From Methanobacteriota archaeon (GTDB lineage: Archaea; Thermoplasmatota; E2; DHVEG-1): 64,000 nucleotides of DNA. The position numbers and the translations under genes were made by a program. The notes below the pieces were generated by a model, which saw only the letters and a list, made by a program, of their open reading frames with translations, was not told the origin of the DNA and ran no database searches. Where the stretch lies: the NCBI GenBank assembly GCA_026394495.1, contig JAPKYE010000023.1, positions 296-64,295 on the forward strand, in the 5' to 3' direction. Numbering within the stretch: position 1 is the first letter of the stretch; the number at the start of each line of letters is the position of its first letter. Positions 1-64,000 of the stretch are shown here, one piece after another.

Positions 1-3
1 AAA

Positions 4-834
4 ATGGATAAAAAAAACATTAAGAAGAATGTACGAGACGGATACGCAAAAATCGCTACACAAAAAACATCCTGTTGTGGATCAGCAAAATCATGCAACG
101 GAGCACCGCATACTGCTATTGATATCAGTAAAAGAGTTGGATACACCGATGAAGAACTCAATATGGTTCCCCAAGGAGCAAACCTAGGTCTTGGCTGTGG
201 CAATCCAACCGCTCTTGCATCATTGAAAAAAGGTGAGATGGTTCTTGATCTAGGCTCTGGTGCTGGTTTTGATTGTTTCCTTGCTGCAAACAAGGTGGGA
301 AACACCGGAAAAGTGATAGGTGTTGATATGACGCCAGAGATGATCGATTCCGCAAGAGAAAACGCAGAAAAAGGCGGATATAAAAACGTTGAGTTCAGAT
401 TAGGGGAAATCGAAAATCTTCCTGCAGCAGATGAATCTGTTGATGTGATTATCTCCAATTGTGTCATTAATCTCTCAACTGATAAAAAACGGGTATTCGA
501 TGAAGCGTATCGTGTACTGAAACCAGGTGGACGCATCATGGTCTCCGACATTGTATTACTAAAGGAGCTCCCCGATCATATAAAAAACTCTGTTGCCGCA
601 TACGTTGGATGTATCTCTGGTGCAATCAAGAAAGACGTATATTTGAAAACAATCAAAGAATCTGGGTTTCATGACATCCAGGTGATGGAAGAAACAGTGT
701 TTCCTCTTGAACTAATGGCAAATGATTCGGCGGCACATGAGATTATTGATAAGATGAATGTAACCACTCAAAAATTAAAAAACATCGAAAACATGGTTGT
801 GAGTATCAAAGTAAAAGCAGTGAAAACCAAATAG
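4..834 (+). CDS. arsM: SAM-dependent methyltransferase, arsenite methyltransferase (ArsM)-like
   Basis: 276 aa. N-terminal Cys-rich CCGSAKSC region, methyltransferase motif I VLDLGSGAGFDCF, then DVIISNCVINLS...VLKPGGR; overall layout typical of the ArsM/UbiE-type family. Confidence 0.6.
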   Translation: MDKKNIKKNVRDGYAKIATQKTSCCGSAKSCNGAPHTAIDISKRVGYTDEELNMVPQGANLGLGCGNPTALASLKKGEMVLDLGSGAGFDCFLAANKVGNTGKVIGVDMTPEMIDSARENAEKGGYKNVEFRLGEIENLPAADESVDVIISNCVINLSTDKKRVFDEAYRVLKPGGRIMVSDIVLLKELPDHIKNSVAAYVGCISGAIKKDVYLKTIKESGFHDIQVMEETVFPLELMANDSAAHEIIDKMNVTTQKLKNIENMVVSIKVKAVKTK

Positions 835-837
835 AGC

Positions 838-848
838 AATTTTTTTTA
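838..848 (+). terminator. oligo-T tract (T8) immediately after the arsM stop; archaeal-type terminator candidate
   Basis: TAG at 832-834 followed by gcaattttttttacc. Confidence 0.3.
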
Positions 849-891
849 CCATCTCAGGATTCCTTGAAAAATCATAATGATTTCAGATTAT

Positions 892-1047
892 TCAATACCA
901 TCGGCCAACCTTGCCACCCATGCGTATCAATGTTTCACCGCATTTAGGGCATACAACGTTGTTTGATCCGCGATCTACAACGCTATCTTTTGTTTTCGCA
1001 GAAAATGGTAAACTCCAGCCGCATTTCTTACATTTAATTTGAATCAT
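892..1047 (-). CDS. small zinc-ribbon protein (51 aa; below the ORF-track cutoff)
   Basis: Hand translation of the minus strand gives MIQIKCKKCGWSLPFSAKTKDSVVDRGSNNVVCPKCGETLIRMGGKVGRWY*, with two CxxC pairs. ATG at 1047-1045 and TGA at 894-892. Confidence 0.4.
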   Translation of the reverse strand: MIQIKCKKCGWSLPFSAKTKDSVVDRGSNNVVCPKCGETLIRMGGKVGRWY

Positions 1048-1282
1048 CTTAAACCTTTGCCCCTCTACTATTTTGCTGTTCTCTTGGTTATTACATTTTC
1101 TTTTTTTCTAAGTTGGAAAATGATAACCTTCCCACATACTACTTATTCAAATGACTATATATACTTATGTATTTGAAACGTTACAAATGCTTTACAACAT
1201 TGAAACAAATACGATGAGGGAATAAAAAAATAAAAAAAAGATTTTGGTAAAACAATGAACGTGAATTATTTCAGTTCTTTTA

Positions 1283-1450
1283 CTAAAATCTCTTCGGTTT
1301 GCGTTTTTGGTAACAATCCCGGCAATAGACGGGTCTGCTTCCATCTGGTTTGAAGGGGACTTCAGTTTCTTTTCCACATTCTGCACAAGTTGCCTTATGC
1401 ATTTCTCGCGGACCATCAAAACGGCCGCCTCTGCTTTCTTCTCTATACAT
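1283..1450 (-). CDS. CxxC-x17-CxxC zinc-ribbon mini-protein, copy 1 (55 aa)
   Basis: Hand translation gives MYREESRGGRFDGPREMHKATCAECGKETEVPFKPDGSRPVYCRDCYQKRKPKRF*. AAGGAAG RBS 6 nt upstream and a TTTATATAC TATA box further up. Paralog of 20748-20921 with about 90% nucleotide identity over the core. Confidence 0.6.
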   Translation of the reverse strand: MYREESRGGRFDGPREMHKATCAECGKETEVPFKPDGSRPVYCRDCYQKRKPKRF

Positions 1451-1954
1451 ATTTTACTTCCTTTTTTGTTAAGTTCGTATAAGTATTAAGTATATAAAAT
1501 TATACGTTACCCTGTTTTTGACCCTTAAATCGCCTTTTTTTGGGGATGAATATGTATCATATATGGTTTACGTACACTGCAGAGCCGTGGATGGTGGCTG
1601 GAAAGGAGGGGGACGTAAAATATCGAAGGGTATTTTTCCGGTGAGAAGAATGGAGAGGATGGGATTGCTAAAATATTTACCCCTTTCATCATTCTACGTC
1701 CATAATTAACAATTGTTAACTTCTGTTTATAAATCTTTCGCTTCTGTTTGACGTCTTATGGAGAAAGAGCGACTTTCACCGCAGGAAAAAACCCAGAATA
1801 TTTTATATACTTGAACAAAACATGGTTAGGGGTGATCCATAAAAAAAACTGAATAACGGACCAGCGGAAACATGTTTTTGCATACAAATATACAAATCAG
1901 AAATCATAATTAACACCAAATCTAATCTTTCCTATTAAAATAAGGGGAGATAAT

Positions 1955-2767
1955 ATGGAAACAAATAAAAAAAATCTTTTACTCATACTTGGAAACAGCC
2001 TTGCAGTCATCGCAACTATAGTGGTGAATGCCTTAGCGGTAATCCTACCACTGAATGGAAAATCCACAAACGAACTATCCGATGCAATCCCAAACCTCTT
2101 TGTCCCAGCAGGCATCACATTTTCTATCTGGGGAATCATCTACATCCTCATCATCATCTTCATGCTATACCAGATACTACAACTCAGAAAAAAAGAACAA
2201 AAAAACATGGTTGCAATCGAAAAAATAGGGGGATGGTTCATCCTTGCAAGCCTAGGAAATATTCTCTGGATTTTCCTATGGCATTACCAATACGTTACCC
2301 TCTCAGTAGGAGCCATGCTTATTTTATTCAGCTCATTACTCAGAATCTACCTTAAATTAAACATAGGATTATCTACAGTCCAATTAAAAGAAAAAATAGC
2401 GGTCCATATCACCATAAGCGTATATCTTGGATGGATCACCGTCGCAACAATCGCAAATGTCACTGCAGTCCTCGTGAACCTCAACGTAGGAGAACTATTC
2501 CTTGGGCAAGCCAACTGGACAACTCTTGTCATCGCGGTCGCCATCCTCATCACCATAATCATGCTTCTCAGAAGAAAAGATGTTGCATACAGCTTGGTCA
2601 TCATCTGGGCGTTACTCGGTATCTTCATAAAGCGTATCAACCCAGATCCCATCTTTGGAACACAGACTAATATTGCCATCACCGCAGCCATCGCAATCCT
2701 CATTATCTTTATCGTAATGCTTATAAAAATTATGTCAACAATGATTAAAAAAAGAACTGCAACATAA
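1955..2767 (+). CDS. polytopic membrane protein, Trp-rich; weak resemblance to the TspO/MBR family
   Basis: 270 aa and very hydrophobic, about 8 predicted TM segments. Motifs like PNLFVPAGITFSIWGIIY resemble the TspO signature. GGAGA RBS before the ATG. Confidence 0.5.
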   Translation: METNKKNLLLILGNSLAVIATIVVNALAVILPLNGKSTNELSDAIPNLFVPAGITFSIWGIIYILIIIFMLYQILQLRKKEQKNMVAIEKIGGWFILASLGNILWIFLWHYQYVTLSVGAMLILFSSLLRIYLKLNIGLSTVQLKEKIAVHITISVYLGWITVATIANVTAVLVNLNVGELFLGQANWTTLVIAVAILITIIMLLRRKDVAYSLVIIWALLGIFIKRINPDPIFGTQTNIAITAAIAILIIFIVMLIKIMSTMIKKRTAT

Positions 2768-2794
2768 CACATACTATTACAGAAGAAACAAAAA

Positions 2795-3634
2795 ATGAAA
2801 CCATTCTCAAACATACAAGGCTGGCAGATACAACATCATGAAAAACTCTTGTTCCAAGCCAACGCAGGAACACCAACCATACGACTAAAATTCTATCATT
2901 ATCCAATGTATCGACAGACGGTACAGATCAACAAACCTCCAGGACAAAGCAAGCTAAAAAACAAAGGAGAAAACACGTATTTTGTCTTTCACCACAAAGT
3001 TGGAGCCAAAGGAATCATCTCACTAGAAAGAACTATCTCAGTGTTTCCCAAATCATTCACACCCAATAATGATGATTGGGGGAAGATATCAGATTTTTCT
3101 TCTCATCTCCAGCGAAAATATCAACAACAATTACGATACTGGCCACAACACACACAAGTAATAAAGGATATATCAAATCAAGATTGGTTCTACACCGATA
3201 ATCTTTACAACTGGGTACAATCAGCGAACACCTACATCAAAGAAAAAATAAAATACCCTGAAAAACAAGAAAAACGATTAGGCGCAGAACAAGCGTTTCT
3301 TACGGGCAGCGGTGACTGCGACGAATTCACTGATCTCTTTATTACTATTGCACGAATGCGAGGGATACCCTGTCGACGACTCACAGGATTTTTTATCCAA
3401 CAGAACCTTTCTTCAGAAGCACATGCCTGGGGAGAAATTCAAACACCTGCAAAGGTTTGGATACCAATTGACATCGCATTACATAACATTGGCAGTCATA
3501 CCATGAACTATATCATTTTAAAAATAGAGGAATTCAATCCAGCTCTCCCCGATTATCAGATCCAAACAAAACACTCAACAACCGTTCACCATCAATGGAA
3601 ACTACCAACACCACTGTTTACTCCTATTTATTAA
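2795..3634 (+). CDS. transglutaminase-like cysteine protease domain protein
   Basis: Cys-His-Asp core: GSGDCDEFTDLF...ARMRGIPCRRLTGF...HAWGEI...WIPIDI. No signal peptide. Confidence 0.65.
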   Translation: MKPFSNIQGWQIQHHEKLLFQANAGTPTIRLKFYHYPMYRQTVQINKPPGQSKLKNKGENTYFVFHHKVGAKGIISLERTISVFPKSFTPNNDDWGKISDFSSHLQRKYQQQLRYWPQHTQVIKDISNQDWFYTDNLYNWVQSANTYIKEKIKYPEKQEKRLGAEQAFLTGSGDCDEFTDLFITIARMRGIPCRRLTGFFIQQNLSSEAHAWGEIQTPAKVWIPIDIALHNIGSHTMNYIILKIEEFNPALPDYQIQTKHSTTVHHQWKLPTPLFTPIY

Positions 3635-3682
3635 TTAAAGAATTTTCGTCTCAATGAATTTTTTTATAAACAGATACGATAT

Positions 3683-4105
3683 ATGCAATTCTATGATAAT
3701 ATGAATAAGGACCCAAAGATACAAAAAACAGAAAACGAATGGAAAGAAACACTTTCTTCAGATGAGTTTTGTATCCTGCGAAAAAAAGGAACCGAACCAC
3801 CATTCACCGGAAAATATGTGCACAACAAAGAAAAAGGAGTCTACATCTGTGCAGCATGTGGCAACGAACTTTTTTCATCAGAGGTTAAATTCGACTCAGG
3901 GACAGGATGGCCAAGCTTCTGGGAAACACTCTCAAACGACAAAGTCGAACTGAAAACAGATACTCGTCATGGGATGAAACGAACAGAAGTCGTCTGCAGT
4001 CGTTGTGGTGGCCATCTTGGTCATATGTTCGAAGACGGACCAAAACCCACAGGTCTTCGCTACTGCATCAACTCAGCAGGACTTCATTTTAAAAAAACAA
4101 AATAA
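3683..4105 (+). CDS. msrB: peptide methionine sulfoxide reductase MsrB
   Basis: CAACGNELF...GWPSF...RTEVVCSRCGGHLGHMFEDGP: SelR/MsrB signature with CxxC zinc sites. Confidence 0.85.
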   Translation: MQFYDNMNKDPKIQKTENEWKETLSSDEFCILRKKGTEPPFTGKYVHNKEKGVYICAACGNELFSSEVKFDSGTGWPSFWETLSNDKVELKTDTRHGMKRTEVVCSRCGGHLGHMFEDGPKPTGLRYCINSAGLHFKKTK

Positions 4106-4116
4106 AAAAAACAATG

Positions 4117-4602
4117 CTAAATATGACACGACACTCCGCCATGTTTTTCGATATATTTCTGATGGTATTCCTCTGCAGGATAGAACTCTTTTGCAAGAGT
4201 AATTTCTGTCACAATCGGTTTTTTGTATTTCTTTGATTCTTCAAGCTTCTTTTTTGATTGCTCGGCAAGTTTTTTCTGCTGATCATAATAATAAAAAATC
4301 ACAGATCGATACTGCGTCCCACGATCTGGACCCTGCCTGTTTTTTTGAGTAGGATCATGAACATCCCAGAAAACATCAAGAAGCTTTTCATAGGAGATAA
4401 TTAACGGATTAAAGATGATATGAACAACTTCTGCATGAGCGGTTTTATCGGTACACACATCCTCGTATGTCGGATCTTTAAAATCACCACCCATATACCC
4501 AACAGTAGTTAAAACAACACCATCTATGTTCTGGAATGCTGCTTCAACACCCCAGAAACACCCAGCTCCAAACGTAGCCTTTTCCATAAACATTATCACC
4601 AA
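4117..4602 (-). CDS. msrA: peptide methionine sulfoxide reductase MsrA
   Basis: GAGCFWGVEAAF active-site motif, ...GYMGG...HDPT; convergent with msrB. Confidence 0.85.
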   Translation of the reverse strand: MVIMFMEKATFGAGCFWGVEAAFQNIDGVVLTTVGYMGGDFKDPTYEDVCTDKTAHAEVVHIIFNPLIISYEKLLDVFWDVHDPTQKNRQGPDRGTQYRSVIFYYYDQQKKLAEQSKKKLEESKKYKKPIVTEITLAKEFYPAEEYHQKYIEKHGGVSCHI

Positions 4603-4606
4603 TTAT

Positions 4607-5005
4607 CTAACAAATATTTTTTTTCTTATACCGATCCTTTTGATCAAAGAAAACAATACTCGCATACCCAGAATAAACCTTCGCAGAATGTTTTTTTCCC
4701 TTTGGAACAAAAAAACGATCACCCTTTCGATACGTATGCTTCACTCCGTCCTCAACATAATCAACCTTTCCCTCAAGTACAATCTCCCATTGACTCGCAT
4801 GAGAATGCTCAGGAATATCAGTATCTTTTTTAAATTCCATGAATACAACCTGCTCATTAATCCCTTGAGACACATACGCTGTAACATTATCAAATGCAAT
4901 ATCCGCCTCAGGAAGATTACATATCGGTTTTGGGAAAATACTTACCATAATACTCATACCTCTGGCATCAGAATACATGCGTGATTTATTAACAAGTATC
5001 ATCAT
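4607..5005 (-). CDS. cupin-domain protein
   Basis: Two-His cupin motifs (PEHSHASQWEIVLEGKV ... HSAKV); 132 aa. Confidence 0.55.
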   Translation of the reverse strand: MMILVNKSRMYSDARGMSIMVSIFPKPICNLPEADIAFDNVTAYVSQGINEQVVFMEFKKDTDIPEHSHASQWEIVLEGKVDYVEDGVKHTYRKGDRFFVPKGKKHSAKVYSGYASIVFFDQKDRYKKKNIC

Positions 5006-5017
5006 TCACCATCTTAT

Positions 5018-5479
5018 ATGAAGGACATAGACGTCACATTTAAATTCTACAGAGACTCAGACGAAGAGAACATTACTTTACTCATGAATGAGTTTTATAC
5101 AGAAGACATTTACGTAAAAAATATCACAACAGAAAAAATAAAGAAAACCTTTCATGAACTAAAACTACACCCTGAAAAAGGAGACATCTTTGTTGCAGAA
5201 GATGATGCGAAAATCATTGGTTACGCACTTTTAATCAACTATTGGAGCAATGAATTCGGAGGAAACATCCTCTACATCGATGAACTCTTCATACAACCAG
5301 CATACCGCGGAAAAGGCATTGGAACAAAAATCATTAACTACATCATCGAACAAAAAATCAATGCACCAGTTGCTATACAATTAGAAGTGACAAAACAAAA
5401 TAAAAAAGGAATAAAATTTTATAAAAAATTTGGTTTCGCCGAATCTCAATACAATCGTCTCATCTTTGAATACAAATAG
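5018..5479 (+). CDS. GNAT family N-acetyltransferase
   Basis: Acetyl-CoA binding motif IQPAYRGKGIGTKIINYII; 153 aa. Confidence 0.7.
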   Translation: MKDIDVTFKFYRDSDEENITLLMNEFYTEDIYVKNITTEKIKKTFHELKLHPEKGDIFVAEDDAKIIGYALLINYWSNEFGGNILYIDELFIQPAYRGKGIGTKIINYIIEQKINAPVAIQLEVTKQNKKGIKFYKKFGFAESQYNRLIFEYK

Positions 5480-5503
5480 AAAAAAGAAAAAAAGGGGCGA
5501 GGG

Positions 5504-6754
5504 TTACTCGGCTAGGTTAACGATTTTTCCCATGAAGAGAATAGTACCCGTGTCATTATGTTGAATGATAAAGAGGAATGGATGGTCTGCGTTAAACACG
5601 AGTCGGGGTTGTTCATGACCCGGACCAACAGAATTAAACAAAACAATAGCTGTGGTAGCAGCTGCCTCGGTTCCCTCTTCATTCACCTCAATAAATGCTT
5701 TGTGAAGCACAGAAGAGATGAACATATCCCTACCTCCAGTTATACCTGAGAAATCCGCATCTGAGAATGCGTGAACCATACCCATTTTCTGCAGCGGATC
5801 ATTCAGCGTATATGAGGTCTCGAGTTTGAACTTCGGCAGCATGATATCAATATTTGTCTGATAAAGAGCGTTTTTCCACTCTTTTAATTGCGCCAGGGTA
5901 AGATTCTGTTCAAGACGTTCGAGATTTTGATCCTTGGGAAGAATAATCAACATAGTGATATTATCCCCTGCGTACGTGAGTTCAAGAACCTGAACGGTTT
6001 CAGTCTCGGTATAGTTAAATAAGATGTCGGTTCCAATAAGTTTCATCATCGGAACCTGAACAGTCTGAATCGACGAAACGAAAAAGGATTCGTTCATGGT
6101 TATATTCTTATCAAAGGGGTACTTCCATGTTCCTTTGAAATAAATCGCATTAGTCAGAATAAGTCTGGTGAGTGAGTTGATTGCCCCAGGAGGAACAAGA
6201 TCTTTGATTCGCCCATTTGTATTTTGTTCAACCCAATCATTGATTATTTTCGCTGCATGAACCGGGTTAGAGAAATCAACCTCTGATGCTCGCCCTGCGA
6301 AATACGTTGTAATCTTCTCTATATAATCATCGAGTATTTTGAAGTCGTTACTCAGCCAAAGCGCATTTGCTGTGCTTAGGTTAAACGCGGTGTTATTGTT
6401 GTAGATCTGCCAGAGACGATACAATGTTGAAAGCATGGTGCTATTGCCTTGTTGATACCCCAGAAGATGACCTATCTCTTCAGCAGTTGAGGTTCTCGCG
6501 CCTTCGAAAGCCATGGCGAGTGCGATGTAAATGCTATACGGCGAGAAAAACACGCTGTCATTCGTTTTACTACAAAGCTCTTTATAGAGTCTCAGGGCAA
6601 AATCGTTCATGGGATCATTCAAACCCGAGATATCTGGTTCTTGCGGTGGACTCCAAGGAGGACGCACGATATTTGTATATACCATACCAGCGTAGACGCC
6701 TGCGGTGATGACCATACACACGGCCAACACACCAATGATTTTCAAGAGTTTCAT
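5504..6754 (-). CDS. serpin (serine protease inhibitor), N-terminally membrane-anchored
   Basis: Serpin core NAIYFKGTWKYPF, breach/shutter and hinge FIEVNEEGTEAAATTAI, C-terminal PRLVFNADHPFLFIIQH; N-terminal TM helix MKLLKIIGVLAVCMVITAGVYAGMVY. Confidence 0.85.
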   Translation of the reverse strand: MKLLKIIGVLAVCMVITAGVYAGMVYTNIVRPPWSPPQEPDISGLNDPMNDFALRLYKELCSKTNDSVFFSPYSIYIALAMAFEGARTSTAEEIGHLLGYQQGNSTMLSTLYRLWQIYNNNTAFNLSTANALWLSNDFKILDDYIEKITTYFAGRASEVDFSNPVHAAKIINDWVEQNTNGRIKDLVPPGAINSLTRLILTNAIYFKGTWKYPFDKNITMNESFFVSSIQTVQVPMMKLIGTDILFNYTETETVQVLELTYAGDNITMLIILPKDQNLERLEQNLTLAQLKEWKNALYQTNIDIMLPKFKLETSYTLNDPLQKMGMVHAFSDADFSGITGGRDMFISSVLHKAFIEVNEEGTEAAATTAIVLFNSVGPGHEQPRLVFNADHPFLFIIQHNDTGTILFMGKIVNLAE

Positions 6755-6904
6755 ATCAAATCACAATTTTATACCACCTCATGAATATATAAATGGTTGG
6801 AAAACGTTCGGGAAACACCAAACAAAAGCACACATAAATATCCAAGAAAACGATGACAAACATTTATAACGAACCTTTCCGCTACCGAGAACGAGGCAAA
6901 AAGT

Positions 6905-8008
6905 ATGGTAACTGCTGAAGATATACTCAACCAAGATGTTGTGAAGATAGATGGAAACGAATTATTCTCAAAGGTACTCTCTTTATTCAAAGAGACAGAC
7001 GCAATCGTGATCATGGATGGAGATAACTACCAGGGAATGCTTTTGAAACGATGTCTTATGAAACCGAAGATTTCCCTTGACACTAAAGTTCACACTGTAC
7101 TTACCCACTCACCAAAAATCACTCCAGCTACACCTATCGAAGAAATCGCACGACTCATGATAGAAAACAGCGTCTATCATCTTCCAGTCATCGCTGATGA
7201 AGAAGTCATTGGTATTGTCACTGCTGATGATGTTGTACAACAACTTACTGATCATAAGTTTGGTTCACAGCCAATAAAAACAATCATGTGCACTGAACCT
7301 CTTTCCATTAGCCCTGAAGACACCCTTGGAAAAGTTATAGACATGTTCCATGCACAAGACATCCCCTACCTTGCAGTTATCGACCACAACAAAATAGTCG
7401 GCGCGATCACCATGGACGACATCATAGAACATGTGATGCACCCAGAACAGAAAATGGGGGGATCACCAGGCCATGGTGATTTTGCACAAGAAAAAAAGAA
7501 AAAACTTGATTTGCCCGTGAAAAGTATTATGCAGGAGGACCCATCGCTTCTTTCACCAGAGACAACCATACGCGATGTTCATACACATATGCATAAATTT
7601 GATCTTACTGGAGCACTCATCGGAAAAGATTACACACTCAGCGGAATCGTTACACATAAAGAGCTTCTCGCACCTTTTGTCGATGTTCAAAAACAGGAGC
7701 CTTTTGCGATCCAGTTCCATCATAATACAAAAAAGGTTGAAGGTTTTGATAAAGAAGGAGCAGTGCATTTCCTCAGAGAAGAGTTCTTGAAAAACTACGA
7801 AAAATTCCTTGAATTTGGATACCTGCATGTTTCACTGGAGCAGCATAAAGAAGCAAAAGAAGGAACCCACAGGGTCGTCTGCGAAATAAAACTCTCAACA
7901 CAAAAAGGAATCTTCTATGCATCCCACGAGGGCATGGGTCCATCGCAAGCAATGAAAAACACGATGCAAGCAATAGAACATCAAATACGAAAAGCAAAAG
8001 GAGCGTAA
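6905..8008 (+). CDS. CBS-domain protein (two Bateman pairs) fused to a C-terminal HPF/RaiA (ribosome hibernation factor)-like domain
   Basis: 367 aa. CBS motifs VYHLPVIADEEVIGIVTADDVV, IPYLAVIDHNKIVGAITMDDII, GALIGKDYTLSGIVTHKELL. The C-terminal about 100 aa (FAIQFHHNTKKVEG...LHVSLEQHKE...EIKLSTQKGIFYASHEGMGPSQAMKNTMQAIEHQIRKAKG) aligns position-by-position with the E. coli HPF/YfiA pattern (LNITGHNVEIT...VYVVLKVEK...LHVNGGEIHASAEGQDMYAAIDGLIDKLARQL). Confidence 0.6.
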   Translation: MVTAEDILNQDVVKIDGNELFSKVLSLFKETDAIVIMDGDNYQGMLLKRCLMKPKISLDTKVHTVLTHSPKITPATPIEEIARLMIENSVYHLPVIADEEVIGIVTADDVVQQLTDHKFGSQPIKTIMCTEPLSISPEDTLGKVIDMFHAQDIPYLAVIDHNKIVGAITMDDIIEHVMHPEQKMGGSPGHGDFAQEKKKKLDLPVKSIMQEDPSLLSPETTIRDVHTHMHKFDLTGALIGKDYTLSGIVTHKELLAPFVDVQKQEPFAIQFHHNTKKVEGFDKEGAVHFLREEFLKNYEKFLEFGYLHVSLEQHKEAKEGTHRVVCEIKLSTQKGIFYASHEGMGPSQAMKNTMQAIEHQIRKAKGA

Positions 8009-8060
8009 CGGTAAACATATTCTTTTAATAAACAAAAAAAGAATTTTTATAATTCAGGGT

Positions 8061-8771
8061 TTACCACACTTTATCAACATCAATGTCGGCTTCATCGCCT
8101 TTCTTCTTAGCTTCAGATGCACTCATTTTTTTTTCTTTGTTGATCGTGTCAAGAATCCCGCGGAACTCAAGGGTTTTATCACCAATACGCTGCTCACAAC
8201 TTGCAACCGCAAGCTCCCCACGAGTCTTCTCAATACAACCACGAACCATATCCTGCTTCTGTTTAATCGGCAACAACGCAGCCGGATAATCAAAATTCAT
8301 GATCGCCTCATAAATAAAATCCATGTACCCAAGATACTCATGCGCCTTTGACGGTTCACCCTTTAAAATCCAATCAAGCGCACCACGACGAAGCTCACCT
8401 ACCACATCACACAACCCCATAAGATACGAACTGTACGTCGTCTGCAACACATCAGGATCAGGAAGATCTGTCCCATGGATGATATGTGTAAGACACTGAG
8501 CCTCCACATACTCCTGTGCAGCACTCTCCACAAAACCAGCGTTCGACAAATCTGGAAAATTCTTCGTAGTCTCATACAATTTCGCAAGATCAGCTGATGC
8601 ATGAGACACCAGTTTTTCTGCATCATCCCAATTACTTCGATGCAGACAATGAATAGCTTTACGGCAAGAAATAATAATATCGCGAGACGACCTCAGCGCT
8701 ACTTCACGCACCCGATCCTTCTGATCAAAAAACTTGTCGATCTTTTCAACAATACCATCAAGATTCTTCAT
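8061..8771 (-). CDS. translin-family protein (archaeal translin/TRAX-like)
   Basis: 236 aa, all-helical. YLMGLCDVVGELRRGALDWILKGEPSKAHEYLGYMDFIYEAIMNFDY matches the translin core EYLLGLADxxGExxRLAI...GDY...FI. Confidence 0.5.
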   Translation of the reverse strand: MKNLDGIVEKIDKFFDQKDRVREVALRSSRDIIISCRKAIHCLHRSNWDDAEKLVSHASADLAKLYETTKNFPDLSNAGFVESAAQEYVEAQCLTHIIHGTDLPDPDVLQTTYSSYLMGLCDVVGELRRGALDWILKGEPSKAHEYLGYMDFIYEAIMNFDYPAALLPIKQKQDMVRGCIEKTRGELAVASCEQRIGDKTLEFRGILDTINKEKKMSASEAKKKGDEADIDVDKVW

Positions 8772-8810
8772 CAGATGAATACAAACACTTCCTCTACTTA
8801 TGCTTTTGCT

Positions 8811-9764
8811 TCACACTGTTGCCATAAGCTGCTTATTCACCCAGAAATCAGGCGTCTTACCAGACAGAACCATCATCATCTGCTCAGCGGTAATAGTACC
8901 AGCACGAATCTGTGCCTCTTTTGTCGATGCACCAATATGCGGCGTGCAGATAACCTTCGGATGATTCACAATATCCTTAAACACTGGTGGCTCAGCCTCA
9001 TAGACATCAAGACAGGCTGCACGAACCTTCCCACCCTCCAAATACTTAAGTAACGCTTTTTCGTCAATGACACCGCCACGAGCACAATTCACAATGATGA
9101 CACCGTTTTTCATCGCTTCAAACTCAGCTTCCCTGATGGCTGGTCCTTCTTCTTTCACAAAAGGAATGTGCAATGAAATATAATCAGATTCCTTCAACAA
9201 TTTATCAATAGAAACAAGAGAAACCTTCGGGATCGGGGATTTCTTCACGAATTTATCAAATGCGACAACCTTCATGTCAAACGCCATTGCTCGCTTCGCA
9301 AGCTCAGCACCAATACGACCAACACCAATTATACCAAGAGTTTTTCCAGAGAGCTCAACACCTTTGAATGTTTTCTTCTCCCAGAGCCCTTGCTTCATGG
9401 AACGATCTGCCTGAGGAATCGATCGCGCAGCGGAAAGCATCATCCCAAACGCTAGTTCCGCAACACTTACGGTTGAACCAGTTGGTGCGTTTACGACTTT
9501 GATACCAAGTTTAGACGCTGTTTTCACATCAATGTTATCAACACCAACGCCAGCACGTCCAATGACTTTTAAATTTCCTTTTGCACCCATGTTCACAACA
9601 TCAGTGACAACTTTTGTTCGACTTCGCACTAAAAGACCATCAAACTTTGATACTTCTCTAAGTAAGGTATCTGCATCCAACTCGTTGTAGGTTACCGCAT
9701 GGCCTGCGTTTTTGAACAGTTGAATAATTTCGTCTTCTATTTTGTCGGTGATGAGTATCTTCAT
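8811..9764 (-). CDS. serA: D-isomer-specific 2-hydroxyacid dehydrogenase (phosphoglycerate dehydrogenase-like, no ACT domain)
   Basis: NAD-binding GIIGVGRIGAELAKRA, catalytic NCARGGVIDE...PHIGAST. GGGGAGG RBS upstream. Confidence 0.8.
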   Translation of the reverse strand: MKILITDKIEDEIIQLFKNAGHAVTYNELDADTLLREVSKFDGLLVRSRTKVVTDVVNMGAKGNLKVIGRAGVGVDNIDVKTASKLGIKVVNAPTGSTVSVAELAFGMMLSAARSIPQADRSMKQGLWEKKTFKGVELSGKTLGIIGVGRIGAELAKRAMAFDMKVVAFDKFVKKSPIPKVSLVSIDKLLKESDYISLHIPFVKEEGPAIREAEFEAMKNGVIIVNCARGGVIDEKALLKYLEGGKVRAACLDVYEAEPPVFKDIVNHPKVICTPHIGASTKEAQIRAGTITAEQMMMVLSGKTPDFWVNKQLMATV

Positions 9765-9819
9765 AAATTTCGCCCCGCCTCCCCGTATCGCTCATCATCT
9801 AAAAAGATTTGCGCTCGCT

Positions 9820-11136
<1,317 letters not shown>

Positions 11137-11277
11137 TCAATGATGATATCAGACAACCTCATAAAACAGTTACCGTTCGTTACTCCTTCGTATATTCTCA
11201 TGAACAAATTTTTCTTAGAAAAGATATGAAAACCAAACATTAATCAACTATTTCTTCTTATCCGACTCGATTATAAA

Positions 11278-12519
11278 ATGGATAACGATATAAAAATTCA
11301 GTTTCTCGGCGGTGCAAACGAAGTTGGAAACGCTGCAATGGTTCTTGAAATGGATGGGCTAAAACTTCTTTTTGAATACGGTTTATCACCAGGCAAACCA
11401 CCACGGTTTCCCATGCCATCACCACCAGTTGATAGAGTCATGATCACCCATGCACATCTTGACCATTCAGGGATGATTCCCTGGCTATGCGCTCAGGGAA
11501 CCCAGACGATTTTTGCAACAGAAATTACTAGTAAAGTCAGTAATCTTTTACATAAAGATACATTAAAGATCTCAAAGATGGACGGGTATGCGATACCTTT
11601 TGATAGCAACGATGTTAAAGAAGCCCAGCATAGTTTTATACGAGTTGATCCTAACAAGAAAAAAGATCTTGGTGAAAACGCTGAGGTTTGTTTTCATTCC
11701 GCAGGACATATCCCCGGATCAATCATGTATCAGGTGAAAGGATCGCGAACAGTTCTTTTCACCGGAGATATCAACGTAATTGATACAAAACTTGTTAAAG
11801 CAGCAAAACCAGCTTCTTGTGACATCCTTTGCATGGAGGCAACCTATGCAGGAAGAGAACACCCAAAACGCAGTGAACTGGAGAAACGATTTCTTGATAG
11901 AATCGACGAAGTAGTCGGACGAGGAGGCGTTGTGGTAATCCCTGCATTTGCTGTTTCCCGAAGCCAAGAAATAATCCTTGTGCTGAAGAACGCAGGGTAC
12001 AATGTCTGGTTTGATGGCATGGGGCGAAAAGTATCTAAACTCTTCTTAAAACACCCAGAATATCTGAAATCCCCTGATGATCTGAGGAAAGCGATGAATG
12101 CAATCAATCTCGTTCATTCGGATCACGGCCGCAAACTTGCGTTGAAATCAGAGGTGATCCTCACATCAAGTGGCATGATGGACGGCGGACCAGTTCTCTG
12201 GTACATGAACCATCTAAAAGATGATCCCAAAAGCGCAGTTTTTCTCACTGGTTACCAAGTCCCAGGAAGCAACAGCAAGCTTCTGATGGAAAAAGGAAAA
12301 CTTGATTTCTACGGTGTGCAGCAAAAAGTGGAATGTGAAGTAGATTATTTTGATTTCTCTGCGCACGCTGGTCATAACGAACTTATTGAGTTTGCAAAAG
12401 CATGTAAACCAAAGAAAATCGTGTTGTTCCATAGTGATAACCGAACACCACTTCTGGAACCACTTCGACAGTTCGCAGAAGTATACACCCCAACTAACGG
12501 GGAGACATTTAGCATATAA
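11278..12519 (+). CDS. beta-CASP metallo-beta-lactamase-fold ribonuclease (aCPSF2-like)
   Basis: HAHLDHSG motif 2, MBL and beta-CASP layout, 413 aa, no KH domains. Confidence 0.7.
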   Translation: MDNDIKIQFLGGANEVGNAAMVLEMDGLKLLFEYGLSPGKPPRFPMPSPPVDRVMITHAHLDHSGMIPWLCAQGTQTIFATEITSKVSNLLHKDTLKISKMDGYAIPFDSNDVKEAQHSFIRVDPNKKKDLGENAEVCFHSAGHIPGSIMYQVKGSRTVLFTGDINVIDTKLVKAAKPASCDILCMEATYAGREHPKRSELEKRFLDRIDEVVGRGGVVVIPAFAVSRSQEIILVLKNAGYNVWFDGMGRKVSKLFLKHPEYLKSPDDLRKAMNAINLVHSDHGRKLALKSEVILTSSGMMDGGPVLWYMNHLKDDPKSAVFLTGYQVPGSNSKLLMEKGKLDFYGVQQKVECEVDYFDFSAHAGHNELIEFAKACKPKKIVLFHSDNRTPLLEPLRQFAEVYTPTNGETFSI

Positions 12520-12596
12520 CAGGTTTTTTATATGATTTTTCATAATCGTTTATATGTATATTGTCGATATACAAAAGATACAACGGAGAAACGCTG

Positions 12597-13850
12597 ATGG
12601 CCGCAGTAGAAATGACCGATCGTCAGAAATATGATCTGAAACGAAAGCTTGAAGAGCTTCGTTTATGCAAAGGCAGACATACCGAACTGATTTCACTGTA
12701 TGTCCCTCCAACAAAACAGATCTTTGAGGTGAGCAACTACCTGAAAAGTGAGTTTTCACAGTCGCAGAACATCAAATCAAAAACCACGCGGAAAAATGTG
12801 ACTTCTGCGATCGAATCGATATTAAATCGACTGAAACAGTTCAAACAACCACCAGCGAACGGAGTCGTGTTTTTTGTTGGTCATAAAAGCATTGGCGCCG
12901 ATCAAACAGACATGGTTGCTTTTGTGATTGAGCCGCCGATGCCAATCACCACATTTCTCTACCGCTGCGACTCTGAATTTTATCTGGAACCAATTGAAGC
13001 GATAATGACTGAAAAAGAGATATATGGCCTCATGTTGTTAGATCGCAGGGAATGTACTATTGGGATGCTTCGCGGAAATCGCATTGAACTGTTGAAATAC
13101 ATGACGTCTCAGGTACCGGGAAAACATGGAAAAGGAGGACAATCCCAGCGCAGATTTGAGCGGGCTACTGAGATTGCTGCACATGAGTGGTTTGTGAAAA
13201 TCGGGGAGCGTGCAAGTGATATCTTTATCGCTGAAAAAAACATGAAAGGTATCTTGGTTGGTGGATCTGGTCCTACGAAACAATATTTTGTGAATGAAGC
13301 GTATTTGCATTATGAGCTTCAGAAAAAAATCGTCGACGTCTTTGACACAGGGTATACAGATGAGTATGGGCTGCGAGAACTGGTTGCTACTGCTGCGGAG
13401 AAAATGGCGGATTTGAAGATCGCCAAAGAAAAAATGGTTATGAAACGTTTTTTAAAAGAAGTGATGAAAAGTGAGGGAAGTCTTGCTATTTATGGGGAGA
13501 AGCAGGTACGTAAAGCATTAGACATGGGTGTCGTTGATACGTTGCTTCTTTCTGAGGGACTGCGGATCTATCGAGTGAAGTTGAAATGTCCCCATTGCGG
13601 GTATCAACAGGAGATGAATCTTGATGAGACGAAAATGCAAGGATTTGTTCCTCCCGTATGTTCTTCATGTAATTCCTCTGAGAAGATGATTATTGAAGAA
13701 AAATTGGATTTGGTTGATGAGTTATCTGATAAAGTAGAGACAAAAGGCGGGAGCATTCATTTGGTCTCTAGAGAAAGTGATGAAGGGGAGTCATTGTATA
13801 GTGCTTTTGGCGGGATAGCAGGTATTTTACGGTATTCATTAGATATATAA
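12597..13850 (+). CDS. prf1: peptide chain release factor aRF1
   Basis: NIKS motif (SQNIKSKT) and GGQ motif (KHGKGGQSQRRFERA). Start placed at MAAVEM because a GGAGA RBS sits 7 nt upstream; the ORF-track start at 12561 is probably too early. Contains a CPHCG...CSSC zinc-ribbon insert in domain 3. Confidence 0.85.
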   Translation: MAAVEMTDRQKYDLKRKLEELRLCKGRHTELISLYVPPTKQIFEVSNYLKSEFSQSQNIKSKTTRKNVTSAIESILNRLKQFKQPPANGVVFFVGHKSIGADQTDMVAFVIEPPMPITTFLYRCDSEFYLEPIEAIMTEKEIYGLMLLDRRECTIGMLRGNRIELLKYMTSQVPGKHGKGGQSQRRFERATEIAAHEWFVKIGERASDIFIAEKNMKGILVGGSGPTKQYFVNEAYLHYELQKKIVDVFDTGYTDEYGLRELVATAAEKMADLKIAKEKMVMKRFLKEVMKSEGSLAIYGEKQVRKALDMGVVDTLLLSEGLRIYRVKLKCPHCGYQQEMNLDETKMQGFVPPVCSSCNSSEKMIIEEKLDLVDELSDKVETKGGSIHLVSRESDEGESLYSAFGGIAGILRYSLDI

Positions 13851-13951
13851 AAGGCGTAAATAATGATATTTTATTCCTATTTTTTGTATTTTTCTTTTTG
13901 ACCGATGGTTTTATAAATACTTAAATATATTATTCATATGGTAGTTCTCCT

Positions 13952-16027
13952 ATGTCAAGTCGTGAAGATTTCAAATCATTTATACCGGCAAACAAGATAA
14001 TACCAGAGTTAACCCTGAAGGCCTGCTTAGTCGGCGCAATCCTTGCAGTTATCCTTGGCGCAGCCAATGCATACCTGGGATTATACGCAGGAATGACGGT
14101 TTCCGCGGTTATCCCCGGAGCAGTCATGGCGTTTGCTTTTTTGAAACCATTTAAAGGAACAATCCTTGAGGTAAACATCGGGATGATGGGTGCCGCAGCA
14201 GGAGAAGCACTCGCGGCAGGTGTTATTTTCACCATCCCTGCTCTCGTCCTTATCGGAGCCTGGACTGAAATCCACTGGCTTGAGACCACTGTCATCGCGT
14301 TTCTTGGCGGAGTCCTAGGGGTCCTGTGGATGATTCCCCTTCGACGAGCATTGATCCTCAAAACAGATTTACCATTCCCTGAAGGGGTAGCAGTCGCAGC
14401 AGTTCTTACGACAACAGTCGGTGGAGACCCAACAGCGAAAGCCGATAAAAAAAGTGGTGTCAGCGGTATATGGCTTATCGCCGGTGTACTGATCGCAGCG
14501 CTCTTTAAATTCGGTCAGGTTGCATTAAAAACCTTTAACGGTACAGTCCACAGCCTTATCAACATCGGGAAATTTGATATCGGCGGAGGAGAAAAACCTG
14601 CAGTCCTCTACGGCGGGGTTGCAACGTCACCAGCACTGCTTGGTGTCGGATGGATCATCGGACCACGGATCGCTGCATTTGTTTTTGTTGGAGGACTTCT
14701 TGGCTGGGTTATACTCGTTCCTCTTATTGCGCTTGCTGTTGGTTTACCGGTTCCGGGAACAGCTCTGGGTCTCACTCCAGATCAGATATCACAACAAATA
14801 GCAGATGCTACCTCGTTAGGAAATGGTGATTATTCATTAGGCAGTCAAATATGGGGTTTCTTCAAGATATGGGGTGATTATATCCGCTACATCGGCGTCG
14901 GCGCCATGGTCGTCGGAGGCCTTTATACTATCTTTAAACTCCGATCAAACCTTGCAAGCGGAATAAAAGAAGCAATCGCAGGTCTTCGAGGCGGCAAAGT
15001 AGAAGTTAAAAAGAGGACAGACACTGATATTAATTATAGAATTGTGTTCCTTGTCATTGGTGCACTCACCATCCCCATCTTCCTTGTCTACGCGTATCTC
15101 TCCAGCATGTGGGCTGTTTCAGCAGTCATGGCCATATTTGCAGTGTTGTTCGCATTTGTTGCAAGCGCCATCGCAGGATACATGGCAGGTCTTCTAGGTT
15201 CATCCAACAACCCAATCTCAGGCGTCACCGTCTCCGTATTACTCATCACATCATTGATTCTCGTCGGGTTTGGACTTAGCGGCAACATTCATATTTACGG
15301 GGTCGCAATCCTTATCGCAGCAGTAATCTGTTGCGCAGCAGCAATCTCTGGTGATGTTCTCCAATCAATGACCTGTGGTCAGATGATCGGGGCAACACCA
15401 AAAAACCAGCAGATCGCAGAAATCATCGGTGTCGCAGCTGCAGCACCTATCCTCGCTCTTGTCATCCAGGCGCTAGACAAAGCATATAAAATCGGAAGCC
15501 CAAACCTAGCAGCACCACAAGCGTTTCTCATGCAAGGAATCGTCAAAGGAGTCCTTGGCGGAGAAATGGTCTGGCCGTTTGTCATCGCAGGAGCGGTCCT
15601 TGCATTTGTCCTCATTCTCGTAAACATGCCGGTTCTCCCCGTAGCAATTGGGATTTATCTTCCATTCACATTAAGCGTACCTATTTTTGCTGGAGGTATC
15701 GTCCGATCTGTCACCAATAGAGCGATTGCGAAAAAATACGGATCTGCAGACGAAGAAGAAATCAGCGAATGGGATCTTGCCATCAAACAAACAGATGTGA
15801 AACCCAAAGAAAAGATTATAAGAACAGGTCTACTGTTTACCGCTGGGCTTATCGCAGGAGAAGCACTCATGGGCGTCTGCGTCGCATTCCTCATCGTCGC
15901 AGGAATCAGTTTTGCGGTCTTTGACTACCCACCAATATTGCCATCGCTCATCGTGTGGATCTTCATCGCAGTACTTCTTGCGTATATCCCGCTACGGGAA
16001 ATCTATGCGAAAAAACAAGAAGAATAA
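13952..16027 (+). CDS. OPT-family oligopeptide transporter
   Basis: 691 aa polytopic protein; N-terminal OPT signature KACLVGAILAVILGAANAYLGLYAGMTVSAVIPGAVMAFAF. Confidence 0.8.
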   Translation: MSSREDFKSFIPANKIIPELTLKACLVGAILAVILGAANAYLGLYAGMTVSAVIPGAVMAFAFLKPFKGTILEVNIGMMGAAAGEALAAGVIFTIPALVLIGAWTEIHWLETTVIAFLGGVLGVLWMIPLRRALILKTDLPFPEGVAVAAVLTTTVGGDPTAKADKKSGVSGIWLIAGVLIAALFKFGQVALKTFNGTVHSLINIGKFDIGGGEKPAVLYGGVATSPALLGVGWIIGPRIAAFVFVGGLLGWVILVPLIALAVGLPVPGTALGLTPDQISQQIADATSLGNGDYSLGSQIWGFFKIWGDYIRYIGVGAMVVGGLYTIFKLRSNLASGIKEAIAGLRGGKVEVKKRTDTDINYRIVFLVIGALTIPIFLVYAYLSSMWAVSAVMAIFAVLFAFVASAIAGYMAGLLGSSNNPISGVTVSVLLITSLILVGFGLSGNIHIYGVAILIAAVICCAAAISGDVLQSMTCGQMIGATPKNQQIAEIIGVAAAAPILALVIQALDKAYKIGSPNLAAPQAFLMQGIVKGVLGGEMVWPFVIAGAVLAFVLILVNMPVLPVAIGIYLPFTLSVPIFAGGIVRSVTNRAIAKKYGSADEEEISEWDLAIKQTDVKPKEKIIRTGLLFTAGLIAGEALMGVCVAFLIVAGISFAVFDYPPILPSLIVWIFIAVLLAYIPLREIYAKKQEE

Positions 16028-16364
16028 ACCACGATTAACGAATGAAGCTGAATTCTTACAGTTTACTCCAAGACGACTGGATTTTCCATGGGAGACAACC
16101 GATGATGGAATTGTTCATGTGACGGTTCCAAAGTTCACAAGTAACATCGGGAAATCTTTTTGTAAACTATTGAAAAAAGAAAACACGTTTGTTGCAAACT
16201 TTGATAAAATAGGATCCTTGGTTTGGAGGCACTGCGACGGAAAGAACACGGTTCAGCAGATTTTAGACATTGTTAAACAAGAGTTTCCTGATGGAAAAGA
16301 CATCGATCAACGACTGTTTCTTTTTCTGCTGCAGATGAATGCACTGCATTACCTAATGCTTTGA
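16005..16364 (+). CDS. PqqD-like protein (RiPP recognition element fold)
   Basis: 119 aa from the ATG at 16005, overlapping the OPT gene's last 23 nt in another frame. FTPRRLDF...DGIVHVTVP...ANFDKIGSLVWRHCDGKNTVQQILDIVKQEFPDGKDIDQRLFLFLLQMNALHYL matches the PqqD pattern (W..DG..Tv.eI...l..ef......d...fl..L...gll). Confidence 0.5.
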   Translation: MRKNKKNKPRLTNEAEFLQFTPRRLDFPWETTDDGIVHVTVPKFTSNIGKSFCKLLKKENTFVANFDKIGSLVWRHCDGKNTVQQILDIVKQEFPDGKDIDQRLFLFLLQMNALHYLML

Positions 16365-17044
16365 TCCTTCTTTTCCAGGTGTGCATTTTTCACCTGCAAC
16401 ACACCATTATCCCGACTCCATTCTCTTACGACGGCGTCAAGAACAAGGGTTTTAGAGAACATTGGGCCATCAACCACTAATGTTTCATATTCTCCCCCTT
16501 CGCCTACGATGTTTATTTTATATCGTTTCTGAAGCATGACAAGCTCCTTTAGAGTTTGTATATCAAGTGTTCTTCCAAGCCATGATTCGTCAAAGCCTTG
16601 AGCGAATACACCAACCATCTTGATATTGAATCCCGCATTGATCTGATTTCTAAGTAAAACCTCAGGGTTCTTATGCCAAAGAGGAGTAAATGATTTCATG
16701 CCAAGCTCATAGCAGATTCTTTCGATGCGTGTTCGCTGATATTCAGAGGATACTGCCCCGCTGATAACACCATCAACATCCAGAGAACTAAGAATTTTTT
16801 TTAGATCATTTAGCTCTTGCTCTTTCTCTCCTTTTGTTACGCATTGAACAAGAGGGGTATCAAGAGCCTGTGCAAGAAGCGGCACAAGATGTATATTTAT
16901 CGAATGAAACATCCATGATTCTTTATTATCAGAAAAAAGAGACACAAGATTAGAGACATCCCAGCCGTACTGCTTTGCGACATACACCGCAAACACCGAG
17001 TCTTTACCACCGGAAAATAATGCAGCAACCTTCATTTTCATCAC
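16349..17044 (-). CDS. diphthine-ammonia ligase (MJ0570-like PP-loop ATPase, diphthamide synthesis)
   Basis: PP-loop AALFSGGKDS near the N-terminus; 231 aa, matching the N-terminal domain of DPH6-type ATP-binding proteins. Confidence 0.7.
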   Translation of the reverse strand: MMKMKVAALFSGGKDSVFAVYVAKQYGWDVSNLVSLFSDNKESWMFHSINIHLVPLLAQALDTPLVQCVTKGEKEQELNDLKKILSSLDVDGVISGAVSSEYQRTRIERICYELGMKSFTPLWHKNPEVLLRNQINAGFNIKMVGVFAQGFDESWLGRTLDIQTLKELVMLQKRYKINIVGEGGEYETLVVDGPMFSKTLVLDAVVREWSRDNGVLQVKNAHLEKKDQSIR

Positions 17045-17239
17045 AATATGATCAATTTGTTTTATTGTCTCTAAATATTATCAAGCATTCAATGTTCACA
17101 TTATTATGTTTCCGCTGCATTATTGCCCAATAAACTCGTTAATAACAACCGTTGAATATTTGATCATCCCAAGCTAACCATCTGCAGGATCGTCTGAAGA
17201 TATCCATTCGCTACCGTGATTGAGAAAAACAAAGTCAAA

Positions 17240-17490
17240 CAAATGGGGAATGAAAAGCCACAAAGATGGGAAATCAAAAGTGATATAGATGGGAATTTTC
17301 CAGGTGACACAGATAGGAAATATCTCTTGGAGAAGGGGAAATCAACGAGGCAGGTTTTAGGTGATACAGTTGGGAAATGGAAAAGTCATACGGATGGGAA
17401 ACGATTTTCTCCTGATAATTGGCTGTCAACGAACCCTTTCATAAACTTATCAACGAAGGGTGTTTCAGGTGACAAAGATGGGAAAAACCT
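17240..17490 (+). repeat. iteron-like array of about 7 direct repeats, consensus (G)TGAYAMAGATGGGAAAT, mostly phased at 22-24 bp
   Basis: Copies at about 17260, 17283, 17307, a degenerate one at 17329, then 17363, 17385 and 17471. Three longer copies read AGGTGAYAMAGWTGGGAAA. Lies in the 450-bp intergenic region between the diphthine ligase gene and a truncated peptidase ORF. Confidence 0.5.
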
Positions 17491-17497
17491 GGTTTTT

Positions 17498-17848
17498 CTA
17501 TCGATGGTTTTGGTGATGCGAGGTTTTTATCAATATGGTGTATATCACATTTGAGAGTCCTATTTCATTCATCAAGTCGTAGATGTAGTCTGCGGCATAG
17601 TGTTCTCCTTTGGATCCGAAGGACCGTCCTTTTCGAAATTCGCTTTCATTGTATGCGGTGTAAATCACGTTTGAGAGGTTTTCTGTCACCCGATGAATTG
17701 TGTCTGAAGATAATATGAAGCCATTGTCTCCACCGGTTTCAGTTGCAACGACATTGGTTGTATCGTTTTGAATAATGATGATTGACGTTGTGCACAATAT
17801 AGTTGTTATAAGTATTGTTTTCAATTTGTTTTGAAAAGTTTGTTTCAT
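17498..17848 (-). pseudogene. N-terminal fragment of an M28-type peptidase (signal peptide plus first about 90 aa), apparently truncated
   Basis: Signal peptide LKTILITTILCTTS..., then RKGRSFGSKGEHYAADYIYDLMNEIGL, which resembles the M28 N-terminal RxxGSxGxxxAAxYI motif. The ORF stops after 116 aa, directly next to the repeat array. Confidence 0.3.
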
Positions 17849-17877
17849 TTTTTCTCCTCCCCACTTAGCTAAAAATA

Positions 17878-18141
17878 TTATGAGGATGGAGGATGATTAA
17901 ATGAAAACAATAGGAACCAAGAAATAAGATAAGCAAATAAAACACCGAGGAACCATCCGGGTGGATAACCAAATATGTTCTTATAAAAATTATTAAAAAT
18001 TTTAGAAGATTCTACAGTTTTTTTCTCTTTGTTTATAGATTGAATATTTACATTTGAAGCTACGACCGAATTAAACGACATTAATACAAGTAAAATACCT
18101 GCCCCCACACTACCACCTACAATCCACGTTCTCTTTTTCAT
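17878..18141 (-). CDS. small secreted/membrane protein (87 aa)
   Basis: Start chosen at MKKRTWIVGG because an AGGAGGG RBS lies directly upstream. Signal peptide plus a C-terminal TM segment. Confidence 0.4.
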   Translation of the reverse strand: MKKRTWIVGGSVGAGILLVLMSFNSVVASNVNIQSINKEKKTVESSKIFNNFYKNIFGYPPGWFLGVLFAYLISWFLLFSFNHPPSS

Positions 18142-18385
18142 AATTCCCTCCTTTCCCATTATTATATAATATTTGGTATTATTTATATTTTGTTCTATGT
18201 GAACACATATCATTTCATGATAATTATTCAAGATCAGACGGTTGGCTTACGATAAAGCTGAACACGAGTGAGATGTTTCATCGAACACATAGGTATCTCT
18301 TTAAACACATAAAACATTTCGTATCTTCAAAAGAACTCTTAACCCTGATTAGTATCATATAATCCAAAGGGGGGCAAAAAATTCT

Positions 18386-19150
18386 ATGAAAATAGGTTTA
18401 CTTTGCGGGCATCGCATACCTGATCTTCTCAACACAAAAGAAATACTCACCGTAGAAACAAAATACGGTAGCATCCCTGTAGAAATATCACCGGTAGGTA
18501 AACATATTGTTTTTTTCATCAACCGCCATGGACCAAATGCAAATCTCCCACCGCACATGATCAATTACCGTGGAAACATCGCGGCACTTGCAGCTAGTCA
18601 CGTCGACTATATCTTATCAGTAGGAACAGTTGGATCGCTACACAAACAGATGAAACCCGGCGATATCGTCATTCCCCATGATTTCATAGATTTCACAAAA
18701 ACCCGACCACAAACCTTTTTTGAATCAGAACGAGTCCATGTTGATATGACAAACCCCTATTGTCCCCTGATACGAGAACAACTGCTTATCGCAGCAAAAA
18801 AAATACATTCACTTACTGTTCACGATCATGGCGTTTATCTAGCGACAGAAGGACCACGATTGGAAACCATTTCTGAAATAAAGTTTTTTTCACAATATGC
18901 TGATGTTGTAGGAATGACTGGCGTCCCAGAAGTTATTCTTGCCCGGGAAAAAAGCATCTGCTATGCATCTCTATGCCTTGTAAGCAATATGGCGGCAGGG
19001 CTTCAAAGCGAATTATCGACAGATACGATAAAAAAGATGTACACACAGAAACAGCCATATATCTCAAAAATCCTTACATCAACAATAACAAATCTTGAAA
19101 AAAAACAAAAATGCAGCTGCAAAACAGATATATCGAAGGCAAAAATATGA
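18386..19150 (+). CDS. mtnP: 5'-methylthioadenosine/purine nucleoside phosphorylase (PNP/MTAP family)
   Basis: HGPNANLPPHMINYRGNIAAL...SVGTVGSL...GMTGVPEVILAREKSICYASLCLVSNMAAG. Confidence 0.8.
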   Translation: MKIGLLCGHRIPDLLNTKEILTVETKYGSIPVEISPVGKHIVFFINRHGPNANLPPHMINYRGNIAALAASHVDYILSVGTVGSLHKQMKPGDIVIPHDFIDFTKTRPQTFFESERVHVDMTNPYCPLIREQLLIAAKKIHSLTVHDHGVYLATEGPRLETISEIKFFSQYADVVGMTGVPEVILAREKSICYASLCLVSNMAAGLQSELSTDTIKKMYTQKQPYISKILTSTITNLEKKQKCSCKTDISKAKI

Positions 19151-19569
19151 TAAAACCACCATATGAACTGATTGATCATACCGCTGACGTCGGCGTCAAA
19201 GCCAACGGAAAAACACTCGCAGAAGCGTTTGAACATGCGGCAAAAGCAATGTTTGACATAATCACCGATAACTCAGAGGTTGAATTTGTTGGTCAGTATG
19301 ATATTGAACTAGACGCACCAGATCTTGAACAGCTGCTTGTCGACTGGCTATCTAAACTATTATTTTTACATGGTGCTCAGAACCTTGTCTTTGGTTTTTT
19401 CAAAGTCACCATTGATACGAAGAAAAACCACCTCAGCGCACACGTATGCGGGGAAACGTATACGACGACAAAACACAAGATCGGTAGTGAGATCAAAGCG
19501 GTGACGTATCATATGTTATCAGTGAAGAATACACGTCCGTATGAAGTCCAAGTCCTCTTTGACATCTAA
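19147..19569 (+). CDS. archease
   Basis: MIKPPYELIDHTADVGVKANGKTL..., 141 aa; starts 4 nt before the MTAP stop. Confidence 0.85.
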   Translation: MIKPPYELIDHTADVGVKANGKTLAEAFEHAAKAMFDIITDNSEVEFVGQYDIELDAPDLEQLLVDWLSKLLFLHGAQNLVFGFFKVTIDTKKNHLSAHVCGETYTTTKHKIGSEIKAVTYHMLSVKNTRPYEVQVLFDI

Positions 19570-19658
19570 TAAAAAATTGTTTTTTTAGGGAACGAAAAAG
19601 GTTAAGAAAGAGAACTATTTTACCCCTCCTTACAAAAACAACAAAAAATTCTTCAGAT

Positions 19659-19731
19659 GCCCCGGTAGTGTAGTGGCCTATCATGAAGCCCTGTCGAGGC
19701 TTCGACTTGGGTTCAAATCCCAGCCGGGGCG
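19659..19731 (+). tRNA. tRNA-Asp (anticodon GTC), no encoded CCA
   Basis: Cloverleaf folded by hand: acceptor GCCCCGG/CCGGGGC, anticodon stem AAGCC/GGCTT with loop CTGTCGA (GTC), T-arm TTGGG-TTCAAAT-CCCAG, discriminator G. Confidence 0.85.
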
Positions 19732-19733
19732 CT

Positions 19734-20201
19734 TCATTTTTTATCTTTATATTTCAGTTCTTTTACGAGTCGCTCGAACTCTTCATTTGTGATTTCTTCG
19801 AAGGAATAGCGAACTTTCGCAACATTAAGAGCTTCTGTTTCTTTTGTTGTTTCTTTGAGGGATTCGTTATCTTTTGCTATCTTGAGTGTTTCTGCTTTTT
19901 TTGGTTGTTGGCATTTTTGAACAATTACGTCTGCCTGTTTTTCTTCTCGTTTTATAACAACAGGTTTCGGGTGATGTTTGATGCCTTTTTTTTCAGATTT
20001 CATCCGTTTTGAAAAAAATAAAAATAAAAATCCAACGACAAAAAAGAGACACGTCCAAAAAACAATTGCAATAAACCCCGTTGCATCAATCTGTTTATTC
20101 ATGAAAAAAAATGCAACTACTACGCTAACAGCATATAACACTCCGAGTGCGAAAAAAATCGCTGAGAGAGGATACCCAACAATTCTTCGCATCGATTTCA
20201 T
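19734..20201 (-). CDS. membrane protein with a SHOCT-like C-terminal helix
   Basis: Two N-terminal TM helices, a lysine-rich linker, and a C-terminal YSFEEITNEEFERLVKELK resembling the SHOCT motif. Confidence 0.4.
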   Translation of the reverse strand: MKSMRRIVGYPLSAIFFALGVLYAVSVVVAFFFMNKQIDATGFIAIVFWTCLFFVVGFLFLFFSKRMKSEKKGIKHHPKPVVIKREEKQADVIVQKCQQPKKAETLKIAKDNESLKETTKETEALNVAKVRYSFEEITNEEFERLVKELKYKDKK

Positions 20202-20283
20202 ATGTTTTCTTCTCCCATTTACTCGTATTATCTTTTATTAATTATGAAATCCTAATAAAAGAATTATCAGAAAAAAACCCTGG

Positions 20284-20511
20284 TTATAGTTTTTTCAAAA
20301 GCTCAGCGATTTTCTCTCTTTTATCGTTCTCATCCGGAAGAGTAATTGATGATTTCCATTTCTTCGTACCATCAGGAAGATAAAACCCTCGGGAAATAGA
20401 AATAAACTCCCGATCGGTTCCTTCAGCAACTGCTTTCTTGCGAGCAACCTCGATAAAGTTGTTTTTCCCAAATTTTACTTCCTCTGCGGTAATAACCTCA
20501 AATTCAACCAT
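20284..20511 (-). CDS. PC4/p15-like ssDNA-binding domain protein (75 aa)
   Basis: MVEFEVITAEEVKFGKNNFIEVARKK...REFISISRGFYLPDGTKKWKSSITLPDENDKREKIAELL resembles the PC4 core FxxGKxRxVxV...IDIREYY.DxxG...PGKKGISL....W..L. Start taken at the internal Met. Confidence 0.45.
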   Translation of the reverse strand: MVEFEVITAEEVKFGKNNFIEVARKKAVAEGTDREFISISRGFYLPDGTKKWKSSITLPDENDKREKIAELLKKL

Positions 20512-20747
20512 TTTTCTTTTTCTCCTGTGTGTATTTTTTTTATTGGTAACGCACTGTTGATTTAATACATTTCGGAAAAAAACTTGGAGAATCACCGGAT
20601 TTGTAACGTTATCCTGCGTTTTTTTTTCCCTAGAATATACGGGTCATACTCCTGGGGTACAATACGATTATATACTTATTGTTCATTACACGAAAACAAC
20701 GACCTCATCGTATGGAGTCGAAAACAAAAAATAAGGAAGGAAATAAT

Positions 20748-20921
20748 ATGGAAAGAGAACATGGTGGGCAAGGACGGAGTTTTGACCGAGGCCCTCGAGA
20801 GATGCATAAGGCAACTTGTGCAGAATGTGGAAAAGAAACTGAAGTCCCCTTCAAACCAGATGGAAGCAAACCTGTGTACTGCAGGGATTGTTACCAGAAA
20901 CATCGTCCAAAACGATTCTAA
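20748..20921 (+). CDS. CxxC-x17-CxxC zinc-ribbon mini-protein, copy 2 (57 aa)
   Basis: MEREHGGQGRSFDRGPREMHKATCAECGKETEVPFKPDGSKPVYCRDCYQKHRPKRF*. AAGGAAGG RBS upstream. Opposite orientation to copy 1. Confidence 0.6.
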   Translation: MEREHGGQGRSFDRGPREMHKATCAECGKETEVPFKPDGSKPVYCRDCYQKHRPKRF

Positions 20922-21137
20922 TAATGGGCGATATTCTAACACATCGTGGTTTTTCTTTTTTGATTATAAAAAAGGGAAAACTCCTCTTTTTATTTTTTTT
21001 AAACGTTTTAATCATCTCTTTTTTTTCATCTCAATATTAATCCCTTCACCGATATTTTTAAGTACCACCGCTGCCCTTAATAAAGGGGTTTCTATATCCC
21101 ACTTTGAATTCCTTAGATTTCCAGGGGTAGATAAATT

Positions 21138-22142
21138 ATGAAAACACTTGATATCACCAAACTCAGACACGGAACCACGCTTGTGAAGCGAGGATTTGCA
21201 AAGATGCAGAAAGGCGGTGTCATCATGGATGTCGTCAACGCAGAACATGCACGAATCGCTGAAGAAGCAGGAGCAGTCGCAGTCATGGCACTTGAACGAG
21301 TCCCTGCAGATATACGCGCCCATGGCGGCGTCGCCCGCATGGCAGACCCCACCATCATCCAACAAATCATGGATACGGTAAGCATCCCTGTGATGGCAAA
21401 GGTTCGTATAGGTCATTTCGTCGAAGCACAAGCCCTTGAATCCCTTGGAGTAGACATGATCGATGAATCAGAAGTACTAACCCCAGCAGATCCCTTCTAC
21501 CACGTTGACAAACGACAGTTCACAATCCCTTTTGTATGCGGATGCAGAAACCTTGGCGAAGCAGTCAGACGCATATGGGAAGGAGCAGCAATGATTCGAA
21601 CCAAAGGCGAAGCAGGAACCGGAAACATCATCGAAGCAATACGACATCAACGCATGGTCACCTCTATGATTCGTCAGTTAAAAGAAATGGACAAAAACGG
21701 TCTTCAAAGACTCGCAGAAGAATACTCAATAAACTACGTGAACTCACTAAAAACACTCACCAACATCATAACAGTCGAAGACAACACCATCATATTTGAA
21801 AAATATCCCTATGGGACAGTGAAAAAAGAGATAATAGATATCCTCAAAGAAATCAAAAACATCCAGCGACTCCCTGTTGTAAACTTCGCAGCAGGCGGTA
21901 TTGCAACCCCTGCTGATGCCGCAATCATGATGCAACTTGGAAGCGACGGCGTCTTCGTCGGATCCGGCATCTTCAAATCAGAAAAACCAAAAAAAACCGC
22001 AAAAGCAATCGTCGAAGCAGTCGCAAACTACGATGACCCAAAAGTGATTGCAACAGTCAGTAAAGGCCTTGGAGACGCGATGAACGGAATCGAGATTGAA
22101 ACCATACCAAAAGAACAACTCTTACAAGAAAGAGGCTGGTAA
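21138..22142 (+). CDS. pdxS: pyridoxal 5'-phosphate synthase lyase subunit PdxS
   Basis: [34 protein letters not shown]...[36 protein letters not shown]. Carries an insertion of about 35 aa relative to bacterial PdxS. Confidence 0.9.
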
Positions 22143-22738
22143 TAATCGTCTGCGTTGGCATATTATCAATCCAAGGAGCAGTCTCAGAACATTTCGATGC
22201 AATGATGCGTTTTTTTAAAGAAACTAAGACCAAAGGATCTGTTAACCTTATCCGACAGAAACCAGACCTTGACAAGGTTGATGCGCTCATTATTCCAGGT
22301 GGAGAAAGCACGACGATATCCCGGACATTGGTTCGTTCTGGGCTTTTTGAAACTATCCGCAACCGCATTAGCGATGATACTCTTGCTATCATGGGAACGT
22401 GCGCTGGCTGTGTACTGCTTGCAAAAACTATTACTGATACTACAAAAGAACGTGTCACTTCTCTAGAGGCGATGGATATCGAAGTACAACGAAACGCGTT
22501 CGGCCGACAAAAAGAATCATTCGAACACACACTAAATTTTCATGGATTCTCAAATCCATATACTGCCGTTTTTATCCGTGCACCAGTGATCACAAAAGTA
22601 GGAAGAGACTGCGAAGTCCTTGCAAAATTCGATAAAAAAATTGTGGCGGCTAGGCAACATCGTTTCCTAGCCTTATCGTTTCACCCTGAGCTCACAACGG
22701 ATCTTCGGGTGCACGAGTATTTTTTAGAGATGATTTAA
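22142..22738 (+). CDS. pdxT: PLP synthase glutaminase subunit PdxT (start codon unresolved)
   Basis: The conserved N-terminus [18 protein letters not shown] is in frame from 22142, and the catalytic MGTCAGCVLL is present. No ATG, GTG or TTG occurs between the in-frame TGA at 22097-22099 and 22202. Confidence 0.7.
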   Translation: MIVCVGILSIQGAVSEHFDAMMRFFKETKTKGSVNLIRQKPDLDKVDALIIPGGESTTISRTLVRSGLFETIRNRISDDTLAIMGTCAGCVLLAKTITDTTKERVTSLEAMDIEVQRNAFGRQKESFEHTLNFHGFSNPYTAVFIRAPVITKVGRDCEVLAKFDKKIVAARQHRFLALSFHPELTTDLRVHEYFLEMI

Positions 22739-23052
22739 GCTTTCATGATCGCCAAAAGGAATATCCCTAAGGCAATTAAGGCGCCAATGATCGCACCGAT
22801 CACCGCAACGATACCGTTGACGATTGAACCGGCGAAGTCGATGATGCCTGGTGGTGTCCCAAGGAACCCTAATAGTCCAGATCCCCAGAGGAATATGACA
22901 CCGACTAAAAGCCCGATGATGACCAGGATTGCACCTACGATCCTACTTTTTCCTGATCCAAAGTATGCGGTGAAAATCCCTGCGATGATGCTTGCTATTG
23001 CGAAGACCAAGGTTAGCATGCTTAAAAAATATTGTGGTAGTCCTACTTCCAT
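22735..23052 (-). CDS. small Gly-rich membrane protein
   Basis: 105 aa, three hydrophobic helices with GxxxG-type repeats. Confidence 0.4.
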   Translation of the reverse strand: MEVGLPQYFLSMLTLVFAIASIIAGIFTAYFGSGKSRIVGAILVIIGLLVGVIFLWGSGLLGFLGTPPGIIDFAGSIVNGIVAVIGAIIGALIALGIFLLAIMKA

Positions 23053-23067
23053 TTTCTTTTCACCTCC

Positions 23068-23301
23068 TTAAAATTTTGTCCCGGTTAAGGTTTTCGTATC
23101 AATCACACCGGGTATTGATCGGATTTTATTGACAACAATGTCCCCAAGTTTCTCGAAATCTTCTGCTTCGATTTTCGCTATCAGATCATACTCCCCAAAT
23201 AATGGATGAAGTTCAATGATCTGTGGGACTTTTGATAGTTTATTGTAGACTTCATGCTCATGTGCAGGAGCAGCACTTATTAATACAAATCCTATAGCCA
23301 T
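23068..23301 (-). CDS. stand-alone Lrp/AsnC C-terminal (RAM) ligand-binding domain protein
   Basis: 77 aa; GFVLISAAPAHEHEVYNKLSKVPQIIELHPLFGEYDLIAKIEAEDFEKLGDIV matches the RAM-domain fold pattern. Confidence 0.5.
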   Translation of the reverse strand: MAIGFVLISAAPAHEHEVYNKLSKVPQIIELHPLFGEYDLIAKIEAEDFEKLGDIVVNKIRSIPGVIDTKTLTGTKF

Positions 23302-23376
23302 CGATAATCTACCTCTTGTGCCTGTTATATCTTTATATCATATAAACTTTATCAAAAAAAACATCACAGAACAATC

Positions 23377-24078
23377 TCAGTTTTTCCTCTCGTACTGTGG
23401 TTTTTTTATGAGATAAAGAACAATTGGTCCACCGATGATGTAACAAGCAACAGCAAAAAGTAGAATAAATGGAGCGACCCCTGTATAAAGACCACCGAGA
23501 CCTATTGCTGCAAAAATAATTAATGTTGCGAAAACGTTAAGTGATAACGATGGTTTTGGGAAACGAATCGAAGACACCATCAATAACGAGAGAATAAAAA
23601 TAAGAGCGATACAGAGGATGCTGTCAAAATGAACAAACGCGACAACAAGAATCACAATAGTGCTAGCCGAGGCGGGTAATCCAACAAAAAACGCATCATC
23701 TTTCAGGGCATGAAATGACCCAAGGCGAACTACACTTGAAACAAAAAACAATATGAGGATGCCGAAAAGAAGAAAGAGATATTGTCCTACGGATGACTGG
23801 TATGTTACAAACACAAATGCTGCCGGGGCGATAGAAAGCGTAGTAAGATCTGCCATAGGTTCAAGATATTCCCCGAGTTTTCCTTTCCCCCGTCTCCTGG
23901 CAACAACACCATCAAGACCATCAGCTAACAACCCAAGAAGAATAAGTGAAAACGAAACCCAAAATAAACCTATGAAAAGGAAGAGAATCGCAGTAAAACC
24001 AAATAGTGCATTACAGATGGTAATCCCATCTGCCACCGTCACATGTTTAATCATTGAATTTTGCAATGGTTGTTTCAC
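23377..24078 (-). CDS. pssA: CDP-alcohol phosphatidyltransferase (archaetidylserine synthase-like)
   Basis: DGLDGVVARRRGKGKLGEYLEPMAD fits DGx2ARx8Gx3Dx3D. Polytopic. Overlaps psd by 32 nt. Confidence 0.7.
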   Translation of the reverse strand: MKQPLQNSMIKHVTVADGITICNALFGFTAILFLFIGLFWVSFSLILLGLLADGLDGVVARRRGKGKLGEYLEPMADLTTLSIAPAAFVFVTYQSSVGQYLFLLFGILILFFVSSVVRLGSFHALKDDAFFVGLPASASTIVILVVAFVHFDSILCIALIFILSLLMVSSIRFPKPSLSLNVFATLIIFAAIGLGGLYTGVAPFILLFAVACYIIGGPIVLYLIKKPQYERKN

Positions 24079-24694
24079 CTGCCTTCACACGCGCTCCTTT
24101 GGTAATCGTTACCTGTTTAAGTGTTTTTGTTGGAAGATACACATCAACCCGGGAACCAAGTCGTATAAGCCCTATTTTATCGCCCTTTTTTAGCATATCT
24201 CCCTTGTTGATGTAGGGGACGATCCGACGCGCTAATGTCCCTGCGATCTGAATAATTTTCACTGTACCAATCATTGTATCCAACAGAATGATGACCCGCT
24301 CATTTTTTTCAGATTCTTTCCTAAAAGCAGGGAGATGCGCACCAGGATGATGAATAATCTCTGTTATACATCCATCAAACGGCATGCGGTTCACATGAAC
24401 ATGGTACAGATTCATGAATGTTGAAATCTTTGTGCAATCTCCAACATCACCATCATCTTTTGTAATTATTTCTCGAATGATACCATCTGCTACCGCAACA
24501 ATACCGTCTCCAATGATTCGATTTGGATCCCTAAAAAAGATAAGGAAAAGACACGAAATCAACAACATCACAAATAAAAGAAAAAAAAAGACGAATCGCA
24601 ACTCACCTGCTACTACAACAGTAAAAATACAAAAGAGCCCAGTAACGAGAAATGAACCCGCAATCCACGACAAACCTCCTTTAGCTATGTGCAT
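24047..24694 (-). CDS. psd: archaetidylserine (phosphatidylserine) decarboxylase proenzyme
   Basis: Small archaeal/Bacillus-type PSD: N-terminal TM, then FMNLYHVHVNRMP...GDKIGLIRLGSRVDVYLP with the LGS-type self-cleavage site. Confidence 0.8.
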   Translation of the reverse strand: MHIAKGGLSWIAGSFLVTGLFCIFTVVVAGELRFVFFFLLFVMLLISCLFLIFFRDPNRIIGDGIVAVADGIIREIITKDDGDVGDCTKISTFMNLYHVHVNRMPFDGCITEIIHHPGAHLPAFRKESEKNERVIILLDTMIGTVKIIQIAGTLARRIVPYINKGDMLKKGDKIGLIRLGSRVDVYLPTKTLKQVTITKGARVKAGETTIAKFND

Positions 24695-25691
24695 CGTTTT
24701 TTTTCCCCAGAAGTGATGAAAAAAGGTTTTCTAGTGGTCCTTTTCGTTTCCACAAATTGGTGATACCAAACAGCTCATCAGAAAGCTCTGGAACAATTTT
24801 GAAGTTAATGAACAATAAAATAATAAGTGCGACAAGCGACAACAACTTAAAAATCACATTATGCGCAAGTTCAAACGACGTAATCTGTTCACCCACAAGA
24901 AAAATAACACCTGCATTCCGCAGCAAGTTAAGCAGATAAACAGGGATAACGGTTACAGCTATTGCTAGAAACCTTTTTTTTATTGTTGCCTTGTGAACAG
25001 CAGCATTCATTCCCACAAACAACACCATAGATTGAATAGCAGTACACGCAAATATAATCGTAACCGGTGCATTTTTAAAGACAATACTTGGCCCATCTTG
25101 GTGTGTTTGTAACCCAAAAAGCTGAAGCATCGCATTACTCTGTACCGCTACAACTTCGATCAACCAGTTTTTCAACTCAGGGATAATCCCGGTGTCTATC
25201 GTGAAATAGATTATCCCTGCAAGAAACGTACCACCTGCGATCCAGTTCAAACATGAGACAGCCTCATTACGTTTCAACGATAACCATTCCTGATACCCCA
25301 TATATGTTAAAAAATACACGCCGATACCACAAACAACTCCGTTAAACAGATCGTCACTTGGACCGTACAACTGCATCGGTTGAAGCGCCCAAAAGAATGC
25401 AAAAACCCCCCAGCCGAACATCTTAATTTTTCTGCCCATCGCCAGGTTTTTTTTTATGAAAAACCCTATGCCGAGAAGAATCAACCCAAGAAACAACGGA
25501 ATATAACTTATCTGCTGAAAAAGTAAAGACGCAGGATATGGATTAAAAACGTATCCTATAATAAGCATAATGGTTGGTATTAAAAAAAAGAAAAAAACCG
25601 TGATGTGATCGTTTTGTTTTCGTTCAGAATTCATTTTCATGGAAAACCGTTTCCGTAAACCGAGATGTGATTTAAGAGAGTTATGGAACAT
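24681..25691 (-). CDS. exosortase/archaeosortase-family membrane protein (candidate)
   Basis: 336 aa, about 8 TM helices. Candidate active-site Cys in FACTAIQSMV (compare ACSGIRS) and Arg in LLNLLRNAGVIFL. Confidence 0.4.
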   Translation of the reverse strand: MFHNSLKSHLGLRKRFSMKMNSERKQNDHITVFFFFLIPTIMLIIGYVFNPYPASLLFQQISYIPLFLGLILLGIGFFIKKNLAMGRKIKMFGWGVFAFFWALQPMQLYGPSDDLFNGVVCGIGVYFLTYMGYQEWLSLKRNEAVSCLNWIAGGTFLAGIIYFTIDTGIIPELKNWLIEVVAVQSNAMLQLFGLQTHQDGPSIVFKNAPVTIIFACTAIQSMVLFVGMNAAVHKATIKKRFLAIAVTVIPVYLLNLLRNAGVIFLVGEQITSFELAHNVIFKLLSLVALIILLFINFKIVPELSDELFGITNLWKRKGPLENLFSSLLGKKNDAHS

Positions 25692-25967
25692 TTGATTTGG
25701 TTTCTAGATGAGTCCCAGCATCTGCACAACTGATATTAAACCAAACTGCGTCATTAACCATCTATCCCACATCATACAAATCAACCCAACCAGACCCAAT
25801 AATGTAAGCGAAACCCAATAGGTGTATATGATTTGGTGCGATAGATCCGTTGATTACCCGTATGAACGCGAGTACGAAGCAGATTAAAAGCAAAATAAAA
25901 ACAGTCAAATACCATGTAAGCGGCTCGATCATTCTGCAATCCTTTGCACCCACCTAGGAAAATTTCT

Positions 25968-25996
25968 ACAAATGTTGGCCCCCCACCCCCTCCCCC
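25968..25996 (+). other. C-rich tract (C6AC5TC5) followed by ATACATTTA; one member of a recurring C-rich/ATATA motif
   Basis: ggccccccaccccctcccccatacattta. Related copies at 9771-9790, 50266-50292 and 59203-59228. Confidence 0.3.
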
Positions 25997-26034
25997 ATAC
26001 ATTTATTAACTCTATAATATATTAGTGTTCTGGT

Positions 26035-27477
26035 TTGATTGACATGACCAAAAATCACTACAAAACAATACTTGTTTTTCTTATAATTGGATTCTTACTA
26101 GAAACATCCATAACACCACCAATTTCTGCAACACAGAGAACCGATACCATATCTGCATTATCTTCACTAAACACGAAGGAACAACCCAATGAAAACACGT
26201 TATACAACCTACTCATCATCACCCCGCAAACGTTTGCCTCTGAACTCTGTCCACTTGTTTGTCATAAAAACAAACACGGGATAAAAACAAAACTTGTCAC
26301 CCTTGAACAAGTCTACACCCAAGAGTATTGGCAGGGACGAGACAAACCAGAAAAAATAAAATACTTCATAAAAGACGCAGTAGACCACCTTGGAATACAA
26401 TACGTGCTCCTCGTAGGAAGCTATCGCTATTTCCCAATCAGATACTGCTACAACGCAGACAACAACACCGGCTACCCCGAACCCAGATTTATCTCAGAGT
26501 TATACTATGCAGATCTCTACGACAAAAACGGAAATTTCTCCAGCTGGGATACTAATGGAAACGGCGTCTACGGAGAATGGTTCACCAATCATGCTGAGGA
26601 TCCAGACATTGATTTATACCCTGATGTCGCCGTTGGAAGACTCGCCTGCAGAAACAGTCAAGAAGTAAAAATCATGGTCGATAAAATCATCACCTACGAG
26701 ACACAAACCTATAACAGTAACTGGTTCAAAAAAATCGTTGTCGCCGCAGGAGACACCTACCCTGCATCTCAAAACCCAAACTGGACGGGAAATGAAGGCG
26801 AAGAAAACACGTTACATGTGCTTGAGAACATGACAGATTTTCAATCAGTGAAACTCTGGGCGTCTGATGGAACTCTAACAGGGACAAACGATGTGATTAA
26901 CGCAATTAGTAATGGCTGCGGGTTTCTGTATTTTGACGGACATGCAAACCCATACCGCTGGAGTACCCATCCACCAAATGATGCTGCCACATGGATTGAA
27001 GGATTATCAGTCATATCCATGTCTCGGCTGAAAAATAAGGATATGTACCCGGTTTGTGTCGTCGGAGGATGTCACAACCTTGAGTTTGATGTAAACTTCG
27101 CAAAACTAAAGACTGATCCCTGGTACTACTACACCTGGATCACCGAATGCTGGGGGTGGAAACTCACCCGTAAAATCAACGGCGGATCCATAGCAACCAT
27201 CGGCTGCACCGGCCTAGGGATGACAAAAGAAGACAAAAAATCATTTAGCGGCGCAGGGGACTATCTTGAACCTACGTTTTTCTATGAATACGGGGTGAAC
27301 AACACCCATATCCTTGGCGACATCTGGAAAAACACGATCACAGATTATCTCAAACAATATCCCATAGATTGGAATACATCTGCAGCAGGGGATTTTGCTA
27401 TTGATGCAAAAACCGTACAACAATGGGCGCTACTTGGAGACCCAAGTCTACTAATCGGTGGATACCCCAACGTCTGA
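26035..27477 (+). CDS. secreted clan-CD cysteine peptidase, family C25 (gingipain-like), catalytic domain only
   Basis: Signal peptide. Gingipain N-terminal region LLIITPQTFASELCPLVCHKNKHGIKTKLVTLEQVY...IKYFIKDAVDHLGIQYVLLVGS. YADLYDKNGNFSSWDTNGNG...DLYPDVAVGRL. Catalytic His in YFDGHANP and Cys in VCVVGGCHN. Ends LLGDPSL. Confidence 0.7.
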   Translation: MIDMTKNHYKTILVFLIIGFLLETSITPPISATQRTDTISALSSLNTKEQPNENTLYNLLIITPQTFASELCPLVCHKNKHGIKTKLVTLEQVYTQEYWQGRDKPEKIKYFIKDAVDHLGIQYVLLVGSYRYFPIRYCYNADNNTGYPEPRFISELYYADLYDKNGNFSSWDTNGNGVYGEWFTNHAEDPDIDLYPDVAVGRLACRNSQEVKIMVDKIITYETQTYNSNWFKKIVVAAGDTYPASQNPNWTGNEGEENTLHVLENMTDFQSVKLWASDGTLTGTNDVINAISNGCGFLYFDGHANPYRWSTHPPNDAATWIEGLSVISMSRLKNKDMYPVCVVGGCHNLEFDVNFAKLKTDPWYYYTWITECWGWKLTRKINGGSIATIGCTGLGMTKEDKKSFSGAGDYLEPTFFYEYGVNNTHILGDIWKNTITDYLKQYPIDWNTSAAGDFAIDAKTVQQWALLGDPSLLIGGYPNV

Positions 27478-27592
27478 ACAAGTATTCATTCAAGAAACAC
27501 AATTTTTTTCTCTTTTTATACAACAGATTACGGATATTGTTTCATCAAAACTAATAAAGACCCTTTGGATTCTCATGTACGGGGACGTACAA

Positions 27593-28255
27593 ATGAATGT
27601 GAAACTCATTGGTTATACACCAAATCCTGAAAAAATCCCTGCGATGGCAGCAAAACTTACCCATAGCAACGCAAAACCAGAGGAACTTGAGAACACCTCA
27701 GATAAAGAGCTGCAGGCTATCCTTAAACAGGTAACAGAGTTTGGACATTCCAGCGTAATTGAACACACAAATTTTACTTTTGCAATAAGTGATGTAAGCA
27801 GATCATTAACCCATCAGCTTGTCCGTCATCGGATCGCTAGTTACTCTCAGCAGAGCCAACGATATGTGAATCTTAAGAAACCTTCGTATGTGATTCCATC
27901 AACGATTGCAAAAAACAAAGAACTGAAAAAAACGTATGAACAAACAATGAATCATATCTGGGATGAATACAACAAGTTTCTAAAACTGAAAATTCCTGCA
28001 GAAGATGCGCGATACCTGCTCCCCAATGCCACTTGTACTAACATTCTTGTTACGATGAATGCACGGTCACTCCTCAACTTTTTTGAGTTGCGATGCTGCC
28101 AGCATGCCCAATGGGAGATCCGAGAACTCGCACAAAAAATGCTCTCTTTAGTAAAAAAAGTTGCTCCCACGATTTTCATGCACGCAGGTCCTGCCTGTAA
28201 AACCAGACAGATTTGCCCTGAAAAAAAGACGGACTGCCCCATGTACCCTAAGTGA
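27593..28255 (+). CDS. thyX: FAD-dependent thymidylate synthase ThyX
   Basis: ThyX signature RHRIASYSQQSQRY; start placed at MNVKLIGY because a GGGGA RBS lies upstream. Confidence 0.85.
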   Translation: MNVKLIGYTPNPEKIPAMAAKLTHSNAKPEELENTSDKELQAILKQVTEFGHSSVIEHTNFTFAISDVSRSLTHQLVRHRIASYSQQSQRYVNLKKPSYVIPSTIAKNKELKKTYEQTMNHIWDEYNKFLKLKIPAEDARYLLPNATCTNILVTMNARSLLNFFELRCCQHAQWEIRELAQKMLSLVKKVAPTIFMHAGPACKTRQICPEKKTDCPMYPK

Positions 28256-28258
28256 GTA

Positions 28259-28918
28259 ATGATGAGACGACCGTATGTGATTGTGAACTGTGCGATGTCT
28301 GCTGATGGAAAGACTGCGCTTCCCTCGAGGAAACAACTGCGGATATCCTGCGATGAAGACATAAAACGCATGTACGAACTACGCAATGACTGCGACGCGG
28401 TTCTTGTTGGGATTGAAACAGTTCTTTCAGATGACCCGAAACTTACTGTTAAGGAAACATATGTAAAAAATCCAAGGCAACCATTACGAGTTATTCTTGA
28501 TGGTTGTAATAGAACACCTGTTTCTGCTCAGGTATTAAACACTACAACAAAAACCTTGATTATTGTTGCAAAGGGAGCGGAAAAACAGTTTGACGATAGT
28601 CACATTGAGGTTGCAGGTTGTGATGTCGATACTAACGGATATCTTGATCTCCAAAGCGTTCTTGAGTTGCTGTCTAAACGTGGTGTAAAAAAACTGCTTG
28701 TAGAAGGCGGCGGCACCATAATCTGGAGTTTTTTGAGCCAGAAACTGGTTGATGAGCTATTCGTCTACATTGGACCATGCATCATTGGAGGAAAAGATAC
28801 ACCGACGATGGCAGGTGGAAAAGGCATCACAGATGAAAACGAAATGATATCATTGAATCTATCTTCTGTAAAAAAAATTGGTCCTGGTGTTTTACTTCAC
28901 TACAAAACGAGACCATGA
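28259..28918 (+). CDS. RibD C-terminal domain reductase (2,5-diamino-6-ribosylamino-pyrimidinone 5'-phosphate reductase / DHFR-like fold)
   Basis: PYVIVNCAMSADGK...LLVEGGGTIIWSF; 219 aa. Overlaps neighbouring genes by 4 nt on each side. Confidence 0.7.
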   Translation: MMRRPYVIVNCAMSADGKTALPSRKQLRISCDEDIKRMYELRNDCDAVLVGIETVLSDDPKLTVKETYVKNPRQPLRVILDGCNRTPVSAQVLNTTTKTLIIVAKGAEKQFDDSHIEVAGCDVDTNGYLDLQSVLELLSKRGVKKLLVEGGGTIIWSFLSQKLVDELFVYIGPCIIGGKDTPTMAGGKGITDENEMISLNLSSVKKIGPGVLLHYKTRP

Positions 28919-29379
28919 AACTCCTCTGCGATCAGATGCTTGGTACTCTTACGAAATGGCTTCGAATCCTTGGTTTAGATACATATTACGCAACAATTGA
29001 AATGACCGACGATGATATTCTCCAGATTGCCAAAACCGAACAGCGAGTCCTAATTTCTCGTGATAAACAATTGATACAACGAGCAAAAAAAGAACAACTA
29101 CCATATATTGCTATTCAAACGACAAATCTTGATGAACAACTAAAAGCTGTGTTGAATCATGTTTCTTTTAACGAATCGAGTATTCTCTCACGATGTACTA
29201 TCTGTAACACCGTCCTTGAATCGATCGAGAAGCATATCGTAAAAGATAAGGTTCCTCCAAGGATTTTCGAACAGCACGATACCTTTTGGTTTTGCAAGTC
29301 ATGTGGCAGGGTGTATTGGATGGGGACACATTATGAACATATGAAAAACAAACTACAAAAATTGAAACAGATGAAATAG
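28915..29379 (+). CDS. Mut7-C RNase domain protein (DUF82)
   Basis: LLCDQMLGTLTKWLRILGLDTYY... plus C-terminal CTICN...CKSCGRVYW zinc ribbon. Confidence 0.6.
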   Translation: MKLLCDQMLGTLTKWLRILGLDTYYATIEMTDDDILQIAKTEQRVLISRDKQLIQRAKKEQLPYIAIQTTNLDEQLKAVLNHVSFNESSILSRCTICNTVLESIEKHIVKDKVPPRIFEQHDTFWFCKSCGRVYWMGTHYEHMKNKLQKLKQMK

Positions 29380-29391
29380 TTGAAGTTTTTT

Positions 29392-29688
29392 TTAAAACAT
29401 TTTGTACATCTGTGCATGCGGGATTCCTTTTATGGTCAGCACGCAGTCTTTGTTGATGAATCCGAGTTTGATGGCGTGCATTACTGCTTTTTTTCCAACA
29501 AGGTTTGCGATGGTCGCCTCAGCGAGGAGTTTTCCCAGGGTTTTTACATCCACGGTTTCTCCGCCGTAGAATTTTTCTGATGCATCGATTTGGAGTTTAC
29601 CTTCTACGAATTTTTTTCCAACAAGTTCTTTATCGCAGGCGGATACAAAAGTTTCTTTTCCTTGTCTGTAGATTCTGATGCTGATCAT
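29392..29688 (-). CDS. DUF424-family archaeal protein
   Basis: ISIRIYRQGKETFVSACDKELVGKKFVEGKLQIDASEKFYGGE...EATIANLVGKKAVMHAIKLG...IKGIPHAQ. Confidence 0.45.
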   Translation of the reverse strand: MISIRIYRQGKETFVSACDKELVGKKFVEGKLQIDASEKFYGGETVDVKTLGKLLAEATIANLVGKKAVMHAIKLGFINKDCVLTIKGIPHAQMYKMF

Positions 29689-29964
29689 GGTCTCAGATCC
29701 TATGTTTGTCTCTATTTATTATATTAGTTTCTCCTGTTTTATATGACTTTCGAAAAAATGCTATGTTGTAGCATGATTGGGTTGTTTTTTGAGTAGATAC
29801 AAATAATTGTTTATTGCGGTTTTTGTCAATCCAGTTATTTTTATGGAAAAGTATATATATTAGTACTGGGGCATGCCAACACGCCATTAGTTTTTTTGAC
29901 CATAATCTTAAAACACACACGCACTATAACGTACACAAACAACACAAATTTTTAGGGGCAGCGC

Positions 29965-31737
29965 ATGAAAGCAATCCTCAAACTATTCTCCGAACACGGC
30001 ACTTTCATCCAACCAGAAGCTGTCACCTACATTTCCACAAGAGAACACCCCAAAGAATTCGCATCACTTCTCCTTGAAAACCTCAAAGAATACCCACTCG
30101 TCCTCACTCTAGATCAAATCAAAGCAATAGAACAAACATCTCTAGTAAAAAACCTCCCAACACTCGAAGAACCAACCATAAAACAACCAATAAACGAACC
30201 CCAAGAAATAGCGACACAAGACGTCATACTATCTGAAAAACCCCCTGAATCACAGATAAAAACAGAAAAACCTCCACTTGATGAAAAACAAAAACAAAAA
30301 ATCATCTTATCAAAAATGTATTCTTCGCCATCTCCACGCGATGAAAACGATGAAGAAATCGAAGAAGAATACGAAGACCCAGATAAAGACGACCAGATAA
30401 CAATCAACGGCGAAGAAACAGAAAAACCACTCATCCGTCCTGTTGAACTCAAAAAAATAAAAGGATGGAAACCCCTCGCAAAAGAATACGCGCCTGAGAT
30501 AAAAATCATCAAAGACGTAACAGGAAACAGCACCTGTGAAGGCACCACCCAGGATTTCGCAAAACTCTTCAAAAACAGGTACGCTATCCTTCATAAGATA
30601 CTTCAGAATCAACGCAGAGAACTCATGAACGCACTCCCCATCAACCGCATCAAAAAAAGTGCGACAAACGACCTTCAACTCATAGGGATCGTAAAATCTG
30701 TCCGTACCACAAACAATGGTCACCGCCTTATCGAAATCGAAGATGAAACTGGTGAAGCACCCCTCATCGCATTGAAAACAAACCCAGACATCCTTCAGAT
30801 AGCTAATGAAGTAGTCCTTGATGAAATAATAGGTGTGAACGGCAAACTCAGCAAAAACGGGGATCTCATAATCATTCAAAACATCATATTCCCTGATATC
30901 AGCATCCGACACAACAAACAAAAAGCAGAAGTCCCCATCTGCGCCGCGTTCCTCTCAGATATTCACATGGGAAGCAAGATGTTTCTTGAGGATCAATGGC
31001 ATGCGTTTATCAAATGGATCAATGGAAACCTAGGCAACTCCCGGCAAAAAGATGTAGCTGGAAAAGTAAAATACCTGGTCATCCCCGGCGATATCGTAGA
31101 CGGGATTGGTATATACCCTAACCAAGAAAAAGAACTCTCCATAAAAGATATTTACCGGCAGTACGAAGCACTTGCTTTGCAGATGCAACAGATTCCGGAT
31201 CATATCTCCATTATCATACAACCAGGGAACCATGATGCGGTAAGACCCGCTGAACCACAACCAGCGTTTGCAAAAGAAATCCAGAGTCTTTTTTCAGGAA
31301 AAGAGGTGCACTTCGTCGGAAACCCCTGCTATTTTTCACTTCACAGCGTCGAAGTATTATCGTATCATGGACAAAGCCTGCTTGATTACGCAACAAACGT
31401 CCAACATCTGCGATACAACGAACCAATCGAGATCATGAAAGTCATGCTCAAGAAACGCCATCTCGCCCCTATCTACGGAGGATATACGCCGCTTGCACCA
31501 GAACATCTAGATCACATGATCATTGACAAAGTCCCCGATATCTTCGTCACCGGACATGTACACTTGGCAGCACTTGACGATTACCGAGGTGTAACACTCA
31601 TCAATGCATCATCGTGGCAGGCACAAACCACGTACCAAAAAATGCTGAACTTTGTCCCTGATTCAGCAAAACTCCCGATAGTTGATCTGAAAACAGGCAG
31701 TGCCACAACAATGGATTTCAGCCAGCAAATAACATGA
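29965..31737 (+). CDS. polB: DNA polymerase II (PolD) small subunit DP1
   Basis: Typical N-terminal domain, OB fold, and C-terminal calcineurin-like phosphoesterase motifs (VIPGDIVDGIG, QPGNHD, TGHVH). Confidence 0.85.
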   Translation: MKAILKLFSEHGTFIQPEAVTYISTREHPKEFASLLLENLKEYPLVLTLDQIKAIEQTSLVKNLPTLEEPTIKQPINEPQEIATQDVILSEKPPESQIKTEKPPLDEKQKQKIILSKMYSSPSPRDENDEEIEEEYEDPDKDDQITINGEETEKPLIRPVELKKIKGWKPLAKEYAPEIKIIKDVTGNSTCEGTTQDFAKLFKNRYAILHKILQNQRRELMNALPINRIKKSATNDLQLIGIVKSVRTTNNGHRLIEIEDETGEAPLIALKTNPDILQIANEVVLDEIIGVNGKLSKNGDLIIIQNIIFPDISIRHNKQKAEVPICAAFLSDIHMGSKMFLEDQWHAFIKWINGNLGNSRQKDVAGKVKYLVIPGDIVDGIGIYPNQEKELSIKDIYRQYEALALQMQQIPDHISIIIQPGNHDAVRPAEPQPAFAKEIQSLFSGKEVHFVGNPCYFSLHSVEVLSYHGQSLLDYATNVQHLRYNEPIEIMKVMLKKRHLAPIYGGYTPLAPEHLDHMIIDKVPDIFVTGHVHLAALDDYRGVTLINASSWQAQTTYQKMLNFVPDSAKLPIVDLKTGSATTMDFSQQIT

Positions 31738-31763
31738 AAGCAATCTGATTGTTTTTGTTGATC

Positions 31764-32231
31764 TTATTTTTTTATTTTATTTAAGAATTTGTTTAGACGT
31801 GAATTTCGGGCTTTGAATCGTTTTTCCTCTTTAATTTCTTCTTGTTTGACAAGCGGATCTCCCTTGTAGCCTTCTTTAGATTTCTCCTTTAATCGATCCA
31901 ATTCACATTCATCAAGCCAAACACCACCACAATTTAAACACACATCAACCTCAACATCATCAGCTTTTTCGATATCCATCGTCATTGCACATCGAGGACA
32001 GATCATTGGGCTTTTACTTTTAGTCCCAATATGCTTGGTAAGATAATTTGCTAATTTTCTATCCTTTAACAGCTTGTCCAGTTCACCTTTATCCAACCAT
32101 ATACCGTTACATTTTGGACAAACATCAATGATCAGATTTGGTCCAAATATCTCGATTTCCGTTTTATCCATTTCAACCCAGCAGCGATGACATTCATATT
32201 TTCTTTCAGAATCAACTTTCTTTGAAGGCAT
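31764..32231 (-). CDS. tandem zinc-ribbon protein (two TF_Zn_Ribbon-like CxxC...CxxC modules)
   Basis: CHRCW...CPKCNGIWLDKGELDKLL and CPRCA...CLNCGGVWLDECELDRL, followed by a lysine-rich tail. Confidence 0.5.
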   Translation of the reverse strand: MPSKKVDSERKYECHRCWVEMDKTEIEIFGPNLIIDVCPKCNGIWLDKGELDKLLKDRKLANYLTKHIGTKSKSPMICPRCAMTMDIEKADDVEVDVCLNCGGVWLDECELDRLKEKSKEGYKGDPLVKQEEIKEEKRFKARNSRLNKFLNKIKK

Positions 32232-32469
32232 AGGGATTGGTATCGATTACATGATTTTATTATTTACCATCATAAAGCATGAATTACCAGGTTTTTAATG
32301 AAGTTATTTTTTTTGTTATCATCCTTTGGTATAATTATCTAAAAACCATGAAATACTTAATTTTCCTTCAAAAATAATAAAAAACGCCCTTTTTTAGAAT
32401 TATGAGGGATTTTCTTGGATTGGGGCTTTATGTTCTTTAGGGCAGTTACTATTATTGAGGTAAAAAAAC

Positions 32470-33390
32470 ATGTCGGTCGTAACCTATCAAGACGCGGTTG
32501 AATACCAACGCCGTAATGTAGAAGAAAATCTTCTTCACCTCAAAGAGGTTCTTCGAAATGAATTTATTCATGGTGGACATTTAATAGCATTAGGAACTGC
32601 AGGTATCGCTTTATCATCAATGTTTTTGTTTAATACAGTGATTAGATGGGAATTTCTTCTAATAATTTATTTTGGAACTCTTTGTATCTATGGCTACGAT
32701 TATTACAAAGGATTTGAAATTGATTCCTTAAATAATTTTGACAGGACGAATCATCTTAAAAAAATTTATAAATATCGACCACTGATGTTGATTTTTTATG
32801 GACTAGGATTTTTTTGTTTGTTAATATATTTTGGAAATTCTGCAAGTATCTTTTTTGGAGGACTATTATTATTAAGTGGACTAATGTACACTTTTAAATT
32901 TAAAAAAATGACAAAGAAAATAATAGGTTTGAAAAGTTTTTATACAGCATTTTCATTTTCTCTTTCAGTAATTTTTACAGCGTTATTTTGTTCATACCCA
33001 ATCAACTTTTTATTATCAATTTTTTTCGTATTTGTTTTTCTCCAAATTTTACTTATCACAAGTTTTTGCGATATTAAAGATATGGACACTGATAAAAAAC
33101 ACGAACTACAAACATTGCCGATTTATTTTGGAAAAGAAAAATTTTTATTTTTCCTCCACATCATAAATCTTGGGTCTCTTATTCTGATATTGATTGCTTT
33201 TACTTTGAAGATAATTCCTTTGTTTTCAATATTTTTATTTTTTTCATATCTCTACTGTTTTTATTTTATTCAAAAAGCAAAGAATGTAAAAACAAATTTA
33301 CATTACCTAACAAATACAATAGTTGATGCTTCATATTTTTTCTGGCCTGTTTTCTTATTTTTAGGGAAAATGGCATTGGCAATTATATAA
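32470..33390 (+). CDS. divergent UbiA-superfamily prenyltransferase-like membrane protein, paralog 1
   Basis: About 9 TM. Second Asp-rich motif CDIKDMDTD is present. First motif is degenerate: YDYYKGFEIDS...FDRTNHLKKIYKYRPL, compare NDxxDxxxD...RTxxRPL. Confidence 0.5.
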   Translation: MSVVTYQDAVEYQRRNVEENLLHLKEVLRNEFIHGGHLIALGTAGIALSSMFLFNTVIRWEFLLIIYFGTLCIYGYDYYKGFEIDSLNNFDRTNHLKKIYKYRPLMLIFYGLGFFCLLIYFGNSASIFFGGLLLLSGLMYTFKFKKMTKKIIGLKSFYTAFSFSLSVIFTALFCSYPINFLLSIFFVFVFLQILLITSFCDIKDMDTDKKHELQTLPIYFGKEKFLFFLHIINLGSLILILIAFTLKIIPLFSIFLFFSYLYCFYFIQKAKNVKTNLHYLTNTIVDASYFFWPVFLFLGKMALAII

Positions 33391-33493
33391 AAATATTATC
33401 GAGTTTAAATTAAAAAATAGGTGCTTATCGATATAATAAGAATTAATATCCATAATGAAATTATTTAAATATAATTAAGTAATTCATTAGAAT

Positions 33494-34354
33494 GTGAAAA
33501 AATCGGAATTTATTTGGAATGAAATTGTCTTTGGCAGTCATTGGCTCTCGATGGGCGCTGCAGCTATTGCTCTTTCTGCTATGGTTCTGCTTGAAATGAA
33601 TATTCGATGGGAGTTTTTATTTATAGCATATTTTGGAACACAATTCATTTATAATTACAATCATCATAAAGAAATAGACATTGATTCCTCAACTAACACA
33701 TCAAGAACGATGCATCTCGGTATATATCATAAATATAGTAAAATTCTTATAGTAATTTATGGAGCTATTTTTTTTATTTTATTGATATTATTTGGAAACT
33801 CAGAAACTTTTCTTTTTGGAGGATTATTACTACTTATAGGTTTACTATTTTCATATACTATTAAAGATTTTTTTGGAAAAATAGCCGGAGTGAAATTACT
33901 ATATACTTCGTTTGCATGGGGGTTGCTTATACCTTTTACTGCTATTTATTGTTCACATCCTCTGGATAAATCCATCATTATTTTCTTTGTATTTACATCA
34001 TTTCGGGCGATAATAACAACAACTTTTTTTGATATAAAGGATATTGTAATCGATACAAAAAGAAATATCGTGACATTACCAGCCATCCTTGGTAAAGATC
34101 GATGTCTAGATTTCTTACATTTATTCAATTTTATTTCTTTATTACCAATTATTTTTGGAGTGATTATAGGTATAATTCCAAAATATTCAATCTTTCTAAT
34201 ATCACTGTTTTTTTACACCTATTATTATACTCAAAAAACAAAGTATGACACTGTGGATCTTCCCATGATTTCGTATATCATTGTAGATGGTGAATTTGTT
34301 TTTTGGCCGTTTCTTTTAATGTTAGGTATTGTTTTTATGACACGGTATCTGTAA
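33494..34354 (+). CDS. divergent UbiA-superfamily prenyltransferase-like membrane protein, paralog 2
   Basis: Paralog of the upstream gene. Second motif FFDIKDIVIDTK is DxxDxxxD; in the first motif the Asp residues are replaced (YNYNHHKEIDID...SRTMHL). Confidence 0.5.
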   Translation: MKKSEFIWNEIVFGSHWLSMGAAAIALSAMVLLEMNIRWEFLFIAYFGTQFIYNYNHHKEIDIDSSTNTSRTMHLGIYHKYSKILIVIYGAIFFILLILFGNSETFLFGGLLLLIGLLFSYTIKDFFGKIAGVKLLYTSFAWGLLIPFTAIYCSHPLDKSIIIFFVFTSFRAIITTTFFDIKDIVIDTKRNIVTLPAILGKDRCLDFLHLFNFISLLPIIFGVIIGIIPKYSIFLISLFFYTYYYTQKTKYDTVDLPMISYIIVDGEFVFWPFLLMLGIVFMTRYL

Positions 34355-34371
34355 CTAAAAAATCGTTTATT

Positions 34372-35505
34372 TTATACCGTTATTGTTAACGTTAAATAAT
34401 TTTTTACGACGATGTTATACGTTTTAAATTCGATTTGTTTACCTAACGAGCTAGACACAAAACCGGACACAATACCTCTAAAAATTATATATTTCGACGT
34501 CTCAGAAAAAATGGTCCAAGGATAATAAACAGATGCAATACTTGGTTTAGTGGGATCTAAAACTCGTACTTCTCCAAAACCAAGCGCAGAAAAAAAATCC
34601 GGTATAAATTTTTGATAATCTTTATATCCATAAGTCTCTTGTAATAATTTACCATATTCAAAACAAGCATTGAATAGAACTTGTTCACCACCATCTAGTT
34701 TTGCTATTTCCTGTTCCAATAAATAGAGAATATGAGAATCGCAAAAGAAAAACCTATTCTTTTTGTAAGAGAGAATACCTTGTTTAAATTCGAAAAAACC
34801 TGCATTTAATAAATCCTTTAAAGAATTTTTAGAATATATTGTTTTTCGTATTTCATTCATTGTCTTATATAAACTATCAGACTTTTGATCAGATAAATCT
34901 AATTCATGAAAAATATGGGGAGTTTTTTTAAGTAAAAATACTTCAGGAGCACAGATAATATAACATTGTTGATTTCCCCTTCCCTGACATTCTATCTGTA
35001 TTCCTTCAACTGTTTTATCCTGCATTGCATACGCCCAGATTCCAGCAATACCACCATCAGTCATTATGTAACCAAGGCCATTGTGTCTACATATGATGTA
35101 ATCCTTGAAATAGATATTAAACATTTTTTCATCTATATTTATTTCATACTTAGCTTCTTTAGCATATGTACCTTCGACAAACCGTACAAGTAAATATGTA
35201 AAATCAGAAAATTCTTTTTTTGTGCACCTTTGAATTGTTGGAAAGTTTGAAAGAGATGAGTATATATAACCGTTCTTTTTTCCAGCAGAATACAATACTT
35301 GTTTTCCTCGTTCTCCAAAGCATTCAATGATTCTTTTTTCAATTATTTCAAAAAGTTGTTCAGGTAAAAAAATATCTCTCAGATAAGTTGTTTTTTTATG
35401 TTCAGTAAAGGCAGTAATGATAAATCCAGGTTTATCAATAATTTCTCTTCTTGGTATGATAATATTTTGAATGTACCAAGTTACCACCCTATCTTTTACC
35501 GCCAT
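34372..35505 (-). CDS. XylR_N/V4R-like sensory domain protein (putative small-hydrophobic-ligand binding)
   Basis: 377 aa. GYIMTDGGIAGIWAYAM...IQIECQGRGNQQCYIICAPE resembles the V4R motif E..C...G...C.F; a second Gly-rich V4R-like repeat near the C-terminus. Confidence 0.3.
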   Translation of the reverse strand: MAVKDRVVTWYIQNIIIPRREIIDKPGFIITAFTEHKKTTYLRDIFLPEQLFEIIEKRIIECFGERGKQVLYSAGKKNGYIYSSLSNFPTIQRCTKKEFSDFTYLLVRFVEGTYAKEAKYEINIDEKMFNIYFKDYIICRHNGLGYIMTDGGIAGIWAYAMQDKTVEGIQIECQGRGNQQCYIICAPEVFLLKKTPHIFHELDLSDQKSDSLYKTMNEIRKTIYSKNSLKDLLNAGFFEFKQGILSYKKNRFFFCDSHILYLLEQEIAKLDGGEQVLFNACFEYGKLLQETYGYKDYQKFIPDFFSALGFGEVRVLDPTKPSIASVYYPWTIFSETSKYIIFRGIVSGFVSSSLGKQIEFKTYNIVVKNYLTLTITV

Positions 35506-35509
35506 ACTG

Positions 35510-36274
35510 TTATACTTCTTTTATGTTCACCACAATACCTGTCTCTGTAAAATCAAATGTATGAGTAAGACCATCGATTTTTGTTTTCCGCAGTTTCTTC
35601 ACCTGAATTGTCCGGTTCAATTCATTGCCAACATCAATATATCCAAGAACAACAAGTCCATCTGCCCTAAACTCACTGATCATATCTATTGTGTCCCCTG
35701 GCATTCCTTCAATCTTCTGCGACAACAACATAGAGGTCGCACCAGACTGCTTCACTATATCAATAAGTGCCACAAGGTTTGCTTTGTTGATCTCGGTAAA
35801 CGCCTGTGGATGAAGACCGCTTCGTAAACCATCCATGATACTAGATGGATTCATCGTTGCAATAGCGAGCGATGAAATACTATCAATCACCACTCGCTTA
35901 TACGAGCCGCCCTGAATCAACTGTTTGAGCTCATTCATTTTCGATATCTCAAACAACTCCTGAGAAGACAACCCGATAATACGCAGTTTTCCCTCTTGCT
36001 CTAATTTAACGATGTCCCATCCAAACTGACTAGCCTGTTCAACAATCTCAAGTTTAACCTGCTCACTACTCAGATAAAGCCCTTTCTCATTGCATTCCAA
36101 GGCACCTTTGATGATATACTCAAGCGCCAAAATAGATTTACCACTCCCGGGAGTCCCCGTAACCAATGTAACACTACCCTTAGGGAGACCCTGTTGAATC
36201 AATTCATCAAAACCTTCGATACATGTCGGAATCCGCTCTATCTTATTTTCCTCAGCCACCATCATCTCTACCAT
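35510..36274 (-). CDS. KaiC-like / RecA-superfamily ATPase, single domain
   Basis: Walker A GTPGSGKS, Walker B VVIDSIS; 254 aa. Confidence 0.75.
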   Translation of the reverse strand: MVEMMVAEENKIERIPTCIEGFDELIQQGLPKGSVTLVTGTPGSGKSILALEYIIKGALECNEKGLYLSSEQVKLEIVEQASQFGWDIVKLEQEGKLRIIGLSSQELFEISKMNELKQLIQGGSYKRVVIDSISSLAIATMNPSSIMDGLRSGLHPQAFTEINKANLVALIDIVKQSGATSMLLSQKIEGMPGDTIDMISEFRADGLVVLGYIDVGNELNRTIQVKKLRKTKIDGLTHTFDFTETGIVVNIKEV

Positions 36275-36831
36275 GCAACAAAGAAACGTATTACCAAATT
36301 TAAAGCAATGTGTCTTCGGTTAAGGATTTTCCAGGGGATGAAAGATCCGTTTATCATTTGATGTTCAATGGGCGAAAAAAACATTTTTTGAAAGGAGTTG
36401 AAGCATTTCCAAATATATTTTTTTCTTTCAATCCATTTGTTGTTAAAACGAACAAAAATCAGCATTTTTTGCTCAAAATCGTCTTAACCGGTGACCAATG
36501 AATTTAAAGCTAACCATCTACGCTGTCATAAGAATTACTGTTGATATTTTGTAAATGATTCCATAAATATTTGCTTTGTTTAGACCGTGGTTAAATAAAA
36601 TAAATTTACCATAAAAATAAACTTTACTGTATAAACCACAATAATGTGATAAAAAAGTATTATTCTAAGGAGAAAACATCCTTTTCATCACCTTAGTCAA
36701 TATTATGTTTTTTATCCCAAAAACAAGCATAAAATAACCCCTCTATTTCCTATGGAGAAACATAAGGAATACAAAGCTTTAAACACGTTCTCCCTATTCG
36801 TTTCATCATTCATTTTTCATGAGCGATATTT

Positions 36832-39800
36832 ATGGGTGGAGACGCAATCGAACCTCTCGCAGCAAGCAAAAACATGCAGGAATACTTCACCCAATTACAA
36901 AAAGAAATCGACATCTGCTACACCGTTGCTCAGAACGCACGAAAAAAAGGATTCGACCCAGAATACAGTGTAGAAATCCCACAAGCACTCGACCTCGCAG
37001 CACGAGTCGAACAACTCGTCGGACCCAAAGACATCGCACCAAAAATACGACAAGCAACAAAAAAAATCGGCAACCGAGAACTCGTCTCACTTGAAATCGC
37101 AAGAGAAATCGCAAAAGGAACAACCTACAAATTCTCAAGTGTTGAAAAAGCACTCGACCAAGCAACCAGAACAGGACTAGCCATCCTCACCGAAGGAGTC
37201 CTTGTCGCACCACTCGAAGGAATCGCAGAAGTAAAACTAGGGAAAAACAAAGACGGAACAACCTACGTCGACCTCTACTTCTCAGGACCAATAAGAAGCG
37301 CAGGAGGAACCGGCCAAGCAATGAGCGTCCTCATCGCAGATATCGTTCGCCGAGAACTTGGAGTCGGCAAATACCAAGCAACAGTAGGAGAAATCGAACG
37401 ATACAAAGAAGAAATACCACTCTACAAACGAGTCCAACACCTCCAATACGTCCCAAACGCCGAAGAAATCGAACGCGTCGTCAGCAACTGCCCGGTCTGC
37501 GTCAACGGAGAAGGAACCGAAGACGAAGAAGTCACAGGCTACCGAGACCTCCCAAGAGTAGGAACCAACAAACTCAGAGGAGGAGCCTGTCTAGTCATCG
37601 CAGAAGGACTCTGCCTCAAAGCACCAAAGATCTATAAACATGTGAAAAAACTCAAACTCGACGGATGGGATTTTTTAGAGAAATTCGTAAACAAAGGAAC
37701 AGAAACCACCCAACTCACAAACGGCATCCCACAAATACCGCCATCCTACAAATACATCGGAGAAGTCATTGCAGGTCGACCAGTGCTTTCACATCCCTCA
37801 ACAAAAGGAGGATTCAGACTCAGATACGGCCGCGCACGCACCGCAGGACTCGCATCAACCGCAATAAGCCCAGCAACCATGTACATCCTCGACAGCTTCA
37901 TCACCATCGGAACACAGATGAAAATCGAACGACCCGGAAAAGGAACCATCGGGACATCCTGCGACCAGATAGAAGGACCAATCGTCCTATTACAAAACAA
38001 CGACCTCGTCCAAATAAACAAAGTAGAAGACATCCACCAAGAAGTCAGCAAAATCACGGACGTAGGCGAAATCCTTATTCCCTTCGGCGAATTCATGGAA
38101 AACAACGCACTCCTCCCCGATGCAAGCTACGTATACGAATGGTGGGTCCAGGACCTTGAAAAAGCACTCAATTGTGTATCAAAAACCCAGACACAAAAAG
38201 ATATTACGGATGCAGATCAGATCGTATCAGACAAAATCAAAAAAGATTTCAAACAAGAAATCAACCTAGAAAACCCCTCAGCACAAGAGGCTTTCGCACT
38301 CTCAGAACGATACCTAATACCACTTCATCCACGATATACACTTTTCTGGCATGACATCAGCGTTGATGATGCGTGTCAACTCTCTAAGTATGTAAAAGAA
38401 AATGGAAAAATAATAACTGATGAACACAAAGAATATACGCTTTCAATCCCAAATAACCCACAGATAAAAAACATCCTCATCGAACTAGGGGCACTCCATA
38501 AACAACGCGAAGGAAACATCATCTTTGATCAATATGCATACCCTCTGATTCGCTGCTGCGGACTAGATGATTCTGACGGAAAACTCATTGACGTCCGCAC
38601 AGCGCACCTTAAAAAACAACCAGATGACAAACAAGATACAGTTACGCTAGTCTCAAAACTCGCAGGAGTAATTCTCTGCGCCCGAGCACCATTTCGCATC
38701 GGCGCACGCATGGGAAGACCAGAAAAAGCAGCAGCACGAAAAATGAGACCACCACCACACGTCCTCTTCCCACTAGGAAACTATGGGGGAAACCAACGAC
38801 TCTTCAAAACCGCAGCAGAAAAAGAAACCATCGAAGTCGAAGCAGGACACAGAAAATGCCCAAAATGCAACAAAACAACACACAAAATCACCTGCAACTG
38901 CGGAGCACATACGGAAATAGCAAACGGTCGAATTATAACCCACAACATCAACATCAGCGAAGAACTACAGCATGCAAAAAACACACTCAAAGAACACGAC
39001 CTCCCAGAAACCATCAAAGGAGTCGTAGGGACTATTTCAAAAAATAAAACCCCTGAGCCTCTTGAGAAAGGAATATTACGTGCGAAACACCAAGTATACG
39101 TGTTCAAAGATGGAACCATCAGATTTGACATGACCGATGCACCACTCACCCATTTCAAACCAAAAGAACTAGGAATCTCAGTGAAACGAGTACGAGAACT
39201 TGGATACACCAAAGACTACTTGGGAAACGAGCTAGAAACAGAAGATCAAATCTGCGAACTTTATGTCCAGGATGTGATCATCGCAAAATCCTGCGCAGAA
39301 TACTTTACCCAGGTATCAAAATTCATCGATGACCTCCTCACAAAATTCTACAAACTAGACAAATTCTACAAAATCAAAAAAATAGAGGATCTCACTGGGC
39401 ATCTTGTCGTCGGACTCGCACCACACACCTCAGCAGGCGCACTTGGAAGGATTATAGGATTCACTGATGCACAGGTATGCTTCTCTCATCCTTTTTATCA
39501 TGCCGCGAAAAGGAGAAATTGTTTTCATTTTGATCATCGCATCTTTCTTTACGATCAGAATAATGATAAATTTATTACAGACAAAATCGGTGAAGTAGTA
39601 GAGAAACAACTAAAAAATAGAAAACCACAAGTTATCGACACATATGGCACTATACGAATAAATCTTGACCCATCCGATAATATCTATGCGTATAGTTTAA
39701 ACAGAGAATCGGGAAAACTTGAAAAGAAAAAAGTAAAATATTTCATAAAAGGAAAAACAAGTCAATGGATAAAAATTAAAACATCAACTAATCGAGAAAT

Positions 39801-41802
39801 AACCGTTACGCCAGATCATAACATATTAACTATTCATGAAGGTAATCTTTTAGTTAAAAAAGCTAAAAATATTAAAGAAGGAGATCGGGTACCTCTTAGC
39901 TTAAAAAATCCTTATGAAACAACGGTATCGGAAATCAATATCCCAAAAATCCTTTCAGAGTTAAGTGACGATATTTTAATCAATATAAAACTTAGAAACT
40001 CCAAAGATTTTTTCAAAAATCTGGTAAAGAAATTGGGCAGAAATAATGTTATCAAAATATGTGATATACGGGGCTCTTCAGTCCCTTATTTAAGCAAATG
40101 GTATAAAAGTGTCCCCCTCCTACATTTTAAAAAACTCTGTGAAAACTCGCATGTTTGTTATGATGATTTACCAAAAAACACTGCTATTGGTATGAGACGA
40201 GACCACGTTAATATTCCGACATATATAACTGATATTCAATCACTTTTTTGGATCCTTGGAATTTATTGTGCAGAAGGATGGTCCCGATCTAATTTCGCCT
40301 GTAATCAGGTGGCATTTAGGATAGAGAACGCCGAATTAAGAAAAAGATTACACATAAACATGAAAAATGTGTTTGGATTAATCCCCTATCGAAATGAAGG
40401 AAGGATGATTTATTCTTCAAAAACATTGTTTTTACTTTTCAATAAAATCTGGGCTGCAGGATCGTCTGCGTATAAAAAACAAGTCCCTGAAATTATCTAT
40501 CGCGGCGATGAAAAATCAATAATTAATTTTTTATCTGCTTTTTTTGATGGCGATGGTTCCATCAGTTTGGACCCAGATAGAATCACATTCTATTCCGTTT
40601 CTCAAAAAATGATGGAAGGAATAGCAAATCTGTTATTGAGAATAAATATTTTTACTCGATATCAAAAAACAAAAAAGAGGCTTCCTGGGAAAACTGTTCT
40701 AAAGATATATGAAAAATTAGGAAAAGAACCATCTCGTCATCAGTTGTTCCATTTGGTGTTGGTTGGAGAAGATAAATATCGATTTGCGGAAATTATTAAA
40801 CCCGTTTCATATAAAAAGAAAAATCGATCATTAAAAATGGTAGAACAGCAACCCGATGAAACCTCCAGATTCATTCGTTATAAAGGGATTAATTATCCAG
40901 CAGTTGCGTTTTCTGATTATACTTTTGATATAATCAAAGAAATAAAGATCAAAGACGCAAAAGAGGCTCCTACATATTGCCTTGATGTAGAAGGCAGTAA
41001 AGCCGAAGATAAGGCAATACTTTGGCATAATCAACTTATACAGATAAGATGCGATGGCGATGAGGACGGGCAGATGCTTTTACTCGATGCATTATTGAAT
41101 TTCTCCCATGCTTACATCCCAGACAAACGAGGTGGACGGATGGATTTACCATTGATTCTTACAACACGTCTAGATCCAGCAGAAGTCGATAAAGAAGCCC
41201 ATAACATAGATACCCTTTCAAGATACCCTTTAGCGTTTTACGAAGCAACCTTAAAACACGAGCATCCGAAAAACCTTGAATCCATCATGGGATTGGTTTC
41301 ATCAAGGATTGGGACCCCATTGCAGTATGAACAGTTTGGTTTTACTCATGACACCAACCATATCTGTACTGGGCCGAAAGAATCCCTATATAAAACACTG
41401 AAAACCATGATGGAAAAGATGAATGTGCAGCTATCACTTGCCGCAAAGATACGTGCCGTAGACGAAGCAGATGTAGCATACAAGGTGATCGAGCAGCATT
41501 TCCTACCTGATATCATGGGTAATCTTCGCGCATTCAGCAAACAGTCGGTACGCTGCCCAGCCTGCAATGTGACGTATCGCCGTATCCCGTTGCAAGGAGT
41601 GTGTTCGAAATGTCAGGGGAAACTTACGCTTACCGTCCATGAGATGTCCGTAAAAAAATATTTGAATATCTCAAAAGAGATCGCAGAACGATACCATCTC
41701 CCCGAGTACGCGTGTCAACGGATTAAACTAGTGGAGAAATCCATTGATTCGTTGTTTATGAGCGACCATATGAAAGTCACGAAACTGTCTGATTTTTTCT
41801 GA
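36832..41802 (+). CDS. polC: DNA polymerase II (PolD) large subunit DP2, intein-containing
   Basis: N-terminal EYFTQLQKEIDICYTVAQNARKKGFDP. The catalytic motif HAAKRRN // CDGDEDGQMLLLDALLNF is interrupted by an about 504-aa insertion. C-terminal zinc fingers. Extein about 1150 aa. Confidence 0.9.
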   Translation: MGGDAIEPLAASKNMQEYFTQLQKEIDICYTVAQNARKKGFDPEYSVEIPQALDLAARVEQLVGPKDIAPKIRQATKKIGNRELVSLEIAREIAKGTTYKFSSVEKALDQATRTGLAILTEGVLVAPLEGIAEVKLGKNKDGTTYVDLYFSGPIRSAGGTGQAMSVLIADIVRRELGVGKYQATVGEIERYKEEIPLYKRVQHLQYVPNAEEIERVVSNCPVCVNGEGTEDEEVTGYRDLPRVGTNKLRGGACLVIAEGLCLKAPKIYKHVKKLKLDGWDFLEKFVNKGTETTQLTNGIPQIPPSYKYIGEVIAGRPVLSHPSTKGGFRLRYGRARTAGLASTAISPATMYILDSFITIGTQMKIERPGKGTIGTSCDQIEGPIVLLQNNDLVQINKVEDIHQEVSKITDVGEILIPFGEFMENNALLPDASYVYEWWVQDLEKALNCVSKTQTQKDITDADQIVSDKIKKDFKQEINLENPSAQEAFALSERYLIPLHPRYTLFWHDISVDDACQLSKYVKENGKIITDEHKEYTLSIPNNPQIKNILIELGALHKQREGNIIFDQYAYPLIRCCGLDDSDGKLIDVRTAHLKKQPDDKQDTVTLVSKLAGVILCARAPFRIGARMGRPEKAAARKMRPPPHVLFPLGNYGGNQRLFKTAAEKETIEVEAGHRKCPKCNKTTHKITCNCGAHTEIANGRIITHNINISEELQHAKNTLKEHDLPETIKGVVGTISKNKTPEPLEKGILRAKHQVYVFKDGTIRFDMTDAPLTHFKPKELGISVKRVRELGYTKDYLGNELETEDQICELYVQDVIIAKSCAEYFTQVSKFIDDLLTKFYKLDKFYKIKKIEDLTGHLVVGLAPHTSAGALGRIIGFTDAQVCFSHPFYHAAKRRNCFHFDHRIFLYDQNNDKFITDKIGEVVEKQLKNRKPQVIDTYGTIRINLDPSDNIYAYSLNRESGKLEKKKVKYFIKGKTSQWIKIKTSTNREITVTPDHNILTIHEGNLLVKKAKNIKEGDRVPLSLKNPYETTVSEINIPKILSELSDDILINIKLRNSKDFFKNLVKKLGRNNVIKICDIRGSSVPYLSKWYKSVPLLHFKKLCENSHVCYDDLPKNTAIGMRRDHVNIPTYITDIQSLFWILGIYCAEGWSRSNFACNQVAFRIENAELRKRLHINMKNVFGLIPYRNEGRMIYSSKTLFLLFNKIWAAGSSAYKKQVPEIIYRGDEKSIINFLSAFFDGDGSISLDPDRITFYSVSQKMMEGIANLLLRINIFTRYQKTKKRLPGKTVLKIYEKLGKEPSRHQLFHLVLVGEDKYRFAEIIKPVSYKKKNRSLKMVEQQPDETSRFIRYKGINYPAVAFSDYTFDIIKEIKIKDAKEAPTYCLDVEGSKAEDKAILWHNQLIQIRCDGDEDGQMLLLDALLNFSHAYIPDKRGGRMDLPLILTTRLDPAEVDKEAHNIDTLSRYPLAFYEATLKHEHPKNLESIMGLVSSRIGTPLQYEQFGFTHDTNHICTGPKESLYKTLKTMMEKMNVQLSLAAKIRAVDEADVAYKVIEQHFLPDIMGNLRAFSKQSVRCPACNVTYRRIPLQGVCSKCQGKLTLTVHEMSVKKYLNISKEIAERYHLPEYACQRIKLVEKSIDSLFMSDHMKVTKLSDFF
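39520..41031 (+). mobile_element. intein with LAGLIDADG homing-endonuclease domain in DP2
   Basis: Block A CFHFDHRIF; block B TPDHNILT; LAGLIDADG-like motifs FWILGIYCAEGW and FLSAFFDGDGSIS; block F/G TYCLDVEG...KAILWHN. The C-terminal boundary is uncertain: six residues QLIQIR lie between HN and the CDGDED extein motif. Confidence 0.7.
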
Positions 41803-41865
41803 AACATAACTTTCTTATAGCTCGTCATCTATTGCTTCTTGGATATACGATAAGGAGTTAGTTGA

Positions 41866-42147
41866 ATGGCAGAGGGTTGGTTCCAACAAATGGATAAGCA
41901 AAAATTTATTAAAATATCGTTTTACATCAATATCATTTTATTTATTGTTATCGCGATCTCTGTTGTTTTCATCATCCTTGATTCCTATAATGCAGGGAAA
42001 CTCTCAGCTTTAAATCCAAGTGGAGATCAAATGTTTCAACAAGGCATTTATCTCGCTCGTGATATCGCGTTTTTCTGTGTTGCTGTCGCATTGATTTTCT
42101 TTCAGTTCTTCAGAAACTTACGACTCATCATCCAACGATCATGGTAA
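41866..42147 (+). CDS. small membrane protein
   Basis: 93 aa, two TM helices. Confidence 0.35.
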   Translation: MAEGWFQQMDKQKFIKISFYINIILFIVIAISVVFIILDSYNAGKLSALNPSGDQMFQQGIYLARDIAFFCVAVALIFFQFFRNLRLIIQRSW

Positions 42148-42156
42148 AATATTCCC

Positions 42157-42169
42157 TATAAAAAAAAAT
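42157..42169 (+). promoter_or_regulatory. TATA box (CTATAAAAAAAAA) for the downstream structured RNA
   Basis: Lies about 15-25 bp upstream of where the GC-rich RNA region begins. Confidence 0.3.
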
Positions 42170-42171
42170 GG

Positions 42172-42503
42172 CGAAAGGTGTAGAATAGACCGGGGAGTTA
42201 GGCGTTCCCTGCAACCAGAAATCGCCGATACGCTGGGGTCGAAACCAAGAGGCAATGTAACGATCATCTCTTGATCCATCTATTGACTATGACACCTTGT
42301 CCTTTGGGATTAGAGGTGATGACTGCAGATAATCGGAGGATTATCTGCGCATCTTCACTGTGGAGACCGGGTGAGGCACGGAAGTGAGCAACCTTACCAC
42401 AGACTACCGATGCTCAGAGGGTTAACGGGGTTGAGAATATAGGTGGGTAGTCAACTGTGTGACACGTGCGTTCACTTACGGTATTTCTACGCCCGCTAAC
42501 ATT
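42172..42503 (+). ncRNA. ffs: signal recognition particle (7S/SRP) RNA candidate
   Basis: A 330-nt stretch at about 50% GC in an AT-rich genome. Perfect 9-bp hairpin with GGAG tetraloop at 42323-42349 (helix 6-like). CACGGAAGUG hairpin with GGAA tetraloop flanked by AGG/AGCA at 42370-42395, matching the helix-8 SRP54-binding consensus xAGG-stem-GGAA-stem-AGCA. Distal complementary segments TTGACTA/TAGTCAA fit helix 5. Confidence 0.5.
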
Positions 42504-42535
42504 TAAAAGAGAGTACATCATCAGGGTACTACTTC

Positions 42536-44659
42536 ATGGGGGCAGAGCATATGCAAAAATTACTGAAAGATGAGAGTCTCGTAGCATCCTGGCGGAATTT
42601 CTTTGAGGAAAACTGCAAATCCGATATTGAAACAGTTGCAGGGGGATACCCGGAAAAACGCAGCCTTGTCGTTGATTATGATCTTATTGATAAAATAGAG
42701 CCGAAACTTGCGGAGATGCTCCTCGTTCAACCCTATAAGGGTCTGCATAATGCAAAAGAGGCTCTCAAACAGATTGATACTGCTTCTGAGAACAAACTTG
42801 ATCTTCATTTCCGCATAAAAAACCTTCCTGAGAATCAGAAGATAATCATTCGAAAAATCCGCGCTAGTCATATGGGAAAACTCGTGGCTATTGAAGGTCT
42901 TGTGAAGAAAACAACTGAGGTGCGCCCCAAACTTCTTGTTGCAGCGTTTCAATGTCAGAAATGCGGTGCAGTCATCCGCATTGAACAAGATGAAGACATA
43001 CTTAAGGAACCAACTGAATGTTACGAGGATCAAAGTGGCTGCGGACGTGTGTCTTCCTTTAAACTATCTACAGTACATTCCGAGTTCATTGATTCCCAAA
43101 AACTTGAAGTTCAAGAGAACCCAGAAGGGCTGCGTGGTGGTGCTCAACCAGAGCGCATCAGCGTGTATCTAGAAGATGATCTTGTTGGTGAGATAACACC
43201 CGGGGACCGTGTCGTTGTCAATGGTGTGTTGCATTCGATGCCACGGCGACGAGGCACGTTTCGGTTAACTTCATTTGATAAAGCCATGCAGGCGGTCAGC
43301 ATAGAGAATCAGCAGTTCGCGTTCGAAGAAGTTGAGATCAGTCCTGAAGATGAAAAACAGATCTTGAAAATGAGTAAAGACCCTGAGATTTATGAGAAAA
43401 TAAGGATGAGTATCGCGCCGACGATCTACGGGATGGAAATAGAAAAAGATGCGCTTGCGCTGCAACTGTTTGGCGGAATCATGAAAGAAATGCCAGATGG
43501 TACACATACTCGAGGTGATATCCACGCTATTTTTGTTGGTGACCCAGGTACGGCTAAATCACAGCTTCTCTCCTACATGTCCAAGCTTGCACCAAGAAGT
43601 GTATACGTATCCGGGAAATCATCTTCAGCTGCAGGTCTTACCGCGGCCGCTGTTCGAGACGAATTTGGTGAAGGACAATGGACACTTGAAGCAGGTGCGC
43701 TTGTATTAGCGGATATGGGGATCGCCTGCGTCGATGAGATAGATAAAATGGATGATTCTGATCGAAGTGCTTTGCATCAGGCGATGGAACAACAGGAGAT
43801 ATCTGTTGCAAAAGCAGGGATTAATGCAACCCTGAAATCCAGATGTGCGCTTCTCGCTGCAGCAAACCCAAAACTTGGACGGTTTGATGAGTTCCTACCG
43901 ATTCATGAGCAGATCAATATGCCGCCAGCATTGCTTTCTCGTTTTGATTTGATTTTCTCTATTTTAGATAAACCAAACCGAAAAAAAGATACTGAACTTG
44001 CAGCTCATATCTTGCTTTCTCATAAAGCCGGGGAGATGCATGAGAACATATCAAAATCACCGGATTCTGTGTTTTCATCTGATGAAGAATCTGTGCTGAT
44101 GGCACATGTGAAACCGGTGTTCGAACCACAGATCCTTCGAAAATATGTTGCGTATGCGAAACGTAGTGTGTTTCCTGTGATGACTGATGATGCACTTGAA
44201 ATCCTCAAGAGTTACTATGTTGAGTTCCGAAGTTCGACGGAAGGCTCAGTACCGTTTACCCCTCGTCAGCTTGAGGCGTTTGTCCGACTTGCTGAGGCGA
44301 GTGCACGGATACGATTAAGTCAGACGGTGACAATCGATGATGCGAAACGATCGATTTCAATCATTGAGCAGTATCTGCGACGGGTTGGGATGGATAGAGA
44401 AACCGGGAAATTCGATATCGATATCATTGCGACAGGGATTAGCCACAGCCAGCAAGATCGAATGAGGCTCATCATCGATATCATAAAACAACTCTGCCAG
44501 GAATCAACAGATGGAAATGCAGCACGTCCAGATATCGTCGGTGAAGCTGAAATCAAAGGAGTTGAATCAAGTAAAGTAGAAGAGGCATTAGATCGGTTAA
44601 AACGCAATGGACAGATTTACGAGCCTGCGCACGGGAAATATAAAATCACTGAGTATTGA
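42536..44659 (+). CDS. mcm: MCM replicative helicase
   Basis: Zinc finger CQKCG...C..C, Walker A GDPGTAKS, Walker B CVDEIDKM, arginine finger SRFDL; 707 aa. Confidence 0.9.
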   Translation: MGAEHMQKLLKDESLVASWRNFFEENCKSDIETVAGGYPEKRSLVVDYDLIDKIEPKLAEMLLVQPYKGLHNAKEALKQIDTASENKLDLHFRIKNLPENQKIIIRKIRASHMGKLVAIEGLVKKTTEVRPKLLVAAFQCQKCGAVIRIEQDEDILKEPTECYEDQSGCGRVSSFKLSTVHSEFIDSQKLEVQENPEGLRGGAQPERISVYLEDDLVGEITPGDRVVVNGVLHSMPRRRGTFRLTSFDKAMQAVSIENQQFAFEEVEISPEDEKQILKMSKDPEIYEKIRMSIAPTIYGMEIEKDALALQLFGGIMKEMPDGTHTRGDIHAIFVGDPGTAKSQLLSYMSKLAPRSVYVSGKSSSAAGLTAAAVRDEFGEGQWTLEAGALVLADMGIACVDEIDKMDDSDRSALHQAMEQQEISVAKAGINATLKSRCALLAAANPKLGRFDEFLPIHEQINMPPALLSRFDLIFSILDKPNRKKDTELAAHILLSHKAGEMHENISKSPDSVFSSDEESVLMAHVKPVFEPQILRKYVAYAKRSVFPVMTDDALEILKSYYVEFRSSTEGSVPFTPRQLEAFVRLAEASARIRLSQTVTIDDAKRSISIIEQYLRRVGMDRETGKFDIDIIATGISHSQQDRMRLIIDIIKQLCQESTDGNAARPDIVGEAEIKGVESSKVEEALDRLKRNGQIYEPAHGKYKITEY

Positions 44660-44703
44660 TTAGATATCCGTTAGAGCTAAAAATTTGGTGTCATATCCTT
44701 TTT

Positions 44704-45063
44704 TTATACTTTTGGTGATGACAACTGAGCGATTGCTTTACGCACTTCATCTTTCTTACAGTTATCACCAAGTTCACCTACGATACATTCAAAAAAATTG
44801 TTTTTCATATCATTCCAGTTTAATGTCGAAACCGGGAAATACAGTTTTTTATCAATCTGCGGTGCCTTGTGGATATGAGGCGCCCATTTCATCGTACCAA
44901 CATCACAGTTATCCATATGCAGCACGTACTCTTTTCTCGTAGTTGTTTTTTTCAATACGTAGATCTCAAATTTCCTGTTGAAATACTTGTACGCGCCATC
45001 TTTATCAAAATACCGATATTCCAGTTCATAGTCTTTATTGATCGGGATGTTTCCAGTTTTCAC
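44704..45063 (-). CDS. hypothetical protein (GTG start)
   Basis: 119 aa. GTG start preceded by AGGAGGG 6 nt upstream. No family recognised. Confidence 0.4.
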   Translation of the reverse strand: MKTGNIPINKDYELEYRYFDKDGAYKYFNRKFEIYVLKKTTTRKEYVLHMDNCDVGTMKWAPHIHKAPQIDKKLYFPVSTLNWNDMKNNFFECIVGELGDNCKKDEVRKAIAQLSSPKV

Positions 45064-45166
45064 AGAGTTCCCTCCTCTGAAAACGTGTAACTAAACAGGA
45101 CTTTATAATCGTTACTCATCGTTTTTAAAAAATTAAAAAAAAATGAAAAAAAGGAGAGGGTTGTTT

Positions 45167-47365
45167 TTACCCCATATAATATTCAGGTGGATATGGCTCT
45201 GGTTTCAACCCTTTGCGTTCTCTGATTAGTTTAATTATTTTATCTTGCAGGCTTCGCGGAAGAGGCTCAAACCCCATGTTCTCTGTGTTCCACAATACCC
45301 GTCCACCGGTTGCAGATCGGATTGCGCTTGCAAAACCAAACATGTCAGCAACTGGTGCTTTCGCATCGATATTCACCAAGTCGCCTTCGACCTGCATATC
45401 ACGAACAATCGCACGACGCTGATTCAACTCCCGTGACGCATCCCCCATCAGATCCTGCGGGGTGCTAATAAACACTTTTTGCATGGGTTCTAATAAAACC
45501 GGATCTGAGATAATAATCGCACCATAAATCGCATTTCTTGCAGCAGGGATAACCTGAGCGGGTCCTCGGTGAATAGCGTCTTCATGGAGTTTTGCATCAA
45601 CAAGACTGATCAACAGTCCTTGACAGGGTTCACTAGCAATAGGCCCGCTTTTCATGACTTCATCAAATGCTTCTTTGATTAACTCCCGTGTTTCAAACAA
45701 ATGTTGAATACCTTTTGTCACATCAGCAATTATGTTTAATTTATTGAATGCAAACACACCTTTTGCTGCGTCTTTATCCATCCCGAGATCCTGAAGGATT
45801 TTTGCAACCTCTTTTTTGTATTTCTTCACGTTCTGTGGGATTTCATTGTTGTATAATGCTTTTATAACATTTTCCGGCAATGGTTCAACCTCTATGTAGA
45901 ACCGATTATGTTTGTTTGGTGATTTTCCTTCGAACTTATACGGACTTTTCTTTGTGACACATTCTCGATAGACCACAATTGGTTCTGAGGTGACAATGTC
46001 AACTTTATGTTCATTGCGAATCCGATATTCCGTGATCTCAAGGTGAAGCTCACCCATCCCTGACATCAAGTTTTCTCCAGTCTGCTGGTCGATTTCTATT
46101 TGAATGCTCGGATCTGCTTTTGAAATCAATCGTAAAACTTCAATAAGTTTTGGGAGATCCTTTGTGTTTTTTGCTTCAACCGCAACTGTTACCACAGGAT
46201 CTGAGATATGAACAATCCGCTCAAAAGGCTCCATCTCCGGATCAGAACTCACCGTGCTTCCTGCGATTGCATCTCTGATACCAGTAACAGCAGCAATGTT
46301 TCCTGCGGTGACGTAATCCACCGGGATCTTATCGGCACCAACCATCAAATTTGTTTGTTGAATACGGTTTGCATTTGGCATCCCTATGACGTACACATCT
46401 TGTCCTCGTTCGACTTTACCGCTGTACATTCGCCCAATAGCAACTTCACCAGCATGAGGATCAATAATAATTTTTGTGACCATTAACGCAAGTGGTCCAT
46501 CTTCACGGCATTCCATCATACTCTTCCCCACAGTATGCTCTAAGTCTCCTCGCCAGATGTGAGGGATACGGTATTTCTGTGCAACTTTCGGGGACGGGAG
46601 ATGATCAACGACCATATCTAAAACAACTTCATGGATGGGGAGTTTCTTTGCGATACTCTTTTGGTCATTTTTACTGCAGTAATCATAAATATCTTTAAAA
46701 CTAATCCCTGTTTTTTTCATGTACGGTGCGGAGATTGCCCAGTTGTTGAATGCAGAACCAAACGCAACACTTCCATCTTCGACTTTCACGTTCCATTTTC
46801 CCTTGAATTCCTCAGGAACCATCTTGTCCACAAGCTCATTGAATTTGCTGATGATTTTAATGAATCGTTGTTGCATTTCTGGTGGGGTAAGTCGCAGTTC
46901 GTTGATCAGTCGGTCGACTTTATTAATGAATAGCACAGGTTTTACTTTCTCCCGGAGTGCTTGTCGCACAACAGTCTCCGTCTGCGGCATCGGTCCTTCC
47001 ACTGCACAGACCAAAACGATACAACCATCAACAGCACGCATAGCTCTTGTAACATCGCCACCGAAATCAACGTGTCCAGGGGTATCAATAAGGTTGATGA
47101 GGTATTCTTTTTCTCTGAAACTGTGAACCATTGATGCACATGCAGCATTGATGGTGATCCCTCGTGCTTGTTCTTGTTCATCGTAATCAAGTACAAGCTG
47201 TTTACCTGCGAGTTCTTCACTCATCATCCCGCAACCAGCAAGTAAATTATCAGAAAACGTGGTCTTCCCATGATCAATATGAGCCGCAATATCGATGTTG
47301 CGAATATAATCTAACTTGTTCATGATGTCTCTTGCACGTTTAACATTATCTTCTTTTCGTCCCAT
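45167..47365 (-). CDS. fusA: elongation factor 2 (aEF-2)
   Basis: G domain AHIDHGKTT, DTPGHVDF, and the diphthamide-site HRG in DAIHRGPAQVIP; 732 aa. Confidence 0.9.
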   Translation of the reverse strand: MGRKEDNVKRARDIMNKLDYIRNIDIAAHIDHGKTTFSDNLLAGCGMMSEELAGKQLVLDYDEQEQARGITINAACASMVHSFREKEYLINLIDTPGHVDFGGDVTRAMRAVDGCIVLVCAVEGPMPQTETVVRQALREKVKPVLFINKVDRLINELRLTPPEMQQRFIKIISKFNELVDKMVPEEFKGKWNVKVEDGSVAFGSAFNNWAISAPYMKKTGISFKDIYDYCSKNDQKSIAKKLPIHEVVLDMVVDHLPSPKVAQKYRIPHIWRGDLEHTVGKSMMECREDGPLALMVTKIIIDPHAGEVAIGRMYSGKVERGQDVYVIGMPNANRIQQTNLMVGADKIPVDYVTAGNIAAVTGIRDAIAGSTVSSDPEMEPFERIVHISDPVVTVAVEAKNTKDLPKLIEVLRLISKADPSIQIEIDQQTGENLMSGMGELHLEITEYRIRNEHKVDIVTSEPIVVYRECVTKKSPYKFEGKSPNKHNRFYIEVEPLPENVIKALYNNEIPQNVKKYKKEVAKILQDLGMDKDAAKGVFAFNKLNIIADVTKGIQHLFETRELIKEAFDEVMKSGPIASEPCQGLLISLVDAKLHEDAIHRGPAQVIPAARNAIYGAIIISDPVLLEPMQKVFISTPQDLMGDASRELNQRRAIVRDMQVEGDLVNIDAKAPVADMFGFASAIRSATGGRVLWNTENMGFEPLPRSLQDKIIKLIRERKGLKPEPYPPEYYMG

Positions 47366-47397
47366 AACCCATCAAATCCTTTTTTACTAAAACAGGT

Positions 47398-47994
47398 TTA
47401 TCGCGCTGATTTCGCGACGCGTTCAAGATCATTTTTCTTTGCAATCGCAAATGAAGACGGATCATTTTTCGACGCTTTTATAAGTTCATCAGCAAGACAT
47501 GCTTCGATACTCTTCGTATTCTTGTAACTAGCAGTTCTAGCACCAAGACTGATGTTTCGCATTGCGATATCCAGTCGTCTCTGAGGTGAAACATCCACTG
47601 CTTTTGGCACGAGGATTCCACCGAACCGTAACCTGGTGGTTTCTTCTTTTGGTGCAGCATTCTGAAATGCATCAACAATGACTTGCATAGGGTTCGTTTT
47701 CATTTTTTTGTCGATGAGGTCCATCGCATCTCGAACAGCTTTGTACGCCTTGGTTTTCTTCCCAGTATAGTTCTCTGTTTTCATCAGGGTGTTAATGAAC
47801 CGTTCAATCAATGGAAGTCGTGATTTCCCAAACATCCTATTTGCATGAGGTGCACCGAGGAAGAAATCCCTTAATTCGAGGTTCATGTATCGCTCTAGCC
47901 CCTTATCCTCAATTTTTAGGGTACTCATATCGTATTTTTCCAACGCCGGGAAAAACGCGGTACCCACTTGTTTGACCTCTTGTTTCTCCGTCAT
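47398..47994 (-). CDS. rps7: ribosomal protein uS7
   Basis: 198 aa; C-terminal ...FAIAKKNDLERVAKSAR is typical of archaeal S7. Sits in str-operon order S12-S7-EF2. Confidence 0.85.
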   Translation of the reverse strand: MTEKQEVKQVGTAFFPALEKYDMSTLKIEDKGLERYMNLELRDFFLGAPHANRMFGKSRLPLIERFINTLMKTENYTGKKTKAYKAVRDAMDLIDKKMKTNPMQVIVDAFQNAAPKEETTRLRFGGILVPKAVDVSPQRRLDIAMRNISLGARTASYKNTKSIEACLADELIKASKNDPSSFAIAKKNDLERVAKSAR

Positions 47995-47996
47995 GA

Positions 47997-48428
47997 TTAT
48001 CGTCTCATTGGTTTCTCTATCTTCTTTTTCACAAGCATATCTAATGCCACATCATTGACTTTAATGATTTTATATCGAACACCCGGGATATCACCGTAAC
48101 TTCGTCCCATCCGTCCGCCGATTCCTTCGACGATTACTTCATCGTGTTCATCAATAAAACTAATCGCATGGTTTTTAGGAGCAAATGCAGTGATTTGTCG
48201 GCCGTTTTTGATCAGCTGAACTTTTACGCATTTCCTGATTGCAGAGTTTGGTTGTTTTGCTTCAATCCCTACTTTTTCTATGACGATACCTCTCGCCTGG
48301 GTAATGCCCTCGAGCGGATCTGATTTTTCTTTTAAATGAAGTACTCTGCGTTTATAGTATCGACTACTCCAAAGCTGAGTTTTTCTGTTTTTCTTCAATT
48401 TTCTTGCTGCATACAGTCCTTTGCCCAT
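47997..48428 (-). CDS. rps12: ribosomal protein uS12
   Basis: [25 protein letters not shown]...GGRMGRS; 143 aa. Confidence 0.9.
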
Positions 48429-48645
48429 AGTTCACCTTATCTAGTAGGAGTGAAAGACCAGTATACAGTTTTACTATATAAATGCTTAGCCCTGTTTTCT
48501 ACGAGATAACCCGTGGTTTACTATATAAAATAACAGGGTTGTTTTTTCAGTTGATTTTCTGTGCGATGATATTAAAAACTATTAAATATTAATACTGCTA
48601 TAATATATTAGTGATTTTCTCTTCTTGCGGAGGGGAGTTATACCA

Positions 48646-50052
48646 ATGAATATGAAGAAACACAGTATCGGAATGATCAGTTTTGTTGTCTTTCTATTTT
48701 TCATCATTCCTTCATCAGTTATGATTGTTCATGGGAACGAACAGAAACAAACTTCACTTCTTTATGATCTTATCATCATTTCCCCGGCAGAGTTTGCTTT
48801 TGGTCTGCAACCTCTTGTTAATCATAAAATCAATCATGGATTGACCACGAAACTGATGACTCTTGAGGATATCTACAGTACATATCCTGGTCGGGATCAG
48901 CCTGAACAAATCAAATACTTCATCCAACATGCAATCGAAACATGGAACACCCGCTACGTGCTGCTTGTCGGCGACATCAAAAAACTCCCCATCCGCACAA
49001 CGCAAGCATACCCGTGGCAGGGAGAAGACAATAGTATCCTTTCTGATCTCTATTACGCAGATATTTATGATGCCAACCATAGTTTCTGTAGTTGGGATGC
49101 AAACAATAACAGCATTTTCGGAGAGGTAAATTATACGCAAGGATCCCATGGTCCTCCAACACAGATGCAGGATCTCGATGGCGTCGATCTTTACCCTGAT
49201 GTCAATGTAGGTCGACTGGCGTGTTCCACACAAGAAGAAGTTCAAATCGTTGTCGATAAAATCATCACCTACGAGGAACAGACATATGATCAGACTTGGT
49301 TCAAAAAAATTATTCTTGCTGGTGGGGATACATTTCCTCTGAGTAAAGGAGGCAAACTATTTATCTATGAAGGAGAGATCACGAATACAAAAGTCGCTCA
49401 AGAACTCCCTGATTTCACCCATATTTTCTTATGGGCATCAAAATGGAACCTGAATGCATTTACGTTCAACCAAGCGATCAACAAAGGAGCTGGCTTTGTG
49501 AGCTACGCCGGCCATGGATTTGAGATGGGATGGGGAACATACAAACCAAATACAATCAGAAATAAATTAGGGCTCACGCAACCATTGTATTATACACCGT
49601 TCGTTAAACTTCTTCGTAATGATTACAAGCTCCCGGTGATGTTTTTTGATGCGTGTCTGACCGTGAAACTGGATTTTAACATCTCTGATCTCCACCGATA
49701 TTACACACCGATGGTCACGTTGTTGCTTGCCTTGACGAACACACAGTACGATATTTCAAAGTATTATCCCTGTTTTGCATGGAGTTTTGTGAAACAACAA
49801 GGGGGCGGGGCTATCGCGACGATCGGCGCAACTCGATCCGCTTACACCTCAGTAGATAAAGATGGCGTGTATGCAGGAGCCGGGTATCTGGATGTTCATT
49901 TCTTCAAAGCATATCATGAAGGAGTCACGGTTGGCGAGATGCTCACACAAGCACAAAACGATTATATCAACAATGTGGGAAAAGATTATTTCACCATCGA
50001 AGAGTTCATGCTCCTTGGTGATCCCAGCCTTCGAGTAGGCGGATACCCCTAA
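48646..50052 (+). CDS. secreted C25 (gingipain-like) cysteine peptidase, paralog 2
   Basis: Start taken at MNMKKHS because a GGAGGGGAG RBS lies upstream. Signal peptide. LIIISPAEFAFGLQPLVNHKINHGLTTKLMTLEDIY. Catalytic His in SYAGHGFE, Cys in MFFDACLT. Ends LLGDPSLRVGGYP. Confidence 0.7.
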   Translation: MNMKKHSIGMISFVVFLFFIIPSSVMIVHGNEQKQTSLLYDLIIISPAEFAFGLQPLVNHKINHGLTTKLMTLEDIYSTYPGRDQPEQIKYFIQHAIETWNTRYVLLVGDIKKLPIRTTQAYPWQGEDNSILSDLYYADIYDANHSFCSWDANNNSIFGEVNYTQGSHGPPTQMQDLDGVDLYPDVNVGRLACSTQEEVQIVVDKIITYEEQTYDQTWFKKIILAGGDTFPLSKGGKLFIYEGEITNTKVAQELPDFTHIFLWASKWNLNAFTFNQAINKGAGFVSYAGHGFEMGWGTYKPNTIRNKLGLTQPLYYTPFVKLLRNDYKLPVMFFDACLTVKLDFNISDLHRYYTPMVTLLLALTNTQYDISKYYPCFAWSFVKQQGGGAIATIGATRSAYTSVDKDGVYAGAGYLDVHFFKAYHEGVTVGEMLTQAQNDYINNVGKDYFTIEEFMLLGDPSLRVGGYP

Positions 50053-50376
50053 AATCTTCAAATATCAGGAGAATCGTGCATCATTTCCGCATGAGTTTCT
50101 TTCTCACACTTTGTACTCCTGTTGCAACAGAGAAGAAAAACAAGGGAAAATTATTTATTTCACTACTTGTTATATTTTTTGGGGGACAAACAGTATAATA
50201 GGGGAGGTTAACGTAGAATCATACGTAAAACCTGCTTTCCATTCTGAGGCATATTCCTCCTATCAGTGCATCCCGTCCCCCACCCTACAATATATAAAGA
50301 AAAAGTGGGAGTAGACTACAATTCTACTGAGAAAAAGATTGTGATTGAGAAAATAACTGAACCATGATTTTATCAT

Positions 50377-53300
50377 CTATTTAACAATCTGAGAAACAAT
50401 CTCACAAACATGCAATTGAATTTCGGCTACCATTTGAGTATCATCCCATGATGTCTCTGAGCCGCCCAGGATATGATCAAGAAGTTGCTTCACTATATCC
50501 TGGTATTTTGCGAAAAGATCATCATGTATCTGTCCTTTCAGTTCACCGCCAATTTCGTATTCAAGGCTCGCGACTGTTGCCATGATTTTCAGATAGTCTG
50601 CTGGGCTGGTATACACCTCTGCCGATAAAGCATCGTTAACGATCTGAATTACTTTCTCCGTAGTAGGAACCTTATACTGGTCGCCTAATATCTTGTAGAC
50701 ATCAGCTGTTTGTGTGAGGCTTTGCCAGAGGATATGATGCGGCAGAGAAATCGTTGCCTGGTTGTTGGTCTCATCAAATTCTTCAATCACGCTTGCGCTA
50801 TCAGCGACAACACAAATGGTTTGCATCTCAGGTTGAAGTCTCCGTAAGATTGTTGCTTCGGTGGATTCACCTACAGATAGTGATGATATCTCAACGGTGC
50901 CAAGAAGAATCGGACGAGTGTGAGAATCGTACAGTCCCCTATATCCATAAAATGACACCTGGAATGGTTTTGTGATACCTGCGGCTCCATTGTTTTTGAT
51001 AGTGGCGGTGACTTGCACGGATCTGTGAACGTCTTGATCTGGTGAAAGGGAGGTTGATACTTGGTCATCGAGGTATTTTAGTGATACGTTAGTAATGATC
51101 AGATCATGCAATAGTGGATCAGTGATGATGAAGTACGCCCAGTTATTAAATTCGTCTGACTCTTCAACAGCATGGGTGCTGTCAATATAGACATCTAGTT
51201 CTATCATACCAGGGACATAATCCCATTGTTTGGTTATGGTTATTGTTTCCCCTACTTGTAGATCAGAGACATCAATAGTTCCAATCCAGATTTCCACACC
51301 GCTGTAGAATGCCACTTGGAAAGGTGTCGTGATGTCTAGGGTTCCATTGTTTTTGATGGTTACCGTGAGATTTAATTGTGTCCCAGAACTTGGAGTCACG
51401 GTAAATGAGGTGATCATGAGATCTGGTATTTGTGGCTGTGGTCGTAGGGGATACAAGTCAACGTTATTTCCACCGGGGATCATGTATACATCAGGGTATC
51501 CTGGGTTGGATCCGAAATCATCCCAGAAGTTCCCCTCTTCTAATGTTGCATTGTACCAGATGTTATTGCATTCATCATACGCGTTTTGTGTGTTGTTCAC
51601 AAAGATGTTGTGGTAGATTTTATTGTTGTTAATAAGAGATGCATAATGTTGTATTTTGATACCTGTGATACGATTATCTTGTATCGTGTTTTCGTAGATA
51701 CTATTTTGAGATGAGCCATCCCATAGGGAGATGCCGTAGTTGCAGCGTGTGATGAGATTTTGGAAAAGTGTGTTGTTTATTGTTTCCAAGAGTATGATAC
51801 CATATCCGAAACCTTGAATATCCGAGATAATATTTCGGAAGATTGTTATGTGATCAGCGTTCCAGATATAGATACCAAAGTTGATATTATTTGTGATGAT
51901 ACAATCAGAGATTATTATGTCATCAGCAGAATAGATTATTATCCCATTGAGTCCATTTTTTATGGTAAATTGACGAATGATTATATCATTACAATCAGTG
52001 AGAGTAATAGTCGCATCCTGATATAGGCTGCTATCACCATCGATAATTGTTGTCTCTTTGTTTTCACCGATTAATATGACTGGTTTGTGGATGTTGAGAT
52101 TCTCATGATAGGTTCCATTCCGAACACTGATCGTATCTCCAGGGTCTGCATCATTGATCGCTGCTTGAATAGTGAGATAATAGGTATCATTATTGATGTT
52201 ATGGATCGAATCAATGATGGTTGCCCACGTAGTATTCGTTACTATGGTTCCTTGTAAGTCTAATACGGTAAGTGTGACTGTATAGATACCTCCTTGAGCA
52301 TATGAATAAGAAGCGTTCTGTGAAGATGAATAGGAATTATCTCCAAAGTCCCAATACCAGGTATAGGGTTTGATTCCACCAGTTGCATTTCCGGTAAAAA
52401 GGATAGGTTGTCTTACAGCACCGGTATACGGTCCATTCACGTTAACGAATAGGGGTGGTGCTGTAATGGTTGCTGTAGTAGTATTTGTTGCTATTGTTCC
52501 ATAAGAGTCTGTTACAGTAAGTGTGACTGTGTAGATGCTAGGTTGTGGATAACTGTGATAGGGATTTTGTTGATGTGAAACAGGTGTGTTATCACCGAAA
52601 TTCCAGGTCCATGAATATGAAGATGTACCACCTGTTGCATTTCCATAGAAATGGACATCTTGATTGATGATTCCAGTATATGGTCCATGAGCATCTGCAA
52701 CAAGAGTAGGAGCAATGTCTGCCCAAGTGGTAGTAGTTGCTGTTGTTCCTACCGCATCTGTTATAGTTAAAATTACAGTGTATATCCCAGGTTGTTGATA
52801 GCTGTATAAGATACTTTGTTCATATGAGTAATTACCATCGCCGAAATCCCAACAATACGTGTATGGTTTAAGTCCGCCGATTGCGTGTCCAATGAACTCT
52901 AGTGGTACATCTATAAATCCAGAATATGGTCCATTAGTTTGAGCTGTCAGTGGTCCTATTGTAATGGTTGCAGTGGTGGTATTTATTGCTGTTACTCCAC
53001 GAGAATCTGTTACAGATAACATGACCGTGTAAATACCGGCTTTTTGGTATCCGTGATAGCAGTACTGCTGAGTTTCTGCTGAGGTATTATCACCAAAATC
53101 CCAACAATACGTGTATGGTTTAAGTCCGTCACTTGCGTATCCAATGAACTCTAGTGGTACATCTATAAATCCAGAATATGGTCCATTAGTTAGAACTGTC
53201 AGCGGCCTTATTGTTATGGTTGCTGTAGTGATATTGAGTACTGTTGTTTCAATACGGTCTGTTACTGTTAGTGTTACGGTGTAGGTGCCAGTTTGAGTGT

Positions 53301-56300
53301 AGATGTGATAGGGAGTCTGTGAAGATGAATTAAAACCATCACCAAAATCCCAGAACCAGGTGTAAAGTTGGACTCCACCGGTTGCTGATCCCCTGAAATA
53401 TAATCGTTCATTTATAAATCCAGAATATGGTCCATGTGTATAAACCGTGACATTGTCAGATGGAACAACAGGGTTAAGCAAAGGATTCAAATCCACGTTA
53501 TTACCCCCTGGTATCTCATATGTTTCAGGGTATCCTGGATTCGTTTCAAAATCATCCCAGTAGTTCCCCTTTTCAAGTTCTGCACTGTACCACATATTTG
53601 TACATATATCATATACGTTTTGTGTGTTGTTGATAAAGTTATTGCAGAAAAATATATTATCATTACTGAAATTAGGAGAAATATTAATGGAGACACCGTA
53701 ATGTGTGTTGTCGATGACGTTATTATAGGAAAATATATTATTATTAGATTTCCTTAAAAAACCGAATAAACAACAGCCCACTCCATTGTTTGTGAGCAAG
53801 TTTTTGGAAATCGTACAGTTCCAACTTCCCCAAAGTGCGATCCCAACACAACTGAAGTCTTTGACGACACAGTCTACGATAGTTGCGTTATCAGAAAAAT
53901 AGGTCGCAATCCCAGAAGAACAACCATAAGGTCCATCATCGCTTTTAATAGTAAATCCACTCATCATGACTCCATTTGCGTTTTCAATTATAATTCCACC
54001 GTAATAATAGAAAGTACGATAACATCTAATGATTGTCGTGTCTTTATTTTCCCCGATTAAACGAAGAGACGAGCAATTTATATTAATGTTATTTTCATAT
54101 TCGGAAATGTATGTTCCACTTGATACAAAAATTGTATCTCCTTGTATTGAATTATTTAGTGCGTCTTGGATTGTTGGATATGGATGATCAACGGTACCAT
54201 CAAATGGAGACTGAGCATCATCATCAACGTAGATAGTAGCGGGTAATAACTCAGTCCCTAGTTCCGTTAGAGGGTATCGATCCTTACTATCACTTCCGCT
54301 GATATTATATGGATCATCATCTATTCCGTCATTTCCAGGTACATCCTGATTAGGTCCACTGAATTCATCGCTTACTATATTGTCAGACCACCAATTGCCA
54401 CCACAGATCCGAACTCCCTCATTATAGCCGTTATCCCAAATGTTATTAGTTCCATTGTCAAGTGCATTCTGCGTGTTATCAAATAAATTATGATAGATTT
54501 GGTTTCCAATATTTCCATCATCAATTAAAATACCTAGTTGATTATTGAAGATATTATTATTATTAATTGTGTTCACATTGGAATGATCAGTAATGATGAT
54601 GGCTCTTTTACTTCCGATTATTTGATTTTCGACAATACTACTATTTTCTGTGGACGAAAGATAGATACCTGCTTCGGTGTTTCCGAAGATACTTGTATTA
54701 GTGATACAAGTGTTTGATGTTGCTTCAATATATAGACCATACGTTCCATTTTTTAAGGTAAAACCAGCAACAGTAGTAGAATCAGTATTCATAATCTGGA
54801 TTATCTTACCACTAGATTCGGAACTTTCAATAACTGTTGTCTCTCTAGTCATTCCTATCAATAAGATGTTCTTGTTTATCAGAATATTTTCATAGTATAT
54901 CCCACATGGCGCGAAAATCTGATGGCCATCTACAGTGTCAGGATCATCAATCGCCTCTTGAATACTATGAAAACATTCGCTTGTGTTAATATTTTGAACA
55001 CCGACAACAATCATCTCTGTTTTTTCATTATCATTATAATAGTATTCTATTGCTCCAGTAATCGACACATTAACAGTTACGTTATATATCCCTATATCCT
55101 GTGGAGTCCATGTAAAACTTATCTGCTTCTCAGATAACTTTTCAAGTAGAGGAATCACAATAGAATCAACTGATGCGCCATTTATACGAAAATCAACTAA
55201 CGCATCTGTTACATCATTTAAACCATCATTACAAATAGTTACATTAACATGTATTGTTTCCGGAGATTGCAGATGATGTGAATAAATATCTAATGATTGC
55301 ACAAGGACATTAGTCATTTGCGATATATTTACTGCTGCATTGTTAGCATTAATTCTTCCACTCCCTAAAAGTCCTTCATATCCTGGATTAAGCATATCAA
55401 TATCATCAGCTGTTGATTTGATTATCTCTTTTACCTTCATGTTAGATAAATTGGGAGAAAGAGAACGAATAAGAGCAGCCAGACCTGCGACATGGGGACA
55501 CGCCATACTAGTTCCACTCGCCCGGTAATAGTTCCCACCTACTACATGTGCACCACCATCATCATACATATCGGTACCCGCTGCTCGGAGAGAAAGAACA
55601 TCAACACCAGGAGCACAGACAGTAATCTTTGTACCCCAATTTGAAAAAGATGCTTTGTTGTCTAAATAATTTGTTGCTGCAACTGCGATCACTTCATCCA
55701 TATTTGCAGGACAATAATATTGAACATCATCGTCATTATTACCAGCAGCAAACACAATCACACAACCAGCATCATGCGCATATTTGACAGCTGTTTCCAA
55801 CAGCGGTGCTGAAGGTCTCCGGAATCTAGGACCCCAGCTATTGCTTATCACATCTGCACCATTATCTACTGCCCAACACAACCCAGCAGCCATAACTTCA
55901 GAAAGTGCATTTGGAAATACTTTCACTGGCATGATCTTTGTTTGCCAATTAACACCAACAACACCAAGGCCGTTGTTTCCCATTGCAGCGATGGTTCCCG
56001 CGCAATGGGTTCCATGACCAAAATAATCAATAGGATCACCGTCAAGATCAGAAAAATCCGCGCCATAGATATTATCAACAAATCCATCATGGTCATCATC
56101 AATTCCATTGTCAGGAATTTCGTCCTCATTGATCCACATATTTGCAGTGATATCTGGATGGGTATAATCCACACCAGTATCAACTATAGCAACGACAACA
56201 TCACGAGACCCTGTACTAATATCCCATGAACCACTTGCATTTATCTTATGTATTCCCCAGAGGTCGGGGTAGCTCTGCCCCCAGCTTCCTGATGAATGAT

Positions 56301-56874
56301 AATAAGGGTCGTTTGGTTCAAGATAAAGAGTCATCATATAATTCGGTTGAGCATCTTCAACATCTGGAATGGCTTTCCATTTTAAAATCTCCTGGTTAAT
56401 GTCCGTACCCTTGTTAACAGTAATTTTAACCCAGCAATCAAGTCCATATTGATGTTTCTTTTCACTGTTTACATTTAATTCTGAAAATATCGGCTTAGCA
56501 GATAAAATATTTACAAAAGATGTATCCCCTCTAGTCACCTGTTGAATTTCTCTTAATATTTTATCTGAGTTAGATACATCGATACGATTCGGTTTAAACT
56601 TAATAAGAATGCTTGTAGGATCGTATTCTGAATTATCTTTTATCGTCTCACTATATGATAAATCTCTATTTTCTTTTTCAGAATACATTGAAAATGTATT
56701 AGAAACATCGTCTTTTTCTGCATTAATTAAGTTATTATAAGTATAACTCACCGACTTTTCGGAAATTTTATCATAATTATTCTTTTGAGTTATTATGGCA
56801 GATGAAAACGAAGTTGCACTAATTAATATACAGAGAACTAAGCTTATGATTTTTATTTTTACATGCATTTTCAT
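50377..56874 (-). CDS. giant secreted subtilase (S8) with beta-helix, PKD and CARDB domains (2165 aa)
   Basis: Signal peptide. S8 triad motifs VAIVDTGVD, HGTHCAGTIAA, SGTSMACPHVAGLAAL. Parallel beta-helix repeats (NN..NN..YGI). At least 5 PKD modules (PYTYCWDFGDG). A second beta-helix block. Two CARDB modules (ITSFTVTP...TIKNNG). Confidence 0.85.
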   Translation of the reverse strand: MKMHVKIKIISLVLCILISATSFSSAIITQKNNYDKISEKSVSYTYNNLINAEKDDVSNTFSMYSEKENRDLSYSETIKDNSEYDPTSILIKFKPNRIDVSNSDKILREIQQVTRGDTSFVNILSAKPIFSELNVNSEKKHQYGLDCWVKITVNKGTDINQEILKWKAIPDVEDAQPNYMMTLYLEPNDPYYHSSGSWGQSYPDLWGIHKINASGSWDISTGSRDVVVAIVDTGVDYTHPDITANMWINEDEIPDNGIDDDHDGFVDNIYGADFSDLDGDPIDYFGHGTHCAGTIAAMGNNGLGVVGVNWQTKIMPVKVFPNALSEVMAAGLCWAVDNGADVISNSWGPRFRRPSAPLLETAVKYAHDAGCVIVFAAGNNDDDVQYYCPANMDEVIAVAATNYLDNKASFSNWGTKITVCAPGVDVLSLRAAGTDMYDDGGAHVVGGNYYRASGTSMACPHVAGLAALIRSLSPNLSNMKVKEIIKSTADDIDMLNPGYEGLLGSGRINANNAAVNISQMTNVLVQSLDIYSHHLQSPETIHVNVTICNDGLNDVTDALVDFRINGASVDSIVIPLLEKLSEKQISFTWTPQDIGIYNVTVNVSITGAIEYYYNDNEKTEMIVVGVQNINTSECFHSIQEAIDDPDTVDGHQIFAPCGIYYENILINKNILLIGMTRETTVIESSESSGKIIQIMNTDSTTVAGFTLKNGTYGLYIEATSNTCITNTSIFGNTEAGIYLSSTENSSIVENQIIGSKRAIIITDHSNVNTINNNNIFNNQLGILIDDGNIGNQIYHNLFDNTQNALDNGTNNIWDNGYNEGVRICGGNWWSDNIVSDEFSGPNQDVPGNDGIDDDPYNISGSDSKDRYPLTELGTELLPATIYVDDDAQSPFDGTVDHPYPTIQDALNNSIQGDTIFVSSGTYISEYENNININCSSLRLIGENKDTTIIRCYRTFYYYGGIIIENANGVMMSGFTIKSDDGPYGCSSGIATYFSDNATIVDCVVKDFSCVGIALWGSWNCTISKNLLTNNGVGCCLFGFLRKSNNNIFSYNNVIDNTHYGVSINISPNFSNDNIFFCNNFINNTQNVYDICTNMWYSAELEKGNYWDDFETNPGYPETYEIPGGNNVDLNPLLNPVVPSDNVTVYTHGPYSGFINERLYFRGSATGGVQLYTWFWDFGDGFNSSSQTPYHIYTQTGTYTVTLTVTDRIETTVLNITTATITIRPLTVLTNGPYSGFIDVPLEFIGYASDGLKPYTYCWDFGDNTSAETQQYCYHGYQKAGIYTVMLSVTDSRGVTAINTTTATITIGPLTAQTNGPYSGFIDVPLEFIGHAIGGLKPYTYCWDFGDGNYSYEQSILYSYQQPGIYTVILTITDAVGTTATTTTWADIAPTLVADAHGPYTGIINQDVHFYGNATGGTSSYSWTWNFGDNTPVSHQQNPYHSYPQPSIYTVTLTVTDSYGTIATNTTTATITAPPLFVNVNGPYTGAVRQPILFTGNATGGIKPYTWYWDFGDNSYSSSQNASYSYAQGGIYTVTLTVLDLQGTIVTNTTWATIIDSIHNINNDTYYLTIQAAINDADPGDTISVRNGTYHENLNIHKPVILIGENKETTIIDGDSSLYQDATITLTDCNDIIIRQFTIKNGLNGIIIYSADDIIISDCIITNNINFGIYIWNADHITIFRNIISDIQGFGYGIILLETINNTLFQNLITRCNYGISLWDGSSQNSIYENTIQDNRITGIKIQHYASLINNNKIYHNIFVNNTQNAYDECNNIWYNATLEEGNFWDDFGSNPGYPDVYMIPGGNNVDLYPLRPQPQIPDLMITSFTVTPSSGTQLNLTVTIKNNGTLDITTPFQVAFYSGVEIWIGTIDVSDLQVGETITITKQWDYVPGMIELDVYIDSTHAVEESDEFNNWAYFIITDPLLHDLIITNVSLKYLDDQVSTSLSPDQDVHRSVQVTATIKNNGAAGITKPFQVSFYGYRGLYDSHTRPILLGTVEISSLSVGESTEATILRRLQPEMQTICVVADSASVIEEFDETNNQATISLPHHILWQSLTQTADVYKILGDQYKVPTTEKVIQIVNDALSAEVYTSPADYLKIMATVASLEYEIGGELKGQIHDDLFAKYQDIVKQLLDHILGGSETSWDDTQMVAEIQLHVCEIVSQIVK
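52847..53195 (-). repeat. near-identical tandem duplication of a PKD-module coding segment (about 100 bp copies 250 bp apart) inside the S8 gene
   Basis: aaatcccaacaatacgtgtatggtttaagtccg...aatgaactctagtggtacatctataaatccagaatatggtccattagtt occurs at about 52847-52945 and again at 53097-53195 with only a short internal mismatch block. Confidence 0.55.
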
Positions 56875-57126
56875 TTTTAATACCTCTTTTATTTTTTGTT
56901 GTTTGAGTACAATTCTAACAAATAGACAATATCTTTGTTCAAATCACTATAAAAATCATGTTGTACAACTGTTACCAATTTAAATGGAGAGAAAAACATG
57001 TTTTGTGTAATTATGTATCTCCACGTCAATAAAAGGTTAAAATCATATTCAACTTTCTTTTAAAAAAACTCTTTGATGAAAAAAGAGATTGTTGGGGTAA
57101 ATGATACCCCTGAAAATAGTTCTCGT

Positions 57127-57432
57127 TTAATCGAAGAGTGCGCCAAGACCAGCTGCAGCTTCTTCTTGAGAGACTTCTTCTTTCTTCTCTTCTTTTTTCT
57201 TCTCGCCTTTCTTATCTTCGGCAGATGCTCCAGCAGGTGCTGCAACAGCAACAGGAACTGCTGCATTTTTAATCACTTCATCGATGTTTACGCCTTCAAG
57301 TGACGCAGTAAGTGCTTTCACTCGAGAATCATCAACCTTTACACCGGCAGCAGTGAGCACTTTTTTCACATGTTCTTCTGTAATTTTCTGGCCCGCTGCA
57401 TTAAGGAGCATTGCGCTGTAGATGTATTCCAT
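57127..57432 (-). CDS. rpl12: ribosomal stalk protein P1 (aL12)
   Basis: [20 protein letters not shown]... Ala/Glu/Lys-rich hinge and C-terminal GLGALFD. Confidence 0.85.
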
Positions 57433-57445
57433 TTTCTTTTTCCTC

Positions 57446-58238
57446 CTATTTTTTTTCTGATACTGTTTTCTTTAAATCCTCATCTAATGAATCCTTTGAT
57501 GCTGATCCTGCAACCGACACCATCGCATGATGTGCTTTTGCAATAATATCTTTTGCAGTATCCTTAGTTACAATATCCCGCTCAACACCCAACACAAAAG
57601 CATTACGGTACGCTTTCTCAAGTAACGGCTGAATCGTTGATTTAGATATCCAACCAGATTCAAATGCAAGACCCAAGGCATTCAGATGCGCCCGCTGTAT
57701 TTTGCCCATGAACACATTTTGCAACATCCGCTGGGATCTTCTTACCTGCAGGAACAACAACTTTATCGGTTTTGATAACAACCTTTCCGTCTTGAATGGC
57801 GGCGGGGATACCTGCTTTTTGAAGTTCTCCTACAATCGGACCTGGTTTAAACGGCGTTTCCCCAGCATGTACCATAAGGTCAAACGCAAGGATTTCTCCA
57901 CCCTTCGCAGGAGCATTTGTCCGTGTTGCTTTAATCTGTGCAAAAAGCTTAAACGGATTCATATCTGTTGCAATAACTGCTGCCTGACCTTTTACATTAT
58001 CAGTCAGTTTCTCAAGACCTGGGATTTTCTTCCCAGTTTCCTCAAACGCCTTTATGATAAGCGTATTTCGCGCTGATCGAACAGTTGCAACCTGATTTAG
58101 ATTCTTCCGCATACGCTGCATCTGCGGACCAGGAATACCACCGATCTCCAGGATCCCAATAACTTTTTTTGTAGTAATAAGAGAGGTGATCTCTTCAACC
58201 TCCTTATATTTCCAATCTGATACATGTGCTGCAGTCAT
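57446..58238 (-). CDS. rpl10: ribosomal protein uL10 (P0), reading frame interrupted by a +1 frameshift near 57690-57725
   Basis: N-terminal 193 aa in one frame (57660-58238) ends ...[27 protein letters not shown]. The C-terminal 100 aa ([22 protein letters not shown]...) continues in the +1 frame (57446-57781). The break lies next to CAAAAT and GGGCAAAATAC homopolymer runs. Confidence 0.7.
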
Positions 58239-58249
58239 TTCATCACCCT

Positions 58250-58906
58250 TTAAAGTATCCGCTCCGCTGGCCCCATCGTTGTTTTCACGTACACGGAGCC
58301 GATGTTCAGTTTCCCTCGTTCAAGTTTTGTTTCTAATCGTTTGAGTATTGCTTCTATGTTTTCTGCGATATGGTTCACATCCATATCTTCTTTGCCTGCA
58401 ATGGTATGAAATGTTTTACTGCTCTTTGATCTAACTTTCACGGTTTTCCGAAGATTTTTTACGACAGGATTAATATCAATGGTTGGTGGAACGGGTTTTG
58501 GCATCTTTCCACGTGGACCAAGTATTGCACCAAGTGTTTTACCAATCGTCGGCATCAACGGTGCCTCTGCAATAAAAAAATCATGTGCGTTCACAATTTT
58601 CTTAAACTTCTTTTTATCTTTAGATAGTTCTTCGATGTCCTCTGGTTTAATCAACAGATCAACACTGTTTTTTGATTTCATCGCAAGCTCACCGCTTGCA
58701 AACAAAACAACTTTTGCCTCGTCTCCTCGTCCATGGGGAAGAACGATTTCTTCATCTACACGGTTTTTCGCATCGTTGAGATCAATATTTTTCAGATTAA
58801 TCACTACGTCAATGGTTTGTTTGAATTTTCGTTCCAGTTTCTTAGTTTCTTCTAATACTTTCTGGATTGCTTCAATAGTTTTTTTCTCCGCCATTGTAAT
58901 CCTCAA
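58250..58906 (-). CDS. rpl1: ribosomal protein uL1
   Basis: 218 aa; PRGKMPKPVPPT...GKLNIGSVYVKTTMGP. Confidence 0.9.
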   Translation of the reverse strand: MRITMAEKKTIEAIQKVLEETKKLERKFKQTIDVVINLKNIDLNDAKNRVDEEIVLPHGRGDEAKVVLFASGELAMKSKNSVDLLIKPEDIEELSKDKKKFKKIVNAHDFFIAEAPLMPTIGKTLGAILGPRGKMPKPVPPTIDINPVVKNLRKTVKVRSKSSKTFHTIAGKEDMDVNHIAENIEAILKRLETKLERGKLNIGSVYVKTTMGPAERIL

Positions 58907-59302
58907 TATGCTATGGTTTGTTTGCGATATTGGTTTTTCTCCTTTAGTATTGGAGAAATGTAGGTCACGGGAATAATAACCTTATTTATAAAAGTTTGGT
59001 TATCCGTCATCTTTTGACTCGTACGGTTGTCTGTGATGATTTTCATTTGGTTTATGCAGGTGCATATTCATATGGTTTCTCTCCTTATTTTTCAGGAGAA
59101 CATGTGGCGAAAAATACTTATACTCATTAGTATATTGCAGAGCTAGGCGGAGAGATGGGATTGCAAAGAATACAATAAAATTTTTTTCAGTACGGTGTTT
59201 TACACCTCCGCCGCCTCCCCCATATACTCTTTTCATGATGATGTGACGAATGATGGAATCACTAGTTTTAATAACAATAATTTGTTTATCGGGTTGATTC
59301 CA

Positions 59303-61177
59303 ATGAAACTCTTACTGATCCACAGTGATTACATCGAATATGAAGTAAAAGACAAGGCTATTGCGCATCCAGAGGAGATCCAGCATAAAAAGGATCGAAT
59401 GGATGAGGCACTGGTTGTATTTGTCGCTGTGGAAAAAGTTGATGAGAAATCACCAACAAAAGCTGCCATTGATGCTGCGGCTGAGATTATGAAAACAACA
59501 GAGCAGCTCAAAGTAGCAAATATTATGATTTATCCGTATGCGCATCTTTCGTCAAATCTTGCAAATCCAAAAAATGCTCAGGAAGTATTGATAGAAATCG
59601 AGCATGAGTTAAAAAACAAAGATTTTAATGTCAAGCGAGCGCCGTTTGGTTGGTATAAAGCATTTACCATTTCATGTAAAGGCCATCCCCTCTCAGAATT
59701 ATCACGAGAAATCATTCCCAGTGGGGAAGAAACAGAATCGTTGAAACAGGAACGAAAGTTAAGCTCATACTGGCATATTTTAAGTGAAGATGGAACACTG
59801 CATGATGTTGATACATTCAATTTTAAAGGTCATGATAATCTAAAAAAATTTGCATTTTATGAAAAAGAAAAATCACGAGTAGCAAAACAAGAACCCCCTC
59901 ATGTTAAACTTATGAAAACATTGGAAATAGCTGATTATGAACCTGCCTCTGATGCAGGAAACATGAGGTTTTATCCAAAGGGACGATTAATTAAAAAATT
60001 ACTTGAAGAGTATGTGACCAGGCGCGTGATCGACTACGGTGGCCTTGAAGTTGAAACCCCTATCATGTATGACATGGATCATCCGACGCTCTCAAAATAT
60101 TTACAGCGGTTTCCAGCCCGGCAGTATCAGATTGAAAGTGATAAACGGAAGTTTTTCCTTCGGTTTGCCGCGTGTTTTGGACAGTTTCTCATGGCCCATG
60201 ATGCAACCATCAGCTATAAGGATTTACCACTGAAAATCTATGAGTTGACACACTATTCATTCCGAAGAGAACAATCAGGAGAACTCACTGGGCTGCGAAG
60301 GCTGAGGGCGTTCACCATGCCTGATGTGCATGCATTTGTCTCCGATTTAGAGATGGCGATGGATGAGTTCAAAATACGCTATGACCTCTGTTTAAGTGTT
60401 CTAGAAAACATCGGAATCCAGACCAATGACATTGAGATGGCGCTACGGACAACCAAAGATTTCTATAACACCAATAAGGGGTTCATGGTTGATCTTGCCA
60501 AAAAGATTGGCAAACCGGTCTTACTTGAGATGTGGGACGAACGCATCTTTTATTTTATTTTAAAATACGAGTTTAACTTTGTCGATCTCTCCGATAAAGC
60601 CTCTGCACTGAGTACCGATCAAATCGATATTGAAAACGGTGAACGATACGATATTTCCTTCACTGATAAGGATGGAACCCAGAAACATCCACTCATCCTC
60701 CATTGTAGTCCATCAGGGGCAATAGAACGAGTCATTTACGCATTACTTGAAAAAGAAGCAATTAAGATGAGTAAGGGAATAAAACCAATGCTGCCTCTTT
60801 GGCTTTCACCAACCCAGGTGCGGTTCATCCCCGTGAATGACGAGTTCCATACGGATTGCGAACAGTTCATCAAAGAACTTACTGTAATGTCTCCGTATCA
60901 TTGCATCCGCGCTGATATCGACGACCGAGAAGAAAGCGTAAGTAAAAAAATCCGTGATGCAGAAAAAGAATGGACACCATACATCGTTGTTGTCGGTGAA
61001 AGAGAACGAGCTGAAAAAAAGTTCACACCTCGGATTCGAAGCACGGAACTTGGAGAAAATAAGATTTATTCTCTAAAAGAATTCCATGACCTTATCTTCA
61101 AACAAATCAAAGAGTTCCCACAGCAAAAACTACCACTCTCCCTGCATCTTTCAAAACGCCCGCGATTTACAGGATAA
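59303..61177 (+). CDS. thrS: threonyl-tRNA synthetase, archaeal type with N-terminal editing domain
   Basis: Start placed at MKLLLIHSDYIEYEVKDKA (archaeal editing domain). Class II motif 2 FRREQSGELTGLRRLRAFTMPDVHAF. C-terminal anticodon-binding domain. Confidence 0.9.
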   Translation: MKLLLIHSDYIEYEVKDKAIAHPEEIQHKKDRMDEALVVFVAVEKVDEKSPTKAAIDAAAEIMKTTEQLKVANIMIYPYAHLSSNLANPKNAQEVLIEIEHELKNKDFNVKRAPFGWYKAFTISCKGHPLSELSREIIPSGEETESLKQERKLSSYWHILSEDGTLHDVDTFNFKGHDNLKKFAFYEKEKSRVAKQEPPHVKLMKTLEIADYEPASDAGNMRFYPKGRLIKKLLEEYVTRRVIDYGGLEVETPIMYDMDHPTLSKYLQRFPARQYQIESDKRKFFLRFAACFGQFLMAHDATISYKDLPLKIYELTHYSFRREQSGELTGLRRLRAFTMPDVHAFVSDLEMAMDEFKIRYDLCLSVLENIGIQTNDIEMALRTTKDFYNTNKGFMVDLAKKIGKPVLLEMWDERIFYFILKYEFNFVDLSDKASALSTDQIDIENGERYDISFTDKDGTQKHPLILHCSPSGAIERVIYALLEKEAIKMSKGIKPMLPLWLSPTQVRFIPVNDEFHTDCEQFIKELTVMSPYHCIRADIDDREESVSKKIRDAEKEWTPYIVVVGERERAEKKFTPRIRSTELGENKIYSLKEFHDLIFKQIKEFPQQKLPLSLHLSKRPRFTG

Positions 61178-61229
61178 ACTACAAAAACAATTATCCTGTT
61201 ACCAAAGGCATTCATTTGGGGATAGTTTT

Positions 61230-62360
61230 ATGATTGAGAGAAAAGAGATTCAAAAAATCGTTGATTCCTATGATCCAAAGAGTATTACCATTGGTGTACT
61301 TGGTGGACATTCAGCTCTTGACGTCTGCAGAGGAGCAAAAAAACATGGGTTTCGCACACTTGCAGTCTGTCAGAAAGGAAGGGATAAAACCTATACTAAA
61401 TATTATAAAACCCGTGACGATGGCAGGGGATGTATCGACAAAACCATTGTTCTTTCTAAATTTTCTGAGATAACCAAACCCACGGTACAAGAACAATTAC
61501 GAGACGAAAATGTCATTTTCATCCATAACCGATATTTTTGGGTTTATTTTAATTTTACAGAAATTGAAAATAATTTCAAAGTCCCTATCTTTGGAACGCG
61601 TTCTCTGCTTAAACTTGAGGAGCGAAACGTCCCGAAAAACCAATACTACCTGCTACAGAAAGCAGGGATCAGGTATCCACAGCTTTTCAAATCACCTCAT
61701 GATATCGACCGGCTTGCTATCGTAAAAGTCAATGAGGCGATCCGTGGATATGAACGAGCGTTTTTCTTTGCATCAAGCTACGCTGATTACCAGAAAAAAT
61801 CAGGTCAACTTCTCGCAAGAAAAATGATTACGAAAGAAGCATTGGATCAGGCTGTCGTGGAAGAATACGTGATTGGTACGCAGATTAATTTTAATTATTT
61901 CTACTCGGTGTTAGACGATGAGCTTGAAATAATGGGTACCGATACAAGACGGCAGACGAACCTTGATGGCCTGCTGCGTCTGCCCGCTGATGAACAACTT
62001 GCTGTGCTTAAATATCTGAAACCAAAAATCATTGAGACGGGTCATATTGCGGCAACGACAAAAGAATCCATTATCGAATCCATCTTTGATATTGGCGAAA
62101 AATTTGTTAAAACCACAAAAAAAGAGTATCCACCTGGGATCATCGGGCCGTTTGCTCTTCAAGGGGCTATGGCGGCGGATAAAGGAAAAGAAGAGATGGT
62201 CGTCTTTGATGTCTCTATGAGGATCCCTGGTAGTCCGCTGACGCAATTCACACCTCATTCAGGTTATTTGTATGGTGATCCAATAAGCTATGGCGAGCGG
62301 ATTGCGATGGAGATCAACAAAGCACGAGATCAAAAACGACTCAAAGAGATTGTAACCTAA
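61230..62360 (+). CDS. purP: FAICAR synthetase PurP (5-formaminoimidazole-4-carboxamide ribotide synthetase, ATP-grasp)
   Basis: ITIGVLGGHSALDVCRGAKKHGF is the PurP N-terminal signature; start at MIERKEIQ. Confidence 0.8.
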   Translation: MIERKEIQKIVDSYDPKSITIGVLGGHSALDVCRGAKKHGFRTLAVCQKGRDKTYTKYYKTRDDGRGCIDKTIVLSKFSEITKPTVQEQLRDENVIFIHNRYFWVYFNFTEIENNFKVPIFGTRSLLKLEERNVPKNQYYLLQKAGIRYPQLFKSPHDIDRLAIVKVNEAIRGYERAFFFASSYADYQKKSGQLLARKMITKEALDQAVVEEYVIGTQINFNYFYSVLDDELEIMGTDTRRQTNLDGLLRLPADEQLAVLKYLKPKIIETGHIAATTKESIIESIFDIGEKFVKTTKKEYPPGIIGPFALQGAMAADKGKEEMVVFDVSMRIPGSPLTQFTPHSGYLYGDPISYGERIAMEINKARDQKRLKEIVT

Positions 62361-62923
62361 GGGGCACAGCTGATTACTCGTTTTTCAGTGACGATTTTAT
62401 CGACCTTTATGTCGTGTTTTTTTGCAGGGATATCGTCCACAAGTTGCAGTTCAAATGCCAACCCTATTTTCAATTGTCGAGTAGCATTCCGCAGTAGATT
62501 GTCATAATAGCCCTTACCGTGTCCAATTCGTTGGCCATGAAGATCAAATACGACACCGGGGACGAGGATCAATTCAACATCATTCAGAGCAACAAGGTGT
62601 CGGCATTCCTGTTTAGGTTCCAATATATCATAGGTGCATGCCGTAAGATCGTTCCAATTATTCAGTTCTGATAATAAGAGTTGTCTTTTTGTTATGTCCG
62701 TGCAGGGGACTACAACATTTTTTTTCTTTGAAAGACATTCTTTGATCATGTCGTGGGTGTGAACTTCGTTATCGTAGGAGACATAGAAAAGAATGGTCTG
62801 TGATGTTTTGAATTCGTTTAATGAAAATAATCTGTCTTTTATTTGTTTGCTTTTCTCTTGAACTTCTAATGAATTAAATTGTTTTCTTTTTTGTAGGAAT
62901 TCGGTTCGTAGTGCTTGTTTCAT
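62357..62923 (-). CDS. 5-formyltetrahydrofolate cyclo-ligase
   Basis: HGQRIGHGKGYYD motif; 188 aa. Overlaps the purP stop by 4 nt, convergent. Confidence 0.8.
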   Translation of the reverse strand: MKQALRTEFLQKRKQFNSLEVQEKSKQIKDRLFSLNEFKTSQTILFYVSYDNEVHTHDMIKECLSKKKNVVVPCTDITKRQLLLSELNNWNDLTACTYDILEPKQECRHLVALNDVELILVPGVVFDLHGQRIGHGKGYYDNLLRNATRQLKIGLAFELQLVDDIPAKKHDIKVDKIVTEKRVISCAP

Positions 62924-63338
62924 AGAGAATAATGGGTGCTATATACAATATTTCTATTTAGAATAATCGTCATTGTTTTTTTCTAGGTGCAGTGTTTTTG
63001 ATAAAAGATAGTCTTCTTTTTGTAACCGTTTTAATGAGGATGGATGGTTCCAATGCTTGGAATCCAGGCACCCTCTGTTTTTTCTGAATCGTTTGCTATG
63101 GGGAAACCAACCTCTCAAGAAGAACAACACATTGAAGCGATGAGATAAAAGCTTCATGATTCTGTCCAACAATTACCAATTCTTTCCGATACAAAACCAT
63201 TTCATGTTGAGAGTCAGACATCGATTGTGATGCAGTTTCAAAGTAGTATGGTGTATCCGAATGGGCCGTCATGAGTTTCATCTCCTGAATTCAAACGAAA
63301 AAATTAAATACTTTAATAACATTATTTAACATTAAATA

Positions 63339-63572
63339 ATGGTGTTTGAAATGGTGTTAAAAACATTTAATGTACAAGAAGAAACTTATCTTAAATTTTC
63401 TCGTTTTTGTAAAGAACATGGCATTAGCATGAGTAAACAAATAGAATTATTTATGCATGCAGTAATGGCAGAGGAACCGAAAGCAAAAAAAGAATACCTA
63501 GAAAAACTTGATAAAATTAGGAAGGGAAAATTTATTCCTATCGAGAATTTTACTGAGCGATATGGACTGTAA
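63339..63572 (+). CDS. putative antitoxin partnering the RelE/ParE-like toxin
   Basis: 77-aa protein located 3 nt upstream of the toxin gene, in the same strand and operon position. Confidence 0.4.
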   Translation: MVFEMVLKTFNVQEETYLKFSRFCKEHGISMSKQIELFMHAVMAEEPKAKKEYLEKLDKIRKGKFIPIENFTERYGL

Positions 63573-63574
63573 CC

Positions 63575-63838
63575 ATGGAATATACCTTGGATGTATCTGA
63601 GGATCTTGATAAGATATTCGGTAAACTTGCGAAGAAAAATAAGAAGCAAATGAACATCATTGATAAAAAGGTTCAACAGATTCTTAAAAATCCATTTCAT
63701 TTTAAAAATCTTCGCGGTGATATGCATGGAGCATACCGCGTTCACATAGACAAATCTTTTGTTCTCATCTATGAGATTGATGAGAAAAGGAAAGTTGTAC
63801 GACTTCTAGATTACGACCATCACGACAGCATTTATTAA
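63575..63838 (+). CDS. RelE/ParE-family toxin
   Basis: LRGDMHGAYRVHIDKSFVLIYEIDEKRKVVRLLDYDHHDSIY matches the RelE/ParE core (G..YR.RIG.YRLIY.ID.....V.I..I.HR). Confidence 0.6.
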   Translation: MEYTLDVSEDLDKIFGKLAKKNKKQMNIIDKKVQQILKNPFHFKNLRGDMHGAYRVHIDKSFVLIYEIDEKRKVVRLLDYDHHDSIY

Positions 63839-64000
63839 CCAACTTTTCATGCGACCACACCAAGAAAAATATTTCTCTTTGTATCATCCATCATCTAAAT
63901 CTCGATCAAGAATTCAGCATCCCGAAGATGATACAATCGATGGTAAAACGAGTGAGCAGACCTGTGGAAGATATGCGGGATTCTGCATGTAGAAACCTGC

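Follow-up and report, generated by a model that had tools for sequence, protein, structure and literature searches.

An open reading frame of 367 codons plus stop (6905..8008, + strand, ATG start) raises the question of whether an archaeon can combine a CBS nucleotide-sensing module and a bacterial-type ribosome hibernation domain in one polypeptide, and whether such a protein would be new. It lies in the 64-kb window, by which we mean the whole stretch of DNA analysed here. The original prediction gave the N-terminal 260 or so residues two CBS (Bateman) pairs and the C-terminal part an HPF/RaiA-like domain. The encoded protein of 367 aa is an exact database match to GenBank MCX6665028.1, titled "MAG: CBS domain-containing protein [Euryarchaeota archaeon]", and its M1 is invariant across 38 homologues. 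Our reading, to which we give a probability of roughly 0.88, is that it is a HibA/AHA-type archaeal ribosome hibernation factor of an uncultured Thermoplasmatota archaeon, and we refer to the gene as a hibA/AHA-family gene on the basis of this ORF, the GenBank match and a full-length match to PDB 9SR9 chain H described below.

A putative TATA-box-like element (TTTATAA, 6863..6869, + strand) lies 36-42 nt 5' of the ATG, and a putative Shine-Dalgarno-like GAGG occupies 6893-6896 on the same strand, both assigned by consensus. Downstream, an A/T-rich spacer of 52 bp (8009..8060) separates it from a convergent translin-like gene and is probably the termination region for both. The hibA/AHA-family gene appears monocistronic. 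The window also carries an archaeal SRP RNA, a canonical aRF1 and the PolD subunits DP1/DP2, placing it in an archaeal host. Many Thermoplasmatota MAGs carry the gene at full length (55-81% identity), and its close relatives among GTDB representative genomes are all Thermoplasmatota/Thermoplasmata MAGs (54-73% identity).

In the N-terminal half, the predicted Bateman pairs are present, and the ORF coordinates are exact; Pfam PF00571 recovers four CBS stretches, or two Bateman pairs, over the N-terminal ~260 aa (E=2.5e-32). The AF2 model has four beta-alpha-beta-beta-alpha CBS units within residues 1-262, at a full-length pLDDT of 82.7 with low confidence only at the loop 181-195 and the linker 260-264. 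All four units lie on the + strand. CBS1 (residues 1-56, 6905..7072) and CBS2 (residues 57-120, 7073..7264) are supported by both Pfam and AF2; in CBS1 the Thr/Asp nucleotide pair is degenerate (GMLLKRC), and CBS2 carries the motif G103-IVT106-AD-D109. CBS3 (residues 121-180, 7265..7444) is likewise found by both methods, contains the best Pfam CBS stretch (124-178) and has the motif G166-AIT169-MD-D172. CBS4 (residues 203-262, 7511..7690) is assigned from the AF2 model; its G247, V249, T250 and E253 are invariant in the 38 homologues. In a Foldseek search with the full-length model, the top match was SriA (E=4e-22), and the CBS tetrad fold also matched MJ1225, Dri and AMPK-gamma; the same resemblance has been published for the CBS tetrad of AHA (PMC12934967). 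9SR9 was not returned by this search, whose library held entries released up to 2026-04-08.

The HPF-like C-terminal domain, which spans ~105 aa from residue 263 (7691..8005, + strand), is a more difficult case. Sequence comparison places it in the right family at marginal strength; PF02482 (Ribosomal_S30AE) matches residues 296-365 in the correct register, with 18.5 bits for the whole protein and 21.5 bits (E=4e-4) for the last 103 residues alone, both below the gathering score of 23.7. The HMM check that had been proposed for this region therefore bears out the alignment and falls short on score. TIGR00741 (HPF/YfiA) gives 15.6 bits against a cut-off of 40.9, and PF02482 matches at E<=0.01 in 9 of 38 clade members, all sub-threshold. 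A comparison of the C-terminal alignment with E. coli HPF and RaiA by hhalign was weak (E=0.0018, probability 15%, 44 columns covering beta3-beta4-alpha2) and served solely to confirm the register. Most of the motif originally quoted for this domain can be read in the protein ("LHVSL", "EIKLS", "HEGMG" and "AMKNTMQAIEHQI"), the exception being "GHN", which reads "HHN".

The predicted structure is clearer. HPF-family structures top all other folds by a clear margin in a structure comparison with the predicted model, so that the HPF fold proposed for this region is clearly recovered. Searching PDB sequences with a profile of 16 C-terminal domains retrieved HibA (residues 270-371, E=1.2e-6) and 9l96_a (residues 323-382, E=2.3e-4); these two archaeal CBS-HPF chains were the only matches, with no bacterial HPF among them. 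When 1.84 billion cluster representatives were searched exhaustively with a profile, 54 clusters were found at E<=1e-3. Their lengths form two main groups: fused, HibA-like proteins of ~360-400 aa, which carry the domain C-terminally, and standalone HPF-like proteins of ~100-140 aa. Some shorter or intermediate entries are also present and are probably partial. One standalone relative (P0171) passes the PF02482 gathering score with 24.7 bits, with others just under it. These fused and standalone clusters mirror in miniature what has been published about HibA and standalone "HPF/RaiA-like" proteins.

This near miss at the PF02482 threshold is also why NCBI and Pfam label the window protein and its relatives only "CBS domain-containing protein", which leaves an annotation gap for them in public databases. 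In JGI, some close relatives are already annotated as [quoted passage not shown].

The closest characterised match is an archaeal protein. In a phmmer search of PDB sequences, window residues 4-362 are colinear with residues 6-369 of 9SR9 chain H (E=4.6e-33), which is HibA of Pyrococcus abyssi, an archaeal factor for ribosome hibernation with a cryo-EM structure (PMC13324472); overall identity is 24%. The chain is deposited under the name "Dehydrogenase". The second match is another solved CBS+HPF chain, 9l96_a, named "CBS domain-containing protein" (E=1.1e-29); our literature search on PDB 9L96/9L98/9L9C/9L9V found no relevant paper. The same two chains lead when the CBS module (1-262) is searched alone (9l96_a, 2.8e-22; 9sr9_H, 3.1e-21), while the modules of Sri, Dri and MJ1225 score 1.9e-13 or weaker. 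The domain boundary is aligned as well, with P. abyssi 269/270 corresponding to window 262/263.

Three further features of HibA can be followed in the alignment. Both archaeal-specific insertions in the HPF-like domain are present: KKV (276-278) aligns ungapped with P. abyssi SAL (283-285), and AKEGTHR (317-323), which the AF2 model shows as the beta-hairpin loop 315-322, aligns ungapped with KFRGVHL (324-330). SAL 283-285 and KFRGVHL 324-330 are the segments deleted in the HibA double-deletion variant (PMC13324472). Among 41 core positions at which the HibA C-terminal domain contacts the ribosome, the window protein has the same residue at 8 and the same or a similar one at 22, and the contact positions invariant in the clade include F281, K283, G335, Q348 and H359; the window protein does not conserve R292, R299, R326, R347 and R362, which contact rRNA in P. 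abyssi HibA.

The third feature is the long loop between CBS3 and CBS4, which in HibA (residues 190-207) folds around A2834, a universally conserved nucleotide of the peptidyl transferase centre (PTC) (PMC13324472). P. abyssi 190-207 (RFKAQYGELAGEKIPPFS) aligns with window residues 181-202 (EQKMGGSPGHGDFAQEKKKKLD; 7445..7510, + strand), a PTC-loop equivalent that is conserved across the clade and 4 residues longer than in P. abyssi HibA. The aligned core of the loop reads HGDFAQEK here and YGELAGEK in P. abyssi, giving a common core of G-[DE]-[LF]-A-x-E-K. Contacts with A2834, U2817 and the A loop are listed for P. abyssi Y195, E197, L198, A199, E201 and K202 in the published contact table (PMC13324472); the counterparts of these residues here are H190, D192, F193, A194, E196 and K197, and 9/15 of the loop-region contact positions are identical or similar. 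Tyr195, which stacks on A2834, is replaced by His or Arg in the clade. Flexibility of the loop would account for the low pLDDT at 181-195.

Membership of HibA/AHA holds on every sequence and fold test that could be run. Because the whole protein and each half match HibA, and because the PTC loop and both insertions are present, the structural and functional inference of the original prediction is supported; its pairing of an adenylate-binding CBS module with an HPF/RaiA-like domain in ribosome hibernation corresponds to the experimentally characterised HibA/AHA. However, its premise that archaea are thought to lack HPF-type factors is outdated, given HibA (bioRxiv 10.1101/2025.10.11.676729; PMC13324472) and AHA (PMC12934967). 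Nor is the architecture undescribed, having been reported as Hib/HibA (bioRxiv, October 2025; Nat Commun 2026) and as AHA (bioRxiv, February 2026).

Could the resemblance have arisen independently? With only 24% identity to P. abyssi HibA and no C-terminal tail, one might suppose that a CBS tetrad and an HPF-like domain were fused convergently in Thermoplasmatota, giving a protein that is not orthologous to HibA. We consider this extremely improbable, as the alignment runs colinearly through the linker with the same domain boundaries (269/270 vs 262/263), and neither the position of the loop nor the two HPF insertions differ. Furthermore, the HibA CBS module is monophyletic in published phylogenies, which implies a single fusion. 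The protein might instead be a CBS-tetrad regulator with a mainly non-ribosomal role, either a transcription regulator like HhpR (CM-3) or a replication/recombination partner, with its C-terminal part a generic RNA- or protein-binding alpha/beta module. This is also very unlikely, because both halves match ribosome-bound HibA-type chains best rather than Sri, Dri or HhpR-like modules, HPF-family structures clearly outrank other folds, and the PTC loop core is conserved. The charges of the two domains (pI 5.1 for the CBS module and 8.7 for the HPF-like domain) agree with a ribosome-binding picture and are not diagnostic of it.

Taking the window protein as a HibA/AHA-type factor, its probable mode of action can be sketched from published work. 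[quoted passage not shown] HibA is reported in 47% of 4026 archaeal genomes (PMC13324472). AHA, described independently as HVO_2384 of Haloferax volcanii, also has a deletion phenotype (Souza et al., bioRxiv 2026, PMC12934967), with 3,160 homologues in 2,723 species and 17 phyla (PMC12934967). On the model of these two homologues, P. abyssi HibA and H. volcanii AHA, the HPF-like domain of the window protein would anchor it in the 30S decoding channel, the CBS tetrad would fill vacant tRNA sites on the 50S subunit and the long CBS3-CBS4 loop could insert into the PTC. With one domain on each subunit, a single polypeptide would thus span both, keeping an idle 70S together and blocking translation. 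The active sites would be shielded from nucleases in stationary phase or under stress, and the silenced 70S would be reactivated by tRNA and mRNA once conditions improve. For the window protein itself, we infer ribosome binding and translation inhibition by analogy.

The CBS module would also make the protein a potential sensor. Thr/acidic pairs are found in CBS2 (T106/D109), CBS3 (T169/D172) and CBS4 (T250/E253, invariant), with none in CBS1, and these pairs make adenine-nucleotide binding plausible; the T/D pair logic of adenylate binding has been described for ARC and AMPK-gamma. By analogy, AMP, ADP or ATP is probably bound at the CBS3/CBS4 interface. The CBS module of P. abyssi HibA binds AMP, ADP and ATP between CBS3 and CBS4 with Kd values of 12 uM, 65 uM and 113 uM, respectively (PMC13324472), and AHA holds two AMP at CBS3/CBS4 (PMC12934967).

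Whether such binding would control hibernation is a separate matter. Under the hypothesis of energy-charge-gated hibernation, which the original prediction put forward for the window protein and which is likewise a hypothesis for the HibA/AHA family, the AMP-bound factor would stay on the ribosome and ATP would release it, as reported for the unrelated CBS-tetrad ARC. The intact Thr/Asp-type pairs in CBS2 and CBS3, the invariant Thr/Glu in CBS4, the preference of P. abyssi HibA for AMP, the two AMP molecules of AHA and the release of ARC by ATP all speak for a true energy-charge switch. However, 5 mM AMP or ATP caused no clear change in the binding classes or ribosome binding of HibA, whose authors call regulation an open possibility (PMC13324472), and the only demonstrated case of release by ATP is the ARC complex, which has no HPF domain. 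CBS4 also has Glu where Asp is canonical, and allostery is not readable from sequence. We therefore regard such a switch in this HibA-type factor as possible, though less likely than not.

The one marked departure from HibA that we found in the sequence is at the C-terminus; the changes in loop length, the Tyr and the Arg->His positions are minor, within-family variation. Among these, the Arg of the helix motif E-R-Q-L is replaced by the invariant His, H359. The window protein ends 5 residues past the last aligned helix ("...IEHQIRKAKGA"), whereas P. abyssi HibA continues for 23 residues more. This tail (370-387) runs to the mRNA-exit side, where its end adjoins the SD:anti-SD duplex, and it contacts h23, h24, uS7, uS11, eS28 and the E-site tRNA (PMC13324472). 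By our own count from Supplementary Data 1 of that study (PMC13324472), P. abyssi residues 376-386 make 84 of the 269 C-terminal-domain contacts. The tail is a characterised feature of P. abyssi HibA, which its authors do not call defining. Cluster representatives closest to the window protein also lack it, while the more distant fused ones have tails of 16-20 residues (35 in one). The 30S footprint of the tail-less clade is therefore probably smaller than that of P. abyssi HibA.

A reduced footprint, together with three intact Thr/acidic pairs, makes it conceivable that ribosome binding in the tail-less clade is weaker and truly AMP/ATP-gated, so that the clade would form a functionally distinct HibA subtype. 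This suggestion is speculative and we think it unlikely. If it holds true, an energy-charge switch would be demonstrated in an HPF-type factor for the first time, and archaea would have a counterpart of the division that bacteria show between tailed RaiA and short HPF. The tail-less subgroup could in any case be used to test what the HibA tail contributes and whether nucleotide binding controls ribosome engagement.

The genomic neighbourhood offers little to add. The neighbour on the other strand (8061-8771, - strand) is indeed of the translin family, as originally suggested (PF01997, 34.5 bits vs a cut-off of 25.9). It carries no information on function: at 21 related loci, neither translin nor any other of the window neighbours (serpin, enolase, GNAT, cupin and 2-hydroxyacid dehydrogenase) has a counterpart within +/-4 kb. 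A downstream gene at one related locus (L001), considered as a translin homologue, has no similarity to it. Relatives at ~60% identity share a peptidase C25, OsmC, a PQQ beta-propeller and a lycopene-cyclase-like gene, but these reflect clade synteny without a link to translation, and we rejected an operon partner. Within the 64-kb window, no second CBS-tetrad or HPF gene was found. An eRF1-like ORF (12561-13850), considered as an archaeal Balon, is a canonical aRF1 (TIGR03676, 540 bits, with NIKS and GGQ motifs).

The discovery value of this locus is small, as the CBS-HPF architecture and its hibernation role have been published with structures, genetics and phylogenomic surveys. It does show that a real, recently discovered family was recoverable from raw sequence.

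Several known systems share parts of this protein. AMPK gamma and MJ1225 have the same four-CBS disk fold (Foldseek E~1e-16 to 1e-18) and Thr/Asp-type sites in CBS3/CBS4, but the window protein carries an HPF domain and is not part of a kinase heterotrimer. The CBS-tetrad fold also recurs in SriA-D of M. acetivorans (9ZNF/9ZNG/9ZNI), ARC-A/P of Methanolobus and Dri of P. calidifontis (9E6Q), which are ribosome-associated archaeal factors that bind adenylates. However, these lack the HPF domain and differ in their ribosome binding modes, and their sequences match the window CBS module at E values of 1e-9 to 1e-13, compared with 1e-21 for the HibA module. Bacterial HPF, RaiA (YfiA) and plastid pY (PF02482, TIGR00741) resemble the other half, with the window protein under both thresholds (21.5 vs 23.7 and 15.6 vs 40.9). 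They occur alone or with a C-terminal dimerisation domain, whereas the window protein has an N-terminal CBS tetrad and two extra insertions. In contrast to bacterial HPF, HibA forms no 100S dimers and instead bridges 30S and 50S inside one 70S. HibA itself (P. abyssi Q9UYR4 and T. barophilus; PDB 9SR9 series; Madru et al., PMC13324472) is like the window protein over its full length, with the long CBS3-CBS4 loop, both insertions and an archaeal host in common. It differs in that the window protein is 24% identical, has a loop longer by 4 residues and His/Arg for Tyr195, does not conserve several rRNA-contacting Arg, has no counterpart of P. abyssi 376-386 and comes from a mesophilic-type lineage of uncultured Thermoplasmatota. 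Since the CBS-HPF architecture has already been published as HibA/AHA, the window protein is not a new kind of protein but a divergent, tail-less Thermoplasmatota member of a described family.

Databases say little about the window protein (hibA; 6905-8008, plus strand), in which a CBS tetrad is joined to an HPF/RaiA-like domain within 367 aa. NCBI labels it and its relatives (P0002-P0120) 'CBS domain-containing protein' and nothing more, and their precomputed Pfam matches consist of PF00571 (CBS) alone. Some JGI entries for relatives add 'ribosome-associated translation inhibitor RaiA'. In the window protein's clade, the HPF domain misses the gathering score of PF02482 (Ribosomal_S30AE) by 2-5 bits. 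The window protein and these relatives are an annotation gap.

Upstream, a full-length serpin with a hydrophobic N-terminus (5504-6754, minus strand; PF00079, 403 bits) is transcribed divergently from hibA, and is not kept beside hibA in relatives. On the other side lies a translin-family protein (8061-8771, minus strand), which matches Pfam Translin above threshold. The NCBIfam PRK14562 models also match it, at sub-threshold scores; their name, 'haloacid dehalogenase superfamily protein', is at odds with the Translin match. Further along the window (24681-27477) is an exosortase/archaeosortase-like membrane protein (PF09721) with a peptidase C25 gene nearby. Relatives of about 60% identity also have a peptidase C25 gene, conserved as the neighbour on the upstream side of hibA; in the related locus L008, for instance, it lies at positions 1334-3643 of that locus.

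Some Thermoplasmatota have been reported to carry Balon-like eRF1 homologues. The gene at 12561-13850 (plus strand) was ruled out as a Balon-like factor; it encodes a canonical aRF1 (TIGR03676, 540 bits) with both the NIKS and GGQ motifs. The listed reading frame starts at a TTG codon, 12 codons from the first in-frame Met. Directly upstream of aRF1 is the gene for a short (413 aa) beta-CASP/metallo-beta-lactamase RNase (11278-12519, plus strand). This protein matches the aCPSF1 model partially, covering only positions 173-603 of 631 and scoring 249 bits, far below the threshold of 580.

An archaeal SRP RNA (42178-42492, plus strand; 185.6 bits) and a single tRNA (19659-19731, plus strand) confirm that the window is archaeal. 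Both PolD subunits are encoded: DP1 at 29965-31737, and the large subunit DP2 at 36832-41802 (plus strand). An intein that contains a LAGLIDADG homing-endonuclease domain (residues ~952-1389) splits the DP2 sequence. GC content is 0.28-0.32 at 32000-36000, compared with about 0.40 elsewhere. This stretch contains two UbiA-family prenyltransferases, a KaiC-like ATPase and a 377-aa ORF for which a Pfam search gave no match, and could represent an island gained by horizontal transfer or one related to the cell envelope.

Fused CBS-HPF proteins occur in two forms among the cluster representatives from the C-terminal-domain profile search (P0124-P0167). Tail-less proteins have 0-4 residues beyond the last helix, whereas tailed ones have 10-35 extra residues (15-20 in most), whose hydrophobic/basic pattern, for example '...RFLNK...', is loosely conserved. 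Of these two forms, the window protein has the tail-less one, while Pyrococcus abyssi HibA has the tail. Another CBS+HPF chain has also been solved (chain a of PDB 9L96, 9L98, 9L9C and 9L9V), for which our literature search found no citing paper. This chain, 406 aa long and acidic in composition, matches the window protein with E=1.1e-29.

What the first reader, a model, noticed from the sequence alone, without database searches (positions are those of the whole stretch)
39520..41049. DP2 intein with an atypical C-terminal junction (HN followed by QLIQIR before the CDGDED extein motif)
The insertion splits the invariant PolD catalytic motif: KRRN, then the insert, then CDGDED. The insert carries canonical intein block A (CFHFD), block B (TPDHNILT), two LAGLIDADG-type motifs (FWILGIYCAEGW, FFDGDGSIS) and block F/G ending ...AILWHN. 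Six further residues (QLIQIR) precede the expected +1 Cys. If the intein ends at HN, the +1 residue is Gln, which is not a nucleophile. If it ends at ...IQIR, the terminal residue is not Asn or Gln. Either this is an unusual splice junction, or a small extra insertion that remains in the mature polymerase next to the active-site Asp residues. The insert is also more AT-rich than the flanking extein.
Basis: partly seen in the sequence, partly recalled or inferred. Interest (0 to 1): 0.6.

Follow-up and report, generated by a model that had tools for sequence, protein, structure and literature searches.

The report
DNA polymerase intein ending in arginine
The self-splicing insert (intein) in this archaeon's replicative DNA polymerase D gene ends in arginine. 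All described inteins end in asparagine, glutamine, aspartate or glutamate, so this one probably finishes splicing by chemistry nobody has described.

Summary
The 510-codon insert at 39520-41049 is real. It splits the PolD DP2 catalytic motif exactly as described (KRRN | insert | CDGDED). It is a full-size LAGLIDADG intein at the long-known DP2 intein site.

In 118 aligned homologues and a confident AlphaFold model, W-H-N is the turn before the last beta-strand, and only 31 of 58 clade members have "HN" there. QLIQI is that last strand, and the intein ends at Arg510, directly before Cys+1. Thirty-three intein-free DP2 alleles of the same class carry no QLIQIR-like residues.

The real oddity is the terminal Arg, which cannot cyclise the way Asn, Gln or Asp do. 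It is not an error:
- Arg-ending inteins form one clade (57 Arg plus 1 Gln here, 68 Arg with further representatives).
- Five different Arg codons encode it.
- Cys1, block B Thr and His, and Cys+1 are invariant in the clade.
- dN/dS is about 0.1.
- The clade has moved repeatedly between hosts.
- Mini-intein derivatives keep the Arg.

I conclude that this is a working, mobile intein with an undescribed C-terminal cleavage step. Splicing itself is untested.

This scan has reported Arg-ending PolD inteins in three other genomes. I found no paper describing them.

The parts
36832..41802 (+). PolD large subunit (DP2) precursor gene, 1656 codons plus stop. It is the only DP2 in the 93%-complete genome.
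36832..39519 (+). N-extein, ending ...HAAKRRN (first half of the acidic catalytic motif)
   Evidence: motif function from PMC7708050
39520..41049 (+). Intein of 510 residues: a HINT splicing domain with a nested LAGLIDADG endonuclease domain
39520..39522 (+). Cys1 (block A nucleophile), 58/58 in the Arg clade
39808..39819 (+). Block B T-P-D-H (Thr97 and His100). Both are 58/58 in the Arg clade.
40246..40281 (+). LAGLIDADG motif 1 (FWILGIYCAEGW) with catalytic Glu252
40540..40566 (+). LAGLIDADG motif 2 (FFDGDGSIS) with catalytic Asp345
40975..40995 (+). Start of block F, YCLDVEG. Asp489 aligns with the conserved block F Asp. Cys487 is invariant in the clade.
41023..41031 (+). W-H-N, the turn between the last two beta-strands. 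It aligns with the 'xNN/xND' turn of canonical inteins and is not block G.
41032..41049 (+). QLIQIR, the last beta-strand of the HINT fold, ending in the C-terminal Arg510 (codon AGA, 41047-41049) at the position of Asn/Gln
41050..41802 (+). C-extein, starting with Cys+1 of CDGDED (catalytic Asp residues)

Best explanation
This is a genuine, evolutionarily maintained and mobile LAGLIDADG intein at the classical DP2 site between Asn and Cys of KRRN|CDGDED. It belongs to a large clade whose C-terminal residue is Arg instead of Asn, Gln or Asp.

Likely mechanism, all of it inferred:
- Steps 1 and 2 are the ordinary class 1 reactions: an N-S acyl shift at Cys1, helped by block B Thr97 and His100, then transfer of the N-extein to Cys+1.
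- Step 3 frees the intein's C-terminus and cannot use succinimide formation.
- My preferred candidate for step 3 is attack of the Arg N-epsilon on its own backbone carbonyl. This would give a six-membered lactam. The ring size and the position of the nitrogen match glutarimide formation by the Gln that related DP2 inteins use.
- The alternative is an N-S acyl shift at the Arg-Cys+1 bond followed by thioester hydrolysis.

Shown here: the boundaries, the fold, conservation of Arg and of the other catalytic residues, purifying selection, and mobility. Not shown: splicing itself and the step 3 chemistry.
For: - Boundaries. MAFFT of 118 DP2 proteins puts Arg510 in the column of the terminal Asn/Gln and puts WHN in the block F turn. 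In the AlphaFold2 model (pLDDT 91.8, pTM 0.91; 94 over the last ten intein residues) LIQI is the final strand. Foldseek's best hits are intein endonucleases PI-PkoII, TliVMA and PI-PfuI.
- One clade. Arg-enders form one clade with SH-aLRT 99, made of 57 Arg and 1 Gln; the tree was built without the last 12 residues.
- Selection on the amino acid. Arg is encoded by AGA, CGA, CGT, CGG and CGC in different members. The single Gln is CAA next to a CGT sister.
- Other catalytic residues in the clade: Cys1 58/58, Thr97 58/58, His100 58/58, Asp/Glu489 57/58, Cys+1 58/58.
- Purifying selection. dN/dS is 0.06-0.15 for both the HINT and the endonuclease parts. Endonuclease residues Glu252, Asp345 and Lys320 are kept.
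- Mobility. The extein tree needs at least 14-18 switches between Arg-type and Asn/Gln-type inteins. In the pair L031/L014, intein dS is 1.1-1.3 against extein dS of 0.15-0.41.
- Mini-inteins of 176-242 aa in three Arg subclades still end in Arg.
- The +1 residue. Intein-free DP2 alleles of the same class have Cys 17, Ala 15, Ser 1 at +1, and C963A barely affects PolD activity (PMC7708050). Yet every intein-bearing allele in alignment A1 keeps Cys+1, which argues that the transesterification step is in use.
- The genome has only one DP2 gene.
Against: - No experiment shows splicing of any Arg-ending intein.
- Guanidinium is a very poor nucleophile at neutral pH.
- No described intein ends in Arg. 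The review PMC4031507 lists only Asn, Gln, Asp and Glu.
- I could not inspect model coordinates, so I do not know what surrounds the Arg side chain.
- All hosts are uncultured, and most come from metagenome assemblies.
- dS is near saturation for several pairs.
- The extein tree was made with FastTree, and it flagged long branches.
Confidence: 0.7

Rival explanations
1. The Arg-ending insert no longer splices. It stays in DP2 as a tolerated or domesticated inserted domain, or the polymerase is inactive and another polymerase replicates the genome.
For: Arg cannot form a succinimide or glutarimide. No published intein ends in Arg. The termini of a HINT domain lie next to each other, so an insert in a loop is geometrically possible.
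Against: The insert sits between Asn and the two catalytic Asp residues of the acidic motif. Cys1, block B Thr and His, and Cys+1 are invariant although Cys+1 is dispensable for the polymerase. The clade has spread horizontally into many hosts, and a non-splicing insert in a single-copy essential gene should not. Mini-intein derivatives keep all splicing residues.
Confidence: 0.13
2. One reading: the intein ends at His-Asn (41029-41031). Either Gln is the +1 residue, or QLIQIR stays in the mature polymerase as a small extra insertion.
For: The literal string ILWHN resembles a block G ending. By spacing alone, 12 residues after VEG, it fits a canonical block F/G (my own first count).
Against: His-Asn occurs at that spot in only 31 of 58 clade members; the others read GN, NN, SN or GE. 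The column aligns with the block F turn of canonical inteins. QLIQI is the modelled final strand. None of 33 intein-free alleles has extra residues before C/A/S-DGDED. Gln is not a nucleophile.
Confidence: 0.02
3. Splicing is completed with outside help or only conditionally. For example, a host protease or a small-molecule thiol might resolve the branched intermediate, with Arg serving as a recognition or regulatory residue.
For: DP2 inteins of Pyrococcus and Methanoculleus are known for slow, redox- or temperature-controlled splicing (PMC4031507). Cys487 is invariant in the clade.
Against: The hosts span very different archaeal groups: records are named Thermoplasmata, Micrarchaeota and MSBL1. 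A shared helper is therefore unlikely. Inteins are otherwise autocatalytic.
Confidence: 0.1
4. Sequencing or assembly artefact: an indel or frameshift near 41030-41050 creates the odd ending.
For: None.
Against: The same ending and the same intein length (about 510 residues) occur in dozens of independent assemblies down to 33% identity, with synonymous Arg codons.
Confidence: 0.01

Closest known systems
Pyrococcus abyssi, P. horikoshii and Methanoculleus marisnigri PolII (DP2) inteins (PDB 2LCJ, 5BKH, 7OEC)
   Same: They use the same insertion site, between Asn and Cys of KRRN|CDGDED, with Cys1 and Cys+1 and no penultimate His. The HINT domains match by sequence (E 1e-7 to 1e-3) and by fold. 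The Pab and Mma inteins already depart from Asn by using Gln, and they splice slowly (PMC4031507).
   Different: Those are mini-inteins ending in Gln or Asn, both of which can cyclise. This one is full-size with an endonuclease and ends in Ile-Arg.
Inteins with atypical C-terminal Gln or Asp (Chilo iridescent virus RNR, Carboxydothermus RIR1; Amitai et al. 2004, cited in PMC4031507)
   Same: They are also non-Asn inteins that still splice. Asn, Gln, Asp and Arg endings all occur among DP2 inteins at this one site.
   Different: Gln and Asp carry a carbonyl-bearing side chain that cyclises onto the backbone. Arg carries a guanidinium group, for which no such reaction is described in proteins.
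PI-PkoII, PI-PfuI, TliVMA and PI-SceI intein homing endonucleases (PDB 2CW7, 1DQ3, 7QSS, 1VDE)
   Same: The overall architecture is the same: a HINT domain interrupted by a two-motif LAGLIDADG endonuclease. The best Foldseek hit is 2CW7, E 1.9e-29, TM 0.65.
   Different: Sequence identity is only 10-17%, the host genes differ, and all of them end in Asn.
Canonical Asn-ending DP2 inteins in genomes of the same taxonomic family (G004, G005, G010, G011, G014)
   Same: Same site, same host family, and full-size LAGLIDADG inteins.
   Different: They share only 25-30% identity with the window's intein and end ...SNN|C. They carry the block F His-Asn-Phe motif, which the Arg clade replaces with Lys/Arg-x-Val.

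Membership tests
Intein (class 1 protein-splicing element) | In-frame insertion in a conserved host protein whose removal restores the conserved motif | tested here: met
   Removing residues 897-1406 gives KRRN-CDGDED. Intein-free alleles read KRRN[C/A/S]DGDED.
Intein (class 1 protein-splicing element) | HINT fold with the N- and C-terminal strands adjacent | tested here: met
   AlphaFold2 pLDDT 91.8. Foldseek hits to intein structures at E 1e-29 to 1e-8. Pfam Intein_splicing scores 55 bits against a cut-off of 35.8.
Intein (class 1 protein-splicing element) | N-terminal nucleophile (Cys, Ser or Thr at position 1) | tested here: met
   Cys1 is present in all 118 aligned homologues.
Intein (class 1 protein-splicing element) | Block B TxxH | tested here: met
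   T-P-D-H is present. Thr97 and His100 are 58/58 in the clade.
Intein (class 1 protein-splicing element) | C-terminal cyclising residue (Asn; rarely Gln, Asp or Glu) | tested here: not met
   The terminal residue is Arg, 57 of 58 in the clade, and it aligns with Asn/Gln of the relatives.
Intein (class 1 protein-splicing element) | Nucleophile at +1 of the C-extein | tested here: met
   Cys+1 is 58/58 in the clade, although Ala is common at this position in intein-free alleles.
Intein (class 1 protein-splicing element) | Autocatalytic excision and extein ligation | not testable with these tools
   This needs expression and mass spectrometry. It is inferred only from conservation, mobility and the single-copy essential host gene.
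LAGLIDADG homing endonuclease (two-motif, intein-nested) | Two LAGLIDADG motifs that keep the catalytic acidic residues | tested here: met
   Glu252 and Asp345 are present. In the clade they are E/D 52/58 and D/E 53/58, and Lys320 is 58/58. Pfam LAGLIDADG_3 scores 45 bits.
LAGLIDADG homing endonuclease (two-motif, intein-nested) | Site-specific cleavage of the intein-free allele (homing) | not testable with these tools
   Indirect support only: the intein and extein trees disagree, and intein dS far exceeds extein dS in one pair.
Class 3 intein (WCT motif, block F Cys nucleophile) | Cys at block F position 4 replacing the conserved Asp, usually without an N-terminal nucleophile | tested here: not met
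   The invariant Cys487 lies two residues before the block F Asp column. Asp489 occupies that column and Cys1 is present.

The most novel reading that the evidence does not exclude
Arg-ending DP2 inteins splice by a C-terminal cleavage chemistry not known in any protein. One candidate is cyclisation of arginine through N-epsilon to a six-membered lactam. The other is an N-S acyl shift at the Arg-Cys+1 bond followed by thioester hydrolysis. Either would define a new mechanistic class of inteins and a new self-cleaving module for protein engineering.
Probability: 0.5. Interest if true: 0.85.

Novelty: new variant of a known kind. Interest (0 to 1): 0.75.

Why it matters
Cyclisation of a terminal Asn (or Gln, Asp) is treated as the universal third step of protein splicing. 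Mutating that residue is the standard way to block C-terminal cleavage.

A large, conserved and mobile clade of inteins with Arg at that position sits in the catalytic loop of an essential polymerase. This implies one of two things. Either there is an unrecognised way to break the intein/C-extein bond, or polymerases can tolerate a 59-kDa insert in their active site. Both would surprise specialists.

The question is directly testable with the 176-193-residue Arg-ending mini-inteins found here. A new cleavage chemistry would also be useful for protein engineering.

Tried and rejected
- **Block G by spacing.** I first counted residues after VEG. ILWHN fits a canonical block G by spacing alone. 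I rejected this after the alignment, the per-column statistics and the structure model.
- **Class 3 intein.** I considered a block F Cys nucleophile because of YCLDVE. The alignment puts Asp489, not Cys487, in the block F Asp column, and Cys1 is present.
- **Shifted boundaries.** An intein running from Phe2 to Cys+1, or starting at Asn-1, gives no known nucleophile arrangement.
- **Other cyclising residues.** Cyclisation of Asn504 or Gln508 would cut the wrong bond and leave residues on the C-extein.
- **Related loci.** Scans of genome and metagenome contigs with the intein gave only 3 and 4 close loci.
- **DNA of the nearest relative.** DNA for P0002 (95% identical) was not held, so dN/dS had to use relatives at 73-78% identity, where dS is near saturation.
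- **Structure prediction.** The 118-row alignment was too large and I reduced it to 44 rows.
- **Literature.** Six full-text searches found no paper on Arg-ending inteins. This covers only the held library.

Full report
**What is in the sequence**

The ORF 36832..41802 on the + strand encodes a 1656-residue protein. Pfam assigns it the N-terminal, central and catalytic domains of the PolD large subunit DP2. The catalytic domain is split into two pieces around an Intein_splicing hit and a LAGLIDADG_3 hit.

The junctions read KRRN|CFHFD... and ...AILWHNQLIQIR|CDGDED.

GC is 0.29-0.36 inside the insert and 0.42-0.50 in the flanking exteins. The genome (2.2 Mb, 93% complete) holds only this one DP2 gene. 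The gene lies between a KaiC-like ATPase gene on the other strand and an intein-free MCM helicase gene.

The site itself is well known. Zatopek et al. 2020 (PMC7708050) state that about half of PolD-encoding archaea carry an intein between this Asn and Cys. They also show that the two following Asp residues are essential for catalysis.

**Where the intein ends**

A protein search returned 563 hits, and I examined the best 120. All complete ones carry an insert at the same site.

In a MAFFT alignment of 118 of them, the window's last residue, Arg, falls in the column of the terminal Asn or Gln of the other inteins. The W-H-N tripeptide aligns with the 'xNN/xND' turn that precedes the last strand in canonical DP2 inteins (...HNFPINNFIVSNN|C).

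Within the window's own clade that turn reads HN in only 31 of 58 members. The others have GN, NN, SN or GE.

An AlphaFold2 model built on a 44-row alignment is confident: mean pLDDT 91.8, pTM 0.91, and 94 over the last ten intein residues. It shows AILW and LIQI as the last two strands, with HNQ as the turn between them. Foldseek's best PDB matches are intein homing endonucleases: PI-PkoII at E 1.9e-29, then TliVMA, PI-PfuI and PI-SceI. The Pab and Pho PolII mini-inteins match the HINT part.

Finally, 33 intein-free DP2 alleles from genomes of the same class read KRRN followed directly by C/A/S-DGDED, with no QLIQIR-like residues. So the hexapeptide belongs to the intein, 'HN' is a coincidence, and the intein ends Ile-Arg.

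**The terminal Arg is a conserved character, not an accident**

- Of the 118 aligned inteins, 57 end in Arg, 47 in Asn and 14 in Gln.
- On an IQ-TREE tree built without the last 12 residues, the Arg-enders form one clade with SH-aLRT 99. It contains 57 Arg and a single Gln (P0069).
- Path lengths inside the clade exceed one substitution per site, and identity to the window falls to about 31%.
- In members whose DNA I could fetch, the Arg is encoded by AGA (window), CGA, CGT, CGG and CGC. The one Gln is CAA beside a CGT sister. Selection therefore acts on the amino acid.
- An exhaustive phmmer search of 1.84 billion cluster representatives added more Arg-enders, giving 68 in all. They include mini-inteins of 176, 187, 193 and 242 residues that fall in three different Arg subclades. 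The endonuclease was therefore lost several times while the Arg was kept.
- The same search shows DP2 inteins ending in Asp, and one Asn-ender (P0125) whose sequence features suggest it sits inside an Arg subclade.

**Signs that these inteins work**

- Catalytic residues: in the Arg clade, Cys1, block B Thr97 and His100, and Cys+1 are 58/58. The block F Asp column is Asp/Glu in 57/58.
- Selection: dN/dS is 0.06-0.15 for both the HINT part and the endonuclease part. This includes pairs where dS is not saturated, such as L031/L013 (dS 0.8-0.9, ratio about 0.1).
- Endonuclease: catalytic Glu252, Asp345 and Lys320 are retained.
- Mobility: the Arg type is one clade on the intein tree. On a tree of the exteins it needs at least 14-18 switches against the Asn/Gln types, and the window's nearest extein relatives include hosts of Asn-type inteins.
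- Same-family genomes carry Asn-type inteins (25-30% identical) at the same site, or no intein at all.
- In one pair (L031/L014) the exteins differ by dS 0.15-0.41 but the inteins by dS 1.1-1.3. The extein flanks held for L014 are short.
- The +1 residue: among intein-free alleles of this class the +1 position is Cys 17, Ala 15, Ser 1, and C963A has minimal effect on PolD activity. Yet all 58 Arg-type alleles keep Cys. That makes sense only if the intein needs the +1 nucleophile, which means it goes through the branched intermediate. These counts are descriptive, because related genomes are not independent.

**How it probably works**

Steps 1 and 2 are likely the ordinary class 1 reactions, since all their residues are present. 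Step 3 cannot be succinimide formation.

The review by Mills, Johnson and Perler (PMC4031507) lists only Asn, Gln, Asp and Glu as C-terminal residues. It notes that Gln-ending PolII inteins splice slowly.

My preferred candidate is attack of the Arg N-epsilon on its own carbonyl to form a six-membered lactam. This rests on chemistry, not on any test here:
- Arg N-epsilon occupies the same side-chain position as Gln N-epsilon-2, and the ring size equals that of glutarimide.
- Delta-lactam formation is the classical side reaction of carboxyl-activated arginine in peptide synthesis.
- Arg and Gln interchange by one base within the clade.
- The site as a whole switches freely between Asn and Gln.

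The main alternative is an N-S acyl shift at the Arg-Cys+1 bond, which would free the Cys+1 amine, followed by hydrolysis of the resulting thioester. In that route Arg would act electrostatically.

Several features travel with the Arg and may belong to the changed active site:
- a bulky Ile/Leu/Val as penultimate residue, where relatives have Gly, Ala, Ser or Asn;
- Lys or Arg where canonical relatives have the block F His-Asn-Phe;
- Trp or Leu at position 502;
- Gln at positions 505 and 508.

I could not inspect the model's coordinates to test any of this.

**Comparison with what is known, and novelty**

The element is an intein by site, fold, Cys1, block B and Cys+1. It fails one defining feature, the cyclising C-terminal residue.

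Its closest studied relatives are the Pab, Pho and Mma PolII inteins at the same site. These are mini-inteins ending in Gln or Asn.

Six full-text searches found no description of Arg-ending inteins, but the library is not complete.

Earlier notes of this scan report Arg-ending PolD inteins in three other genomes (e1-1915361, e1-2453859, e1-1223089). I reached the same reading independently on this window. I add the codon evidence, the Arg/Gln sister pair, the disagreement between the intein and extein trees, the +1 Ala alleles, and the repeated origin of mini-inteins. I class the finding as a new variant of a known kind.

**Limits**

- Nothing here shows splicing.
- All hosts are uncultured. 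Names on related records are Thermoplasmata or Thermoplasmatota, Micrarchaeota, MSBL1 and 'Euryarchaeota UBA33'.
- Some dS values are saturated.
- The extein tree is a FastTree tree that flagged long branches.

Noticed in passing
L026, L029, L030, L040-L042, L044, L045, L047, L048, L051, L052, L055, L056, L058 (intein-free DP2 genes of the same class): Fifteen of 33 intein-free DP2 alleles read KRRN-ADGDED, with Ala instead of Cys at the intein +1 position, and one has Ser. All 118 intein-bearing alleles in alignment A1 keep Cys; two later representatives (P0238, P0254) read SDGDED. The Ala alleles may be immune to intein invasion, since they lack a +1 nucleophile and have an altered homing site. 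C963A is reported to have minimal effect on PolD.
   Followed up: partly
L031 versus L014 (DP2 genes with Arg-type inteins): The exteins are 96% identical (dS 0.15-0.41), but the inteins are only 79-85% identical (dS 1.1-1.3). This looks like replacement of one Arg-type intein by another between close hosts. The L014 flanks are short (79 and 120 codons).
   Followed up: partly
P0241, P0245 (DP2 proteins from the representatives search): These DP2 inteins at the same site end in ...TID|CDGDE, a C-terminal Asp. Asn, Gln, Asp and Arg endings therefore all occur at this one insertion site.
   Followed up: no
P0125 (DP2, 1202 aa): This Asn-ending intein (...LILSSN|CDGDEA) has an N-terminal HINT half and exteins that look like one Arg subclade, and a starred 18-row group in the HINT tree holds 16 Arg, 1 Gln and 1 Asn. 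It may be a reversion, or a recombinant with a canonical C-terminal half.
   Followed up: no
window 35510-36832 and 41866-44659: DP2 is not preceded by DP1 here. Upstream there is a KaiC-like ATPase gene on the minus strand and a 558-bp AT-rich spacer. In relatives (L020-L023, L031) DP1 lies directly upstream. Downstream are a 93-aa ORF with no family and an intein-free MCM helicase gene.
   Followed up: partly
G000:C38:886-1362 (own genome, another contig): A second LAGLIDADG/intein-like match (E 5.8e-12, in a 672-aa open frame) suggests another intein in a different gene of this genome.
   Followed up: no
L014 (JAPLGF010000181.1) and P0047: Contigs carrying archaeal DP2 with Arg-type inteins are filed under bacterial bins (Atribacteria, Petrotogales). 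They are probably mis-binned archaeal contigs.
   Followed up: no
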